From the NCBI GenBank assembly GCA_040285855.1, contig JAUFOQ010000018.1:372001-436000 (forward strand): 64,000 bases of DNA, in the 5' to 3' direction. The position numbers and the translations under genes were made by a program. The notes under the pieces were generated by a model. That model searched no databases. It worked only from the letters and a program-made list of their open reading frames with translations, and was not told the origin of the DNA. Below are positions 1-64,000 of this stretch, piece after piece; position 1 is the first letter of the stretch, and every line of letters starts with the position of its first letter. The DNA is from Eukaryota sp. GEM-RC1 (Eukaryota).

Positions 1-3000
1 TTCTCAGGTTAATCAACAATGGATACGTTGGTGCTTTATTACAGCTGACCAATTACAGAATTCTAATAGTTCTGAATTTTTTCAAATATTCAGAAATTGT
101 GGAAAAATCACGTTCGAACCTCTTGCAGTCACACCATTTACTTTGATGTCGTTAATTATAGATTCTAAGAATTTAATTGAATGGAGAATTCGATCTCTTG
201 CCGCATCTTTCTGCTCCACCAGTTCTTCAACTAGTGGAAGAACTAGTGGTAACTGGACATCTACTGATCTTGCACGTGTTTTGGACGGTTTTGTCCCAAA
301 AGATTTAGATCTAAACTTAATGTATTCAGCTTTGTTAGAAAATCTTATTCACTTGAAAAATTCTGATCTCAATCGAGGCTTGATTGAATTTTCAATCAAA
401 ATTGTTCAACAACATTCCACTATCTCCCACTTGCCTTTCGAATGGTTTCTATTTTGTTTAGGAAACTCAAAAGATCTTCACGAGTTTGAGTTCTTTGCTA
501 AGTTAGTACCTGAAGTTGTTTCTAACGGCTACTTTCCTAATTCAACTGCACTCATATTGTTACCCCAGCAGCTTGAATTACTGACAGCTCATGCCACGTG
601 TCATTCTTCAGTAGTTATTTGGCTGGTTCAGTTGTTTATTGAATCGTGGAAACGTTTCAATGAAGATCAATGGTCAGTGGAGATAATCATGGCAGGATTG
701 AAATCCTTGAATTATTCCAAAATTTCTGACCAAGAGCTCTTTTCTTGTTTAGTTTCTCCTTTGATTGACGATCCTCTTATTGGAAGTGACATTTGCCGTT
801 TTGCATCAAGTTTGGTGGTTCAAAGGCAGAATTCTTTTAAGATTGAAAAAGAAAAAGAAGAGGAAATGCACTTGCAAGGGTCAATAAGTCTAATAAATGG
901 AGGAAAAACTTTTGATTTTGATTCATGGTGGTTTAATGAATTCTTTGACAGTACAAGTACTGTCGACATTACTCATTTAGGACTTGCTGATTACATTATT
1001 CAACAAGTTTCAAGTTTTTGAAGAGTCAACAAATTAGATTTGGTTCTCAGATTAGGTATGCTAATGAGCAGCACTGGTATTCTATTTATCATGGGTTTTT
1101 ATTCTGGCCAATTATTTTAATTCTCCAATTCTTGTTAATGAACTCTATGCGGGTTCTAGAAAAGCTTTCGCTTCAGTGGAACCTCACTGTTTCTCTTTTG
1201 ATTTCTATAATACTCTTACTTGGAATTATTCCCCTTTTCTTTCCTTTTGGTTTGTCCTTTCTCTTTCAAGATCCATTGTTGAATCCAAAGATTCCAGATT
1301 CTCTCCGTCATTTGTCAATCAATGTATTGAGAAAGGGTTTAATGAAGTTTCTTCCGTCCAGTTACAGTTCGAGTATATTGGTAACGTTTCGGAACTTTTT
1401 GTATTGTCAAAGTCTTTGCGAATTCTCAGGTATCTTGCACCACAGTTGTTTAATGAAAGACTTGGAATGGACTTAAAAGTGTCTGCATTTGACAAAATTT
1501 CAAAAACTGTTGTTTTATTCAATGTCTATGAGTTGGAGCTTTTTTGCCTTTCAATCTCAGATGTCCCACGCAGAGTTAATCTTTTTCTCCTCATTTATTT
1601 GTCGTATTTTCGCAATAATTCAAAACATCTTTCTTATTGGCAAAAAACAGTGTTACCACAACTTTCTATTAAAAACAACAAAGTATCAACAAATGAGAAT
1701 ATTGATTTAATTAAAGCTCTTGTTTTGAAATTAGATTTATCATGGTCTCAATTAATTCCTATTTTTGGCGTTCTTCATCAATGTCATCACACAAAGTTTC
1801 ATCAATTTGCCACGTGGCTCATCGAGGAAGACGTTCATCCTGAAGTTTTATACGAACAATATCCTGAAGCATTTAGTTTCGCTCTCAGTGCAATACTTGT
1901 GGCCGCTCTGGCCAAGAAAACTACCTTTAAACTACCTTTAGGTTTAGATTCAGCGATGGTACCAACAACCACAATGCCAAATTTTAGATTCAATTGTGGA
2001 CACTTTTTCGGAAGAAATCTATTCAGGTATTCCTTTCTTTTAGACTGCATTTTAAAAAACAAGGAGCCTGCAGATTTCGAAAAAGTTCAAGAATTACTAA
2101 TTTTCTTTTCTCAACAATTCGACATGACGTGTCAGGGTGGAAACAATCAAATTCATTATCAAGGTGATTTATATTTAGAAGAGTTAATTTCTTATTCTTT
2201 ACATTCTAAGGATCTCCAGATTTTGTCCAAAATCATTTCTCATTCTTGTCTCCAACCAGTACTACCCTGGTTGGTGGATCTTTCGGTTCTTTGTCTGGAA
2301 GAATCTTCTGGCACACTGCCCTTTCAGTCAATCCTTATTCAAATTTCTTCTCTTCCTGATCGTGTTCCTAAGTATAGAGAAGTTGACATTGATGTGGATG
2401 ATCTCTTAGAATTTACTAAAAGAACAAACCATGTATCTCTTCTAATTTCTCTTTTATCTTCTTACTTTCTTAAGTTCCCTGCTTTAACAAAAGTATTAGA
2501 CTTCTTCTCTTTAAAACCACCTCCTTTATCTCTTGATAGTTTTGAGACTGTAAAGTGGGACAATCTTGTACTCAATCCAATCATTGTTGAAAGTATTTGT
2601 GATTGTTTGAAAGGTATTGCTTCAGAGATGGACAATGATGTAATTGAGCGGGTTCAGCAAATAATTTCAAAATGTTGTGGAATTTCGGAATATTCAATTA
2701 CTTCCCCGACACCTATTTCCCAAAGCCATTGTTTCAAGAGTTATTTGAATAGTTTTCAAAGTTATACACGTGATCAACTGTTACTTAGAACTCAAGAACC
2801 GTTCGACTCTGCGCATTATCAGCAGTTGTTCAATCAAAATCAGGATAAATATTTAGTGCTTTTAAAGTTGGAAAATGGGTGTGTTATTTACTTTTTCTAT
2901 CAAAAAGTTTACATCATTATAATAATGGTTATGTGAATCATTATTTGGTTAACACGTGTCTGTTTACTAAAGAAGGTCCGATGTACACCTCTCGCTGTGA

Positions 3001-3394
3001 GATGCATCATTGTGCAAATGGTAGGATGAGAGTATCGTTAAATAATATGTATTTTGATTCTGATCATCGATTTCATTCTGGTTACCGTACTTCAGCTTCT
3101 AAGGGTTGTTTGTGTACTAATTTTTTAAATCAAATCGAAGAAGGATTCAGAAATAGTTCTTGTTTTTTTTTCTTGTCCTGGAAAATCAGTGGTGATTTAA
3201 AACTCTCTTATGAACCACTTTCTCATCAATGTTCACAAACAGGACAACAAGCTGATTTTTGTCCATTGATTCCTCTTTCTGATTCTGAATCTACAATCAA
3301 CTCAGACGATATTTGTGAACCTAGTGATCAACTGCTTTACCTTAAAGAAAAGCCCCTTACTATCAGTTTGTTGGAGATCTATAGAGTTGTTTGA
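1..3394 (+). CDS. Large hypothetical protein, 5' end outside window; one gene split by three frameshifts
   Basis: The frame of ORF 143..1021 is open from position 2. It continues via ORFs 1018.., 1176..2936 and 2879..3394, each shift being -1 at a T/A homopolymer (~1015, ~1096, ~2892-2906). No family recognised. Confidence 0.6.
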
Positions 3395-5668
3395 ATAAAA
3401 AATGCATAGCTGTAGAAAATTACTTTTCGAAAAGTAATGAAGTGTTTGCTTCCGAAATAAACTTTGTCTTCTTAACTTGAGCTAGCACTTAGGATTTTGT
3501 CTTTAAAATTTGCTTTAAAGAAGCTACAAAATCATTTATTAAAATATTTTGAAAGTTTAGATTTTACAGCCCGTCTTAGCTCGGCTAAAGAAAGAAATTC
3601 AGCTTTCGCTATTTTTTTAATTGATTTAAAGGAGATTTCTGCTGTGGCATTAATTAATCAAATTCCACAGGTATTTGGTTCATTATTAAATGATCAAAAG
3701 CTGTTGGATGAATTGATAGCGTTGGAAGTTGTTGTAATAATATCAAATATTCAGTTGTTTAGTCTGTCAAATTAAAAATTAATTAAATTTAGGTAAGAAG
3801 AACTTGAGCTGAAAAGAAGCGTCGTTTGACAAAAGGACGGGATTTGTCTTGTGGTCACTTCCGTAGTTGTAGTTTCCTTGCAAATGCAGGACTTTCCAGG
3901 TTGTTTATTAGTTCTTCTGTCAATCCGAGGTTTTCAAGGATATTGTTAGTTTGCGCTCTTCTATAGTCGAGCTCCTGGAGCTTTCTCTACTTGATAACTT
4001 TTAATCAACAACAATAGACTGATTAAACAGATCATAAGGTCTCGTTTTAGATGAAGAGTTCGTCTGGAATTTCCAGATTAACACTACCATCAAAATTTCT
4101 GAGGCCAAAAAAATTGTTTGTGTCCATTGTTGACATTATTTTGTGTTCACAATCCAAAAGACAATAGATAAAATGCGATACTGCACAAAATGCAAACAGT
4201 GTTTCTAAAATAGAAAGAAAATCTACAAAAATTTCTAATTGAGTTTAAAAACATTCGAAATTTTTAAAATCAAAGAACTTTCTCCAAAGACAAAATACCT
4301 CAAATTGTTTTTGAAAGTGTTGTAAAGCATTTCAATAAACATTTGCAATTCTGGCATTAGATTTTCTAAGTTGTACGATGATCCAAAAAGTGTTTGTGTT
4401 ACCGTTCGCTGCCTGCGAGCGAATAGTTGTGCACATCCATAAAAATGCAAAAAATGACGGGATTCGGAAGAAGTAATATAACACATCTAAGATCGCGTCC
4501 TGTTGTTATGCGTGGACGCTAAACTCATTCCCAAAACTCCGCACAAGATCATAATAGAGAGGAGACCCTGCAACAGAGGGAACAACATCGGCCAAAATGA
4601 TTTACTAAGAAGTCTAATGAAAGACCGTGACCTGTCAGAATCAGTTGAACTCACCATCAGGAGTGTGTATCGATAAAATCTTATTGTTCGATAACGTTAT
4701 ATCTACTTATCGATATCTTATCGAGCCAACAATTCTGAAAGATATATTTATCGACTGTCTCCAACAATATTGCGATATATTGCGATTAATAAAGATAATT
4801 TTTTGGGAACAAAATAGACCATTTTTCTGGTTTCAGTGAGTGATTTCTCTGAAAGACGTCACTTTCATTGGTCACATATCGGTACGAGTCTAACTGAGAC
4901 TAATTTCTAGTGAGAGTAATTACTAATTATTTCGCACTAAATACATACATCCATGAAATCATTTTTTGAAAAACTTTCTCTCTAATTTAAGTTACCAATC
5001 TCTCTAACAAATAAACTCTGCCCTTGATACATCTGCGTTTCGTCACGATTTCTTGAAGATCAATGGTCAACTCTTATTCAAGACAAACTACAGTACCTTC
5101 TCCAGTTGGATCTCGGAAGATGATCTGGGCCTTAAAGCTACGGATGAAGCTAGAACAATGATTTAGAGTGATTAGAGGGGAATCATAATTTGAAGTAGGA
5201 TTTTAAGTTGATCTTATCAGTATAAAAGTTCTTCTAACTTTAAAAGCTCATTCAATCAAATGTATTTTTGTTACTCCTTTCTCATTAAAAACAACCAAAG
5301 TAGTACATTTCTGGATAGTCAAAATTGAAACTCTCATATCGGAATTAGTCTCACTGAGACTGTTTTCTACTGCAGTGAGAGTAATTAGAGCCATCGGTGT
5401 ATTCAAAATTGTAGTAAGGACTGATACATGATGTTGGAGAAATTGTTTGCTGCTGCATAGTTCCATCATGACCCATGGGTTGTCCAGAAAAGAACTTGAT
5501 GCTATAGGCTATGCCAATGTTCCCCACTTCCACTTTAGGCTAGCTTATTCTGCCCCAACCCCACCAAAAGCTGATCACATAGATACGCATGGGGCTTGGA
5601 AATCTGTTAAGCATAGTAAACGTAGTTTGATTATTGCAGATATCTTTCATATTTCTATTGTATATCAT

Positions 5669-6629
5669 TGATGCCGAAAGGCTCTTAAATTCAAGAAGAG
5701 AAGATTTTTTAAAGAAGATAATTCTACAATACATCCACAACATCACTCTTTCTCCAGTTCTTTCAAGTGCTCAAGAGGGTTGGTGTATCGCAACATATTG
5801 ATACGATGAGCGTTGAGCTTTGTCGGACACACAGAGGCGATATGTCTCTGTTCTCCGCATTTAAAGCACAACTTTTTGACAAGGCCTCTCCATGGCGAAC
5901 TTTCTTAACATCTGGTGTATCTACCATTTCAGATGAGGAAGACAATCGACTCCGAGACTTCCATTGGTTTACACGTTCAAAGTCAGTGAGATCTTCGATG
6001 GTAACTTCAACGAGTTCAGACAAGGAGCTGAAATAGCCATCAGCTACACGAGTTTTGAGAGATTCGGAGAGACCTTTTGGCAAAACACCCTTAACAAATC
6101 TAGACAATACGGCTTTTTCTGGGAGTTCGTATTTCTTTGCCCGGCGTTTGACAGCAACTACTTGTCTTGTGTAATCCAATACTCGGGCTCGAGGATTTGT
6201 GATAGTAGAATCCATTTTCAGCTGGAGGAAAGCTTCATAGACTTCTTCAATAGAGGCATATTCACAGGAAGATTCTAGAAACTTCCTCAGTTCTTCGTCA
6301 CTCTTGGTAACATCTGGGTTGACAAAGGAGATGGACTCCAATAAGTCCTCTTCGACACAATCCCGCAGAGTGAGTCTTGCACCATCAGCTCCGACCTTAT
6401 CACAAGCAGAGTATTCCAGCATGAACCTGCTAATACTCTCCGCTGTTGTGACTGTCAGCCTTGGTATAGTCTTTGGCACGTTGTTTTAACGTTCATTATT
6501 CTATGGTTAGTATAGTTCGAAAAACAGATTACCAGTTTGGGCCAATAATTATTGATGCCGAAAGGCTCTTAAATTCAAGAAGAGAAGATTTTTTAAAGAA
6601 GATAATTCTACAATACATCCACAACATCA
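5669..6629 (-). mobile_element. Gag-only short LTR retroelement (TR-GAG/TRIM-like), 961 bp
   Basis: Two apparently identical 77-bp direct repeats (5669-5745, 6553-6629) with TGATG..CATCA termini. Purine tract GGAGAAAGAG precedes the 3' LTR on the minus strand. No clean TSD (ATCAT vs TTCAA). Confidence 0.85.
5763..6496 (-). CDS. Gag-like protein with CCHC zinc knuckle (frameshifted)
   Basis: ORF 5763..6479 plus an ATG at 6496 one base out of frame at an A run. The shifted frame at ~5830-5875 reads CFKCGEQRHIASVC (CX2CX4HX4C). Confidence 0.75.
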
Positions 6630-7080
6630 TTCAATTATCAAAGATATATTTATCGATTCATGTTGCAATATTCGATAAATAAATATATTTATCGAAGTTG
6701 CCTAACAAAAGATAAATAAAAGATATCGATAATACACACTCCTGCTCACCATTCGTCTAGTTCAACAATTAACCAAAATAATCAACCTAAATAAACCTAT
6801 TTGACGCTGATCGAACTTAGTATGGTAGATCGTGTGTTGGGTACAGTGAATGTACTGGTCAATGGTTCTAATGATGACTTTACTCACATGTTGAACCAAT
6901 AGTTTCACCAGAGAAGTTCTTAGAGTTGTTGCAGTTCTTACTACAAGAACTGCAACAATTACTATGCTATTTGTTGTTGGAGTAAATCACATTATCCTTC
7001 TTCTAACTTGTCTTTTCTCCCACAGTTCTAAACAGGGATCCTCGTGAATATTTATTCTATTTATTTCTATTTACAGTATA

Positions 7081-7146
7081 CAGTCTACCCTCTAGAGGGT
7101 ATCTAATATGAAGGTGTCGGACCAGTCTTATTGGGAGGGTAGACTG
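7081..7146. mobile_element. 66-bp Tc1/mariner-type MITE
   Basis: 12-bp TIR CAGTCTACCCTC / GAGGGTAGACTG flanked on both sides by TA. Confidence 0.7.
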
Positions 7147-7459
7147 TATATATTTTTGAAACATTTTTACGATCATGCAAATAAAACGAAATATAAATAA
7201 ATATAATTAACTTATTTAAAATAAGATCTCTTTCATTTATCTATACACTTGAGGTCTGGAATTCTCAAACTAAATGCAAAAAGCTCTTTCGCCTTTGAGT
7301 TAAGGATGGCCTTATTTATTCAGCCACCTAATACATCAGCTCAAATCTCAGATTTTATGTTCTCTGTTGTCATTAGACAGTTGCCATCAGTTGTTTTTTG
7401 TTTTCTCAATTGCAATTTCTGTCTACAAAACATTGTAAAGAAAAATTAGCATAGTTTGA

Positions 7460-7700
7460 AACAAACGTAGGTTTAGAATGGCTGAATAAAAAAAACCGTA
7501 TTGTATTTTCCAATTGTAAGAATATAGCTCTCTATTTCTCTTAAGTATTTGAAAAATTCTACAAGTTTGGTGTGCAGGTTAATGTTGAAAAACGTAATCT
7601 TTTACCCGGATGGGGACTAAGTCGTTTGGATTTAGTCTTAGAATTATTTGTTTGTTTTCATGCCCTGCCAGTAGGCAATCTGAACTTTGAGGATATTGAT
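7460..7700 (+). mobile_element. CRE-type non-LTR retrotransposon 3' fragments
   Basis: Matches the 3' end of the 60720-64000 element (..TTTAGAATGGCTGAAT..GTCGTTTGGATTT..), followed by the GGCAATCTG(A/G)ACTTTGAGGATATTGAT tail of a second family. Confidence 0.75.
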
Positions 7701-8023
7701 AACCAGTTCTAGAATTTCTGTATATTTGTCTTATTAGTTCAAGAATTATAATTCAACCAAAGAAGAAGTTTAAACGAAGAATGGTTCAACAAATTTAGAG
7801 TAATTATCAACTTTTCCGAACGAAAGGTTTCTGGCGCGTTTTGACAGATTTGCCGTGCTGTACAACACTAGATTGTTTAAAAAAAATAGATAAAATACAA
7901 TACTTTAGAAAATTCAAAAAGTGCGTTTTTGAAATAATTAGAAAACCTACAAGACTTTCCAATTGAATTTGAAAATTTTAAATAATAATAATCGCCAGCA
8001 ATAACTAAAAACCAGTAATTACA

Positions 8024-9916
8024 TCAAGCATTTTTCTCCAACGAATGCATCTTCCTTTCTGTCTCAATGTACTTTCGATGAGTGGTCACAATCAACGAGC
8101 AAAGTCGTCTCAATTCCTCTCTCAAGTGAGCTCTATTTTGAACCAAATCTGAGTAAGTAACGTCATCAAGAAGCTTCTCATTAGGTTCAGTATAGGCAGG
8201 TAACGAGATAGAAGGGAGTAGGATGGTATCTGTGGCTTCCGGCAGCTCTTTTAAAATATTTGGAATCTTTTTTAAATGTAGGCTGAGGTTCAATTTGATT
8301 GTCTGTTCTTGCCCCTAAGTCTACAGTGTCAATATCTTTCCCAATTGATTTGTACAGTTGGTATAGAGGACGCATCACTTCCTTATCACTTCGTTGAGGT
8401 TCTCTATTGAATTTTTTAGCAAATTTTAAATCAAACAGTCGAAGCTCTCGTTTCACAGCTGCTTTTTCCGCCTTTTTCTCCTCAGCATTCATCAATTCAA
8501 TTTCCCTCGGTCTTTTGTCTTGAACTCTCATTGCTTCTAATCTGTAATTGGCAACTTCCAAAGGACTTAGGAAAAGAGATCTTGTGAAAGACGGAGCGTA
8601 CCTAAACCTACATAAAAACATTCTAACAACTGACTGGATTTTAATAGCGGCAATATTTTTCAATTTTTTCTGTAAATCAAAATAGTTTTCAAGTTCAGGC
8701 CGTATTGGATCTCGATCTTTGCCGTGGGGTCGTTTTTTAAACATTTGATAAAAATTAGATTCGAAGTCGTGAATTGTAGCTTTGAGAGCAAATATTTGAG
8801 ACTCAATTTCGGGAATATTTCTAAATTTCAAATAATCCAAATATGAAATTTCAACGAATTGATCCTTTGGTTTCGATTTAACAGTGCTTTTTACCTGTTC
8901 CTTTTCAAAATCTTTCAATTTTTCCACATTTCTTTTTGAATTATTATCAGGAATATCTACTTGCTCGTTAATTACCCAACGAGACTGAATATTTTGAATT
9001 TTTGAATTATTTGCTTGAACTATTGAATTATTAACATTTCGAACCAACGGATTTTCTTCAACACAATTCAAAACATTAGCAAAAGTGTCGATTTCCCCAT
9101 CAAAATAACAATCAATCACCTCTGAAACAAGAATCCCAAGAGTTGAATTTGATTGAACACTTGGTGACACCGAAGCATCCAAATCTTCAATCAAATCTGA
9201 TTGATCCGACTCATACTTGCCATCAGAAACATCTTCAGGCAACTCCTGATCAAATATCACGTCGACATTCTGAATCAACAGTTTAAAACTGACCACTAAG
9301 GGTTTCATATCCTTTGGGGGAACCAGGTCAAATTCTGAAGAAGAATCAGAAGCTCGTATAACATTGGGAACAAAGACAAGGGCGAGGTTCTCAGCTGACA
9401 TCTTGTTGTGGTGGTCATATGAAGCAACAAGAGCGAGGAATTGGCAGAGGTAGTGAAGAAGATCCTTGTGGTGAGGGGGGAAGGGAAGCTACAAGAACAG
9501 ACAGTGCTGCTATGAGTTCTGCTGAAGGTTCAAATGAAGGAATGTGGTGTATGGAGGTGGAGAAGAGAGAATAAGGTATGAGAGGATCTCCGAGTTCTCG
9601 AAAGAAAAGTTTGAATAGTCCACATACGTCTTGTGGAGATGTAGTTGTAGAGAAGTGGACGTCCTCACCACTGTCAAAGCGTGATTTTAGATCTAGGATG
9701 TTGGAGACTGTTCCAGGAACTCGAAATAGACCTTTGGTCTTTAGAGCTAAGATAAGGAGTGGAGAGAGTCATACAGTTGTTTTCGATAAATTCCACGCAT
9801 TTCTGAACAACATTGGGTATAGGTAATTGGGAAGGAGGTAGATCTGAAAGTTTACAGCCAAAGATTGGTTGTGTAGCTTTGTGATTACGGGAGGAAGACT
9901 TCCGGAACAGAGGCAT
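8024..9916 (-). CDS. RhoGAP-domain protein with IQ-like motif and coiled-coil C-terminus (FAM13-like architecture)
   Basis: Motifs IFGCKL, IPNVVQKCVEFIE, GLFRVPG, LFKLFFREL.DPLIP, NKMSAENLALVFVPN and IQSVVRMFLCR. One 28-nt intron and two homopolymer frameshifts (~9475, ~8270). Confidence 0.9.
9747..9774 (-). other. 28-nt spliceosomal intron
   Basis: GTATGACTCTCTCCACTCCTTATCTTAG; removal joins ENN-S-LKTKGLFRVPG and restores the RhoGAP arginine-finger region. Confidence 0.9.
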
Positions 9917-10108
9917 GGAAGGGAAGACCTTGGTGATTGATCAATGATGGTGTTCAATTATTAATTAATTAAAGTACAGTACTTTCTTAATTACCAGAAT
10001 TTCCATTGTTGTAGATGTCAGCATATAAGGTACGGTGATGACATAAACCAAACGGGATGCTAATAGACATAGTCTAGCAGTAATATGCAAAATGTATAGT
10101 ATTTTCGA

Positions 10109-10282
10109 TTAGTCCTGATGGTGATGAATTTTTCAAGGATTTCGAAAAACTGTGTAAAGAAAAGAAGCGTAAGTTTAGAATGGCTGAATGGAAAAACCGT
10201 ATTGTGATTTCCATATATCGGAATATGCCCTTCTATTTCTCTCGATTAGTTGAGAAATTGTACAAATTTGCTGTGAAGGTTA
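10109..10282 (+). mobile_element. CRE-type non-LTR 3' fragment
   Basis: Near-identical to the reverse complement of ~60850-61020. Confidence 0.8.
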
Positions 10283-10630
10283 AAATCTTCTGAGCACATT
10301 AGTTTCACAACTTAGAAGCAATCAATTCAACAGAATTTTATTGAAATTACATCCTCCGATGATACCATTCTGATCAAAATCATTGGAAGTAGTGGCTAAT
10401 GTTTCGTAAGATTTGTCACTATTTATATTAAGATGAAGGTCAAAGTGCTGATAACTGTAACAAGAAAAATTCCATCAGAAACAGATCTGATACAGTTCAC
10501 CACCGCTAGAATCCACCAGGACAGTCCGTCCAAAGTTGTCAACCGATAGGAATCGGGGTAGGGTTGGTCTGATGTTTCTACTAGTACAAGTCGAAGTCAA
10601 GACTTTGTCCAGTAAAAATCTCCAGATTTT

Positions 10631-11185
10631 ATGTCCTTTTCGCTCTCTAGGATATTCCAAAGACTTACCTTATATCAATCTCTACGACGTGTTTACTATA
10701 TGAATCCTGCTGTGTCTGAATTTTTTGGAACAACCTTGTCCTCGATAGCGGCAACTGTCACCGACGGTGTCTGTTACACTATACTTATCCTACTGTCCCT
10801 GAATATCGCTGCATCTGCTTTCATCGGCAGTATCGCCGGTGGTCTTGTACATTTTACCCTGTGTAGGAAGTTTGTCTTCTCCAACGCTTCAACATCCAAG
10901 TCGTACAGCATGGTCGCTTACTTCTTCATGTGGTATTCCGGTGCTGCTATCCATAGTTTTGTCGTCTACTCCCTCTCGAAAATCGTGGGAGAATTCTTCG
11001 CCTGGCCCATTAGTAGATTGCTCCTGTTTATCTTCTATGTTTTCCCGATGAACAAGTACATTGTATTTGGAGGACTAGCTCCAAAGATTGAAAAGGCCTT
11101 CGTTCGTCTATTTCAGAAGCTTTCCTGCTCTGTAGATGTGGTGGAGGAAGTGAAGGAGCTCGAGGAACTTGAAAGTCCAGTGTAG
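10631..11185 (+). CDS. GtrA-like small membrane protein
   Basis: Four hydrophobic segments with GtrA-like motifs (ATVTD, HFTLCRKFVF, FPMNKYIVF). The start could instead be the ATG at ~10699. Confidence 0.7.
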   Translation: MSFSLSRIFQRLTLYQSLRRVYYMNPAVSEFFGTTLSSIAATVTDGVCYTILILLSLNIAASAFIGSIAGGLVHFTLCRKFVFSNASTSKSYSMVAYFFMWYSGAAIHSFVVYSLSKIVGEFFAWPISRLLLFIFYVFPMNKYIVFGGLAPKIEKAFVRLFQKLSCSVDVVEEVKELEELESPV

Positions 11186-11290
11186 CTATGTTATTATTAG
11201 TCCTATTTTTTGTCGTTTTTTGTATGTAAAACTGAGATCTGTTTTGGTCTATTTAAATATACAGTTTTTGTTTGAAATTTTGCCAAATAT

Positions 11291-12526
11291 TTATTCACAC
11301 GTGTTCCTGATTTCATTCAATAATTTTAATAGTGATGCTGCTTCATTAACTCTTCCCAATACATTTGTACAAAGCTGTTGCAATTGCAAAAACACTTCAC
11401 CAGAACACGGCAAGTTCTTATTCCTGAATAAAGATTGTGCCCACACAATTACTAGCCTCGCCAAACGGTGTTGTTGAGAGGTATCAAGATTACTATCAAG
11501 ACAAAACAACGTACTGCTTCTCAAATATTCCAACAGAAACTCGTCACTCAGCAACTCTTTTAAAGCAAGTCTGTTAATACAATCGAGGGTCTTAAGGGAA
11601 GGTGGAAGTGACATTAAAGCAGTGAGGTAGCTATTCTCACTTGAAGAAGAAGAACCAGGGAGAATGTTTAACAAAAACTCCACCGCCGAAATAAAATTAT
11701 TATCTAATAATTGAATAAACTTTTGAGGTGACAGCATAATCTCCAAATCTCTTTTTGAACTAGAGTTCATTAAAGAATTGAGGTTCTCTATTTCTATACT
11801 AGTCAAGGATGATTTACATGCCTTTTCAAGAGAATCTAGAAGGTCAGTACTGGACTCTGATGACTCGATATCTAACCAAAGAGGCATTGGAGGAAGCAGG
11901 GGGAGGGGAAGCCATGGAACAGGGGGGAAGTTCCTTGTTAACCACAGGGATGGGAGGTGGAGGACGGATGTAGACAGGATTGAGTTTAGAGACAAAATCA
12001 CCCATGGACGGAGGTACAGACTTCATGGGAGAGGTGTCAGGGAGAGCCATTGGAACGGGGGGTAAGCGGAGGAGAGCAGGGACTGAAAGGTCAGGTGATG
12101 GTTGTAGGAAGGGTAAGCCAGTACTGTCTTCAGCAGGTGGAAGTTCATTGAGAAGTTGAGATGGAGGTTTGGAGGACGTTTTCGAGGATGATTTTGAAAA
12201 GAGATGTTGTACAAAAGAACGTTCGACGTCTGAGGTGGTTTTTAAACGAACAGCGTCTGCCACTGAGGCTGTGAAAGGATGGTTCTGTGGAAAAAGGTTG
12301 AAAAGTACAAAAAGGCTGGCTAGACGTGAGGCTGCACATAAAATCGTGTCATCTTCCAGTAATATTAGAAGCTGACACCCCCAGAGAACTTTAGAGATTC
12401 TGTGGGAAAAGTTTTTATGAAGGATGTGAAAATTGATGACAGCGGCCGTGAAGTATCCTGAACAGTTGCCAGTAGGGTGCTGTATTGTTCTGAAGAGAGC
12501 ATGGGCGGCGGTGAAGTAGCCGTCAT
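11291..12526 (-). CDS. CNOT11: CCR4-NOT complex subunit 11
   Basis: Motifs YIRPPPP, LMSLPPSLKTLDCINRL, RLARLVIVWAQSLFRNK and EAASLLKLL. Likely start ATG 12526 (MTATSPPPMLSSEQ..). Frameshifts at minus-strand G5 (~12380) and C6 (~11925). Confidence 0.85.
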
Positions 12527-12562
12527 TTGGCAAAATTGATTTCACGCAAAAACTGTTCTCAA

Positions 12563-12979
12563 ATGCAAGTTCTACCAGATTCGTCCATCGCCGCTCCATA
12601 CACACCTCATCTCTCTTCGACGAAGACACCCTCTACAAAAACCTTTGGCCATCAAACTTCTAGACGTGCATTGGCTGATATTTCCAATTCCAGCTTTTTT
12701 GCTCCCCCCTCTGTCAAGTCTTCATCTTCAACTGTTAGTGAACCTGAATCGTCATCAGTTCCTCATTCCAATCCTGTATTTGAACGTGATCTATCCTCTG
12801 ACTTTGATGTGGAACGTTTACGATTGTTATCTGATCATTTACAGTTTGCTGATGCCTTTCTTTGTTATGAGTATTCTTGTAATGAGAATGACGTCTTCAT
12901 TCCATATTCTCCACATTTTTGTCCTACTGATTCGACCCTTGTCCTTGAGCCTTTTGATATTCCATTAGATTTACTCTGA
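12563..12979 (+). CDS. Small Ser/Thr-rich protein with APC/C destruction box
   Basis: 138-codon ORF from ATG 12563 containing RRALADISN (RxxLxxxxN). Confidence 0.65.
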   Translation: MQVLPDSSIAAPYTPHLSSTKTPSTKTFGHQTSRRALADISNSSFFAPPSVKSSSSTVSEPESSSVPHSNPVFERDLSSDFDVERLRLLSDHLQFADAFLCYEYSCNENDVFIPYSPHFCPTDSTLVLEPFDIPLDLL

Positions 12980-13248
12980 TGATTCTGTAGGTGTGTTTTT
13001 CAACACTTCTCTGGTTTTTGGAAACAAATAAAACAATCATTTAATCGTCTAGATTTACCCCTAAATATATGTCACGGTGTTAGATTGGTGACGTGACAGA
13101 GTGGTGTATCATTAAGTCTGAATCAATTTGGACAACATTCACATGCCATAAGCTTCTTTAAATGGGAATTCACAAATCGCAACGGAAATGGACTTGGATT
13201 TTTCCAACCTGGAAACTCACTTTTCTTTGAATATCCAATAGTGGACCA

Positions 13249-15046
13249 ATGGCTTCCCATTGCCCACCGTCATGTTCTCGGTTCATGCTTATTGATGACA
13301 ATGAGTTCCTTTCTCTGTACCCATTCGAATCTATGCCACCATTGTTTATTAATAAACAGACTTCGGTCATTACTGTTGGAGAAGACCTTGAATCTGTTCC
13401 ACGTGCTTATGGCTCAGAAATCTTTGCTATAGCTGGTTTAGTCACTCTGAAATCCTACTCCTTTCTAGTCACTGTATCTTCAGCCAATGTTGTTGGAACA
13501 GTCCTAGGCCATGACATCTGGCTTGCAACATCTTTCTCAGTCATTCCTCTCACTTCATCCTCCAAATCAGACTTTCTCTCTTCTCAACGGCTAGTCTCCT
13601 TAGTTTTTTCAGAAAAAGGTCTCTACTACTCCCCAACTCTTCCCCTCTCCCGCCCTTTCTCTTCCCTTGTCCACAACACCCCAATCTCAAACGAAGATCT
13701 CTTGTCACGTGATCTCTGGTCCCAAACTGACCCCGACTTCTGCTTCAACACTATCCCTGCGAGTCCTTTCCTTACCTCCCCCTCAACACCGTTCTTATGT
13801 CATGCCTCTCACCCAAGGTTTCGTTTCAATTGCCTACAGGATAATCCCTTACACCCACACCCCACTTCACTATCTTCTATTCTCTCGTCGAGATGCTTCT
13901 AATGTTGGGAAAAGGTTTACTAGGAGGGGACTAAATCCAGACTTTTCCACTTCTTGTTCTAATTCTGTAGTGACTGAACAAGTGGTTCTGTCTGATGATG
14001 AGGTTAAGTCAGTATTTACTTTGGTCCGAGGTTCGATTCCATTAAAGTGGAGTCAAATGGCAAATCTTTCTATTAAGCCTGGAATTAAAATATTGGCTGA
14101 CCATGAAAATAATTTAAATATTTTAAAAAATTCAATGGAACGATTGATCAATTCCTTTGGAGGTCCGGTTATCATAATTAATTTACTTGACGATCATGGT
14201 AATGAAAAGGAAATCTCTCAACTTTATGGCGATTTGATCACTTTGGTTAATCTTCCCATCCATTACCACCACTTCAACTTTCACAAAGAATGTGCAAACT
14301 TCAAATACGAAAATGTCTTTGATCTGATCCATTCTATTGAATCAGAACTTGATTCCGTCACGTTTACCTCCCAATCATCGACTCAATCAGGTGTCGTTAG
14401 GGTCAATTGCATTGATTGTCTTGATCGAACCAATGTTGTCCAATCCTCTCTATGCCGCTTCCTTCTCCACAAGCAACTCTCCCAACTAGGCTGTTCTTGT
14501 GTTTCCCTCCCCAAACTCCCTCCTCAAATGGCTCCTTCTGATGTCCAGTCTTTGGGAATGATTGCCTTTGAAAAGAAGTTGGAGGAGGTATTTAGAAGGA
14601 TTTGGGGTGATCATGGTGATGAGTTGGCAGTGCAATATACCGGAACTTTTGCAATGAAGAGAGATTTTACTTTTAAAGGTAAAAGATCCTTATTTGGAGC
14701 GATTGAAGACGGATATTGTGCGTTATCACGTTTTTTCCAGAATAATTTTCACCACGGACTTGTTCAAGATGCTTTAGACGTGGTTTTAAAAGGTCACGAT
14801 GCAGGAAGTTTGTTGGATAGAATGCTTGAATATGAGAGAAGGAGTAAGTTGAGGAAGTATTTGCTCATGTTTATTTTGAGTATTTTTGTTTTAGGTTTGT
14901 TTAAAGGACGATCCGGATTGGTGGTTGTATGTATTTTTCTAGTATTTTTGAAATTTTTCTTTAAAAAGGTAGCGAAACGGTTTACTATCGCACCTTTTGT
15001 CTGCAAATTCTCACTAAATTATTACTTAGATATTAAAAACATTTAA
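13249..15046 (+). CDS. SAC1: SAC1 phosphoinositide phosphatase
   Basis: Motifs LFSRR..G.RFTRRG, RGSIPLKW, catalytic RVNCIDCLDRTNVVQ, QYTGT.AMK.D and two C-terminal TM segments. One frameshift at C5 (~13778). Start is 13249 or 13285. Confidence 0.93.
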
Positions 15047-15105
15047 GGACTTTTTTTACTTCTATAGTTCTGTTTATAATATAATTCACACAATTTTTAA
15101 ATTTT

Positions 15106-15762
15106 TTAAAGATACCAAAGAGCAAACAACACCAAAAACAAGATGATAATCATACAATACATGCACCCATTCTTACTCTTCTTCACCAGTCGCTTCAACC
15201 TCCCATCAGTTCGTTGAATGTTAGCTTCCGTTGCAGTCATTCGCTCTCCGATATCTGATATAATGACTTCTTGCTCCGACAGCTCATCGTGAATAGCAGT
15301 CCCCATCTCACCCAATTGACGAGCTACTGTTGAAAGGGCATTGATGTCTTGGTCAAAGGTTTTTAGTTTGTGTTCTTGTGATTGTAGGAGACTGTGGTTC
15401 GTCATTCCCTGTGTTTGCTCAGTTTCTGTTGCAGGCCCCTTCTTTCTAGAAGTTTCAGGGATAGTTTCTGCTTTTGACTGGAGTTCAGTGTGACGTCGTT
15501 TTAGGACTCCAACGTCATTCTGTCTACGACTGGCTTCAGATGCTGAGATTTGGTATTTGTCAGGGTCTTCTTCAAAAGCTTTGACTTTTGCCTGTAAGAA
15601 TTGAAGATCTTGAGATAGATGATGTAGGTTTCGGGTAATTGTCATGTTCATTCTAGCAGGAGGGGCTCCTTCAGATCTAATAAACTGATCTCTCTCTTTG
15701 ATATCAGAAGCAATGGTGTTTGCCAGATCCTTGGCTTTCTCAATTCGTTCAGTCCAGGACAT
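15106..15762 (-). CDS. Qc-SNARE (syntaxin-8/SYP5-like)
   Basis: N-terminal helical domain (SEASRRQN), SNARE motif (QDINALS..IHDELSEQ) and C-terminal TM anchor; ATG at 15762. Confidence 0.85.
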   Translation of the reverse strand: MSWTERIEKAKDLANTIASDIKERDQFIRSEGAPPARMNMTITRNLHHLSQDLQFLQAKVKAFEEDPDKYQISASEASRRQNDVGVLKRRHTELQSKAETIPETSRKKGPATETEQTQGMTNHSLLQSQEHKLKTFDQDINALSTVARQLGEMGTAIHDELSEQEVIISDIGERMTATEANIQRTDGRLKRLVKKSKNGCMYCMIIILFLVLFALWYL

Positions 15763-15782
15763 CAGCAAATAGCTTATTAATG

Positions 15783-18078
15783 TCAAATAATAGTGACCCG
15801 GTTGGAGGGAGAGAAAATTATGGAGAAGTTCTTTTCAAAACCAGGTCTACCATTTCCTCTAACATGTTCATCTACAATATGAATCATGTTTAACACAGCG
15901 TTCACGTTACGGTTCCAAAGACATCCAGTCACTTTTTGCAAGTGAGTAATCCATGTCTTAAAACCGTTGGTGTTTTTGCTCTTCTGTAAGGCAAGATCTG
16001 AGATTTTGAACACGATGTTTCTTTTCATTGATTCCATGATCATTTTCCAGCACACACTTATGGCATCGAGCGCTTGTCCTATATTGATCGATCAGCAGCA
16101 CCCGATAATGATGTTTTTTCCATGTGACCAACATTCTTTGTTGGTGCTTGATTCTTGAACATAGTCTGCTTCCAATCTCCCATCACTATCACTGTGTTCT
16201 CTGGACCTCCAAACTTCTCTTTGAACTCATCAATTCATCTCGATTCAAGACGTTCGTTGCCCATATACCCCTTGAGCTTAATTATCCTTAGATCGTCTGA
16301 TTGATAGTACGATCCCATGTTCAGAGAGAATTCATTCTTTGCTTTACAATATGCCAAGAAATCATCATGATCAAGGACTTTACTAGAGTGTTTACTTAGT
16401 TGTTTTTCCCACTCTTCATTGGGGTTTTTCCAATGATCCATGACTTTTACTCTCTCTAAAGAACTTCTCCTGATCTTTGCCAAGGATCTCTCTATTTCTG
16501 TGAGGGGATGTCAATTTTTTAAAATGAAACTTCTTGAGCTCCTTCTTTATTCCTGGTTTCTCAGGTGGAGGATCTTTTGGGGGTTCCAAGTTGGTTGTTC
16601 TGTAACTTGCGGCTCTACCTTTGGCTTTACGTCGTCTTTCATTGTTCAGACGTTTATGGTAGCCACTGTTACCACTCTTTCCATTGTCATTTCGCCACTC
16701 CTCCCATTCTAGCTTAGTATAAGAGGGTTCTTTGGGTTTTGAATTTTTGGCGGACCGTATTTTCTTCTTGCTCCCATCATCAACTGACCCCCCCCCCTCT
16801 TACCCCGGGGTCTCCACAGACGATAGAGGAACCCTTCAGTAGTTCTTCTGGTACATCTGTGATATAAAGATCTTTGTTTACCAGATTTCTACTAGGCAGG
16901 CGCTTTCTTCCAATTAAATCGTGCTTATTAAGTTTAGAGAAACGCTAATTCCATTGGTGCGAATGGAATGGTTAAATGAATAGCCTTGTTGACGGAAAGC
17001 TTTCTTTGAGGTTCTAAAGATCCAACTTCAGTACTGATGTTGGTACTTTTCGAGATTTCCGTGTAGTCTTGCCTCACTATTCGAAGGAAACCTACCGTCA
17101 TTGGGAATAAGAATCCGATAGAGAGCACTTGTGTCAATAAAGATATGACCAGGAGTTTCAGAAGTTTTCAGAGGAAAGACTTTGTAAATGGAAGGTTTAA
17201 CGCATTTCATATCTTCTGGTTTGTCTGCTGCTGAATCAAAGTCATGAGATGACATTTGAGTGACTTCTGACGTCAGCAATTCCACCCCGTGCATTAGGGA
17301 CAGTGAATAAAATACATAATTTTGTGGATATTTCTTTATGTTTATACGATGCACTCTTTAATCAGTGTGTTGCAGGAATAAATAGATGCATGTTTTCGAG
17401 GATCAGCAATTTGGGGAATACTTCAAATTGCAATTCACGAATAAGTACTGAATGCTCTTTGCATTTTTCAAATAGAAGATTAAAAACATTAAAGAGGTCG
17501 TATTTAGGGTACTTGCTGTGACACATGGCATTATTAACCTCTCTGAGTAAATAATGAAATATCTCAATTTTCTTTGTGTTTCTCAATTTTTCCATATTCT
17601 TTTTAATTTTCATTTTCATTTTTTCAGTCACACTGTGACGGTGGAAGTAACAATTAGTGAATTTGATCACGTACTTCACCCAGTGTTCTTTAATATTGAC
17701 TTCAAAATTACTAATGTACTCAACAACACTGTACTTCGAAATTCTACCCATAGCAGGCAAGTAAAGATTTCCTGGAGTTCCAGAGTCATCAGTGGCTGCC
17801 ATTGTAGAACGATAGTATTCTTTAAAATACTCATTAACTTTTTCCTTCGAGTACGAGGAAGCAGGAGGAATAGAACTAAATCTACCTTTTATAGAAATAA
17901 CTTCAGAATTTAAATCTGTTGTCTCCTCCTCTAAAACAGACAAAGTATTGGTCAAAAGTTTAGAATAATCAATTTGATTTCTACCAATTTGTGATAACAA
18001 AACAGCCTCACTGAGCTCTTTCTTTGAGCCTTCAATCATTTCTTTTTTTGATTTTTCCATTGCAAGCAGTTGTTCCAT
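15783..18078 (-). pseudogene. Decayed Fanzor1 (TnpB-family) nuclease
   Basis: Ordered Fanzor1-like motifs across frames: NIKEHWVKYVIKF, YPQNY, VFPLKTS..PGHIFIDT, YSFNHSIRTNGISVS, VCGDPG (RuvC-I), KFGGPENTVIVMGDW, LIDQYRTSARCHKC, RHGLLTC, WNRNVNAVLNM, GRP. In-frame TGA stops at 17028-17030 and 16235-16237 plus several frameshifts. Confidence 0.9.
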
Positions 18079-18205
18079 GACAAGCAGAATTTCTGTTAGT
18101 ACTTTAGAGAATTCATCCTTTTTCTGAACACCTTTTTAGTAAATATAATATTTTTGTGTCCATTGCCTCAAGAGTAAAAGGGCTCGTGGATCGTGACAAC
18201 CACTG

Positions 18206-19003
18206 TTACAGCTCATGATTGTCTAGGGATTGCTTATACTGATTGACAGTAAACCCTTTCAGAAATTGACAACCATGTGACATCAATTGGTCATGTATTA
18301 TTACATAATGACGAATAATTTCTGAAACTTCGCCAAAATGTAATAATTTGCGTAAACCTAACTTTTTTGTTTTGAAGAAAAGCAAAGAAGGATTTGGTCT
18401 TTGAAAAACTGAAAATAGTTTTAAAGTAAGAATCACATCTTTCAGACAGTACATGTAGTTGGCTAACTCACTTCTTCCGTCAGCTGTTTCCATCAGAGTA
18501 GAAGTGGATCTGCTGAGTAAAGATTTTCCTTCAGCTAAAATACTCAAGGAAACACTGTTTAGACTGTTGCCAAATTTTGAAGTTGAAATTTTCCTGGCAA
18601 AAGAACAACAGTCTAAGGACGTGGAATTACCAAATATATGAGAGATGGTAGAGTTCCAAGAGGCTGAAAGAAAAGGAAATGAACTCGTATTTTCTGTCTT
18701 ATCTTCATGATTGAAGGTGGTATCAATCTTTAAAATTGAAGCTCTTTTAAGAATATATTGTAGATCAAAGGAATCGGAATAAAAGCCTGAAACAAAATCT
18801 GGTGAAATAGAATTGAAAAAATTGATAAAATTCAAAATCAAAAGGAACTCAGATTTAAATGAAAAAATATTAGCAGCATCAGACTCTAATGCAGAAGTAT
18901 CTCCAACACTAAGCAAATAATTATCTACATTAAAAATCTGTTCATTATTAAAATAACAAAATGAAAAACCAATCGATTGGAACCACAAAACTTCCTCCAT
19001 CAA
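18206..19003 (-). pseudogene. Decayed ORF of unknown function directly upstream of, and co-oriented with, the Fanzor remnant
   Basis: 265-aa ORF. Reading continues past its TAA and, after a shift, into the frame of 17362..18078. Further interrupted coding sequence extends to ~19150. Confidence 0.4.
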
Positions 19004-19540
19004 GAATTTATATCTTTTTTAATGGACATGCTTCAATTGGGTAAATTGGACAGGTCTGGTGCTTCGAGCTTTTTTTCAAAAATCTCGAAGCACCATCTCA
19101 TCAATTCTCGACGGTTGGTCGATCCACAAGCACCATTGTATATTTGCAGGGCTAAGAAGAGTAGGTGTAAATTTTTTTGTTAACTCTATATTGTTCAGAA
19201 AAAAGCAATTGTAACGAAAATTACTTTAGAAGTCTAAAGTGTACTATGCGTAGTTATTACAACAATTATTTGTTTATGACAAATAGTGCACAACCTGACT
19301 TAAAATTCAAAAGAAGCAAACAAACAAACAATATAATTTTAGATAAGCAGTACGATTCTTGAGCAATTGAAACTACAAGTGTTCAATATTTTGGTTTTTT
19401 TGAATCAATGGAAACTGTTTTGGACCAAATCAGAGGTGAGTGTTTGTCCAGAACAAATACTCACTCTAGTGTATATTGTAAGCAAATAGTTCAAGCCATG
19501 TAATATAATGTAGAAAACTTTTCACTCGAATTCTCCTTTC

Positions 19541-20437
19541 ATGATTGAACTAAATATCGGTGGTGTTCTCTTCGTCTCTTCTGCTGGTACGTTGAGCAAT
19601 CGAAATGGATACTTTCCACCTCTTCTTTCTGAGTCAACTGACTTCCTTTTTGTCGACAGAGATCCGTCTAATTTTCGTACAATCCTCAACTATCTACGTG
19701 ATGGCAAAGTCCCTCTACCACAAGATGAGCTACAACTGCAGAGGTTACACAAAGAGTCTATGTATTACCAAGTAACAGATCTCACCACAACAATCAAAGA
19801 TTTGTTGGAACTCTTGAAAAAACCTAAAATATACAAGTACAGAGTTGTTCAACTCGACGGTCTCTCTGCTTCTCACATTGAGGGAACTGTCAACTCCCTT
19901 GCTGAAGATGGCTTTGTATTTGATCCCCGAGCTACGTTCTCCACCATCAAGGACTCTTGTCTACTCTTCCGATGTCCAGTTGAAGTTGAAGCTATTAAAG
20001 AAGAACCAAAACCAAAATCCAAGTTACAACTGAAAAAACCTCAACTCAAACCAATCAAAAAAGATTCTTCGTCGAATCCTTCTGATCAGCCACTGCCTTC
20101 CATAGAAAAACCATCTGAAACAGTTGTAGATCCTGCAAGTGCTTTTGTTCTCAATGTGAAGCAAAGAGATGATTTGGTGGGCAATCAGTCAGTTAACTAC
20201 AATAGAAGTGATACTAGCAAGTGGAATATCGTCAAGAAGTACATCATCAACGCCACTCATCAACGAATCAAACTAGAAGGAGGTTGGATGGTTCCTTCGA
20301 CTGTATTTCTACCAACAAGATTCCAGGTAGATTTGGTTCAGTTACCGTCGTCTTCGAAGGGAGGGAGTCATGATGAGAATGAGAAGAAGAAGGTATTGAG
20401 AAAGAAAATGCCTAGAATGTCAAGAGAACAGTCTTAA
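19541..20437 (+). CDS. BTB/POZ (KCTD/T1-type) domain protein
   Basis: IELNIGG..F...TL and FVDRDP..F..ILNYLRDG. Confidence 0.9.
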   Translation: MIELNIGGVLFVSSAGTLSNRNGYFPPLLSESTDFLFVDRDPSNFRTILNYLRDGKVPLPQDELQLQRLHKESMYYQVTDLTTTIKDLLELLKKPKIYKYRVVQLDGLSASHIEGTVNSLAEDGFVFDPRATFSTIKDSCLLFRCPVEVEAIKEEPKPKSKLQLKKPQLKPIKKDSSSNPSDQPLPSIEKPSETVVDPASAFVLNVKQRDDLVGNQSVNYNRSDTSKWNIVKKYIINATHQRIKLEGGWMVPSTVFLPTRFQVDLVQLPSSSKGGSHDENEKKKVLRKKMPRMSREQS

Positions 20438-20602
20438 TAGTTCTTTAATTGGATGTAAATAACGGGGTTTTGTATTTGAAAACAATTAAACACTATTTTT
20501 TTCAATAAATATAATAATACAGTAATTTTACATTGAAACGCGATGAGAAAATTTCAAAATTTGACGACACAAGGGGTGGAGAATTCGCAATTTTTCACTT
20601 AT

Positions 20603-21570
20603 TTAAAATCTTTTTCTACTTTTAACCGCTTCAAGAGCTTCATCAAAATCCTCGCCACTCAGACTTTGCAGGGTATTACTCATTGACAACCTAGCTCGAG
20701 CTAACTTAGCTGAAAGAATATCTGGTCCACTGACTTTGTTAAGAAAAGTTGAAGGCAAGAATTTTGATTGATCATCGATCTTGATTGATCTCTTCTGTGC
20801 TTTTGATTGGCTTTTGTTCTTTTCCCATAATCCTTCTTTTTCTTTACTAATTCTTTCTTTACCTTCTTCTCTTTTTTCTCAGGAATTGGGTCAGTTTGAG
20901 ACACAAAAGAATCTTTAAAGGATTGCAGGGACTGATTAGATAGAGTTCGTGACAGATCACGTGTGTCCAGCTGACCTTTCTTCTTTCCCTCCACAATTCT
21001 ACTCACAGACTTAGAGCCCACTGTTGAGTGATCAAAGTCATCTATTGAGTTCCTGGTATCCATAGTATCTATTGTTGCAGCTGTGGAGAGACCATCCCAG
21101 GAGATCACGTCATCAATGGGAGGGGTTGGAGGAGCAGGCTTATGGAAAGCAGAACGACTGATAGAAGGAGCGGACGGTGAAGGTTGGGTAATGGAGTTTC
21201 TAATGGTAGTGGACAGCATGGAAAAACGTGAGGAAAGCTCTGAATCTCCATATTTAGGAGACGAGAAAGGAGCAGATGATAGTGATGGTGATCTGTAGGT
21301 GGATGGTGATCTGTAAGTAGAATGAGCAAGGACAGGAGATTGGTGATAAGAGGGGGTTGAATGATGTCTATCATTGTCTACCTGCGAAAGAGTTTGTCTC
21401 ATATGATCAATTCTGGATGAAAATGAGATTGACCGTGTAGTGAACGACGACGGAGAGTAATGGCTATGAGGAGAGCGATGGGTATCTCTCTGGGAGCCAG
21501 TCAAGAGACTAGAGTAGTGAGGATTAGTTCTTAGGTTCATACTGAGGTGAGAAAAACTGATTGACATCAT
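20603..21570 (-). CDS. Ser/Pro-rich hypothetical protein
   Basis: ORF 20701..21570. A shifted frame continues DILSAKLARARLS..KRF to a stop at 20603. Confidence 0.55.
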
Positions 21571-21734
21571 TGTTTAGTTAATCATCCAAAAAACACGTGC
21601 TTGATGAATGAATTGAACTAGCTCAACTATCAGTTATCAGTTAGTTATCAGTTTGTTCTTATAAGATCATTGTACGTTAGAATCATGGTCAGTAGTTTAC
21701 AACGTCAGTGGTGGTCACTGATACAATTGTTCCA

Positions 21735-22640
21735 TTTTCTCTCTTGTATGGCTCAAATTGACTGGAAATGATTTCCTTTATGCCTTGTTCGTCTGAACTC
21801 GCTGGGGTAGGTTTCATTCATGCAAAAGTCGTTAGAAAATCTGCACTTTTAGATGGTGTCAAGAATTTTCTCATTGAATTTTTGAAGCGTTTTCCAGTGT
21901 AATTGATGTGCAATTGTCGTTGGATTCGATCTGCTAAAGATTTGGAATCATCATTGTCTCCTGAAATATGAGAATCTTTGTTCCCTGCTCATTTGAAGGA
22001 GACTCCTTTAAATAATAGTTCATTTATATCATCTTCAGGTATGTGAGCTACAAAATGTATTGACATATGAGTGTAAACTCTTGGACTTTGATAATCGTAT
22101 TAGCTTGGCTAAAACTAATAGTCCCGAGTTCGCTGCTTTTTTAATAGGCCCTTGTAATAGTGGACCTTCTAGATCTATTTCTCAAATTCGTAAGGTGTTT
22201 GGATTTCACTTATCTAACGAAGCCTGGATGATCAATGTATCTTCGATTGGATATCTGCACTACAAACAGATTTATTACACTAACCAATTTGCTCTTGTGG
22301 AGCCAATAGTGTTCTTGTCATTAAATTTATTATCGTTTTTAGTTTATTATCGTTTTATTCATATACGTTCAGTTATTCTTGATGTTGTAAGTGATTCATG
22401 TTATTCCAAGTTTAATGTACATGGTTTCCACTTCAAAGTAGAAGAAGTATTGAATCACCTTTCAGAAAACGCATTTTGATGCCAACAAAGCAGGGATCAA
22501 GATTTAATAGAAAAACGATATTCCAAATTTGTGTACCAACCATTTGATGTTTCTTTTTTGTGATCGAATTTTGAAGGATTTTGAAGAACTTTGTAAAAAA
22601 CGTACTGTAGGTTTATAATGTCTAAATGGAAAAACCGTAA
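21735..22640 (+). mobile_element. Decayed CRE-type non-LTR fragment
   Basis: Translates LDFDNRISLAKTNSPEFAAFL, matching the 60793..61647 ORF; many deletions. Confidence 0.85.
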
Positions 22641-22709
22641 AGTGCTTTCGAATAACGTGTTTATGTGGGGACATGTCTAGTACCTGAAAAACAGAGTACA
22701 TGCTATCAA

Positions 22710-23969
22710 TTACAATTCCAATTCAAAATACTCATCTTCATCCAGATTAAAAGCAGAAACAAAAATAGAACGAGTATTTTTTAAATTTTTCAAATTTTTA
22801 ATATAGGATACAACCTGATCAATCTGGTTAGAGAACAAATCACCCAAATACAATTCTTGTAAATTTGTGAACAGAGAAAAATTGGGAAATTTCAAATTTT
22901 CAGCGGGCGCAACACCATCCATGTGAAAAATTTCAACTGATTGTACCATCAAACTGTCATTTAAGCAAGATAAATCAGAAATTGAACTACACTCTGAAAT
23001 ATCTAGATTTTTTAAATTTTGCAAAGATCCAATTGATTCAACATCAGAAATGTCACAATTACCAGCTAAACTCAATATTTTAATATTTGGAATATTTTTC
23101 AACCAGCTTACATTTGAAACATCACAATTATTGATGCTCAAATCAGTAAGTTGTTCAAGAACACGACACACCGTATCACCAGATTCAACATTTAAACTGC
23201 AAAACGAAAACTGTAAATTCTTCAACTTTTCAAAATTTTCAAAATCGGTAGGGAAAACAACATCCAAATCACAATAAAAATATTCCATTTTTTCAATTTT
23301 GTACTTGGAAAGTGACCCTAATAAAGCGACATTCAAAGCTAAGGAAGAGATCTTAACAAAATTAACAGTAGAGAGACCATGAATAGAAGACAGATTTGCT
23401 CGTCCGTCAAGCGTGAGTGATTTCAATTTACATTCAGAAGAAAACTTCAAAGAAACATCATCTGTCACGTCATCATCAAATATGATTGACAAAGAAGAAA
23501 GTTGAAGATTCTGCAAGGGGGACAGATCAACAACTTCCTTTTCTGTTTCTAGTTGTAAGAACTGGAGGTTTGGAAACGTGACCAAAGTTTCCAGAAAACA
23601 GTCAGAGAGTGTCAAGGAAGTGACATTACTTGTTAACAAGCCGTCAGTAAGAGAATCGAGGACAGATGAATCCTTGATCAATGAAACAGACAGACCGCAT
23701 TTAGTACCAGGAATAAGTGAATGGAGGGAGGAAGGAAGAGCATCAAAAGAGACAGGCCATTGTTGTGTGAATAGAGTTTGGATGTACAAGTCATGGAAAC
23801 GATTAGAAACACTTGCAAGTTTGTAGTCAAGGTGAGTAATGATGAAGTTATCAAACTCATCCTCAATGAAATCTGGCAGTTTGCTAAGAGAAACAGTGCA
23901 ACCTAAAGGCAGATGTATGATACCAATGTGTTGAAAAACATATCGTAGAAGAGTATCAGGGAGAATCAT
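22710..23969 (-). CDS. Leucine-rich repeat protein
   Basis: Repeated LxxLxLxx(N/C)xxIxD motifs; F-box-like LPDTLLRYVFQH at the N-terminus. Confidence 0.85.
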   Translation of the reverse strand: MILPDTLLRYVFQHIGIIHLPLGCTVSLSKLPDFIEDEFDNFIITHLDYKLASVSNRFHDLYIQTLFTQQWPVSFDALPSSLHSLIPGTKCGLSVSLIKDSSVLDSLTDGLLTSNVTSLTLSDCFLETLVTFPNLQFLQLETEKEVVDLSPLQNLQLSSLSIIFDDDVTDDVSLKFSSECKLKSLTLDGRANLSSIHGLSTVNFVKISSLALNVALLGSLSKYKIEKMEYFYCDLDVVFPTDFENFEKLKNLQFSFCSLNVESGDTVCRVLEQLTDLSINNCDVSNVSWLKNIPNIKILSLAGNCDISDVESIGSLQNLKNLDISECSSISDLSCLNDSLMVQSVEIFHMDGVAPAENLKFPNFSLFTNLQELYLGDLFSNQIDQVVSYIKNLKNLKNTRSIFVSAFNLDEDEYFELEL

Positions 23970-24179
23970 GATGACCAAAAAGTGGCGAAAAGATGTTTAA
24001 GGACACAAATAAATGGATAAGAGTCGTGATGATCTACTAGTAGTACTACATGTAGTAATTGCTCCTTGTTAATTATGCATTTCACTACTGTTGATCCCTG
24101 TAATTGTATTGCTGTATCTCCTAGTTTTGGTAGTGTACATTGTACGTGGTAAGTTGGTGTCTTCCAATAAATATATGGT

Positions 24180-25035
24180 TTTTAGTGTTGCAGAATATGC
24201 TAGCATAAAGTAGAAGTGGGCAACTTTGGCATAGCCTATAGCCTGAAGTTCTTTTCTGGACAACTCATGGGTCATGATGGATCTATGCAGCAGCACACAA
24301 TTTCTCCAACATCATTTATAAGTCCTCACTACACTTTTGAATACACCGATTGCTCTAATTAGTCTCATTAGACAATAGTCTCAGTGAGACTAATTCCTAT
24401 TTGAAAGTTTCAATTTTGACCTCCCAAATATGTACTATTTTGGTTGTTTTTAACGAGAAAGAAGCAACAAAAATACATTTGATTGAATGAGCCTTTAAAG
24501 TTAGAAGAACTTTTATACAGATAAGATCAACTTAAGACTCAACTTGAAAATCTGAAATCCTCTCTGAACACTCTAAATCATTTGTTCTAGCTTCATCTGT
24601 AGCTTTAAGGCCCAGATCATCTTACAGAGCCAACTGAAAAGTTTGGCATTGTTGACCATTGATCTTCAAGAAATAGTGAAGAAACACAGAAGTATCAAGA
24701 ACAGAGTTTGATTGTTAAAGAGATTGGTAACTTACTAGTATATCAGAGAGAAGGTTTTTCAAAAAATTGATGTCATGGAATTATGTATTTAGTGAGACTG
24801 GTTCAAGTGCGAAAATATTAGCATATAAATAACTAAATATTCCGATATGTGACCAGTGAAAGTGACGTAACTGAAACAATCATTCGTCTTTCAGAGAAAT
24901 CACTCACTGAAACCAGAAATATGTTCTATTTTGTCTCCAAAAATTATCTTTATTTATCGCAATATATCGGAATATTGTTGGAGACAGTCGATAAATATAT
25001 ATAAGAATTGTCGGGTCGATAAGATATCGATAACT
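24180..25035 (-). mobile_element. Truncated, diverged inverted copy of the 4658-6744 element
   Basis: Reverse complement aligns by eye with ~4700-5550 (e.g. 4861 ACTTTCATTGGTCACATATCGG vs 24842 CCGATATGTGACCAGTGAAAGT); TIRs missing. Confidence 0.85.
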
Positions 25036-26086
25036 ATATGTAAATTTCATAATGGTTGGGGAACTTGTTCTACACTTTAGATTTAAAGCGATTTACAAAT
25101 TGATTTGGGAAAAAAGCAGCAAAATTGTTTTTGTCACAGAACCGGTTTTCGAATTTGTCACAACACTGATCAAAAGCATAGCTGTCAAAGCTCAACAAAC
25201 ATAGGTTCAGTACAGAAATATCTTTAGTAGTTTGTAGTTGATTACAACTGACCATTTGCTGTGAAAGTCTTTTAAGAGTATACGTGTACTACACTATATT
25301 TACAATTAGCAATTTTAAACTTAGCCTCTTTTTCTACACTTAGTCGGACAGTGCTATGACAACGTCTTAATCATTTGTACATCTGTTGTCGTGTTTTCTG
25401 GCAGATCTTCGTATTAATGTCTTCTTCATTAAGGTTTACGGATAGCAACATTCTGCTGCAGATGTAGGAAAAACAGGGCTATTTTTTGCCCGTCGTAATA
25501 CCGATAACGATAAGTTTAAAATCAGTTTTTCAAGACTATATTACACTTAATCAATAATAATAAACCAACACTCACATGAGACATTCCTTAAGGATTCCAA
25601 AAGTCATTTCTTCCTACATTTAACTAGTAGTTTTGATCCATTTAAATAAATAGGCTCCTGCTGCACTTTCTGCACATCACATTTGCTCTTTAAATGGACA
25701 AAACAATAGCCCCTATTAGGAAAGAAATCTACTTTAACAACGGACGCCACCTTTGAAATTTGGTCATATATATCCACTGACTTTTGCAGAAGAAGGAAAA
25801 TTAGTCACAAACAGAGAAAGATTTGATTCATCACTACTTGAAGACTTAAGATGACCTCTTGTAAGAATCTTATAGGCATCCTTGCAGTAAAGTGTATGTC
25901 CAGTTTTGGGTATTGAAATCATTATGTTGGAAAGAGAGAACGATAGATCTGCGAGGGTTGATCTCCTCGTCTATAATTACCTCTAATTGTTAAATAGACT
26001 TCTTCACACCAATGCTGGCGACATTGTAAAAGTTATTTTGTTATACATAAATAGAAGTAAATACAATCTATACATCTGAGATCTCT

Positions 26087-26680
26087 TTAAAGTCCACGGC
26101 CTGCTTCCCATGGTTTAAGAGGCATCTTTTCGCCTAACTTGTAATAGTTAGGTCCATCAAAACTGAATAACAAGGGATCAGCAGTTCCAAGATCTGGTTT
26201 GCCATCAACAAGAATGTTTTCATTAGCAAGGACTTCCAAGACTTCTAGAACGAACAGAGTGTTGGTTTTGTGGTCAGTGTGAGACACAACCTTAGCGACG
26301 ATGTTCATGGGGCATTCGGGCATAATAAAGACATCCTTTCCATCAAATTCCTTGATTTCAGTGAGGAAACGGTCTGATTTGTCACCTTTGCGGGCACTGA
26401 TCTGTCCACAAGCATCTACACTGATATTAGAGTGATAGAGGAAACATTACCGTTTGTACATTTCAGTGGTAGGGATGCCAATTGCGCAAATGCCATCTTC
26501 CTTGAGTTTTGAGTTGAGGAAATGATTCAAATTGACTCCAAGTGTGATCAAAGCTGGAGACATGTTACAGCAAGCAGCAAATGCAATCGGAGTGAAAGTT
26601 GGCTTTCCTTGTCCTTGATCAAGGGCAATGATACATACAGGACTGGGGAGGACTGGAAGGACGGCACCAAAAGACTTCAT
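26087..26680 (-). CDS. Flavin reductase-like / flavoredoxin FMN-binding protein
   Basis: Motifs LPSPVCII, VDACGQISA...DK, PECPMNI..KV and DPLLF....YYKLGE...W.AG; one 30-nt intron. Confidence 0.85.
26421..26450 (-). other. 30-nt spliceosomal intron
   Basis: GTAATGTTTCCTCTATCACTCTAATATCAG contains the in-frame stop; removal gives MYKR-VDACG. A CTAAT branch-like motif lies 5 nt before the intron 3' end. Confidence 0.88.
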
Positions 26681-27124
26681 ATCAATCAGAATTGTGTTGA
26701 AGAGATTGTCAATCTCCTTGATAATTAGTTGATGATGAAGCATTACGTCAGTTGCAATGTCAAATGCAAACACTTCAAATCCTGGCTTTCTTATTCAAAA
26801 GGACACAAAAGACCAGTTTGACAGTCTGGTAACATTGATTTCGACTGTACAATAAATAACAGTACATATGATATTCCATAACCTCTGAAAAATCTAAAGT
26901 AAATCAACCGCTTGCGGCCTTCCTTCTAATTCAAATGCAAACGACCACCCAAATCTACCAAAATGTACATTGTCCTGTATTCTTCTTGCTGAATTGGCAA
27001 ACATTGTCAATGATATTCAGTCCCAAAATACAGTTCGTCTATTTCTATAGAATTTTGACAATTTCAACATTGTGAGTGCCATAAATCATCAGATTAGTAG
27101 CAATTCAAACCCCAAATAGAATGA

Positions 27125-30100
27125 ATGTCATCTCCTCGTGTTATCCATCTTCTACTACGGTCACTAAGTAACCTTCCCATACCCACAAGTCTTTTAGACA
27201 CTATAGACTCTCTTTCTGAACTGTCACTTCACGTTGATGTTTTTCTCTATGACTCTTCTACCTTTCTACAGTCTCCCCATCATTCTCCACCTATACCAAT
27301 CACTGAAAACTCAGGTGTAGCTCTTCCAGGACATCCGTCTGATACATTATCTGGAGTTTCTATCAATCTCAACTATCCCTTACTTTGCCTATTCCCATCC
27401 CAAACTACACTATCCTTCGTTCTCGAGTTCTCCTTGTCCTCACCCCAACACTCTCCCATTGCTGTCGGATGGACTCTGTTGAAAAGTCCTTCTTCAAAAT
27501 CTCTCTCATCAACATCTTTTCTTGTCAATGCTTCCTTCCTCAAATCTCCCTCTCCCTCTATCCTCCTTTTAAACTCTACTGCTCATGAAAAGATCTCTCC
27601 TACTCCATGTGAACTAACCTGGGGTATCAGGCATGAACCTGGTAAGAAGAATCTTTACTTGTCAAATTTTAAAGTTTTTGGACCTTTTGATGATTTAAAT
27701 TTGTTTAAAAAAGGCAAGTTGCCTGATGATGTTTTGACTGTTTTTAAAGAAAATAAGTTTGCAGATGTCTTTTACCAATCTTCTGGTTTTTTCAATATTT
27801 CAAATATTCAGACTATTTCTATGAACGAATCGTCAACAATGGTAGTTGAGCTCAACTCCTTATCATGTGGGTCAATTGATGAGGAATTTGTCCTCCAATC
27901 AGTTTCTCAAAATTTTACCAAAAATTCAAATATATCAATGTTAAAGCCACCAGAAGTTAAAAATCGACAATTATTTGTTTGTTCTAAACTTGGTTCTTGT
28001 AATATTACTCATGGAGAATTTGATTTGACTTTTGTTGAAAAATCAAAGAATTTAAATGTTCAAGATATGAACTTGACGGTTAATCTACTAAATACTGCAC
28101 AACTGTATTTTACCGTAGTTTATACGATTGCAGTTTCTTTTGAAAAAGTGTGTCGTAAACCACGAAAATTTAAAAAAGATGAAGTCACAACTGAAACAAT
28201 CGATGATATTTTAAATATTTCCCTAGGAACTGGTGTTTTTCCCAAGAATCTTCTTCCTTTAAACTATTACCTTTTTCTTTTTCCTTTTTTTGATATTTCT
28301 GTTTTAAATTTAAAATCAACTCCCGTAATTTCAATTTCATCTGAAAATTCAATTATTTCTCCTCAAAGTAGCGATGTTGATTGTATTGATGACGTGATCG
28401 ATGAAGTGGATGATGAATCTTTCTCAGAAGTTGACAATCAAGAACATCAGCAATTGACCTCGGTTGAAGAATCTGCTGAATCTGCAAATGAATCAGTTTC
28501 TCCCTCAAATTGCACTGAAAATGATGATAATTTAAATATTAATCTAACAGCTTCATTTTCTAAAACACTAACACGATTACAGAAAACCCAATTATTTACT
28601 GCCACCAACATTAACAATGTTTTCAAACAGAAATTAATTCGTCCAGAAATTGTCCCGATAGATTTCTATGAGAATGTTTCAAATGTTTATGGAAATTTTC
28701 CATCAAAATCAAATTTTAAATTTTCGTTTCTTGCTGTAGAATTCACAAGACCAAGCTTCAAACTCTTTAGTAACTTCATTTTTCGAATCAATTTCTTCAC
28801 TTTTGAACCCTATGCCACCTCAGCGCTGACTCTCATGGAACAGCAATCATTTTCCAATCAATCACGAGACAAAAGCAATCCATCAATCTTAAAAGCTCTT
28901 AATAATAATGCCCATGACGATATTGGAGTTGATGTCACGTTTCCAATCAATCACCAATCATTTCCTGAGTTTCTAACCCTTGAACGTTATCTTTCCTCTT
29001 TAATGATTGTTGAATTATGGTCATCTGATTCTTGTTTTCCTGTTGGCCAGTGCTACATTGACTTATCTGAGTTAAAATTTAAAAAATCATCTGAAAAACG
29101 ACTGAAAATTTCGTTAGAATTTCCAATTTTTAAAATGGGAACGTTTTCTTTAAATTCTTCTGGATGTATCGGTTATCTTCATTTATCTGTTTCCAGAGAT
29201 GTTTCGTTTTTCAATCAGAGTTTTAGTGAAAAATTGAATGTTCCAAATTCATTGAAAAATTCAATTTCTCCTTATTTGGATAACAATGCACAACAGTTAA
29301 ACATTGTTGAACATCCACGAATTTTTAGAAATCATATTATTCCAATTTCCAATTATTCTGCTCGTTTTGGTGTTCCTTTTCCAATCTTATTTTCCATTAC
29401 AAATCCATCTGATTCTTCAATGATTCTTACTATTAAACTGGATCCAAGTGTTTTAACTTTTGCTCCAACACACATTAGTAATTCACTGCTAAATCATTAT
29501 TTTGACAACGTCAACCTGCCTAAATTGGAAGATGATTTGCTTCTGATTGATGATGACGGTCAAGCGAGACTTTTTCTTGAAGAGAATGAGACTGTCACGT
29601 TATCATTTTGTCTTTTATTAATCATGTTGATTTGTTTTACTTACAGCCTTGCAACGAAGTCCACAGTTTTCCAGAAAAAACTGAAGTCTCGCCTAATTTT
29701 ATTAAAAATTTAAAATTGCCCACGAAAACCAATGTTTCCTCAATCAAAACAGCTCTTTCATTTTTGATTGATGATGAGTTGGTCAGTGATTTTCCTCTTA
29801 ATGTGACTGTGCTACCAACTTTTTATGGTTTTACCGTTTATCCCTTACATAGCGGAAATGCTGGTTGTTTCTCAACAAATTTTTCAATTTTTTCTGAAAA
29901 ATTCAATGCTTTTGATCCCATTGATTGGTTTGTTTCATCCACTAAAATTTCCAAATTACTACCAAAATTCCAAAATAAGTCCATTCAACTAACACTTCCA
30001 TATGAAAATCAATTTTCAAGTCTCTTTGTTGCCTCAACGTCTTTCTCATCATTTTTGGCGTTTCAAATCAATCCAGTCAAATACCAAAATCTACCAATCA

Positions 30101-30354
30101 AAGTTGATTTGCAAGAAGACAATCGTGTTTTTATTCCGATAGAAGGATTTTCGGCTCCAATAACATCATCGAAATTAGTTTCTCAAAATTTAAAAATTGT
30201 CCGTCCAGCTGAGACTGTTTTCAGATCTCTTCCATCCACAGTTTCTACTCAATTTCCACTAGATATATTAGAAGATAACACTGAAGCATATTTGCACTTA
30301 ATTGATGACGAATTCAACATTCTAAGAACATATAGAGTTGTTATAAATCAATGA
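27125..30354 (+). CDS. NPHP4: Nephrocystin-4-like ciliary transition-zone protein
   Basis: Segments FSFLA, FRINFFTFEP, RYLSSLMIVELWSSDS..PVG and FG...LFSITNP resemble NPHP4 C2/ASH regions as I recall them. One frameshift at T runs (~29606-29617). Confidence 0.7.
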
Positions 30355-30412
30355 GATGATATTTAAAATTCAGCTGGAATTTAAAGTGGAAATAGAATCT
30401 CTTCAAATAAAT

Positions 30413-31120
30413 TCAAACTGTATTTTTACTTAAACCGCGCTTTGAAAACATCTTCTTAACATCAAATCTTAACCTAAAAGCAACAGCACAAGGAATTAAA
30501 GCAGTTGGCCCTAGAAATAGACCAAGAGAGGCAGCAACGGGATTAAAGAGATAACGGAATCCCTCAATAGAAGCAAATACATCACGAGTTGATATAGATT
30601 GGTTTTGCTCAAGAGAACAAGCTTGTGCGAGAGGTTGAAGAACACGGTCTATATAGATCGACGATGGTTTGGAGATGAAAAGAACACCACACAAAAGACC
30701 CCATTTGAGAGACAGGTTAGTCATGAACCTAGACCAGCTTAAAGATACTGTGAATTTCTTTTCGGGTGCTTAACACCATTTTCGCTCCAGACTCCTAAAA
30801 CGTTGTTCACTGTCATTCTTTCTCCTCCTGTGTCATCTGTTTCGATCTTGTTATGCCTTACGGTAACCTTCCTCAACCTCCTAGTGCAATTGCTGTCATG
30901 GAAAACTCGATTGGTTTGATTTGAATTCTTTGAGGTATCATACTTCTTTATATACACTTGTTCGTAGATTTCGCTATACGGTTGCTGTGATTTCCTATCA
31001 CAAAAATAGACACTTCGACTCTCTGACCAGTTTCAGAAAGGTATCCGCCTCTTCTGATTCAATGTCAGCCAGATCCATAGACATAACAACTTCCTCAACA
31101 GGCACTTGGCTACTCTGAGC
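30413..31120 (-). pseudogene. Interrupted ORF chain of unknown function
   Basis: Coding-like segments (PVEEVVMSMDLAD.., 30739..30957, 30413..30724) separated by stops and shifts. Confidence 0.35.
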
Positions 31121-31962
31121 TGAACTCATCACACATATCCTTCGTTCAGGTAGAAACGGTATGAACTCTTTTGGTTAACGAAAAGGATGTTACATATAGT
31201 TGTTTGGATTGAGGGATTCTCTTCAATTTGTCTTATTTTTTGTAGTTGTTGAAAAACTGTCAGAACGTGTGAACATGAATACCCATTCTTTAAGGGATTA
31301 AGATGAACATGATAGGATCTATACATAATAAGAAGTTTTTCAAAAATACAGTGTATTAAAACGTTGTAATATTCGATCGAAAAAATACATAATGAGCTCA
31401 TTATTAATAACACTCTAGACAAATTGATTAACATAGAATCAAAGCGAACATTTACTATACACAACGCTGTCAACTTGATGATTGAGCAAAGAACGAATTC
31501 TTAAGTTGAATCTTATGAGATTCAATCCAAAGGGACTTCTTCGTCTGGATGGATTAGTTGTTGAAGGAGAAGCGAAGTTTGGATAGAATGTCTTCTCATT
31601 AGTAAGTGATTTCCTCATTGGAGAGCCCTAGGCAAAGACTTGAACATCACAAGGGGAAGCAGAGCTAAAGAAACTGTAAGGGAGATCCTAAGAAACAAGA
31701 AGTGGGATGACTAGCAGGAAGTGGTGGGTGTATGGAAGGAATCTAGAAGGGAAGTTGGCAATAGGATACCGAGAGCAAGTGATGTAGGACTAAGAGAGTA
31801 AGAGAGTCAGAGCATTGCAGATACATAGGATAAGAGGACCTAGGACTAGCAAATGACCGTGTAAGACAAGGCTTCAAATTATAAAGGTGTGACTATAACA
31901 GGGGTGGGAAACTCAATATGATGAAAGGAAAGTGATTATGGTTGACCGGAAACTTCGACACC

Positions 31963-33899
31963 ATGGCACAGCCACGTAAGTGTTTCACTCGGTCGTGTGC
32001 TCTGAACTCGCTGCTTATACCTTCAGCAGTTCACCAGATTTCCTCATGTCACCGAAGTCTGCCATGAAGCTTCTTTGCTTCTTCATTCTTTCCTTGTCAC
32101 TTTCCCTATAGCGGCCAGAGCTATTGCGGAACAGGATGTCTGGTATCTCTTTATGACCGTCATCAACAAAAGTAACTTTCCTGCTCCTCAAACTTCGAAA
32201 GGACAAAGGCTTTTGTTGAATGTTTTCTATGATGGTTTTCTTCCAGAGTCCCCTGCTTCTTTTGTTCCTCCTTTTACTTTGGAACACCAAAACTTTTTAA
32301 TTTCTGAGTGGAATTCTGATATACTCACTTATGGGTTACTCCTTCAGAATTTCTTGAACTCCTGGCTAGCCACACAGACCTTTTCTGTGGTGAATAGCCC
32401 TAATCTTTCGCAGTGGTTTACTTGCCGTTCTCGTCAGTTGGCAGCTAATGTTAAGTCTTCTCTGCCCAAAATATCCAGAGCTTGGATTAAAAATTTTCTA
32501 TATGCCCATTGTCGGGTCATTGAGACACCTCGTCAATTTTCTTCGCATCTTCTTTATCTCTTTTATAATCTTCCAGTTAATGCTCCTTCTTTTGTTAATG
32601 TTTCCATTGACAATCAGTCTGAAAAAATCTTTTTACTTAACGCTGTCTACTATATTTTCCATCTTTTCGATCGTTTTCCTGTCTCGGAAGGACTTTTATC
32701 TTCTGCTGACCACATGAATGTTTCTCCTAAAGAAATTCGTGAATTGTTTATTTTTAACCTATCAATTGCACAATTCTTAGAAACAAATTTAACTAATTTT
32801 TCCCATTGTTGGAGACGGCTCCGACTGATCCCCCTAGCTTCTCACAAAGGGTCAAAAATGTTGGATGTACCTCCAAACATCTTCAGAAGCAATGGAAGAT
32901 TCCCTCCAGCTATAGGTACTAAGGCTAATCGATTTTTTATTTTGAACCAGAATTTGAAGAAAATTTTCAAAAATTGTCCACATGAAAAATTCAAAATGTG
33001 GAAGAAAAGTTATAAAAGAAACTACAGAAAGTTAGCTCTCAAATCAAATGGAAATGAGCTTTTGATCACATTTGAACGGACTGAGCCAACCTTGGAGAAA
33101 GAAGGAGAGCCGCCAAAAAAGAAAAAAGAGGCGGACAAAACTTGAGATGCAGCAAGATCCTAAAGCCAACTGCATCAAATCCATCAATTTAAAAGGATCA
33201 AAGAAGAAGCCTCGCCGTCGCCCTCCAACTTCCCAGGAGATTATCCCTGAAGGCCCATTAGTGGGTGTGGATCTTGGTCAGTCACGTCTTTGTGGCTACT
33301 ATTTGAATGAAGAAAACCACGGACTGATCAAGTGTCCTACAGGCCGCCAGTTTCGAACAAACCCTTCTCCTCTCAAAATGTCACCGAACCAATATTCCGT
33401 GCAAAATATTCACCTATATTTGAATCACTGGAATTTAGTAAGAAAACAGGTGTATAAAGAGAGTAACCGGTCGAAGTGGAAGTCGATTAAGTTCGACAAT
33501 CGAAGACGCAGAGAACGACGTTTTCGTGAAGCTCTGAATACTTTTCAAGAGATTTCTGGTCATCCAGAGGAACTGTATCTGGCTGTTGGCTCAGCAAACT
33601 TTCCTTCCCATTTCAGGAAAGTTAAAAGATATGGATCAGCTCGATGCTTTCGGAAATGGCTGAATCACCAAAAAGGAGTAAAGCACTTTCCCACCAGTGA
33701 ATTCAACACTAGCAAACTGTCAAGCTGCTGTATGTCACTAAACGAAGCAACCAGATGGTGGCAAATGAGAGTCTGTGCCAACTGCCATCAAGTATATGAC
33801 AGAGATGTTTCCGCTGCTAAAAATATTCAGACTAGGAAGAAAGCAGAGTTGTGGCCTGGAAGATATGTCTGTCCTGAGGTAATGTCGAGGAGAGTCTAA
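31963..33899 (+). CDS. Fanzor1 (TnpB-family RNA-guided endonuclease), ~640 aa, two frameshifts
   Basis: ATG 31963 MAQPRKCFTRSCALNSLL; shift ~32040 into HVTEVCHEASLLL..LIPLAS..KSNGNELLITF; shift ~33120 into GVDLG (D 33270), LAVGSA, SEFNTSKLSSCC (E 33699), CANC and DRDVSAAKNI (D 33804). Confidence 0.9.
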
Positions 33900-34200
33900 T
33901 GGAGAGATAGGTAGAAATGATAAACAAAACCACTTTGAGACCGATCTGGGGAAGTATCTATCCCGGTAGATATGTTTGTCAGATCCATTTAGATAGATTA
34001 AGTCTAAGAAACTTTGTTCTGTGTAAGCAGTGTAAGCTGTGTAAGCAGTCGGTCTATCTAAGTGATGTAGCCCGTTGATGAAGATCATGATTGTCTTTGT
34101 CAGATGACGCTATATGTCTCTTACAACCTGTGAAAACAGGAGTGAATTTCATAATTGGGAGTAAGCAGTTGTTATGAAATTCACAGTAGACAAAAGATCA
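33900..34200 (+). ncRNA. Candidate Fanzor omegaRNA scaffold region
   Basis: Four stem-loops directly 3' of the Fanzor ORF: 33954-33973, 33986-33999/34051-34064, 34127-34140 (GAAA loop) and 34142-34184. Boundaries are unknown. Confidence 0.55.
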
Positions 34201-34883
34201 ACATTCTTCTACCTTCCACTTATTCAAACCAAGACATCCGGCTATATCATACACTATACCCTTGTGGTCTTAGCTGGATTCTTCATCACATCGGATCTTC
34301 ATGATTGCCGAGGTTAACATAACAAATGCTTGCTTTCTTCTCTTAGCTGGATCTTTCGCTTTTCGGAAACAAAAACCAATGGTTTATACAATGACTTAGC
34401 TGATCTTTTCAGCCACTTCTTCAGTTTCCAAGACACACTTGTCTCCTTCTAAGTTTGCTGATTCTTTTTTCAAGAAAGTTTTCTTTTAAGTATTTTATTC
34501 TTTTAAAATAAGTCTCATTTTGTGATCTCCAGTGGGCTTGAACTAATTTAAACCATCTTTTAAACTGATCTTTCAATCAACCTAACACTTATACTAGAGG
34601 TGCTTTATTTACAGATGTTTTAAATTTTTTAAACAACTGAAACATCTATGATCTACAACACTTCTGTTTATTCTTCTTCCCATATATAATTTTTAAGTAT
34701 TTCAATTTTAGATCATTAACATAAGATTTCAAGTGTCAGATTGCTTATTTGTGTTATTAAATTTCAAATAAAGACAAAGATCTCATACATATAAATATAG
34801 ACTTGAAGTGACTAGTTGATTTTATTTCTTAAACACACATATTTGAAACCTTTAAAAGACCTCAATTATTGGAAAACATTTGG

Positions 34884-35522
34884 TCACAGATCACAAACAG
34901 TAGATGGCATCTCAACTTGTACAAAATTCGGATCGCGAAGATGAAGATTAAACAAGTAAACACCAAGCACAAGAATAACTAGCAAGCAGCAGATAGCAGC
35001 AAGGAGCAGAAGAATACTATGAACAACGAACATTGATGCGAGGAGAAGAACCAAGCAGTACAACAGATCTATTATCACAGCAAACAAGGCGTTATAAGAC
35101 AGTGGACAAAACTCGTAAGCGGAATGGAACACAACGAACAACAGCCACGCAGATATAGGAATGAGAGGCCATAGAAACGTGGAATCAGTCTGAGAGTAGA
35201 TGAAGAAGAGCAGGGAACTGATCCAGAAAAAGAGAGAGACATGTACACCGAGAACAATGCGGTGGGAGGGAAGATAACAGAAACAGAAGTGCGAGGACAG
35301 AAAAGCCAGCCAGCAAATGGTGGGATATATAAACCACAATGTATGGAAAGACGTTAGTAAGTTTATGACAAACAGAAGTGTGGTAATAGCCAGAAAAACG
35401 AAGAGATGTGTACGGAAGAGTTTCCATGGAGATGGGGGCTCTGATAGAGGTTCAAGGGAGGGAGATCGCAAGTAAGTTGCTGATTCATTTTTGGAGACGG
35501 AATCGAGCGAAAAAGTATACAT
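34884..35522 (-). CDS. Multi-pass membrane protein with two 2TM-like domains
   Basis: Repeated F..HL..F....LLF.IN......LW..YP...W.....H pattern. Confidence 0.7.
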   Translation of the reverse strand: MYTFSLDSVSKNESATYLRSPSLEPLSEPPSPWKLFRTHLFVFLAITTLLFVINLLTSFHTLWFIYPTICWLAFLSSHFCFCYLPSHRIVLGVHVSLFFWISSLLFFIYSQTDSTFLWPLIPISAWLLFVVFHSAYEFCPLSYNALFAVIIDLLYCLVLLLASMFVVHSILLLLAAICCLLVILVLGVYLFNLHLRDPNFVQVEMPSTVCDL

Positions 35523-35589
35523 CAGTGGTAAGTACAGTTAGATGAAGTTTGGTTGTTGGCGTGTGAATGTTTAAAAATGTCACCTTGAC

Positions 35590-36225
35590 CGTTTTATTTC
35601 TTTTAGAAGTAATGATCGTGATTCTGTAAGGGATCAATTATATTGTATGTGTAAATCTTATGGAATAGTTTCCTTTTTAGAACGGTTCTGGCTGGATTTT
35701 TTGATGATAACAAATCGTTTGAAAATAGCCGTGGTGACGTCATATTTCCTGGTCTCGATGGTTATTTCATTATTGCTGATGTTATGTCTATCGACGTTTG
35801 TAATGGTTCCAACAAGAAACTTGCTAAATCTAATACTAAGAACCCTCTGTTGATTGGTGAAAAATTTTAAAGAAGAAAAATATTGTGCTAAATTGAAATT
35901 ATTGAATTCGGCTTCGCACTCGAATTACTTGTTGTACCCTTTTGTAAATTCACTTTACGGTTCTTTAGGTGAATCTGCAACATCACTACTTGAAATCTTT
36001 GTGAAGATTGTAAAGAAAACACATCTAAGACTTTTGATCTTAGATACTGGAAAAATAGAATTGTGTTTGCTATCTTTAAATGTATGGTGACTTCTGTATC
36101 TAGCGCTTTATCTCTTGGCAGACATTATGAGGATAAGGTAGGTGAGAATTTCCAAATAGGCAATCTGGACTTTGAGGATATTGATTTTTAGATGTATGTA
36201 CACTGTAGTGTTGTTGTCAATAAAA
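35590..36225 (+). mobile_element. CRE-type non-LTR 3' fragment (second family)
   Basis: Near-identical to 55390-55448 + 56093-56636; endonuclease remnant RGDV..ADVMSID..K.EKY; ends GTTGTCAATAAA. Confidence 0.85.
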
Positions 36226-36723
36226 ATAAATTGGTTAAAAAGTTTGGAAACACGTGTTCTTTAAAGGAATAGATTGGAGTTTGGCAAAGACATGTGTAAA
36301 ACAATATCATAATGTTTGTTACCATGTCGTCATCATAACGTCATGCCCAAGTTTGATTGTATCAGATCAAAATGTCAAAGTGATGTTTTTGAATGGTTCT
36401 ATTTCAGAGTAAGCGATCCAATCATGTGTATGCATTGGACAAATTCAGTGAATGAATATTCTCATTATTACTAGTATATATTTTAAATTTGTTACTGTTG
36501 TCTGATTGAACTTTATTTGCAGCAACTAAATCAAACGTGGTCTACTACAAAATAACCTAACAGTGATCACGTGATCGGGTTTTCAGAGTATCTAGCAGTC
36601 AAATGAAGAAATTCAATGTCGACAAAGTACAAACAACTTTGTTGTTTTTATTGATGATCATTCAACACTAAATATTTATCATAAACTTAGTTAAGCCAAT
36701 ACAGAGAATTAGGATTTTATTAT

Positions 36724-36804
36724 TAGTGTTACGAGAAACGTTTCCACGTTTCAGCAAAGATTGTTTCCAGTTTACGTAAAATTAGTACGTTTCTCGTAAC
36801 ACTA
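36724..36804. mobile_element. 81-bp hAT-type MITE
   Basis: Perfect 18-bp TIR TAGTGTTACGAGAAACGT; 8-bp TSD TTTATTAT (36716-36723, 36805-36812). Confidence 0.88.
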
Positions 36805-37046
36805 TTTATTATAGCTCTCGAGTTCAAATAACCGAAACGTCACAAAAAAATCAATCAACTCGATTGTACAAAGTACACGTATCAAAATCAATCCACAGAG
36901 TCAACTGAATTAGAATTAATTAATTTAATTAATCAATTGGGAGTGATGATTCTAGAACCATTAAGAAATTTAAAAAATTCCAATATTCCACAACTGATCC
37001 AGACAAACTTTCCTTCAAAGACCAATCAAATATGATTGACAATTGA

Positions 37047-38948
37047 CTACAACAAAGCAGCTAACTCGGGGTCGAACATTTGAACACGTTCCCCTAAAGA
37101 AGGAATCTTTTTGTTCTCTGCATCTACACCCATTCTCATAGCCATGGGCAAACTCTTTGGTGGAGGTCTCGAAACAACAGAAGCAGCAGACATATCAGAA
37201 ACTCCCCATTGAAGGTCAACTAATGAGTGAACATCTTCTCTATTATGAGGAACATTCCACAATTCATAACAACTCTCAGCGATAGTTTCATGTTCTTTAG
37301 GTGGATCAACTTTGTGAACCAACCGAGAGTAAACGTCATTCAATGATGCGATTTGATTGACCACGTGTTCCGTTGCTGTATCACTGATATACTTCATAAA
37401 CTCGTCCTCACACTTATGAGGATCCAACAAAGACCTAAGATCAGGACCTCCATGAGTCACGCGATCTTGATTCTGTCTCTTTCTTTCGTAATCATGGTTT
37501 TTCAAAGCATTCAATGCCTCTTCCAGCCAAGAAACGATCTGAATTCGAGGTTCTTCACTTAACTTATGAATCTGCACGTCACTACCGCCCAACGCTAGAC
37601 CTTGGCATATGATGTATCTTTCAGAATTAGCTGGTCTGGAAGTAACTGGTTTGAAGATTGAGAACTTTCGGAAGGAAACGTAGAGGTAGTATAACAAAGA
37701 CACTGTAAACGGGGTGAAGATGTCGAAAACTTTTAAAACAAACGTTCCCCCGTTTCTTAAAATTTTAAACATTGATAATATTTGGCCCAAAACTAATCCT
37801 TTCATTAACATTTCCTGTAAGTTCCATCCATCAGAAACGTCAGAACCTCCATCCGCAACAACCACATCAACACCATTGCTTCTTTTAACAATTAAACCAG
37901 TGAAGTGATTAATATTATCAGCATTAGTGATATCTCCACTCCCACGTTCCTTAATTCGATGCAGATACTCAACCCGATCCGCCTTCATAACTTCATCCTT
38001 ACCATACAACAACTGTAAAGCACGTGTTTCTGCTCTAGTCCTGGCAATCACGTTAAAGTCCTTGATTCTCCATTGATCTCTATCATGTTTGAGTGAGAAG
38101 CCATATCCTCTAGCCCTCCCACCACACTTCCATAGGATATACTCACTGAAACCACCAGGAGCAGCACACAGATCAGCAAAGAAGAGGTATCTACGGTCTG
38201 CCGGATGCCCTCGTAAGTATGGGCGTAGAATAGAGTAGGCAAAGTCCATATTAGCCATTTTAACAGCTGCTCTGTTAATAAAACATGCTCGTCCTATCTT
38301 CTCATAAGGATTCATCTCATTCCTAGCTAATCTGTAGGCAGCAGGATTACGTTCGTAGAGAGTATCAAACTTGGACTTAGTATCAGCTAGTTTCCTGATA
38401 AGTTGAGGTTTAACAAGAGGTTCTAAGTGAAAGAACTGCCAAGAAGTTTCATAGTCTTCCAACCAACCTCCAATGTAAACGTGATGGATTCTGCGGAGAT
38501 ATCCAAGTAAGTCTCGTAGGTCAATATTAGCAGAACGAGTGAGGATATCACGTTTTTCAATGATTTGAAACGACGTTAGGGAGTAATTAGGTTTGTCCTC
38601 TTCTGCCAGGGCCTCGGGCTTATCTTCTTCAAAGCCAAGACCCATGCGTACATTGGTTGGCTCCTGGTAGGAGTGAAGGGGGAAGGGTTGAGATATAGGA
38701 GCAGCAGGAGCAGTAGAATCTTTTGTTCCAGCTAACCCTGCCTTATCAAAAAGTTTGCTCATTTTAGAAGATATACCATAAGAAGAAGATGATTTAAGTT
38801 GTTGTCCATGTTGTTTAGCCTCGTCAGTTTGTCTTTGAAGATGAATAGTGGAAGCAGACGATAGTTCATCAGATGTTGCAATACGGACAGAGACTGTACG
38901 TTTTCTGTTATTCCGGCGAACGCCAAGAGAATTCATGAGGGAAGCCAT
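37047..38948 (-). CDS. CMTR1: Cap-specific mRNA (nucleoside-2'-O)-methyltransferase 1
   Basis: Motifs FINRAAVKMAN, FADLCAAPGGFSEY, VVADGG, KVFD and KPVTSRPANSERY (K-D-K-E tetrad); degenerate G-patch-like GLGF near the N-terminus. Confidence 0.93.
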   Translation of the reverse strand: MASLMNSLGVRRNNRKRTVSVRIATSDELSSASTIHLQRQTDEAKQHGQQLKSSSSYGISSKMSKLFDKAGLAGTKDSTAPAAPISQPFPLHSYQEPTNVRMGLGFEEDKPEALAEEDKPNYSLTSFQIIEKRDILTRSANIDLRDLLGYLRRIHHVYIGGWLEDYETSWQFFHLEPLVKPQLIRKLADTKSKFDTLYERNPAAYRLARNEMNPYEKIGRACFINRAAVKMANMDFAYSILRPYLRGHPADRRYLFFADLCAAPGGFSEYILWKCGGRARGYGFSLKHDRDQWRIKDFNVIARTRAETRALQLLYGKDEVMKADRVEYLHRIKERGSGDITNADNINHFTGLIVKRSNGVDVVVADGGSDVSDGWNLQEMLMKGLVLGQILSMFKILRNGGTFVLKVFDIFTPFTVSLLYYLYVSFRKFSIFKPVTSRPANSERYIICQGLALGGSDVQIHKLSEEPRIQIVSWLEEALNALKNHDYERKRQNQDRVTHGGPDLRSLLDPHKCEDEFMKYISDTATEHVVNQIASLNDVYSRLVHKVDPPKEHETIAESCYELWNVPHNREDVHSLVDLQWGVSDMSAASVVSRPPPKSLPMAMRMGVDAENKKIPSLGERVQMFDPELAALL

Positions 38949-39004
38949 TTTGATGTTAGTGGTAAGGTACTGAACTTCTTTCTACTCAACCCACTACTTT
39001 CACC

Positions 39005-39477
39005 ATGCATCCCGTTACTGTTCTTGATGTAAAACTTCTCAACAATCCTGCTAAGTTCCTGGATCCATATACTTTTGAAATTGTTTTTGAAGCCGATCAA
39101 AATCTCACCTCTGAAGACAGTATGAAAAACTAGCGTTCATTTCAGTGCTGGAGTTCAAGTTTATATACGTTGGTTCGGCCAAGTCAACAGAACATGACCA
39201 AGAACTCGAAGTTATCGAAATTTCTCCGATACCAGCAGGTGTAAACAGATTTTCTGTAGAAACCGATGCACCTGATGGATCGCAGATTCCTCTTGATGAT
39301 TTATTAGGTAATACTGTTATTCTGGTTATGTGTTACCTCAACAAGCAGGAAATAACACGTGTTGGATTCTTTGTCAATGTTCACTATGAAGATCCAGATA
39401 TGGAACTTGACGAGCCTGATTTCTCTCTGCTTTTACGTAATGTAAATACATCTGAACCTCGTATAACTGTTCAGTAG
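39005..39477 (+). CDS. ASF1: Histone chaperone ASF1
   Basis: Motifs NNPAKFLDPYTFEIVFE, LEFKFIYVGSA..EHDQEL, QEITRVGFFV and PRIT; one 26-nt intron; no acidic tail. Confidence 0.95.
39120..39145 (+). other. 26-nt spliceosomal intron
   Basis: GTATGAAAAACTAGCGTTCATTTCAG; removal puts ATG 39005 in frame with the LEFKFIYVGSA exon. Confidence 0.9.
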
Positions 39478-39644
39478 ATACAACTAATTCAAAAATACTT
39501 TTCGCCGTTTGAATTTTAGATGTCGGTTTTTAAATTAATTTCACAAATTTTTGAAACTATTGAATCAGAATAAAACAATGTTTAATTTTTCAACTGCGAC
39601 ATGGGTTTCAGTACTTTTCTTTGTATTATATAGATACACAGTGG

Positions 39645-40025
39645 TGAGTTTATTTGCAACAATAAATTATTACATACTAATTCAGAAAATGAAAGAAGCT
39701 AAATTCTCCACATCAACACGAGAATTGTCCCTATACAACTTCGAACAAACGGAACATAAATACTTGGGAATGCTTCCATAAAGAGCGAACATAATTCGAT
39801 TAATCCATACAGCGCTATTAAACACCTTGCCATTAGAACATCATAAAAGACCAAAATCACTGAAAAACTTTAAACCGGCTGGACCAATATTACCAAAAAT
39901 TGAAATTGCAAATGGAACAATTGAAAACTTAGAATATATATTTTCATTAAGCTTCTGCAAAGCATCAGCATAATTTGAACACTTTCGCTGTTCAGCCTTT
40001 TCCAGATGACCATTTGAATCAATAT
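39645..40025 (-). mobile_element. CRE-type non-LTR 3' fragment
   Basis: Translates AEQRK..Y...L....YSKFSIVPFAISIFG.IGP, like the C-termini of the other copies. Confidence 0.75.
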
Positions 40026-40774
40026 GAATCAATATGGAGTCTTGAAATTATTTTTGTCCCACTACTAGTAGCATATTGAAATATTTATTTCTCATCATGA
40101 CTGATTGAAATATTTATTGTTCGTCATAACATTTATTGCAATATTTTTCTTGTTTCTACCAAATTGAAAAAAGTGCGAACCATGTTCTCTACATTTACAG
40201 AAGGTACATTTCTTGTATTTCGTGCTGGTTCTTACAGTCACTGAAGGTTTTTGGTTCTTCCCTTTGTTTATAGTGTCGTGACCCGTAGAATTTCTGAACT
40301 TTCGTTCTGTGCTGAACACTTTTCTGCTCCTTTTCGAATGACTTTGAAACCAAAGGACGTGTCATTGTTCAACTTCAAACCCTTGAATTATTTCCAGCTG
40401 GCAAGATTGCATGGCAATGTAAACAATGCAGTGCCAACCCTTTCATTCTGTTCGTGAAGCATTCCGGCTAACGTCCGTCCCCACAGTCTTTGTTGTTAAT
40501 GTGGTGTGAATCCATAAAATATATACTATGATAAGTACAAAAGTATAGGTAACGTCTTTAGTCATTGAACTCAAAGAAGAGTTGTGTCACAGAAATGTTT
40601 ATAAATATTGCAATAACTGCAATATTTATTTAATAGTCAACTGTATTGCAATCTTTATTGATTGAACTGAATCTATTGAAATATTTATTGTTGGCCATGA
40701 AATTTTTTTTAAATATTTTTTCCAACCCCCGGGTAGGGGTTTTGGTACTTTTCTTTGTTGTATATTTACTCTCA

Positions 40775-40911
40775 AGTAGAAGAAACTCATATTCCAAATT
40801 TGTGTTTCAACCTTTTGCTGTTTATCTTTTTGGATCTATTAGTCCTGCTTTTGATCAATTTTTCAAGGATTTCGAAGAATTGTGTAAAGAAAAGAAGCGT
40901 AAGTTTAGAAT
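40775..40911 (+). mobile_element. CRE-type fragment interrupted by the LTR element (continues 47176-47390)
   Basis: AAGTTTAGAAT|GGCTGAATGG is contiguous in the copies at ~10171 and ~60950 but is split here. Confidence 0.85.
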
Positions 40912-43900
40912 TGTTAGTGTCATGACTCATCAGGACCTATGATTTATAAAATTCACTTAATCTCTCTTACATGGTACCTAAGACCAACAATAATTATTGT
41001 GGCCTCTGCAAAGAGTTACAATGTGTATGTACTCCGGAGAACTTCACTCCTGGAAACAAAACTAACCCAAACCTAGTTCCGACCTAGGTGATAACCCACA
41101 ATCCAGGTCCGACCTGGACTCTAAACAAAACCCTAGTTCCGTCCTAGGTGAAGATTCCAGTTCCGTTCTGGCTTCTTCCAAGTCTTCCACCGTGAAAGAA
41201 CTTGGTCCAGATGGACTCCCCTGGGACGACACTGTTGACTATGACATTGTTTCGGATGAAGAACCTTCTTCTAATGGAACTTCGAATGAGAAACCATTCT
41301 CTATCGAAAACCCAAATGAGGATCCATCCCCCAATATAACTATAAACGAGGAACCATCCTCCAATGTTAATGAAAACGAGGAACCATCCTCCAACAGAAC
41401 ACCCGCTTCTGAGTCAAATCCACCTGTTGGATGGACTTATCGACCTTCGGTAACTTATCCCAATAGTACTACACCTCCTATTAGGACACCGGAACCCTTT
41501 ATTCCGAAATTACCCCCTACACCATTAGGTTTCGTGATGCCGTCTAAAGATCCACGAGCACCTCCACCTTTACACGCTAAGAGTCCCTGGAGAGAGCCGA
41601 TGTGAAGATGTTTGGTTCTATTGATAAAGATCAATGGAGTCACTTTCAAAGACAATCAGTAAACAATGCTGAGTCATACGGTTTTGTAGAGACAGACCAG
41701 TATCTACTTAAACCAGCCAGAACACTAAAAAGGTATTGGCAACACAAAGCTAACGGATATATCCCCCTCGACCCTGAGGTTTCGAACATCCATGACAGTA
41801 ACGACAGACTGATGGGCTTTATAATGGATAAAACCCGTCCAAACTCCCCTTGTTACTGTGGAACAAGCTTACAACCTCCTACGGAACCCGCTTCCTAAAG
41901 ATCAAGTAGAGGCGATCGAAAAGCAAGTAGACAACCTCGAAAGATACGCCACTGTGAACAGCTTCTTCCACAGAAAACCCACGGTAAATACCAACCCCGC
42001 GGATACCGTTCCTCCCTTGGTAGCCAACACTCCTTATGTGCCCGGCGGATTTGTTTTTGCAAGAAAGCCCCACGCACCGATCACCCCACATCCCAACGAA
42101 CTTCCACATGACCACATGCTGGAAGAGGATCACACTGCTACTAGAATTGGAGCTCTATCAGTCTCACCTGAACCGGTTACTCCAACTCAATCCAGGTCCA
42201 ACAGTCCCAACACTGACGTAATCACACCGTACTCAGTACTGAAATTCGCTGAACGGTTACCAACTGACTCCTCCAGTGACCTGAACAAGTTGATGAAACC
42301 GACATCACTTCACATTCTGGATGACGTGGATGTAATGCTTAATTGGATTGCTGATTACATGAACTTCTGTACCGCCCAGAAGGACTATACACTACCAGCA
42401 TCCACACCACTCGGAGATCCCAAATACTTCTTCGACATTGGAAGGATTGCTGCCAAAGAAGCCGACACCCGCTGGGTCTCTCGACTTGTTGCTTACCCGG
42501 TTCAACAACAGATGAACTATCTAGGTACAGCAACGACTTCCAGTGATGAACTCTTCCGACAGATCATCTTAAGAACCCAGTTTAAAGACATCTTGACCGC
42601 GAGAAACAAACTAAACGAAGTTCAGATGAACTGGTCGATCCAAGATTATGACCAAAGATGGCTCGACTTCATCAAACGATTTGATAAAGTGCTTAACCGA
42701 AGTACACTGATTAAATCCCCCTCGGAACCTTCCTACACGATGCTGGACGAAAGAACCATCAGCAAGGCTCTTTTGACTAACATCGGTCTCACCTCCCTCT
42801 ACCTAGAATTCTGGCCCAAATGGAAAGACTCCAAGGATTTACACTCCTTCTTTTCAATAATCCTCGAACACTATTACCAATGGTGCAAAAATGGACAAAC
42901 GGTCCCACCCATGTTCAACTTGAACAAAAGAATGTGGAAATTCTCATGCACAGAGACAAGGATTCCTGGACCGACATCCCAAAAGCAATCCAACGCCCAG
43001 CATCCAAAATTTTCGCCCCAGGAAATTTGAAGTCTAAATCATCTTCAAAGAACCCTCACAATGCAGCCCCTCCTTTCAAAAAGAAGCATCGCTCAAACTC
43101 ATCTGATAGACCTCCTAAAGATGATACTGCTGTAGCTTCTGCGACTCCCCGGATCACAAGATAAACCTTTGTAATCATCCTGACTGTCGTAGTAGCGAGC
43201 TCCCCACAAATCAACGTCTTCCACGATCTGAGGCAAAGAAACCTCCCACTCGTAGTCATAGTTCGCGTAAACATAATAAACATAGTAAGTACTTCGTTCA
43301 ATCGATAAATACCATTCACAATGATAACACATCATCGTCGGATTCACATAATCCATACATAAACCCACTCCACAACATCAGTAATTACTAATTCGAGTGG
43401 TACGAACTCACTAAGCCTGAATTCAATATTCAGCATAATCGATCACCAGGGTCCACCACCACCATTCCTCAGCTGCAGTCTGACCATCAATGGTGTTTCG
43501 ATTCAGGGCCTATGGGACAGTGGAGCATCAATGTCCGTAATCACACAAGACCTGGTCGATAGATGTTCAATGAAGTTCACTAACAAGAACGTCCCATTCA
43601 CATCTGCAAACAACGTCAGATCTCACTCACTGGGTAGCGCCCAAGGGATCTTGACCTTCAAGTTCTGTAAGGTGACACACCTAATATCTGTGACGAAGAC
43701 TTTACCTATCATCCCCGGATCCAACAAATGTTTGTTAGGTATTGATCTCATGAAGCAGTAAGGTTTACTGACTGAAGAGGAACTAATCATCCCGGTTCAA
43801 CAGACTATGCTCATAGCAACGACGAGTCAGAGTTCGACTCAAACATATCTATGCCCAATAGCCTTTCTATTATAGACAATATAGATTTCAATAAATTTGT

Positions 43901-46900
43901 TTATGATTCCGGCTGTTCAATCAAATTAGATGACGATGACAGAACCAATCGTTTACTGAACCTCCTTAGCGAGTTCTCAGCTATCTTCGATTCCGTTCCC
44001 CACAAAGATGGCATCGATTGTCCACCGATTACAATTGACTTCCACGATGAAGAGTCCACGGTGAAACGAAAACTTCGGGGGCCTAATCCAGTCAAACAAA
44101 GGATAGCTGAAGAAACTTTTCATGAACTAGTACGTTTGGGATACGCTGAGTATACTTCACCCCACGGAAAATTCAGCTCCCCGGTAGTACTTGTAGTCTA
44201 CCCCGATCATCGTAAGCCTAGACTTACTGGTGACTTCAGTGGTACTGGAGAAGTCAATGAACTTACTAATGTTGTCGAACCGAATCTACCGAGAATCGCA
44301 GACATACAAGAATTTCTGAGTGAAGCTAATTACATAGCCACTCTCGACCTGCCAAAAGCATTTTGGCAACTGAATCTGCGGATCACGAACGTGACAAGAC
44401 AACTCTAGTCATCCATGGCCTAGCCATTCGATTTAAACGAGCTTGTTTTGGCCTAAAGAACGTACCTGCAATCCTTCAAAACTTGATGATGGATATATTC
44501 GACCACGAAGGTATATTCATTTACATCGACGACATCATCATAGTCGCTAAGACTTTCGATGAATACTTATGTAGAATAAAATTCGTTCTTGAGAGAGCTC
44601 AACTTTATAGAGTCAACCTTGGCTTACACAAGTGCAAGTTCATAATAAAGAATCGTCCTATAACTATCTTAGGTTGCGAATACATCGACAACAGGCGTCG
44701 AATCGATTCAAAACGTGTAGAAGCTCTGGTAAACATACGAACACCGACCACCATCAAAGAAGTTCGAAGTTTCGTCGGTTCTATCAACTACATTAAAAGA
44801 CATTAAACTACATCAAAGATTTAATAGCAGATGCATCTGACTTACTAGCTCCCATTATAGCCCTAGTAAAGAACAAAGCACGAACAGTTCACTGGACACC
44901 TCAACTCCAATCAAATTTTGATGAGATCAAAAGAGGATAACCAATCACATACCCCTATGTCTACCAGACAAAGACAGAGGCATACTGATTAGCGTAGACG
45001 CCAGCGATATCGCCGTAGGTGGTGTCGTCTGGTTGGAATGCACTCCTCATTCACCTGAGGGAACTCCACTGAACGAACGCAAAGTAGAACCACTAGCATT
45101 CTACAGCAAACTACTCACTGACTCTCAACAGAACTGGGCCACGATCCAAAAGGAATTGTACGCCATTCTCCTGATTCTAACCGAATCCCAACTGTCGTCA
45201 TACCTTATCAGCAAGGAATTAACGATCTTCACATATCATAAGAACCTCGCTTACTTAATCTCAGCACCCGAAAAGAATAGGATGGTCAAAAGATGGATCC
45301 CTATCCTCAGCGAATACCTATTCACAACAGTCCACACCAGTGGCGAAGACAACCATTGGGCTGACATGATGTCACGCAATGTTATCAAAGACGCACCAAC
45401 TGAGTCTATAAACAACATAGTCACATATTGCCCAGAGCATTTGTTCTCTATAACCGATAGCCGATGTCCTATTGATGAGGATACGGAATATCAAACTTTA
45501 TCAACAGAGTCAATCAACATGATTGACGATGCTCTGATCAACAAATCGAAGTTATTCGACGCCTGGCTTTCGAACGTACGCTATACACAAGTAGAAACCA
45601 TCAAAAATAACGATCCATTGTTCCATCACCCGTCGACTTGGTTCAATGAAGAGTTCCAGCTACACATGAATAGCAACAACAAGATCTTGATACCAAGTGC
45701 CTTGGTGAAAACCACCTTTAACCACTTACACGGTTTTCCACATGCAGGTCATCCTAGCATTAAAGATACATTGATCGGCTAAAATTTAGTGACTACTTCT
45801 GACCCAGCATGATCAACGACATGAAAACTCACTGCAGGCAATGTCCAGCTTGTCAAAAGATAGCTCCCCTTGCCAAAACAACTATCAAATCTTCAGGTAA
45901 TTTATGGTCCGACAAACCATTTGCAAAGATGAACGTCGACACTATAGGAGCACTTCCCACTGACACATCGGGAAACATTTACTTACTAGTGTTCATAGAT
46001 TCCTTCACCAGATTCACAATCCTATGTCCACTAAAGGAACTGAATGCTCATGAGACAGCATTTTCGTTAGTGTGTAACGTTTCCGCCACCTTCGGCATTC
46101 CAGATCTCATTCATAGTGATAATGGCAAAGAATTTGCTAATCACGTTTTCAATGACGTCTGCAATCAATTTGACATCACAGCTAATAAATCTGTACCTAG
46201 TTTCTCTCCTAGCAACGGGTTAGTTGAACGTCGACACAGAGACATCCGACAAGCTTTACGAAAGATGCTCATAGACTTCAATGACTATGACAACTGGAGT
46301 AAATACATCCCACTAGTATAACTGCTGGTAGACACTACGAAGAGTAGAGTTACCGGCTTTACACCGTACGAACTGATGTTTGGTTCTAACACCAACCCTG
46401 GTAGTGATCCAAGTAAAATCATCTCGTGTCTCACTCAGAACAAGATTTCAGAAGATTCCTTTCTAGCTGATTACCAATCAAAATTAACAAGAATTTTGAA
46501 AAAACGGGAAGAAGCAGAAACCACCCAATCATCTATCAAACCTTCCATTACTACAGTTGATACACCCTCGCTATTTGCTATCGGGGACTTAGTACTACGA
46601 AGTAACAAAGCAGCCAAGAAGCTTCATGGCAAACAAGAGGGACCGTACCTCGTCATCGATATCCCTTCCAAAAGCTCACTTGAACTGCGGAACTTTGTCA
46701 CCGGACATCGCTTCTGCTCCAGCATTCATCTATGTACCAAGTACCTTTCCGACAAACGCTCCTCCGACGAGTTCCACAAAGCAGTAGCATCTTGTGACTC
46801 TGAAGAAATGGTCATCATCCAGATCCTTGATCAACGTGAATCACCTACAGGTCCCATATGTTCCGTCGTATGGTTTGACGGCGATACTACTGAGGAACCC

Positions 46901-47175
46901 CTAAGTCTGGTTAAGAACACTAAGGCTTACTCAAGTTTTATTAAACTAAATCTTCACGCCAAACTCACATCTAAACCCAAAGGTAAATCCAGAAGTACGC
47001 GTAATAGAAAGGCGATCCCTAGTAACACTCCTGATTCCGTCATTCTCACTACTCCACCTGCCATGAGGAGTAGGTCCTCGAGAAAGGAGAAGAAGTAATG
47101 TTGTCATGACTCATCAGGACCTATTTGTATAATAAATTCACTTTTATTTCTCTTACATGGTACCTAAGACCAACA
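40912..47175 (+). mobile_element. Ty3/Gypsy chromovirus-like LTR retrotransposon, degenerate
   Basis: LTRs 40912-40989 and 47099-47175 (TG..CA), 4-bp TSD GAAT, PPT 47080-47095. Domain order PR (LWDSGAS) - RT (LDLPKAFWQ, YIDD) - RH (DAS) - IN (GHPS, CPAC, SDNGKEF, NGLVER) - chromo-like (VVWFDGDTTEEP). Stops and frameshifts present. Confidence 0.95.
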
Positions 47176-47830
47176 GAATGGCTGAATGGAAAAACTATAT
47201 AGTGTTGCATTTCTATTTCTCTCGATTAATTGAGAAATTGTACCAGTTTGATGTGAAGGTTAATGTTGAAAAACGTAATCTTGTATCGGGTGGTGATGAA
47301 GTCGTTTGGATTTAATCTTAGTGGTTTTTGTTTGTTTTTACAATTTCATTGTTTCGTAGGAAGGTTACCTTATTGGCTACCGACTAAAGGTTTATAGACT
47401 GTATTTAACTTATCAATTTGGCATAACCGTTTCATTTTTTTCTTTATCTGTTACATGCTTAAGTTTTTTAAATCAATTACCACAGTGTATCCAAATACTT
47501 TATTCGGTACCCAGTTGAATACGAATTATGCTTTTTTGCTGTTTCCAATTTACGGACGTTTAGGAAAATGTACATGGAATTTTTTAAACGATTTCGGCAA
47601 AATCGTAAAAAAATAGGATGTACAAACGTTTTGATCATTTGTTATGGGTGAATCGGATCGTTTTTACTGTGTTTAAAACAATTCCCCTAATCATCTCCAA
47701 ATCTTTATTAGCAGTGAGTTCCTTTTATGAGGACAGAGCTGTTGTAAGATTTGCTAGCGACGGGTGTTGTTTTAATGATATCAAATTTTAGTTCTAGTAT
47801 TTGTGTTTATTTTAGTGTTTTTGTTCTATA
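47176..47830 (+). mobile_element. Two adjacent CRE-type 3' fragments
   Basis: 47176-47390 matches the 60720-60950 family. 47400-47830 encodes a related C-terminus and shares its tail with ~60385-60540. Confidence 0.7.
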
Positions 47831-48192
47831 AAAGATTTTGTCCAATTTTAGTTTCAAAGCTTTTATTATGATATGTATTTTTGTACACTTCATCGATATA
47901 CCTTTCTTTCCATTAAATCAACAGCCTTCACTATCAAACCTTAAAACGGCTTTGGACTCACAAATGGAACTCACAGCTACTAAAGCCTTGGAGATGATTA
48001 GTGTAGTTGTTCTAAAAGAACCAAATTCTGTAAGTTCATTTTTGTAACAATCTGGAACAGTCTATATAACTATCATTAATTGAATCACATTTGATTCAAA
48101 TGATTTGAATCACACTTCAATCATCAATCAAATTCTTCTTCTACTCCTTCTACTGTTCTAGTTCAAAATTCATTTTTTCTTCTTGTGTTATC

Positions 48193-49553
48193 ATGAGTTT
48201 TTCTTTTGGACAACCCACAACTCAACAACAAACCACAGGGTCAACACCATCTTTTTCTTTTGGACAACCCACAACTCAACAACAAACCACAGGATCAACA
48301 CCGTCTTTTTCTTTTGGTCAATCTCCAACTCAACAACAAACCACAGGGTCAACACCATCTTTTTCCTTTGGACAACCCACAACTCAACAACAAACCACAG
48401 GGTCAACACCATCTTTTTCCTTTGGACAACCCACAACTCAACAACAAACCACAGGGTCAACACCATCTTTTTCTTTTGGACAACCCACAACTCAACAACA
48501 AACCACAGGATCAACACCATCTTTTTCTTTTGGACAACCCTCAACTCAACAACAAACCACAGGATCAACACCATCTTTTTCTTTTGGACAACCCTCAACT
48601 CAACAACAAACCACAGGATCAACACCATCTTTTTCTTTTGGACAACCCTCAACTCAACCTCCAAGTTCTCTGCCTTCTGCCGCTCTCACTCTTCGTCACA
48701 TCACCTCTACTCATCATCTCTTATCCCTATCTCCTATGATCGCGTTTCAACTCATCGCTTCTGCTTATGATCATGGTCCTGCAGGTGTCTTCAAATGGCT
48801 ACTTTTCTCAAAGAAAACTCAACCAACAACTTCTACCTCTTCCTTTGGTGGTTTTGGTGCAGGCTCATCTCTATTTGGAGGCACGTCTTCTTTTGGAACT
48901 TCTTCTTTTGGAAGTTCTACTACAAGCGGAGCTAATCAAATTGTTACTGAGAAACCATCTGATATTGACATGACAATGTGGAGCAAAGCTTTGGAACGGA
49001 ATCCTAATCCATCAGAATACGGCATTGTCGTGATAAGAAGTCCTCAAGATTTGATCAATAGAGTGACTAAACAAAAAGAAACTGTTAAAACTCAATTGAG
49101 CTCAATTGAAGAGATCAAAAGAAAGTTTTTGATTTACAGTCGAAAATCGAGTCTGAATTGTGGAACAAGATTTCTGAAATCAGAAGTGGGCAAGTAAGTA
49201 CCTTTCATCGCCTTCTAAATCTGGCTGCTTTGATTGATGGAACAGCTGGAAGAGGAAGGCCTTTGACTTCTCAAGAAATCGTGCTTTCATCACGTTTACT
49301 TTCCATTCAAAAGTCTCTAGAAGGACCACAGAGTTTAAAATCACGTCTTCGAGAACTTTTGCCTAAAGTCTTGGCCTATGAAAGTGACTCTGCGAAACTT
49401 GTTTGTTCATTTGAGGTGGATGAATCTAGTATGGATATTGTTGGCAAAGTGCTTGGAAACCAAGGAAGAACTTTGGGGGTAATTATAGATATCTTCCAAA
49501 AGACCACGGCTATTGTTAATAAGATGAATACGGAGATTGAAAGGTTTACATAA
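48193..49553 (+). CDS. NUP54: FG nucleoporin Nup54
   Basis: N-terminal FSFG repeats; KP..ID...W..A...NPNP......I....DL..R...Q Nup54 core; coiled coil continues in 49158..49553 after a frameshift at A4 (~49117). Confidence 0.85.
48196..48657 (+). repeat. 54-nt coding tandem repeat, 8 full units plus 1 partial (SFSFGQPTTQQQTTGSTP)
   Basis: Direct inspection; period 54 nt. Confidence 0.97.
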
Positions 49554-50660
49554 TTAGTTTCTTGCAGTGTTGTTGCCGGGTTTTTGCTTTGTCATATCTT
49601 ATGGACTTGTTTTTGGCTGCGTTGTACTCTTGATCTATTTAAAAACTTGTGCGAACATGGAAATTTGGTGATAAAAAAATCCGTATGTTTGTGTTTAAAT
49701 GAGTTTTTAAAATATTCAGCCTACCATATCATTTAGCTCCCAATACAAGCTAAAACCAAGCTAAAGCTGTACAATCATACCCTTTACTAGGCTTGTATTA
49801 GGGTCATTAAGTCTCTCATTTGTTTAATAAAAGAATATTGATGACTATAGCACCAACATTGTATTGAAAAATAGATATAGCCGACCAGTAAACATTTATT
49901 CTAACTTTGCAAAAGGAAGAAATCTTAAAAAGCAGCTTTAAGAAGATAAATTCTCCTACATTAACACGAAGAACTCTATCTTTAGCACTTTTTTCAATAA
50001 AACTTGAGGATGCTACTCTAGAGTGCAAACATAATTCTTTCAATCTATACAGAACAGTGAACGCTAACACGTTACAAAATTGAATCTAACACGTGTTACC
50101 ACGCGTGTTACGTGTCATCGTTCACTGCAAGATATCGGGTCGAATTTTTTTTGGAAAATTAACTTTGTAAAGTGGTTTTCTTGTTGTTAGTTAATATGGG
50201 ATTTTTTTTTTGATATGTGCAATATTCTTATCTTTCATTACTCAAATCAATTATATCCCTTTCTTAAAACGTCGTTGGACAATTAAGAGAAAATTTATCG
50301 AGACATTGCTTGGTGTATTGACCTGTTAGACTCTTGAATCAAAATTACTACATTGTAGTAATAGATGTGAGTAAAGGTATTTCCTTTGTACTGCTTCAGG
50401 TGTGTTTTTACGAGGACAAGAATCATCTTTTGAGACCATTAAATTATTCCATATTATTATATTATTCAATTTTCTCTAAAGCTTGGCTGAAATTGATGAG
50501 ACTAAGATTCCATATCATCGTGTGCAACCCTAGTGTGATGGTTAATGTAAAATGCTAACTCTTTATCAGATAAGATGAACGGAAGTCTTGGTTGAAGAAA
50601 ATACAACCAACTTTACTACCTCACATACTAGTAGTACATCAAACCCCCTTTCATTCTATA

Positions 50661-51696
50661 ATGGATCTTGGCATTTCTGACGATAGTCTTAATGACTTGC
50701 CAGACATCGATGATGCTGAACCTACTCATGATACCTACTCTAGAAATAGACAAGATGTTACGACCTTCAGACCTCCAACTTCTTCTGCTACGCCCAAACT
50801 CAGCATTTCAGAAGCCATTGAGAAGAGCTAAAGCGGCATCCAGAAATGCCGCTGAACGTTCTCGTACAATAGCACACAGACCAACATCACCTCCCAAACC
50901 TCTACAGACATCTTCTTCTCTTCAAAATATCTCCCCTCCCCAATCTCAAAATCACGTGACTAATCACGTGGTTAATCCAAAATGGATTTTACTCCTAATG
51001 TACAGGAGTCTATATCAGAAGAAATTCAAGAAGAAATATCTGGGGTAACGAATCCGATTCACAATTATTCGTCAGAGTTTGAGAAATTCTCTGAAGATTT
51101 TGAGTCAGAAACTATTCCTGATGACGTTCCCGTGATTAAGAAACATTATTCTTCGACACCTTCTCAAAATTTACAAAAATTAAATGTTTCAAACAATCAA
51201 ATTGTTTCCAAATCGGTCGAGTGCTGTGAAACAAAGTTCAAAATTTGAAAATGTGTCAAATATTTCAACAGAAAAGGTTTCGGTCATTTGCCAAACGGAA
51301 TCGGAAGAACACAAAATATTTGTAGACAAGGGAATTAACATTTCTGACGGGTTATTTTCTACTCAAAAAACTGATGATGATGATGTAAGAAATCCTCCTT
51401 ATTTAAATTATTTAAATTTTTCTGATACTCTGCGGAATCAGTGTTCTTGCACCTTGGAAAAACATTGTCAAAACCAATTGCGAAATACTTATATTACTTC
51501 AACAAGACAAAGCTTGATGGAATTGGAATTAAAATTGGTTGAAAATTCTCGAGAATTTTTAAATCTAAAGCCAAGGTTTAGATATACAAATCTCAAGGAT
51601 TCTCTCAAAGAACTTAAAAAATATAGAAACAAAGGAAAGTTTAAAAAGCAAAACGACAAGTCTTCACGAACCTCGAGAAAAGTGACTCTTGTATAA
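50661..51696 (+). CDS. Hypothetical low-complexity protein split by about three frameshifts; C-terminus weakly resembles DUF4614/C19orf44
   Basis: Four overlapping ORFs chained from ATG 50661; ends FRYTNLKDSLKELKKYR. The family call is tentative. Confidence 0.5.
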
Positions 51697-53309
51697 TTCA
51701 ATTGTACATAAATTAAAAACTTCTTAAAATTTGACAATTTTGGCTTTTATAGAGATGTATATTATTTTTTAGGTTAATATTGGACTCTTTTTCTATTTTA
51801 ATGGTCTTTTTTATTATCTAAATTCGTGTCGGACAGTTCTTGCCTTTCCCAACTCATATGTGTGAGTCAATAATACGTGATGATGTCACGTGATAACACG
51901 CAAGATGCCAAACCAAGCATATGAAACCAGTATGCATCTATTATTTTCCTTTATATTTTTTTGACTCCAGATTGGTTTTTACATTCTTTAAGTTATACCA
52001 TATTAAAAAAAAAGTTTTACGCTGGCAACTAATTCATTAATTGAAGTTTTGCTTTATCGAGCATTATAGCAAAAATTCGATTGGGGTCGAAAAAATTATT
52101 GAAATTTTTCAAATTTATAATCTTCAATTGCAAAGCACATCTACATCAGAATCTCCGACTTTCCACATCTTCAATGTTGCAATTTTTACTTCATAGATGG
52201 TCTATTTTGAGCTCTTGTTTGTCTGTTCTCAGTTTACTGTATCCTGGAATGGTTTTCAAATATCATTCTTAATTCTCCAAAAAAACCATCATTTCTTCGA
52301 ATTATGTGTAAACTCTTTTTTTCTGTATTTTAAAAAAATACCCAGACCATAAGATACTAGTAGTTGGCTATATGGATGATATTTCTATTATTGGTCCCCA
52401 TGAATTATTAAAAAGGTCGCTGTGGAAGTGGCTGATATTTATGAAACATTGGGTTTACCTCTGAACCCAGACAAATGTTTATTCATTGGTAGATCTACAC
52501 AAGAATTATTTATTAATGGAGTTCAGATTCCATTTATTAAGTATGTTGAAGACGCTTTTCGTTTTCTAGGATGTTGGCTTGGGAATGTTCCTAAGAAGTA
52601 TCTAATTGTTTGGAAAAAATTGGTTCGGAACTCAACACAAATTCTTCATATGATATTGAAAAACATATCAAGTTTTTAATTTTAAAAATTTGCTACTCCG
52701 GAAAAATCACACATCTTTTGAGATCTACTGCTCCTTCAATCGCTCTGAATTTTTGTAGACCTTTTAATGAGTTGAGGATTAATTTTTTTGCTTCATTGTT
52801 AGAAGTTGATTCAACGTTACTTAGAAGTCATTTGTTTACTTTTGCTCATTTTGGTGGTATTGCTTTTTACCAAATCTTCAATTCTTTCCAAATCTGCTTC
52901 TTTAGGCGGTGGAAAAATTTCATCTTTGAATTTGTTAATCGATTCCCTAATGATATTTCACTTATTAACTCCAATTCATGTAAATATTTATTTGACTTAA
53001 ACGAAGCGTTAATCAAATTACTTTTTTACGTTTGGTCTCAGTGTTTCCCAGAATCTGTATCTGAAATACCTGAAAGATCTTTGACTAATCTTCAGTTCTG
53101 TCTGAAAAATTACAACAGAAACTTACAAATATTTTTGAAAGTTTGGATTATAATGTTCGACTTGGCATGGTCAAGGAAAAAATGCCGCTTTTGCAAATTT
53201 CTTACTGGATGTTTCTAATAGCCATGCTTCATGTCTGATTACTCAAATCCCTCAAGTTTATGGTCTTTTTCTTGATGATAACTCTTGGTCATTAAACATG
53301 TGTTTACGG

Positions 53310-55292
53310 CAGGGGTCGGGAAAAAATATTTCTATTGCAATATTTAAATATTTTTCATGAAAAATATTTATTTTTTGTACACGTAGATAAAAAATATTTA
53401 TTTTAATCTTTTGCAATACTGTATTTATTGCAATTATTATTTTTTGGAGTAAAAATAAATGATTTGTTGAGATGAAGAAAATGATACATAACAGAAGATG
53501 TGAAGTTCATTTTAACTATTCTGTTCTTGCTATGTCTCTCAAGCCTAAGGATACGGCCAAATTCTACTTTCGGAAGGTTACTCCAACCCCAAACAACTGC
53601 CCTGAACACAAAGAAGCTTGGCAATGTCGTCTTTGTCCCAACATGATCCCCCCTGTATATTCAGCCAAGAACTGGATACACGTACACAAATGCCACCCAA
53701 ACTTCAACGAAGAAATGATCGCCGCCAAAAACAACGCAACCATCAGTCGATTCTTAACACCTGTTTTGCCAGACAAGCCGCACAACATTTTCCGATGGCT
53801 GGAATGGTGTATTGAGAATCAAATGGCATTTACATTTGTTCAAGATCCAATGATTCAAAAAAACTGCAATCTTGACCCAATTGATGTTAAGACATTGGTG
53901 AAGTACATGAGACTCTTGTACACCGAAGTTTGTGCTAAGGTAGCCCAGTTGTTGCCTGAGGAATTTGGACTGATGTTTGACGGATGGAAGCACCCAACAG
54001 GAACCACAGAGTTCGTTGGGATGTTTGCGTGTTTTCCGCAGAAGAGTAGACCAGTTTTACTATCTCTGTTTCCGTTCGAACTGGACGAGGTTTATGACGA
54101 GAGCAGTCCATTTAAATCATCCAACGTTGTATTTGGTGCCGAACAATACAAAGAAAGAATCGCTATTGTGTTGTCAGCGTATGACAAAACTGTAGATGAC
54201 TTACTGTTTCTCGTTGGAGACAGCTGTGCTACCAACACTCGTCTTGCAGACATACTGTGTATACCTTTGATTGGTTGTGCTTCGCATAGATTTGCAAATG
54301 AAGTCAAGAAATTTTCTGGTGATTTAGATCCCATTTTGAAAGACATTGATGATCTTTTCACTCAATTGAGACATATCAAAAACACTCTCGTTCTGAAAAC
54401 CAACACTTCCTTGAGACCTTTGAGGCGGAATTCTACAAGATGGTGGTCTACCATTGCTATGTTGAAGAGATTTTTTCAATACATTGATAGAAAGTCCTTT
54501 GATCTCTTTGACGAAAGTGTCACTCAATTTGTCCCTTCTTTTTCTGAACAGCAACGTTTGAAAACATTGATGAAACAATATGAAACTTTTCATGTGCTCA
54601 CGCTTTATCTTCAGCGGGAAAGCATTCCTTTACACCAAATTCACGCTTCACTGGAACTTTTTCATCAAAGATTTCCCACCATGAATCAATACACAAGCTA
54701 TCCTAGCAGTAAACAACACAGCCCTGTGTTTGAATCTGCTATCATCAAAATACTAAATGGTCATGAAGACAGACTCTCAACAGCTGAACAAACCAGTGTT
54801 GCGTCCTTTCTTAAAGAGGATGTGGAAGAAACCGATATTGAAGAAGAGGATGGCGACAATGACGAAAATGAAGAGTCAGATGTTACCAATTTCGAAGGTG
54901 CACTTGATTCGAATGGCCAACCCGACAAGCCAACCAGTAAGTACATTGATTTGAAGTGGATTCCAGGTACTTCTAATGTATTAGAACGATTGTTTAGTAG
55001 GGCTAAGCATACATTAGGAGATTACCGATGTTCTCTGTCAGATAGCAGTTTAGAACAGCAATTGTATCTGTTGTACAACAGAGATCTTTGGAACGAAGAC
55101 GATGTAAGAAAAATTATTTCTAAAAGACCCTAAAAGAGGAAAATTTTGATACTGTTATATATAAAATATTTAAATATTTATTGCAATTTTCTACTTATTG
55201 CAATATTTATTTTTTGAGTATATTTTGAAAAAATATTTATTGGGCAATAAAAAAATACATTATTTTATTTAAATATTTTTTCCCGACCCCTG
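53310..55292 (+). mobile_element. Autonomous hAT transposon
   Basis: Perfect 22-bp TIR CAGGGGTCGGGAAAAAATATTT; 8-bp TSD GTTTACGG (53302-53309, 55293-55300); ATATTTATT subterminal repeats. Confidence 0.97.
53472..55133 (+). CDS. hAT transposase, intact
   Basis: BED-like CRLC..H...H, FDGW (D), VGDSC (D), CASH (CxxH), TRWWST and LERLFS (E). Start is 53472 or 53532. Confidence 0.95.
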   Translation: MKKMIHNRRCEVHFNYSVLAMSLKPKDTAKFYFRKVTPTPNNCPEHKEAWQCRLCPNMIPPVYSAKNWIHVHKCHPNFNEEMIAAKNNATISRFLTPVLPDKPHNIFRWLEWCIENQMAFTFVQDPMIQKNCNLDPIDVKTLVKYMRLLYTEVCAKVAQLLPEEFGLMFDGWKHPTGTTEFVGMFACFPQKSRPVLLSLFPFELDEVYDESSPFKSSNVVFGAEQYKERIAIVLSAYDKTVDDLLFLVGDSCATNTRLADILCIPLIGCASHRFANEVKKFSGDLDPILKDIDDLFTQLRHIKNTLVLKTNTSLRPLRRNSTRWWSTIAMLKRFFQYIDRKSFDLFDESVTQFVPSFSEQQRLKTLMKQYETFHVLTLYLQRESIPLHQIHASLELFHQRFPTMNQYTSYPSSKQHSPVFESAIIKILNGHEDRLSTAEQTSVASFLKEDVEETDIEEEDGDNDENEESDVTNFEGALDSNGQPDKPTSKYIDLKWIPGTSNVLERLFSRAKHTLGDYRCSLSDSSLEQQLYLLYNRDLWNEDDVRKIISKRP

Positions 55293-55448
55293 GTTTACGG
55301 TCATATATTTGGCCTGATAACCTTCCACATAATTTGAAATGCCAATGTGGGCAATCTGTAACACCTACACATTTATTGAATTGTAACCGTTTTAGTTCTT
55401 TTAGAAGTAAGGTTCATGATTCGGTAAGGGATCAATTATATTGTATGT

Positions 55449-56084
55449 CATAGTTGGGAAATACACTTTTTGTATTATTTGTATTTTTTGTATTTTTCTG
55501 TATTTTTCTGTATTTTTTAAAATCGGTTTTAAGTGTTGTTTTTGTATTTTTTGTATTTTTCCAGAAAGCTAATTTTGATTATCCAAGTAGTCATATGCCT
55601 CGAATATGCATGTTTCGGTTGTCAGAACAACTAATCAGTCCATAAATCAGTAACATTAAGTTATGAATCTACTTAACAAACACAACATTCATAGTATTCT
55701 TCTGTAAAACACATTTTGGTTATGCCCAGTACCTTTGAATTGGTCGTAAAATAGACGGACTAATTAATTAAGATTGTTTTATAATTGAGACGTGATCAAA
55801 ATACACAATCAACGACACCAAATTTGAGATGATGAAAGTTCCAGATACACTTTGCAAAATGTAAACACTCAATGTGAGTGGTAAATCAGAATGTAGCAGC
55901 TGATCATGTCTCCGGATTAACCGAAAGTGACGTTGATTGTTGATATTAAGCGGTACTTCTAATATTTCAACAAAAGCAAATACCAAAATATATTTATGTT
56001 AGAAATTTGTATTTTTTTGTATTTTTTGTATTTTTTGTATTTTTGTGTATTTTATTTTCGGAGGTGGTGTATTTCCCAACTATG
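55449..56084. mobile_element. 636-bp hAT-type MITE
   Basis: 18-bp TIR CATAGTTGGGAAATACAC; 8-bp TSD TTGTATGT; TTTTGTA subterminal repeats; the empty site is visible in the paralogous copy at ~35643. Confidence 0.93.
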
Positions 56085-56659
56085 TTGTATGTGTAAATCT
56101 TATGGCATAGTTTCCTTTTTAGAACCAGTTTTGGCTGGTTTGTTTGATGATACAGATGTTGACAAATCGTTTGGGAATAGCCATGGTGATGTCATATTTC
56201 TTGGTCTCGATGGTTCTTTCATTCTTGCTGATGTTATGTCTATCGACGTTTGTAATGGGTCCAACAAGAAACTTAGTGATAAAAACCCTCTGTTGATTGG
56301 TGAAAAATTTCAAAAAGAAAAATATTGTGCTAAATTGAAATTATTGAATTCGGCTTCACACTCGAACTCGAATTACTTGTTATACCCCTTTGTATTTTCA
56401 GTGTACGGTTCTTTAGGTGAATCTGCAACATCACTACTTGAAATCTTTGTGAAGATTGTAAAAGTCGAATTGTGTTTGCTATCTTTAAAGGTATGGTTAC
56501 TTCTGTATCTAGTGCTTTATTATCTCTTGGCAACCATTATGCAGATAAGGTAGGTGAAAATTTCCAGATAGGCAATCTGGACTTTGAGGATATTGATTAT
56601 TAGATGTATGTACACTGTACTGTTGTTGTCAATAAAACTTGTCAATAAAGTAAATAATA

Positions 56660-59600
56660 TTACATAAAGTTCCGATTAAAAGAAATCTTGGATTTAGATG
56701 TCGGCAAACAAGTGGCTTTGCAATGTTACAAGCTTGTGTCACAGGAAAAATTAATCGTATTCTTCGAGATCTTCTTCTTGAAGTGACTTGTAATTATTCA
56801 AATTTTAAATTTATTCAATTTCGCTCAGTTCTTCATAATGCTGTAAGAGATGTTACATTTGAAATGTTTAAGGCTCATGGATTTCATGTCAAAGTTGAAC
56901 CTTTATTTAGTAAGTTGGGTCTTGATTTAATTAATAATTCTCGTCGAGGTGACTTACATGGTCCTTTTGTTGATTCTAGTCAAATTATCCTTGATGTTAT
57001 AACAGTAGATCCATGTGCTCAAACTTATGTTAATGGCTTGAATTCAAAAGGTTTTAATCACCTAGAAACAGCTGAAAACCGTAAAATTGATTTGTATTCC
57101 AAAGATGCTGCTAAACTCAATCAAAATGTATATATATTCAAAATTTGTATTTGTTCCATTTGCTATTTCTATTTTCGGTAGTATTGGTGAAATGGCTTCC
57201 AAGTTTTTAACTGATTTTGGATCTATGTGTAAGTCTCAGAATAAGAGATTTAACTTATCAATTTGGCATAACCGTTTGTTTTCTTTGTTCCGTTCGGTGC
57301 CTAAGTTCTTTGAATCAATTTTCACAAAGTTGTATAAAAACTGTGGTACTTTTGACCAGGAATTTTCGGTGTCTAGTGTTTCATAGCTTTGATTATGATA
57401 TGTATTTTTGTACCCTCCATCAATAAACTGTCTTTATTATTCAAGAAATTTTGGCAAAATGAAAACAAAATGTATATGTAGTTTAGTAGGCAATGGTGAT
57501 TCATTACCTGTTCATTGTTTGAGTTCAGCAGAATTTGGTGGAATTGGATTCTCAAAAGCAAAATATTTACCCGAAGGGTCCTTTCTAGGATGTCTCATGA
57601 ATTCTTCATATTAATATCGTGAACTTTTCAAAGATTGTTGGACTGCTGGTGGTATATATTGATCACAATGTTTGTGCTTCTGAGTTTGAATAATTTTATC
57701 GAAAATCTTAATGCCGAAGTATGGTTTCCTGTTTCAGTGAGTCAATTCCCAAGACGCTCTATTTTCTCACTTCCAATGGGCTTTTTTTAACGGACGTTTC
57801 AAGTGCTGGTGCGTCTTCTTTAGTCATTCGCTATCCTCAACGCTTCAATTTTAATTTGAATGATCAAGAATGGGTAATTAATATGCGTTTGAGATTGGGC
57901 CTCTGGCGTAATGGTCTACTTCAACAGTCTAAGTACATCTGTAGTGCTTCAAAGCATGCTTCATTTCATCACATTGTTAATTGCCCTGAATTTATTCAGA
58001 TGAGATCTGTCCTTCACAACAGTATTCGTGATCAATGTCTTTCTTTATTTAAATCAAACGGATTTCATGGTAAAATTGAACTTCTATTGTCCGCGTTTTC
58101 TGATTCTTTCATTCGTGATAAGAGTCGTGATTTAATTGGTCCATGCTTAAATTGTGAAGAAGTTGTTTTGGATTCCCCCACTGTGGATCCATGTAATGAT
58201 ACTGCTAGTAGCAAAACATTGTATGATCCATTTCATATTTAATTGATAGTGTTGACCAGGGCCTACGGAAAAATATTTGTATTTAAATATTTACAATAAA
58301 TTATTTTATTTATTTTTTCAAGTTGGGTTTCTCCATTATGTATTTTGTGAAAACAGAAAATAAAAAATTATTTTTATATTTTTTGCTCTCTCACCGGACA
58401 ACGTATGAAGGTGAAAACTGCAACATGTTGCAGTCCGTCACATTTTCAACTCAGTACGGTCTTCATCATGTACTGAGACTAGATACAGAACTCATTGCAG
58501 TAGAAAAGCGTACACTTTCTAAACTATTTTGATTCGATTTTAAACTGTCTCTTTGAATTGAGCATGAATATGAGATGATGTAGTGGTCATGGTAGCTCCT
58601 TTATTAGTCGAGCTCAGATAAATTTCTAGTCGATTTCTAGTCGAGTCGAGTCGAGTCGTGCACAGGTCTAAATTATATTGGTAATGTTGGCAAAATTAAG
58701 GAGACTTTATCACATAAGAATAATTGTGTCTTTCAGCAGCTTAACTAAATCGATAGATCATTGATCTAGATGTAGGCAAACAAGTTTCTTTTGCTATGCT
58801 GAAGTTTCTTTTGGTGGTAAAATTAATCACTTTTAACGTGGTTTACCGCCTGAACTAACTCTCGAATTATCTCGTAATTTTAATTCATTGCGCACAAATT
58901 TTGTTAGTTATCTGGTTGGTAACAAAGACTCTTCACTTCCTTCTCATTATTTCACTTCTACTTCTTTTGGTGGTATTGGTTTCCAAGAAAGATAAGTACA
59001 TGCGTGATGGTGCCTTTTTTGGGGTCTTTAAAGAAGTTTTTGTTTGAATTTCAGAATCGTTATCCTGTGTCATGGAAAACGAACGATTCTTTACTTCACT
59101 CACCTTGTACATGGTTAATTAGTCTTCAAAATTTAATTGATAGTCTTGACTCCAATTTGTGGTCAGATTTATTTCCTGTCGGGGTAACAGAAATTCAGCA
59201 GAGAAGCATTTTCTCTTTGCCTTTGTGTGTTCGTAAGTTACAGATAAAGTTTGTTTTGTTTCACGAAAGCTTGGACTTTAAAAACCGTATTAGCTTGGCT
59301 AAGACTAAGAGTCCCGTTTTTTGTGCTTTTTTGAATGATATTTCTTCAAGTGCTGCGTCTCCATTTGTTTCTCGTTTGCCAAGAAAATTTTGTTTTAATC
59401 TTAAGGATCATGAATGGCTTAACATGATACTTAGGTTAGGTTTATGGATTTCAGGTCTTTTGAAGCATTCTCCTGTGACTTTGTGGTCGTTCAAAGGCTT
59501 CAAATTTTCATCATTTAGTTAACTGTCATCAATTTATTCATTTTGGGTCAATTATTCTCAACAGTATCCGGGATACATGTTTGGATATGTTTAAGGCTAA

Positions 59601-60540
59601 CGGTTTTCATGGAAAAATTAGACCTTTACTTACTAATCTTTCTGATAAGCCAAAAGTTGATAGAAGTCGTGGTGATTTGATTGGTCCTTGGTTATCTTGT
59701 CAGGAAATTATCATGGATTTCACGACTGTTGATCCTTGTAATTCACGATCAATTTCCAAATTTTTTGATGATTTTTCTGCTCTTGAAGTGGCTGAAAAAG
59801 GAAAAATACAAAGTACTGTCACTTAATTAACCAATAGAATGTTGACAGATACAATTCTTTTGTGTTTCAACCTTTTGCAATGTCGATATACGATAATATT
59901 GGACCAGCTGCACAAGGTTTTTTAACTTCCTTTGGTAAATTGTGTTCTGAGTACGGTAAAGTTTTCAATGAATATTTTTGGTTGAGTAGGTTAACTTTTG
60001 CGTTGTTTCATTCAATGCACAGATATTTTAATTCAATTTTAGGTAAGTTGTTCGGTGATGGACAGAAGGATCATAGTTCAGATACTTTAGTTAGTGTCTG
60101 TTAGTTATTAACTTCTGCAAATTCATTTACTTCAATGACTGATCTTAAACCCCGTTTTTTATGACAATTGTAAAAGAAAAAACATCTAGGACATTTGATC
60201 TTAGATTTTGGAAAAATCGAATTGTGTTATCTTTAAAGGTATGGTGACTTCTATCTTGGCAGACATTATGAGAATAAGGTACGTGAGAATTTCCACATAG
60301 GCAATCTGGACTTTGAGGATTATTAGATGTATGTAAACTGTAGTGTTGTTGTCAATAAAAACTGTTAGACAAAAAAATAGTTTTGGTTGAATCGTATTGT
60401 TTTTACAATATTTAAAACAATTCCTATCATGATTTCAAAAGCTCTATTAGCTCTCAGTGAGAAAAAGCTGATGTGAGGTGTGATTGTGGCTTTGAGTTCT
60501 AGTATTTGTGTTTATCTTAGTTTTTTTTTGTTCCATAGAA
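56660..60540 (+). mobile_element. Cluster of head-to-tail truncated CRE-type fragments from several families
   Basis: Repeated H..VRD..FK..GFH, RGDL and D.TTVDPC motifs at ~56.8-57.1, 58.0-58.2 and 59.5-59.8 kb; further 3' tails at 60140-60360 and 60385-60540. Confidence 0.85.
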
Positions 60541-60719
60541 GGTGAAATTTCAAGAAAAAACAACTACAGCTTTGTCCTCATAAAAAGAACTCACAGCTAA
60601 TATAACTTTGGAGAGGAGATTTTTCCGAACTTACAGTATTCAATAAATAAAATCTTTTGGAAACATTGAACGAAATATAGAAAAAACAAGAAGGTCCCTC
60701 CAAAAACTAAGAGAGAGAT

Positions 60720-63700
60720 GTTTATTCGGCACCCAATAAGGTAACCTTTCTACAAACTATGAAATTGTAAAAACAAACAAATAATACTAAGATTAAATCC
60801 AAACGACTTCATCACCACCCGGTAAAAGATTACGTTTATCTACATGAACCTTCACACCAAACTTGTACAATTTCTCAATTAATCTAGAGAAATAGAAAGG
60901 CATATTCCGATATATGGAAAACACTATACGGTTTTTCCATTCAGCCATTCTAAACTTACGCTTCTTTTCTTTACACAATTCTTCGAAATCCTTGAAAAAT
61001 TGATCACCTGCAGGACTAATAGATCCAAAAAGAGAAACAGCAAAAGGTTGAAACCCAAATTTGGAATATGAGTTTCTATTTAATTCTTCTACTTGAGAGT
61101 CATACTTGGTGTGTTTGAGCTTTTCAGCTGCTGTTAATGGATTAAAAGAAGAATCTAATATCCTACTAACACAAGATTTGTTACATACATCTACTGTAGT
61201 AAAATCCATTAATGCTTGACTCGATTTAAGCCACGGAGTATGTAGATCCCCTCGTTTTTGATCAGTAAATTCATTTTCTGAAAGATGATTCAAAACTGGT
61301 TCAACTTTAGAGTGAAAACCATGTGCTTTAAACATGGAATAACAAGAATCACGTACACCATCATGAATTACTGCACGGAGATGAATAAAATAACGACAAT
61401 TAATTAAATGACGAAAAACACCATTAGCTCCACAAGAGCACGTTGAATAGTTTAATAAATTTGCAGGCCAAATAGCCAAACGAAGACGCATATTGATCAT
61501 CCAAGCTTCATCAGATAGATGTAATCCATACACCTTTGGAATTTGAGAAATAAATCCAGAAGGTCCACTATTACAAAGATCGATTAAAAAAGCAGCGAAC
61601 TCGGGACTATTAGTTTTAGCCAAGCTAATACGATTATTAAAGTCCAAGAGTTCAAACTCCTTGTCAATTTATTTTGCAGCTTACATACAGCAGATGGTAG
61701 AGATGAAATATTTTTAAAGGAGTCTCCTTCAAATGAGCAGGGAACAAAGATTCCCACATTTCAGGAGACAAAGATGATAACAAATCTTTAGCAGATTGAA
61801 TCCAACGGCAATTACTGGAATTCAACAGATTGATTCCATCCAAGGGAAACCGTTTCAAAAATTCAAACATAAAATTCTTAACACCTCCTAAAAGAGCAGA
61901 TTTTCTAATGATTTTTGCATGGGTGAAACCTACTCCTGCGAATTCAGAAGAATAAAAAGCATGAAATGGAATCTTAGACTCATCAATTTCAGCCAAGTTA
62001 GAGAGAAAATTTGTTCTAATAGAATTAAATTTCTTGGCAAATGTTTCAGTAAGGGAATAGTCTAATCAACGTAAAAAATGATTAATTTTCCCGGAAAAAC
62101 AGACCTGAAGCATAGCAAAGGAAACATGTTTGCTCACATCTAAAGATAATATTTGATTTAGTTTTTCTTCAATTGTAGTTAATGAACTCTCCAATTCTGA
62201 ATGAATTTTCTCATAATTTCCCAAAAACGTGCCAAGGAAACGAAAACATTGAGTAGAATAATCGATGATAGGAATATTACAAAAACCAAGATTAGAAACA
62301 TTCGAAGACTTAACAACAAGAAAACACTTATCAAAATTGATTGTTAAACCAATACTCAAAGAAAGTTCGATGAAACGTGAAAAACACTTTTTGAGAACGT
62401 CAACTGGAGCGATCAGCGAAGAATCATCAGCATAAGCACAAATTTTAACAGTTGGAAATTCTAATTGTAAGATTTTAAATAATTTTTGCAGAGCGAGACA
62501 AAACAAAAAAGGACCCAAAGGATCACCTTGCTTAACCCCTCTAGTTGATTTAATATCAAACTTGTCATAAATTAAATTCGACGCTTTACCATAAAAAAAT
62601 ATTAAAATAGGGAATCAACTGAGGAAAAAATTTAGAAAGTTCGTCAGATATAGTTGATCTTAAAACACAATTAAATGCATTTTTAAAATCAATGTTCAAA
62701 ATGGCATTTTCCTCATTTGAATGAAAAAGAAAATCAGAGGTTAAAGCAGCACACGTAGTACCATCAGGAACTCCAACTGCAAATTGAAACGGTCTAAAGA
62801 ATTCAACAGAGGAATCTCTGACTCTCCTAAAGCACAAAGTTGAAAAAATACGAGAAATTGTTTCACCCACTGCAATTGGTCTCACACCTCCATTTGGTTT
62901 GCTTAAAGCCACTAATCTAGAAGAGCAAAGAGCATGAGGTAATTTCTTTGTGCCTAATAAAACTTCATTAAAGAAAACAGCAAGATCTTCACAAATTTCA
63001 GGAACAGCATCAACGGCAATTTTAAAATGATCAAAACTCATTCCAGAAGGACCAGCAGCACGACCAGAAGGGGATGACGAAATTAATTGTAAAATTTCAT
63101 CAACTAAAACCGGTTTGTTAGTCCAGTACGACATGGAAAGTTCACCAAAAACCGGATTGCCTGAAAATTCTTCAACAGGGTGTAATTTTTTCAGTTTTTC
63201 AACAGTTTCAACAGAAACTTCAGCTGGAAGTGTGTGATTAAGGGAGGACAAAGCAGAAGAAAACTGACCTCGTAAAACAAGATTTTGAAATCTTTTAGCA
63301 ATAAACTTATCACTAACTTGAGACTTAAGAACAGGTTTAATTTTTCTATTGGACTTCTTAACAATTGACAACATATATCGCCAAAAGGTGCGGGATTCCA
63401 AATTCCACCACGTAAAATTTGTGTCACACTTCTAAGAGCAGTCCCGACATTAACGGCCGCCATTGGAGATATCATGATAGGAATTCTAAATTGTGGACGA
63501 CATACATCAATAGGTGAACAATCAAAACACACAAGAAGTGGACGATTGGATTTATTTTTCCCAGAAACAGATTTAGCACAAAAAAGACAGGTCAATGAAA
63601 TTGATGAATTAATTTTAGGCTCACAAACAGTCTCTTGGAAATCAAGAACAGACTGTTTAGACTCAACAGACAAAACAACTTCGGCAATCTTGGCATCATC

Positions 63701-64000
63701 TGAAGCAGACTTCCTAGTAGGGCAATTACGTCGATCATGACCACCCAGTTTGCACACACCACACTTTCTACTAGACTCATGCATCGATTCAGCAACAACT
63801 GGCCGAGAAATACAAGTATTATCTGACGATGTAAGACCAACCAAAGGAATACAAGCAGAAAAATTCGGAGCAATTGCCTCATTCAAAACATTCTGAACTA
63901 ATGGACTTATAGAAGAGGAAGATTTAACAGAAAAAATAGCTGTACTTCCATCAAAAACAGAAGATACAACCTTAGAAGGAGGAGAAATAGAACGAAGAGA
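60720..64000 (-). mobile_element. CRE-clade non-LTR retrotransposon (RT plus restriction-like endonuclease), 5' end beyond window
   Basis: Zn knuckle CGVCKLGGHDRRNCP; RT motifs AAGPSG, KPNGGVRPIAVGE, IDFKNAFN, GVKQGDPLGP and YADD; CSC..H...C, RGDL..D and AEKLKHTKY; several frameshifts. Confidence 0.92.

Follow-up and report, generated by a model that had tools for sequence, protein, structure and literature searches.

A twice-frameshifted copy of a multicopy, Fanzor1-like gene in Eukaryota sp. GEM-RC1 and its probable origin in a non-autonomous transposon

Within the 64,000-nucleotide stretch of Eukaryota sp. GEM-RC1 DNA analysed here, hereafter the window, a forward-strand locus at 31963..33899 is best explained as a twice-frameshifted copy of a multicopy Fanzor1-like gene. 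We consider it probable that this copy is dead at the protein level and belongs to a non-autonomous transposon, the intact copies of which would be RNA-guided DNA nucleases. Of this account, what has been observed is that the gene is homologous to Fanzor1 and has the RuvC triad and two breaks, that paralogues have full-length models, and that the 3' region folds and the flanks lack a transposase. Because Fanzors are already known and widespread, and the window copy is probably broken, the locus itself is ordinary; its family departs from the published DPG fingerprint and has a trimmed REC2.

Reading frames and the two breaks

The coding span and its interruptions, together with comparable interruptions in host genes, are as follows.

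31963..32040, + strand: N-terminal piece of the coding sequence, the 26 codons that precede break 1
32040..32042, + strand: break 1, 11 nt absent relative to paralogues (RSDI, four residues), giving a +1 shift
32042..33121, + strand: middle piece of the coding sequence, comprising the helical REC region and WED strands
33122..33127, + strand: break 2, an A6 run where the paralogues' PPKKKKRRTK implies A5
33128..33899, + strand: RuvC/TNB piece with DLG D 33270, Glu 33699, SSCC/CANC zinc finger, D 33804 and stop
9430-9510, 11880-11970, 13750-13830 and 49100-49200: host 1-nt frameshifts in RhoGAP, CNOT11, Sac1 and Nup54, respectively

The span opens with an ATG at 31963, closes with a stop at 33897-33899, and occupies three frames separated by two +1 shifts. 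A sequence-only reading had proposed a joined product of about 640 residues lacking nonsense codons; reading through with an X for each break yields 644 aa, free of internal stops. The start codon, RuvC triad (GVDLG D 33270, SEFNTSK E 33699, RD D 33804) and cysteine motifs (SSCC at 33720, CANC at 33774) likewise sit where that reading had placed them. The canonical RuvC-II site is Gly (33588), with the alternative Glu at 33699. The C-terminal piece passes the Pfam Cas12f1-like_TNB cut-off (29.9 bits against 26.3), and in protein-language-model features its nearest clusters (0.96) are mostly eukaryotic and giant-virus proteins with this same domain.

The N-terminal piece, whose frame runs on to a stop at 32065-32067 (34 aa), is 93-96% identical to residues 1-28 of four paralogues. 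It likely carries the first WED strand, as judged from a non-significant alignment to Fanzor1 and the assignment of SpuFz1 K25 as a WED residue (PMC10432273). The notion of a Fanzor1-like N-terminal half is accordingly plausible by eye, but that half alone is not significant (hhalign E 0.084; it ranked 5th and 6th of 402 in comparison with shuffles). The middle piece lies in an ORF at 32006-33145 and is 97% identical to residues 31-396 of the paralogue P0131. Annotated alone, it is a 330-aa protein starting at Met 32153, with an exact match in the protein collection; a product from this Met would lack the first 67 residues, among which the non-significant alignment places the first WED strand. 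Three other family models begin at the same Met and two stop at the same A6 run near 33670, features for which common lesions and systematic error cannot be told apart.

The two breaks differ in kind. Both had been placed at T or A runs, which is correct for break 2; the longest run in the DNA around break 1 (~32041) is only TTT, and 11 nt are absent. Here P0131, P0135, P0122 and P0133 all read QIRSDIPHV, whereas the window reads QI and then PHV in the next frame; family proteins from a second species, Eukaryota sp. TZLM1-RC, also keep four residues at this site, as QIR(T)DLP. The earlier caution that the first shift might hide a small deletion was therefore well placed. Break 1 is likely a real lesion on this comparison and, because it is an 11-nt loss of residues kept by paralogues rather than a homopolymer slip, the copy is probably a pseudogene. 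An intron at break 1 was ruled out, as the paralogues hold more residues there, not fewer.

Break 2 falls within the basic stretch PPKKKKRR, which is NLS-like by sequence, and, like the 1-nt host-gene shifts at runs, is likely an assembly error. Homopolymer shifts in host genes, already remarked on from the letters alone, are confirmed by Pfam domains split by frame in Sac1 (1-120/123-304), RhoGAP (15-106/103-147) and Nup54 (1-70/57-138), and by inspection at a C6 run in CNOT11. These four 1-nt breaks at runs, three +1 and one -1, indicate that the assembly has indel errors. Programmed +1 frameshifting in the host was rejected: beyond runs, no motif is common to the breaks, and one of them is -1. 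Separately, the Nup54 reading frame contains a 54-nt tandem repeat at 48198-48658.

That the copy is intact in the cell, both breaks being assembly errors, is improbable. Four host genes do have 1-nt run shifts, three of them +1 as at break 2; two of the five C6/G6 runs in the window are located at such host breaks; and private substitutions in the copy are few, with nonsense codons absent. Repeats also polish badly in assemblies. Nonetheless, break 1 removes 11 nt from non-homopolymer sequence, every host break (4/4) needs no more than 1-2 nt, and the host introns, at 26-30 nt with GT..AG borders (in RhoGAP, ASF1 and flavin reductase), are unable to supply the absent residues. The suggestion of a gene intact in vivo thus suits break 2 and is weakened by break 1, and "possibly functional" would fit the paralogues better than the window copy.

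Placement among Fanzor and TnpB proteins

Searched alone against the PDB, the family profile matched no solved Fanzor, only the zinc-finger ends of Cas12m and TranC, and TnpB models matched only the last ~55 residues of the family, far under their cut-offs. For this reason we built a profile, A4, from 26 full-length giant-virus/metagenome Fanzor1 proteins, chosen for diversity among viral/metagenome contig proteins with an E[FY]NT[ST]K-zinc-finger motif; all have TDG and the alternative Glu. A4 finds SpuFz1 (E 1e-65), PpFz1 (1e-65) and GtFz1 (5e-48). Aligned to A4 with HHalign, the family profile A2 gave a probability of 97.6% and an E of 2.9e-12 over 266 columns (P0131 residues 334-633), pairing SNG with TDG, DLG with DPG, G with G, E with E, and RD with RD. 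A4 also scored 5/5 family members at 36-40 bits, against 2.4 for the best of 102 shuffled or reversed controls. These comparisons bear out the Fanzor assignment, as a divergent Fanzor1-like protein matching from WED through RuvC. An AlphaFold model from a nine-sequence family alignment was unusable (pLDDT 31.7). Some 45 giant-virus/metagenome loci (among L001-L055) carry full-length Fanzor1 proteins of several clades.

Measured against published definitions, the family agrees in part. The superfamily order D-X(125,275)-[TS][TS]-XX-zinc finger-X(5,50)-RD (PMC3627910) is present in P0131 (D440, T586-S587, R617-D618) and equally in the window. In Fanzors the RuvC-II Glu sits at an alternative position, six residues ahead of the zinc finger, and the canonical site is Gly or Pro (PMC10711439, PMC10530073); this Glu is essential in ApmFNuc (PMC10530073). 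In the family, E583 and G546 fall in columns that are invariant across 31 Fanzor1 rows. The C4 zinc finger (CxxC...CxxC) is incomplete: in both species the first pair is SSCC, Ser taking the place of the first ligand with an additional Cys alongside; the second pair is intact. Fanzors are described as having DPG at RuvC-I "near exclusively" (PMC10711439), whereas the window and the family members covering the site have DLG, except for one DLC. In WED, the TDG column reads [ST]NG, Asn replacing Asp. Of the paired, kinked REC2 helices that, with an enlarged REC1, characterise Fanzor1, the second aligns and the first is ~26 residues shorter, leaving a gap after RuvC-I. Fanzor2/IS607 would be marked by a linked serine recombinase TnpA and an N-terminal HTH; the flanks contain no Pfam family, and no HTH match was obtained. 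We file the family as a Fanzor1-like variant, not as a member under the Fanzor fingerprint.

With DPG, TDG and the first zinc Cys all altered, the activity of intact copies may be low or limited to binding. A Fanzor in domesticated or regulatory use that binds DNA under RNA guidance without cutting would accommodate these altered motifs and the shortened first REC2 helix, but is distinctly unlikely: all three full-length models, which span two species at 58% identity, retain the D-E-D triad, and a high copy number with many broken copies suits a selfish element. The least probable of the alternatives is an independent eukaryotic capture of a TnpB with D-hydrophobic-G and the alternative Glu, rather than a Fanzor1 with a Pro-to-Leu change. 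DLG with the alternative Glu marks a separate TnpB clade (PMC10711439), the zinc finger is as short as in TnpB, and in a quick unrooted tree with no outgroup and with P0146 excluded, the family branch lies more than 3 changes/site from 31 sampled Fanzor1 rows. Against such a capture, the reach of TnpB models is confined to the C-terminal end, while the Fanzor1 profile aligns from WED to RuvC-III and takes in a TDG-like motif and a REC2 helix; the length, 646-651 aa, is Fanzor1-like; and two family searches found no prokaryotic relative, a further one giving a single 59-aa match.

A second, unrelated canonical Fanzor1 lies on the minus strand at ~18135-15790, heavily broken into pieces in several frames, closely downstream of an exonuclease fragment from a family-B DNA polymerase (18206-19018). 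Its pieces match A4 (E down to 1e-15) and PpFz1 (8.6e-5); DPG is kept, but the remaining two catalytic positions are Gln and Asn. Direct comparison of the family profile with these pieces gave no match.

The gene family and two versions of a WED segment

The read-through search recovered five family proteins among 3243 candidates; their clusters hold 11 members from GEM-RC1 and 82 from TZLM1-RC (15 of the 82 among those listed), plus singletons. The family thus numbers, in these related anaerobic protists, at least 13 NCBI proteins labelled GEM-RC1 and 84 labelled TZLM1-RC, although loci may be fewer than proteins, since several models may stem from one broken locus. A second search with the RuvC half returned the same family only (3/198 candidates), neither search yielded prokaryotic relatives, and one further search gave the single 59-aa match; viral and metagenome contigs searched for related loci contained none. 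Full-length models number 2 of the 13 GEM-RC1 proteins seen (P0131, 648 aa; P0135, 646 aa) and 1 of the 17 from TZLM1-RC (P0142, 651 aa), all three with the triad; paralogues are known as annotated proteins alone, in which predicted introns could mask breaks. Identity of the GEM-RC1 family proteins to a full-length member ranges over 84-98%. The window copy shares 97% of its residues with P0131, and over 540 positions it has 3 changes of its own, where eight other rows have 1-11; the family is therefore young.

The host is eukaryotic, as seen from Sac1, RhoGAP, CNOT11, Nup54, ASF1, syntaxin and short GT..AG introns in the window. The nearest named relatives of the window's cap methyltransferase are from Eukaryota sp. 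TZLM1-RC (54%), which NCBI lists as unclassified, and TZLM3-RCL (50%). From the name "Skoliomonas sp. GEMRC" in a paper on free-living metamonads (PMC11316075), we infer a skoliomonad-type host. Literature searches found no paper on the family and none joining Fanzor with metamonad or Skoliomonas. Two family motifs are absent from the supplement of PMC10711439; those of PMC10432273 and PMC11423790 may list more Fanzors. The family is not the first Fanzor from its supergroup, because the PMC10711439 supplement includes a DPG-type metamonad match, from Carpediemonas.

One part of the gene stands apart from the rest.

32888..33076, + strand: variable WED segment, version A (P0131 residues 313-375), with SNG as the equivalent of the Fanzor1 TDG motif

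P0131 and P0135 differ at 25/64 residues within this segment (taken as residues 313-376) and at 11/584 elsewhere (Fisher p 1.5e-19, with bounds set post hoc). Version A is carried by the window copy, P0131, P0122, P0132, P0136 and P0126, and version B by P0135, P0127, P0128 and P0130, some covering the segment partly. Each version is ~50% identical to TZLM1-RC (33/68 and 34/66), so the two versions parted early compared with the remainder of the gene, a pattern that suggests recombination. By profile alignment it extends from just after an IDT-like strand to just past the TDG-like strand. The matching SpuFz1 interval, described as variable with the TAM (PMC11423790), includes R291, a residue placed by counting, which contacts the TAM (PMC10432273). 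We hypothesize that the segment swap would act as a TAM switch; REC-side TAM contacts are apparently unchanged between versions.

P0131 and P0135 are therefore a natural pair whose differences are nearly confined to the WED segment, the part proposed to vary with the TAM (PMC11423790), and make the evolution of Fanzor TAM specificity directly testable. The family could yield a compact editor with a swappable TAM module, and the intact-looking paralogues are better test objects than the window copy. A bolder scenario, which we rate as rather unlikely, has a Fanzor with DLG and a short REC2 spreading in free-living metamonads, swapping its 64-residue WED cassette to change TAM among copies otherwise 97-99% identical, with dead copies serving as guide donors.

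Downstream RNA, element ends and known relatives

The DNA around the gene contains structures that may define an omegaRNA and the ends of the element.

31506..31525, + strand: 8-bp hairpin, candidate left end (end model H2)
31777..31787, + strand: left 11-bp direct repeat, which may represent a target-site duplication (end model H1)
33931..34064, + strand: likely omegaRNA core, two abutting stem-loops (33943-33985 and 33986-34064)
34060..34070, + strand: right 11-bp direct repeat, exact copy of 31777..31787
34065..34186, + strand: additional structured DNA with a 13-bp hairpin (34142-34184) at its end; more omegaRNA plus element end, or flank

The fold of 33940-34064 has a z of -4.99 (0/200 shuffles as stable) and that of 34065-34189 a z of -4.57, against -2.0 for the next window and +0.8 and +0.9 for coding and upstream controls; the tested windows were placed around hairpins, and blind tiles reach z <= -4 in 2 of 128 cases. 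The TZLM1-RC protein P0145 reads past its stop as FETDL, which is the window translation at 33934-33948, so the start of the 3' region appears conserved. On the strength of the fold and this apparent conservation in a second species, the 3' non-coding DNA is likely an omegaRNA; Rfam gave no match at gathering level.

The sequence-only reading had seen no TIR, TSD or transposase around the gene. No Pfam family occurs in any of 12 flank frames and no TIR was found, in keeping with that view, whereas the 11-bp direct repeat and related end hairpins qualify what was said of the ends. H1 and H2 are both post hoc and read from one locus. H2, in which the hairpins at 31506-31525 and 34142-34184 bound the element, has in our judgement an even chance. 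The 3' half of the left hairpin matches an arm of the right at 11/12 nt, and such hairpin positions number 23 in the window; hairpin-ended Helitron2 carriers of Fanzor1 in Chlamydomonas provide a precedent (PMC3627910). A Helitron2 element would be recognised by hairpins at its two ends, with asymmetric inverted repeats that are conserved from copy to copy.

H1, a tentative second choice, places the element at 31788-34059 with an 11-bp target-site duplication and no TIR, as in Mucor MCi-2, whose TSDs are 11-12 bp (PMC3627910). Its scaffold would end inside the repeat, the first five bases forming the TAM and the remainder starting the guide. The exact repeat lies at the end of the second stem, with a null rate of 1.3% (21/1619 positions), both predicted folds pair its first five bases, and the length of 2272 bp resembles that of SPu-1 (~2.1 kb). 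Set against this, strong folding continues over the following 125 nt, the stems meet without a gap at 34064|34065, the upstream purine-rich tract continues through the left repeat, and the most open reading frame fails to carry across the joined flanks, an inconclusive-to-negative empty-site test. The abutting stems and the purine-rich tract are why H2 is favoured. A 13-bp inverted repeat at 30746/34176 was ruled out as a TIR, its left arm lying inside an apparent upstream host coding frame.

Beyond the gene on the minus strand, one frame of 34071-34370 has 2 stops/100 codons against 8 and 10 in the others; with a further hairpin near 34230-34290, it is possibly decayed coding or element sequence. 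Upstream, ~31128-30413 (-) is a frameshifted, protein-like frame with no Pfam family. Elsewhere in the window are a frameshifted LTR retrotransposon with aspartyl protease, reverse transcriptase, RNase H and integrase (~41000-47100, +) and a broken reverse transcriptase element (~60800-63740, -) with many partial copies across the window. Two stretches, 53463-55133 and 57712-58242 (+), are possible DNA transposases; the matches are weak, to a hAT dimerisation domain (E 0.006) and a GTP-binding domain of P-element-like type (E 0.1).

By analogy with studied systems, an intact copy of the Fanzor1-like family would bind omegaRNA from the element's 3' end plus flank. The RNP would recognise a TAM through REC and the variable WED segment and cut the empty allele beside it; repair templated by the filled allele would then keep the element. 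A transposase encoded elsewhere would move the element in trans; slightly favoured is an enzyme of the rolling-circle, Helitron2-like kind, for which the hairpins at ~31506 and 34186 would be the ends. Since the deletion separates the first WED strand from what follows, the window copy is probably unable to give a working protein, yet it could supply omegaRNA in trans, as the protein-less "ghost" loci of S. punctatus (PMC10432273) can.

Known systems share parts of this picture. The DPhiG/Ealt TnpB clade (Yoon et al. 2023) has DLG, the alternative Glu and a D-to-E spacing of 120-160, within which the family's 143 falls; the family differs in its eukaryotic host, ~250 additional residues, Fanzor1-type WED/REC2 features and absence of the first zinc Cys. 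Among mobile elements, SPu-1 has the TIR and TA TSD that the locus lacks. Mucor circinelloides MCi-2, with a TSD and no TIR, would fit the 11-bp repeat, but is much longer, carries Crypton remnants and has a TSD pattern starting ATAATT; the repeat at the locus may be chance. The Helitron2-type CRe-1/2/3 elements of Chlamydomonas are likewise non-autonomous and without TIRs, with related hairpins at putative ends and T on either side. In contrast to them, the matching segment at the locus is an arm of the 3' hairpin rather than upstream of it, the gene is single-exon, a RepHel partner was not seen and the ends are putative. Finally, Fanzor1 itself (SpuFz1, PpFz1, GtFz1 and giant-virus proteins) differs from the family, at 13-17% identity, in DPG for DLG, TDG for [ST]NG, CxxC for SSCC, the ~26 REC2 residues after RuvC-I and a longer zinc-finger spacer, which is minimal in the family. 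It is alike in its length of ~640 aa, RuvC-II Gly with an alternative Glu before the zinc finger, RD at RuvC-III, TDG-like WED motif, structured downstream RNA, and occurrence as a single-gene, multicopy element without a transposase.

Follow-up and report, generated by a model that had tools for sequence, protein, structure and literature searches.

What is the strongly folded stretch that directly follows the Fanzor gene of Eukaryota sp. GEM-RC1? The locus lies within 64,000 nucleotides of contig JAUFOQ010000018.1 (the window; all positions refer to it). An earlier note, made from the letters, had described four stems downstream of the gene and had proposed that they form an omegaRNA scaffold, transcribed in the sense of the gene and followed by a guide. 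Our analysis indicates that 33900-34188 is probably the folded right end of a 3.44-kb Fanzor1 element, and that it likely encodes an omegaRNA scaffold.

As the note had assumed, the upstream gene encodes a Fanzor: PF07282 was found in its C-terminal ORF, the layout is that of Fanzor1, and SpuFz1 is the closest solved relative. A ten-sequence profile search of the PDB returned SpuFz1 as the best of 22 matches (E 1.2e-23, aligned over WED-RuvC-TNB), the same profile matching ApmFz2 (3e-12), GtFz1 (5e-12) and TnpB (3e-6). Single-sequence PDB searches matched only the zinc-finger region. Two AlphaFold models were made, the first unusable (pLDDT 31) and the second partly usable (pLDDT 53); the fold search with the latter put GtFz1 and SpuFz1 on top with weak scores (E 1.4e-3 to 1e-2, none at E <= 0.001). 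In the part of Yoon et al. 2023 (PMC10711439) drawn on here, an alternative-E layout, a G or P at the canonical E and a near-exclusive DPG are given as Fanzor hallmarks. The RuvC residues of the intact relative P0023 are D440, G546, E583 and D618, and their codons are intact in the window copy (D at 33270, G for the canonical E at 33588, the alternative E at 33699 and D at 33804). This is the D-E-D arrangement of a Fanzor1, in which the alternative E shortly precedes the zinc finger; at RuvC-I the protein carries DLG instead of DPG. The WED motif, SNG/TNG, is of the TDG type, its counterparts in the alignments being SDG/TDG in relatives and TDG in SpuFz1, and intact relatives measure 646-651 aa, in the range of a Fanzor1 (~600 aa or more, with a large helical REC). 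The window copy has no intact ORF, and intact relatives exist: tblastn of P0023 matched the gene in three frames (residues 1-28, 31-396 at 96.7% and 377-648 at 95.6%), the frame being shifted twice, near 32040 by a net loss of 11 nt and in an A-rich run near 33115-33130 by a net gain of 1 nt; the note mentions neither break. As the first break is a loss of 11 nt, it is probably not a homopolymer error. By its sequence, the nuclease is a Fanzor1, closer to the solved Fz1 than to Fz2 or TnpB.

The ends of the element were sought on both sides of the gene. An inverted repeat that the note had missed, 30746-30758 and 34176-34188, is perfect over 13 bp including a TA at both outer ends, and its ungapped extension is identical at 33 of 53 positions. 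Perfect inverted matches of 13 bp are common by themselves, occurring in 36 of 280 null segments, but the combination of repeat, TA and 33/53 extension was matched by 0 of 276 null segments. These ends, known from a single copy, define a TA-flanked element of 3.44 kb (30748-34186) with terminal inverted repeats (TIRs) and flanking TA of the Tc1/mariner type (Table 1). A transposase was not found in the 5' region by six-frame translation or by tblastn with 81 proteins (best E 0.02), and a 122-aa ORF of that region has no Pfam match. The element resembles Fanzor1-only Tc1/mariner derivatives such as PUl-4, which, in the part of Bao and Jurka 2013 (PMC3627910) used here, have a TA target-site duplication (TSD), TIRs and Fanzor1 as their sole gene. 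Unlike for the PUl-4 group, the 64-kb window yielded no mariner transposase that shares these TIRs, so that the assignment of the element to a superfamily is tentative. By eye, ORFs run on through the empty site on either strand, but as Pfam returned nothing for the one in the left flank, they are not counted as support for the ends. No other DNA copies were found in JGI metagenomes or IMG/VR with protein-derived or DNA patterns, part of these searches being weak negatives that used a poor lysine-rich pattern. Four candidate relatives of an antisense ORF across the folded region were considered and none scored; this ORF thus gave no indirect view of conservation. Overall, the element is likely a non-autonomous TA-site Fanzor1 transposon with an omegaRNA.

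Table 1. Features of the Fanzor1 element and of its predicted RNA (window positions)
Feature	Position	Strand	Remarks
Left flank GATA	30744..30747	+	TA = likely target-site duplication; GATA = predicted TAM, from a single copy and by analogy to Spu-1
Left TIR	30748..30798	+	11 bp perfect; 31/51 identical ungapped
5' region, 1.16 kb	30799..31962	.	No recognisable gene in six-frame translation
Fanzor1 gene	31963..33899	+	~648 codons in intact relatives; two frameshifts here
Upstream RNA domain (predicted)	33902..34122	+	Closing helix around three long hairpins, zero-nucleotide linkers
Closing helix, 7 bp	33902-33908/34116-34122	+	Encloses hairpins A, B and C; begins three bases past the stop codon
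Hairpin A	33943..33985	+	Apical part = first stem of the earlier note; pair probability 0.84-0.99
Hairpin B	33986..34064	+	14-bp stem; inner stem built from three 9-mers; GUAA (GNRA-type) tetraloop 34032-34035
Hairpin C	34065..34115	+	Predicted fold; overlooked in the earlier note
GAAA-tetraloop hairpin, 5 bp	34127..34140	+	Candidate SL1 of a minimal core; pair probability 0.99
Terminal 14-bp hairpin	34142..34184	+	3' arm = right TIR, paired with an internal anti-TIR
Right TIR	34136..34186	-	Perfect part 34176-34186
Right TA	34187..34188	+	Likely target-site duplication; predicted last two scaffold bases (the SpuFz1 75-nt scaffold likewise ends in TA)
Predicted guide, ~15 nt from host flank	34189..34203	+	Inferred from 14-15-nt extensions given in the parts of PMC10432273 and PMC10711439 used

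The four stems read from the letters are all present. The first pairs 33954-33960 with 33967-33973 (six Watson-Crick pairs and one G-U), the second 33986-33999 with 34051-34064 (11 and three) and the fourth 34142-34155 with 34171-34184 (13 and one), and the third is the GNRA hairpin CCTGT-GAAA-ACAGG. The tandem 9-mers reported inside the second stem amount to 3.2 copies (34021-34049), and the motif recurs in the loop of the fourth as GTAAGCAG at 34161. The three occurrences of GTAAGCAG in the window (34023, 34041 and 34161) all fall within the folded region; window-wide the count itself is weak, with at least three copies in 9 of 100 shuffles. The predicted structure exceeds these four stems, as the first is extended and hairpin C and a closing helix are added, and 17 of its 97 pairs are G-U. 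Widening the context to 411 or 601 nt leaves the hairpins in place. The closing helix is less stable: its pairing probability is 0.92-0.95 with 289 or 411 nt and 0.0 with 601 nt. A seeming repeat of the last codons of the gene within hairpin A was rejected as not significant (52 of 1000 shuffles). An Rfam scan of 31000-36000 gave no credible family (four matches, all at E >= 1.5, none in the folded region), and a sigma-70/terminator scan, whose models are not meaningful for a eukaryote, found nothing.

Folding of both strands against shuffles, a check that the note had itself proposed, gave for 33900-34200 -90.2 kcal/mol on the plus strand (z -5.16, reached by 0 of 100 shuffles) and -68.9 kcal/mol on the minus strand (z -3.88, also 0 of 100). 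After composition regression, 33900-34189 on the plus strand ranks third among the 1274 strand-segments of 290 nt in the window (seventh of 1278 with 200-nt segments), its minus strand ranks 42nd of 1274, and the first two ranks are taken by both strands of one strand-symmetric site at 47700. The plus strand of 33900-34189 is thereby the top strand-asymmetric segment of the window. The site at 47700-47989 folds strongly on both strands (z -6.2/-6.1), as does 6900-7189 (z -3.9/-3.6), and both are possible miniature inverted-repeat elements. Their existence lends something to the idea that the hairpins, too, belong to a miniature element, one unrelated to the Fanzor gene that landed downstream of it. 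We consider this very improbable: the right end of the block matches the left end upstream of the gene, which places the Fanzor gene inside the same element, a search of the 64-kb window turned up neither the block nor the TIR 13-mer a second time, and, unlike 33900-34189, the other folded segments are strand-symmetric.

The note had further called the structure strand-polarised, every non-Watson-Crick pair of its stems being G-U on the plus strand. The polarity stands for 33900-34124 and fails for the last two hairpins. The energy gap between the strands was matched by 1 of 150 strand-paired shuffles for 33900-34124 and by 67 of 300 for 34124-34188; the latter, the 3' core, folds about equally on both strands (z -6.1 vs -5.6). 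Each of the upstream hairpins is stronger on the plus strand, with z-scores of -2.9 against -1.0 for hairpin A, -3.9 against -2.1 for B and -3.9 against -1.0 for C, and gaps as large were reached by 6, 8 and 2 of 300 paired shuffles, respectively. The gap of the whole region is partly compositional. A strand-neutral count of the bases flanking all 13 Watson-Crick runs of at least 6 bp gave seven plus-strand G-U pairs vs three A-C among 26 flanks, which is not significant; for the four mutually compatible longest runs, a hand-picked set, it gave six and none of eight flanks (binomial p ~0.001). As polarity is confined to 33900-34124, the claim of a plus-strand RNA holds best for the upstream domain.

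The strand-neutral 3' core also bears on a reading at the DNA level, according to which the hairpins belong to the DNA of a transposon end, as subterminal palindromes, repeated sites for the transposase or local duplications, and no guide RNA is made. The fourth stem, a TIR with an inverted copy and without strand bias, is what a transposon-end palindrome would look like, the tandem 9-mers show local duplication, and the gene of the window copy is dead. Yet the left end has no such palindromes: over 290 nt it is not folded (ranks 1260-1271 of 1274), and only its last 65 nt reach z -2.2. In addition, the upstream stems need G-U pairs and work on the plus strand only, and two GNRA-type loops are present. 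We therefore hold this reading to be improbable.

An omegaRNA is favoured by the context of the fold. As expected for such an RNA, the region is structured, lies on the sense strand and occupies the space between the 3' end of the Fanzor1 gene and the transposon right end: the structure starts at most 3 nt past the stop codon (33899) and ends with the element (TIR to 34186, TA 34187-34188). The context thus supports the interpretation proposed in the note, and the region is a candidate omegaRNA. The predicted scaffold would include the TIR and the TSD, with the last stem directly before the guide. With its 3' arm, the fourth stem takes in the right terminal repeat. Under the published rule that a Fanzor1 scaffold includes TIR and TSD (PMC10711439), the first guide base would be 34189; the note, which had placed the junction shortly after ~34184, was right within 4 nt of this prediction. 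No other site in the window lies within one mismatch of the predicted guide. Beyond the element, on its right side, 34266-34411 contains three short CTTAGCTG(G)AT-type repeats with spacings of 73 and 53 nt.

The same design has been described for SpuFz1, from the Spu-1 and ghost Spu-1 loci of Spizellomyces punctatus (Saito et al. 2023, PMC10432273; PDB 8GKH). In the sections of that paper used here, the Spu-1 RNA of 88-90 nt spans the 3' inverted repeat and takes in 14-15 nt of the flank; the inverted repeat is preceded by CA, and the TAM, CATA, matches the left flank. Like Spu-1 as described there, the present element carries only a Fanzor1 between inverted repeats, forms its last stem from the inverted repeat, has a TA-ending left flank and is predicted to take its guide from the flank. 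Differences from SpuFz1 and its locus as given in these sections are a stop-to-end distance of 289 nt vs ~75-80 nt, three extra long hairpins, different TIRs, DLG at RuvC-I and a frameshifted gene, the present system being known from sequence alone. The Fanzor1 reRNA of SfAV, in the part of Yoon et al. (PMC10711439) consulted, is likewise encoded by a non-autonomous TIR/TSD element with Fanzor1 as its only gene. Its scaffold includes the TIR and TSD and has a ~15-nt extension, as is predicted here, and in neither case is a pseudoknot needed. SfAV is an insect virus and its RNA has three stems, vs a free-living protist and five hairpins with a closing helix here.

How much of the region belongs to the mature RNA is a separate question. 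In one reading, which we rate a little short of an even chance, the omegaRNA comprises only the last ~65 nt (34124-34188) and the guide, ~80 nt in all, and the upstream hairpins are 3'-UTR structure of the Fanzor mRNA, with a role in processing, stability or localisation, and are trimmed off. This agrees with the Spu and Pp omegaRNAs, of 71-89 nt and two stems, with the independent folding of the core (z about -5.5 to -6.1) and with the instability of the closing helix in long context. Against it, the strand bias sits upstream and the three hairpins abut exactly, which suggests selection on the upstream RNA; longer Fanzor1 omegaRNAs exist; and the candidate SL1 has 5 bp vs 7 bp in three structures. 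Three parts of the predicted fold are candidates for the 7-bp first stem-loop to which RuvC/TNB binds: the GAAA hairpin (5 bp), the apex of hairpin A (7-8 bp) and the closing helix (7 bp). An alternative 7-bp pairing, 34128-34134 with 34180-34186, was discarded (probability 0.0), and the heptamer GTAAGCA, common to the folded region and the PpFz1 omegaRNA, was treated as a coincidence.

In the other reading, which we regard as unlikely though a serious candidate, the mature RNA is the whole ~300 nt, a four-way junction of three abutting hairpins 5' of a two-stem core, serving a DLG-variant Fanzor1 family that has expanded to tens of copies in metamonad protists. At ~304 nt with its guide it would be longer than every Fanzor1 omegaRNA in the 11 Fz1 rows of Saito's table, where lengths derived from coordinates or sequences range from 71 to 229 nt, the longer ones including those of Batrachochytrium salamandrivorans Fz1 (229 nt) and GtFz1 (153 nt) (PMC10432273, in the part used); it would also exceed the ApmFz2 omegaRNA, given as 247 nt in the part of PMC11832414 used. 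As described in these sources, the three long RNAs share with the present one a multi-hairpin scaffold with long peripheral stems, which are largely dispensable or disordered, although ApmFz2 is an IS607 Fanzor2 whose RNA has a pseudoknot. If the full-length RNA is used, the upstream domain would be a recently built module, derived partly from local tandem duplication, and could serve in processing, in retention in the nucleus or in binding a partner. Of the two candidates for the mature species, the ~80-nt RNA is slightly ahead of the ~300-nt one. The strand bias and the exact abutting of the upstream hairpins suggest selection for the domain as RNA under either reading.

By analogy with the systems above, a working model can be outlined. 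A sense transcript would run through the right TIR and the TA into the flank and would be trimmed to the scaffold plus ~15 nt. The protein would bind a core made up of the last two hairpins, with the three long ones upstream forming a peripheral domain, either of the mature RNA or of the precursor. Loaded with this RNA, Fanzor1 would recognise a TA-ending TAM, predicted to be GATA or NATA, and then a match to the guide, as present at the insertion site when it is empty. Where a transposase supplied in trans has excised the element, repair of the Fanzor1 cut, templated by the chromatid or homologue that still carries a copy, would bring the element back by gene conversion. In the part of PMC13565253 used here, such restorative homing is shown for bacterial TnpB/IscB and inferred for Fanzors, for which it is not listed. 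As the gene in the window is broken, its RNA could work only in trans, with Fanzor supplied by intact sister copies, which would make this a kind of ghost locus.

Judged from its protein matches, the nuclease belongs to a family present in many copies; where members carry an organism name, this points to skoliomonad-type protists. The closest cluster holds 11 proteins of Eukaryota sp. GEM-RC1 (all examined), 96-97% identical to the window copy, two of which are full-length (646 and 648 aa) with D-E-D. A sister cluster of 82 proteins comes from TZLM1-RC (40 examined, 15 listed), and further relatives are labelled Eukaryota sp. TZLM3-RCL. Identity between the subfamilies is 58%, and KAL0243225.1 is one of the intact members. 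Among the matches listed, DLG occurs in all 12 GEM-RC1/TZLM1-RC proteins longer than 350 aa and DPG in all five TZLM3-RCL relatives, with DPN and DGG in more distant ones; from the DPG of the TZLM3-RCL relatives, its loss looks derived. GEM-RC and TZLM3-RCL are described as skoliomonad metamonads from soda lakes in the part of the preprint used (10.1101/2023.05.03.539051). A full-text literature search found no paper on Fanzor together with metamonads or Skoliomonas, and six metamonad names are absent from the supplements of two Fanzor surveys (less two PDFs of the first; the Yoon et al. supplements lay outside this search).

Two gene models join this family to other domains. P0004, of GEM-RC1, links a Fanzor fragment of the family to a leucine-rich-repeat gene model and probably reflects an insertion into a host gene or beside it. 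In KAL0209630.1 (1323 aa), of TZLM3-RCL, an XPG/FEN1/Exo1-type nuclease (PF00752 and PF00867) at residues 99-322 is joined to a complete Fanzor1 of the window copy's family at residues 581-1309, in which D-E-D is intact. Within its cluster (P0062, P0060, P0057 and P0058), P0060 and P0057 contain XPG domains as well, and a GDVEPNPG motif, which we take to resemble a 2A ribosome-skipping peptide, precedes the nuclease in three of the five cluster members checked. A literature search on this point listed three unrelated papers. As far as gene models go, homing by recombination would be well served by a Fanzor that brings along a 5'-3' resecting nuclease, and the fusion may be more novel than the omegaRNA candidate itself.

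The window also holds a second Fanzor1 of a different family (18080-15830, minus strand), heavily degenerate with many stops and shifts (profile E down to 1.7e-8). Its 3' end lies only tens of bases from a SNARE/syntaxin-like ORF (15786-15106), leaving no room for a similar RNA behind it. Directly upstream on the same strand, an ORF (19003-18206) carries a DNA polymerase B exonuclease domain (PF03104, E 2e-12), making this a second exonuclease-Fanzor neighbourhood. Other remnants of mobile elements are an RT-RNase H domain (45033-45782, plus strand) and weak matches to a reverse transcriptase domain (62586-63401, minus strand) and a hAT dimerisation domain (53472-55133, plus strand).

The Fanzor1-omegaRNA architecture is already published, and no new principle is added here. 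What is new is the lineage, within the literature and supplements searched, the DLG variant and possibly the size of the RNA. The locus adds a recently expanded Fanzor1 family from a lineage absent from the Fanzor literature searched, and its defined right end, predicted guide start and predicted new TAM (GATA/NATA) make it a candidate for testing as a compact editor. If real, the ~300-nt RNA shows how far a Fanzor1 scaffold can grow. The tens of near-identical copies in chromosome-scale assemblies make these protists a good system for asking whether Fanzors home into empty sites.
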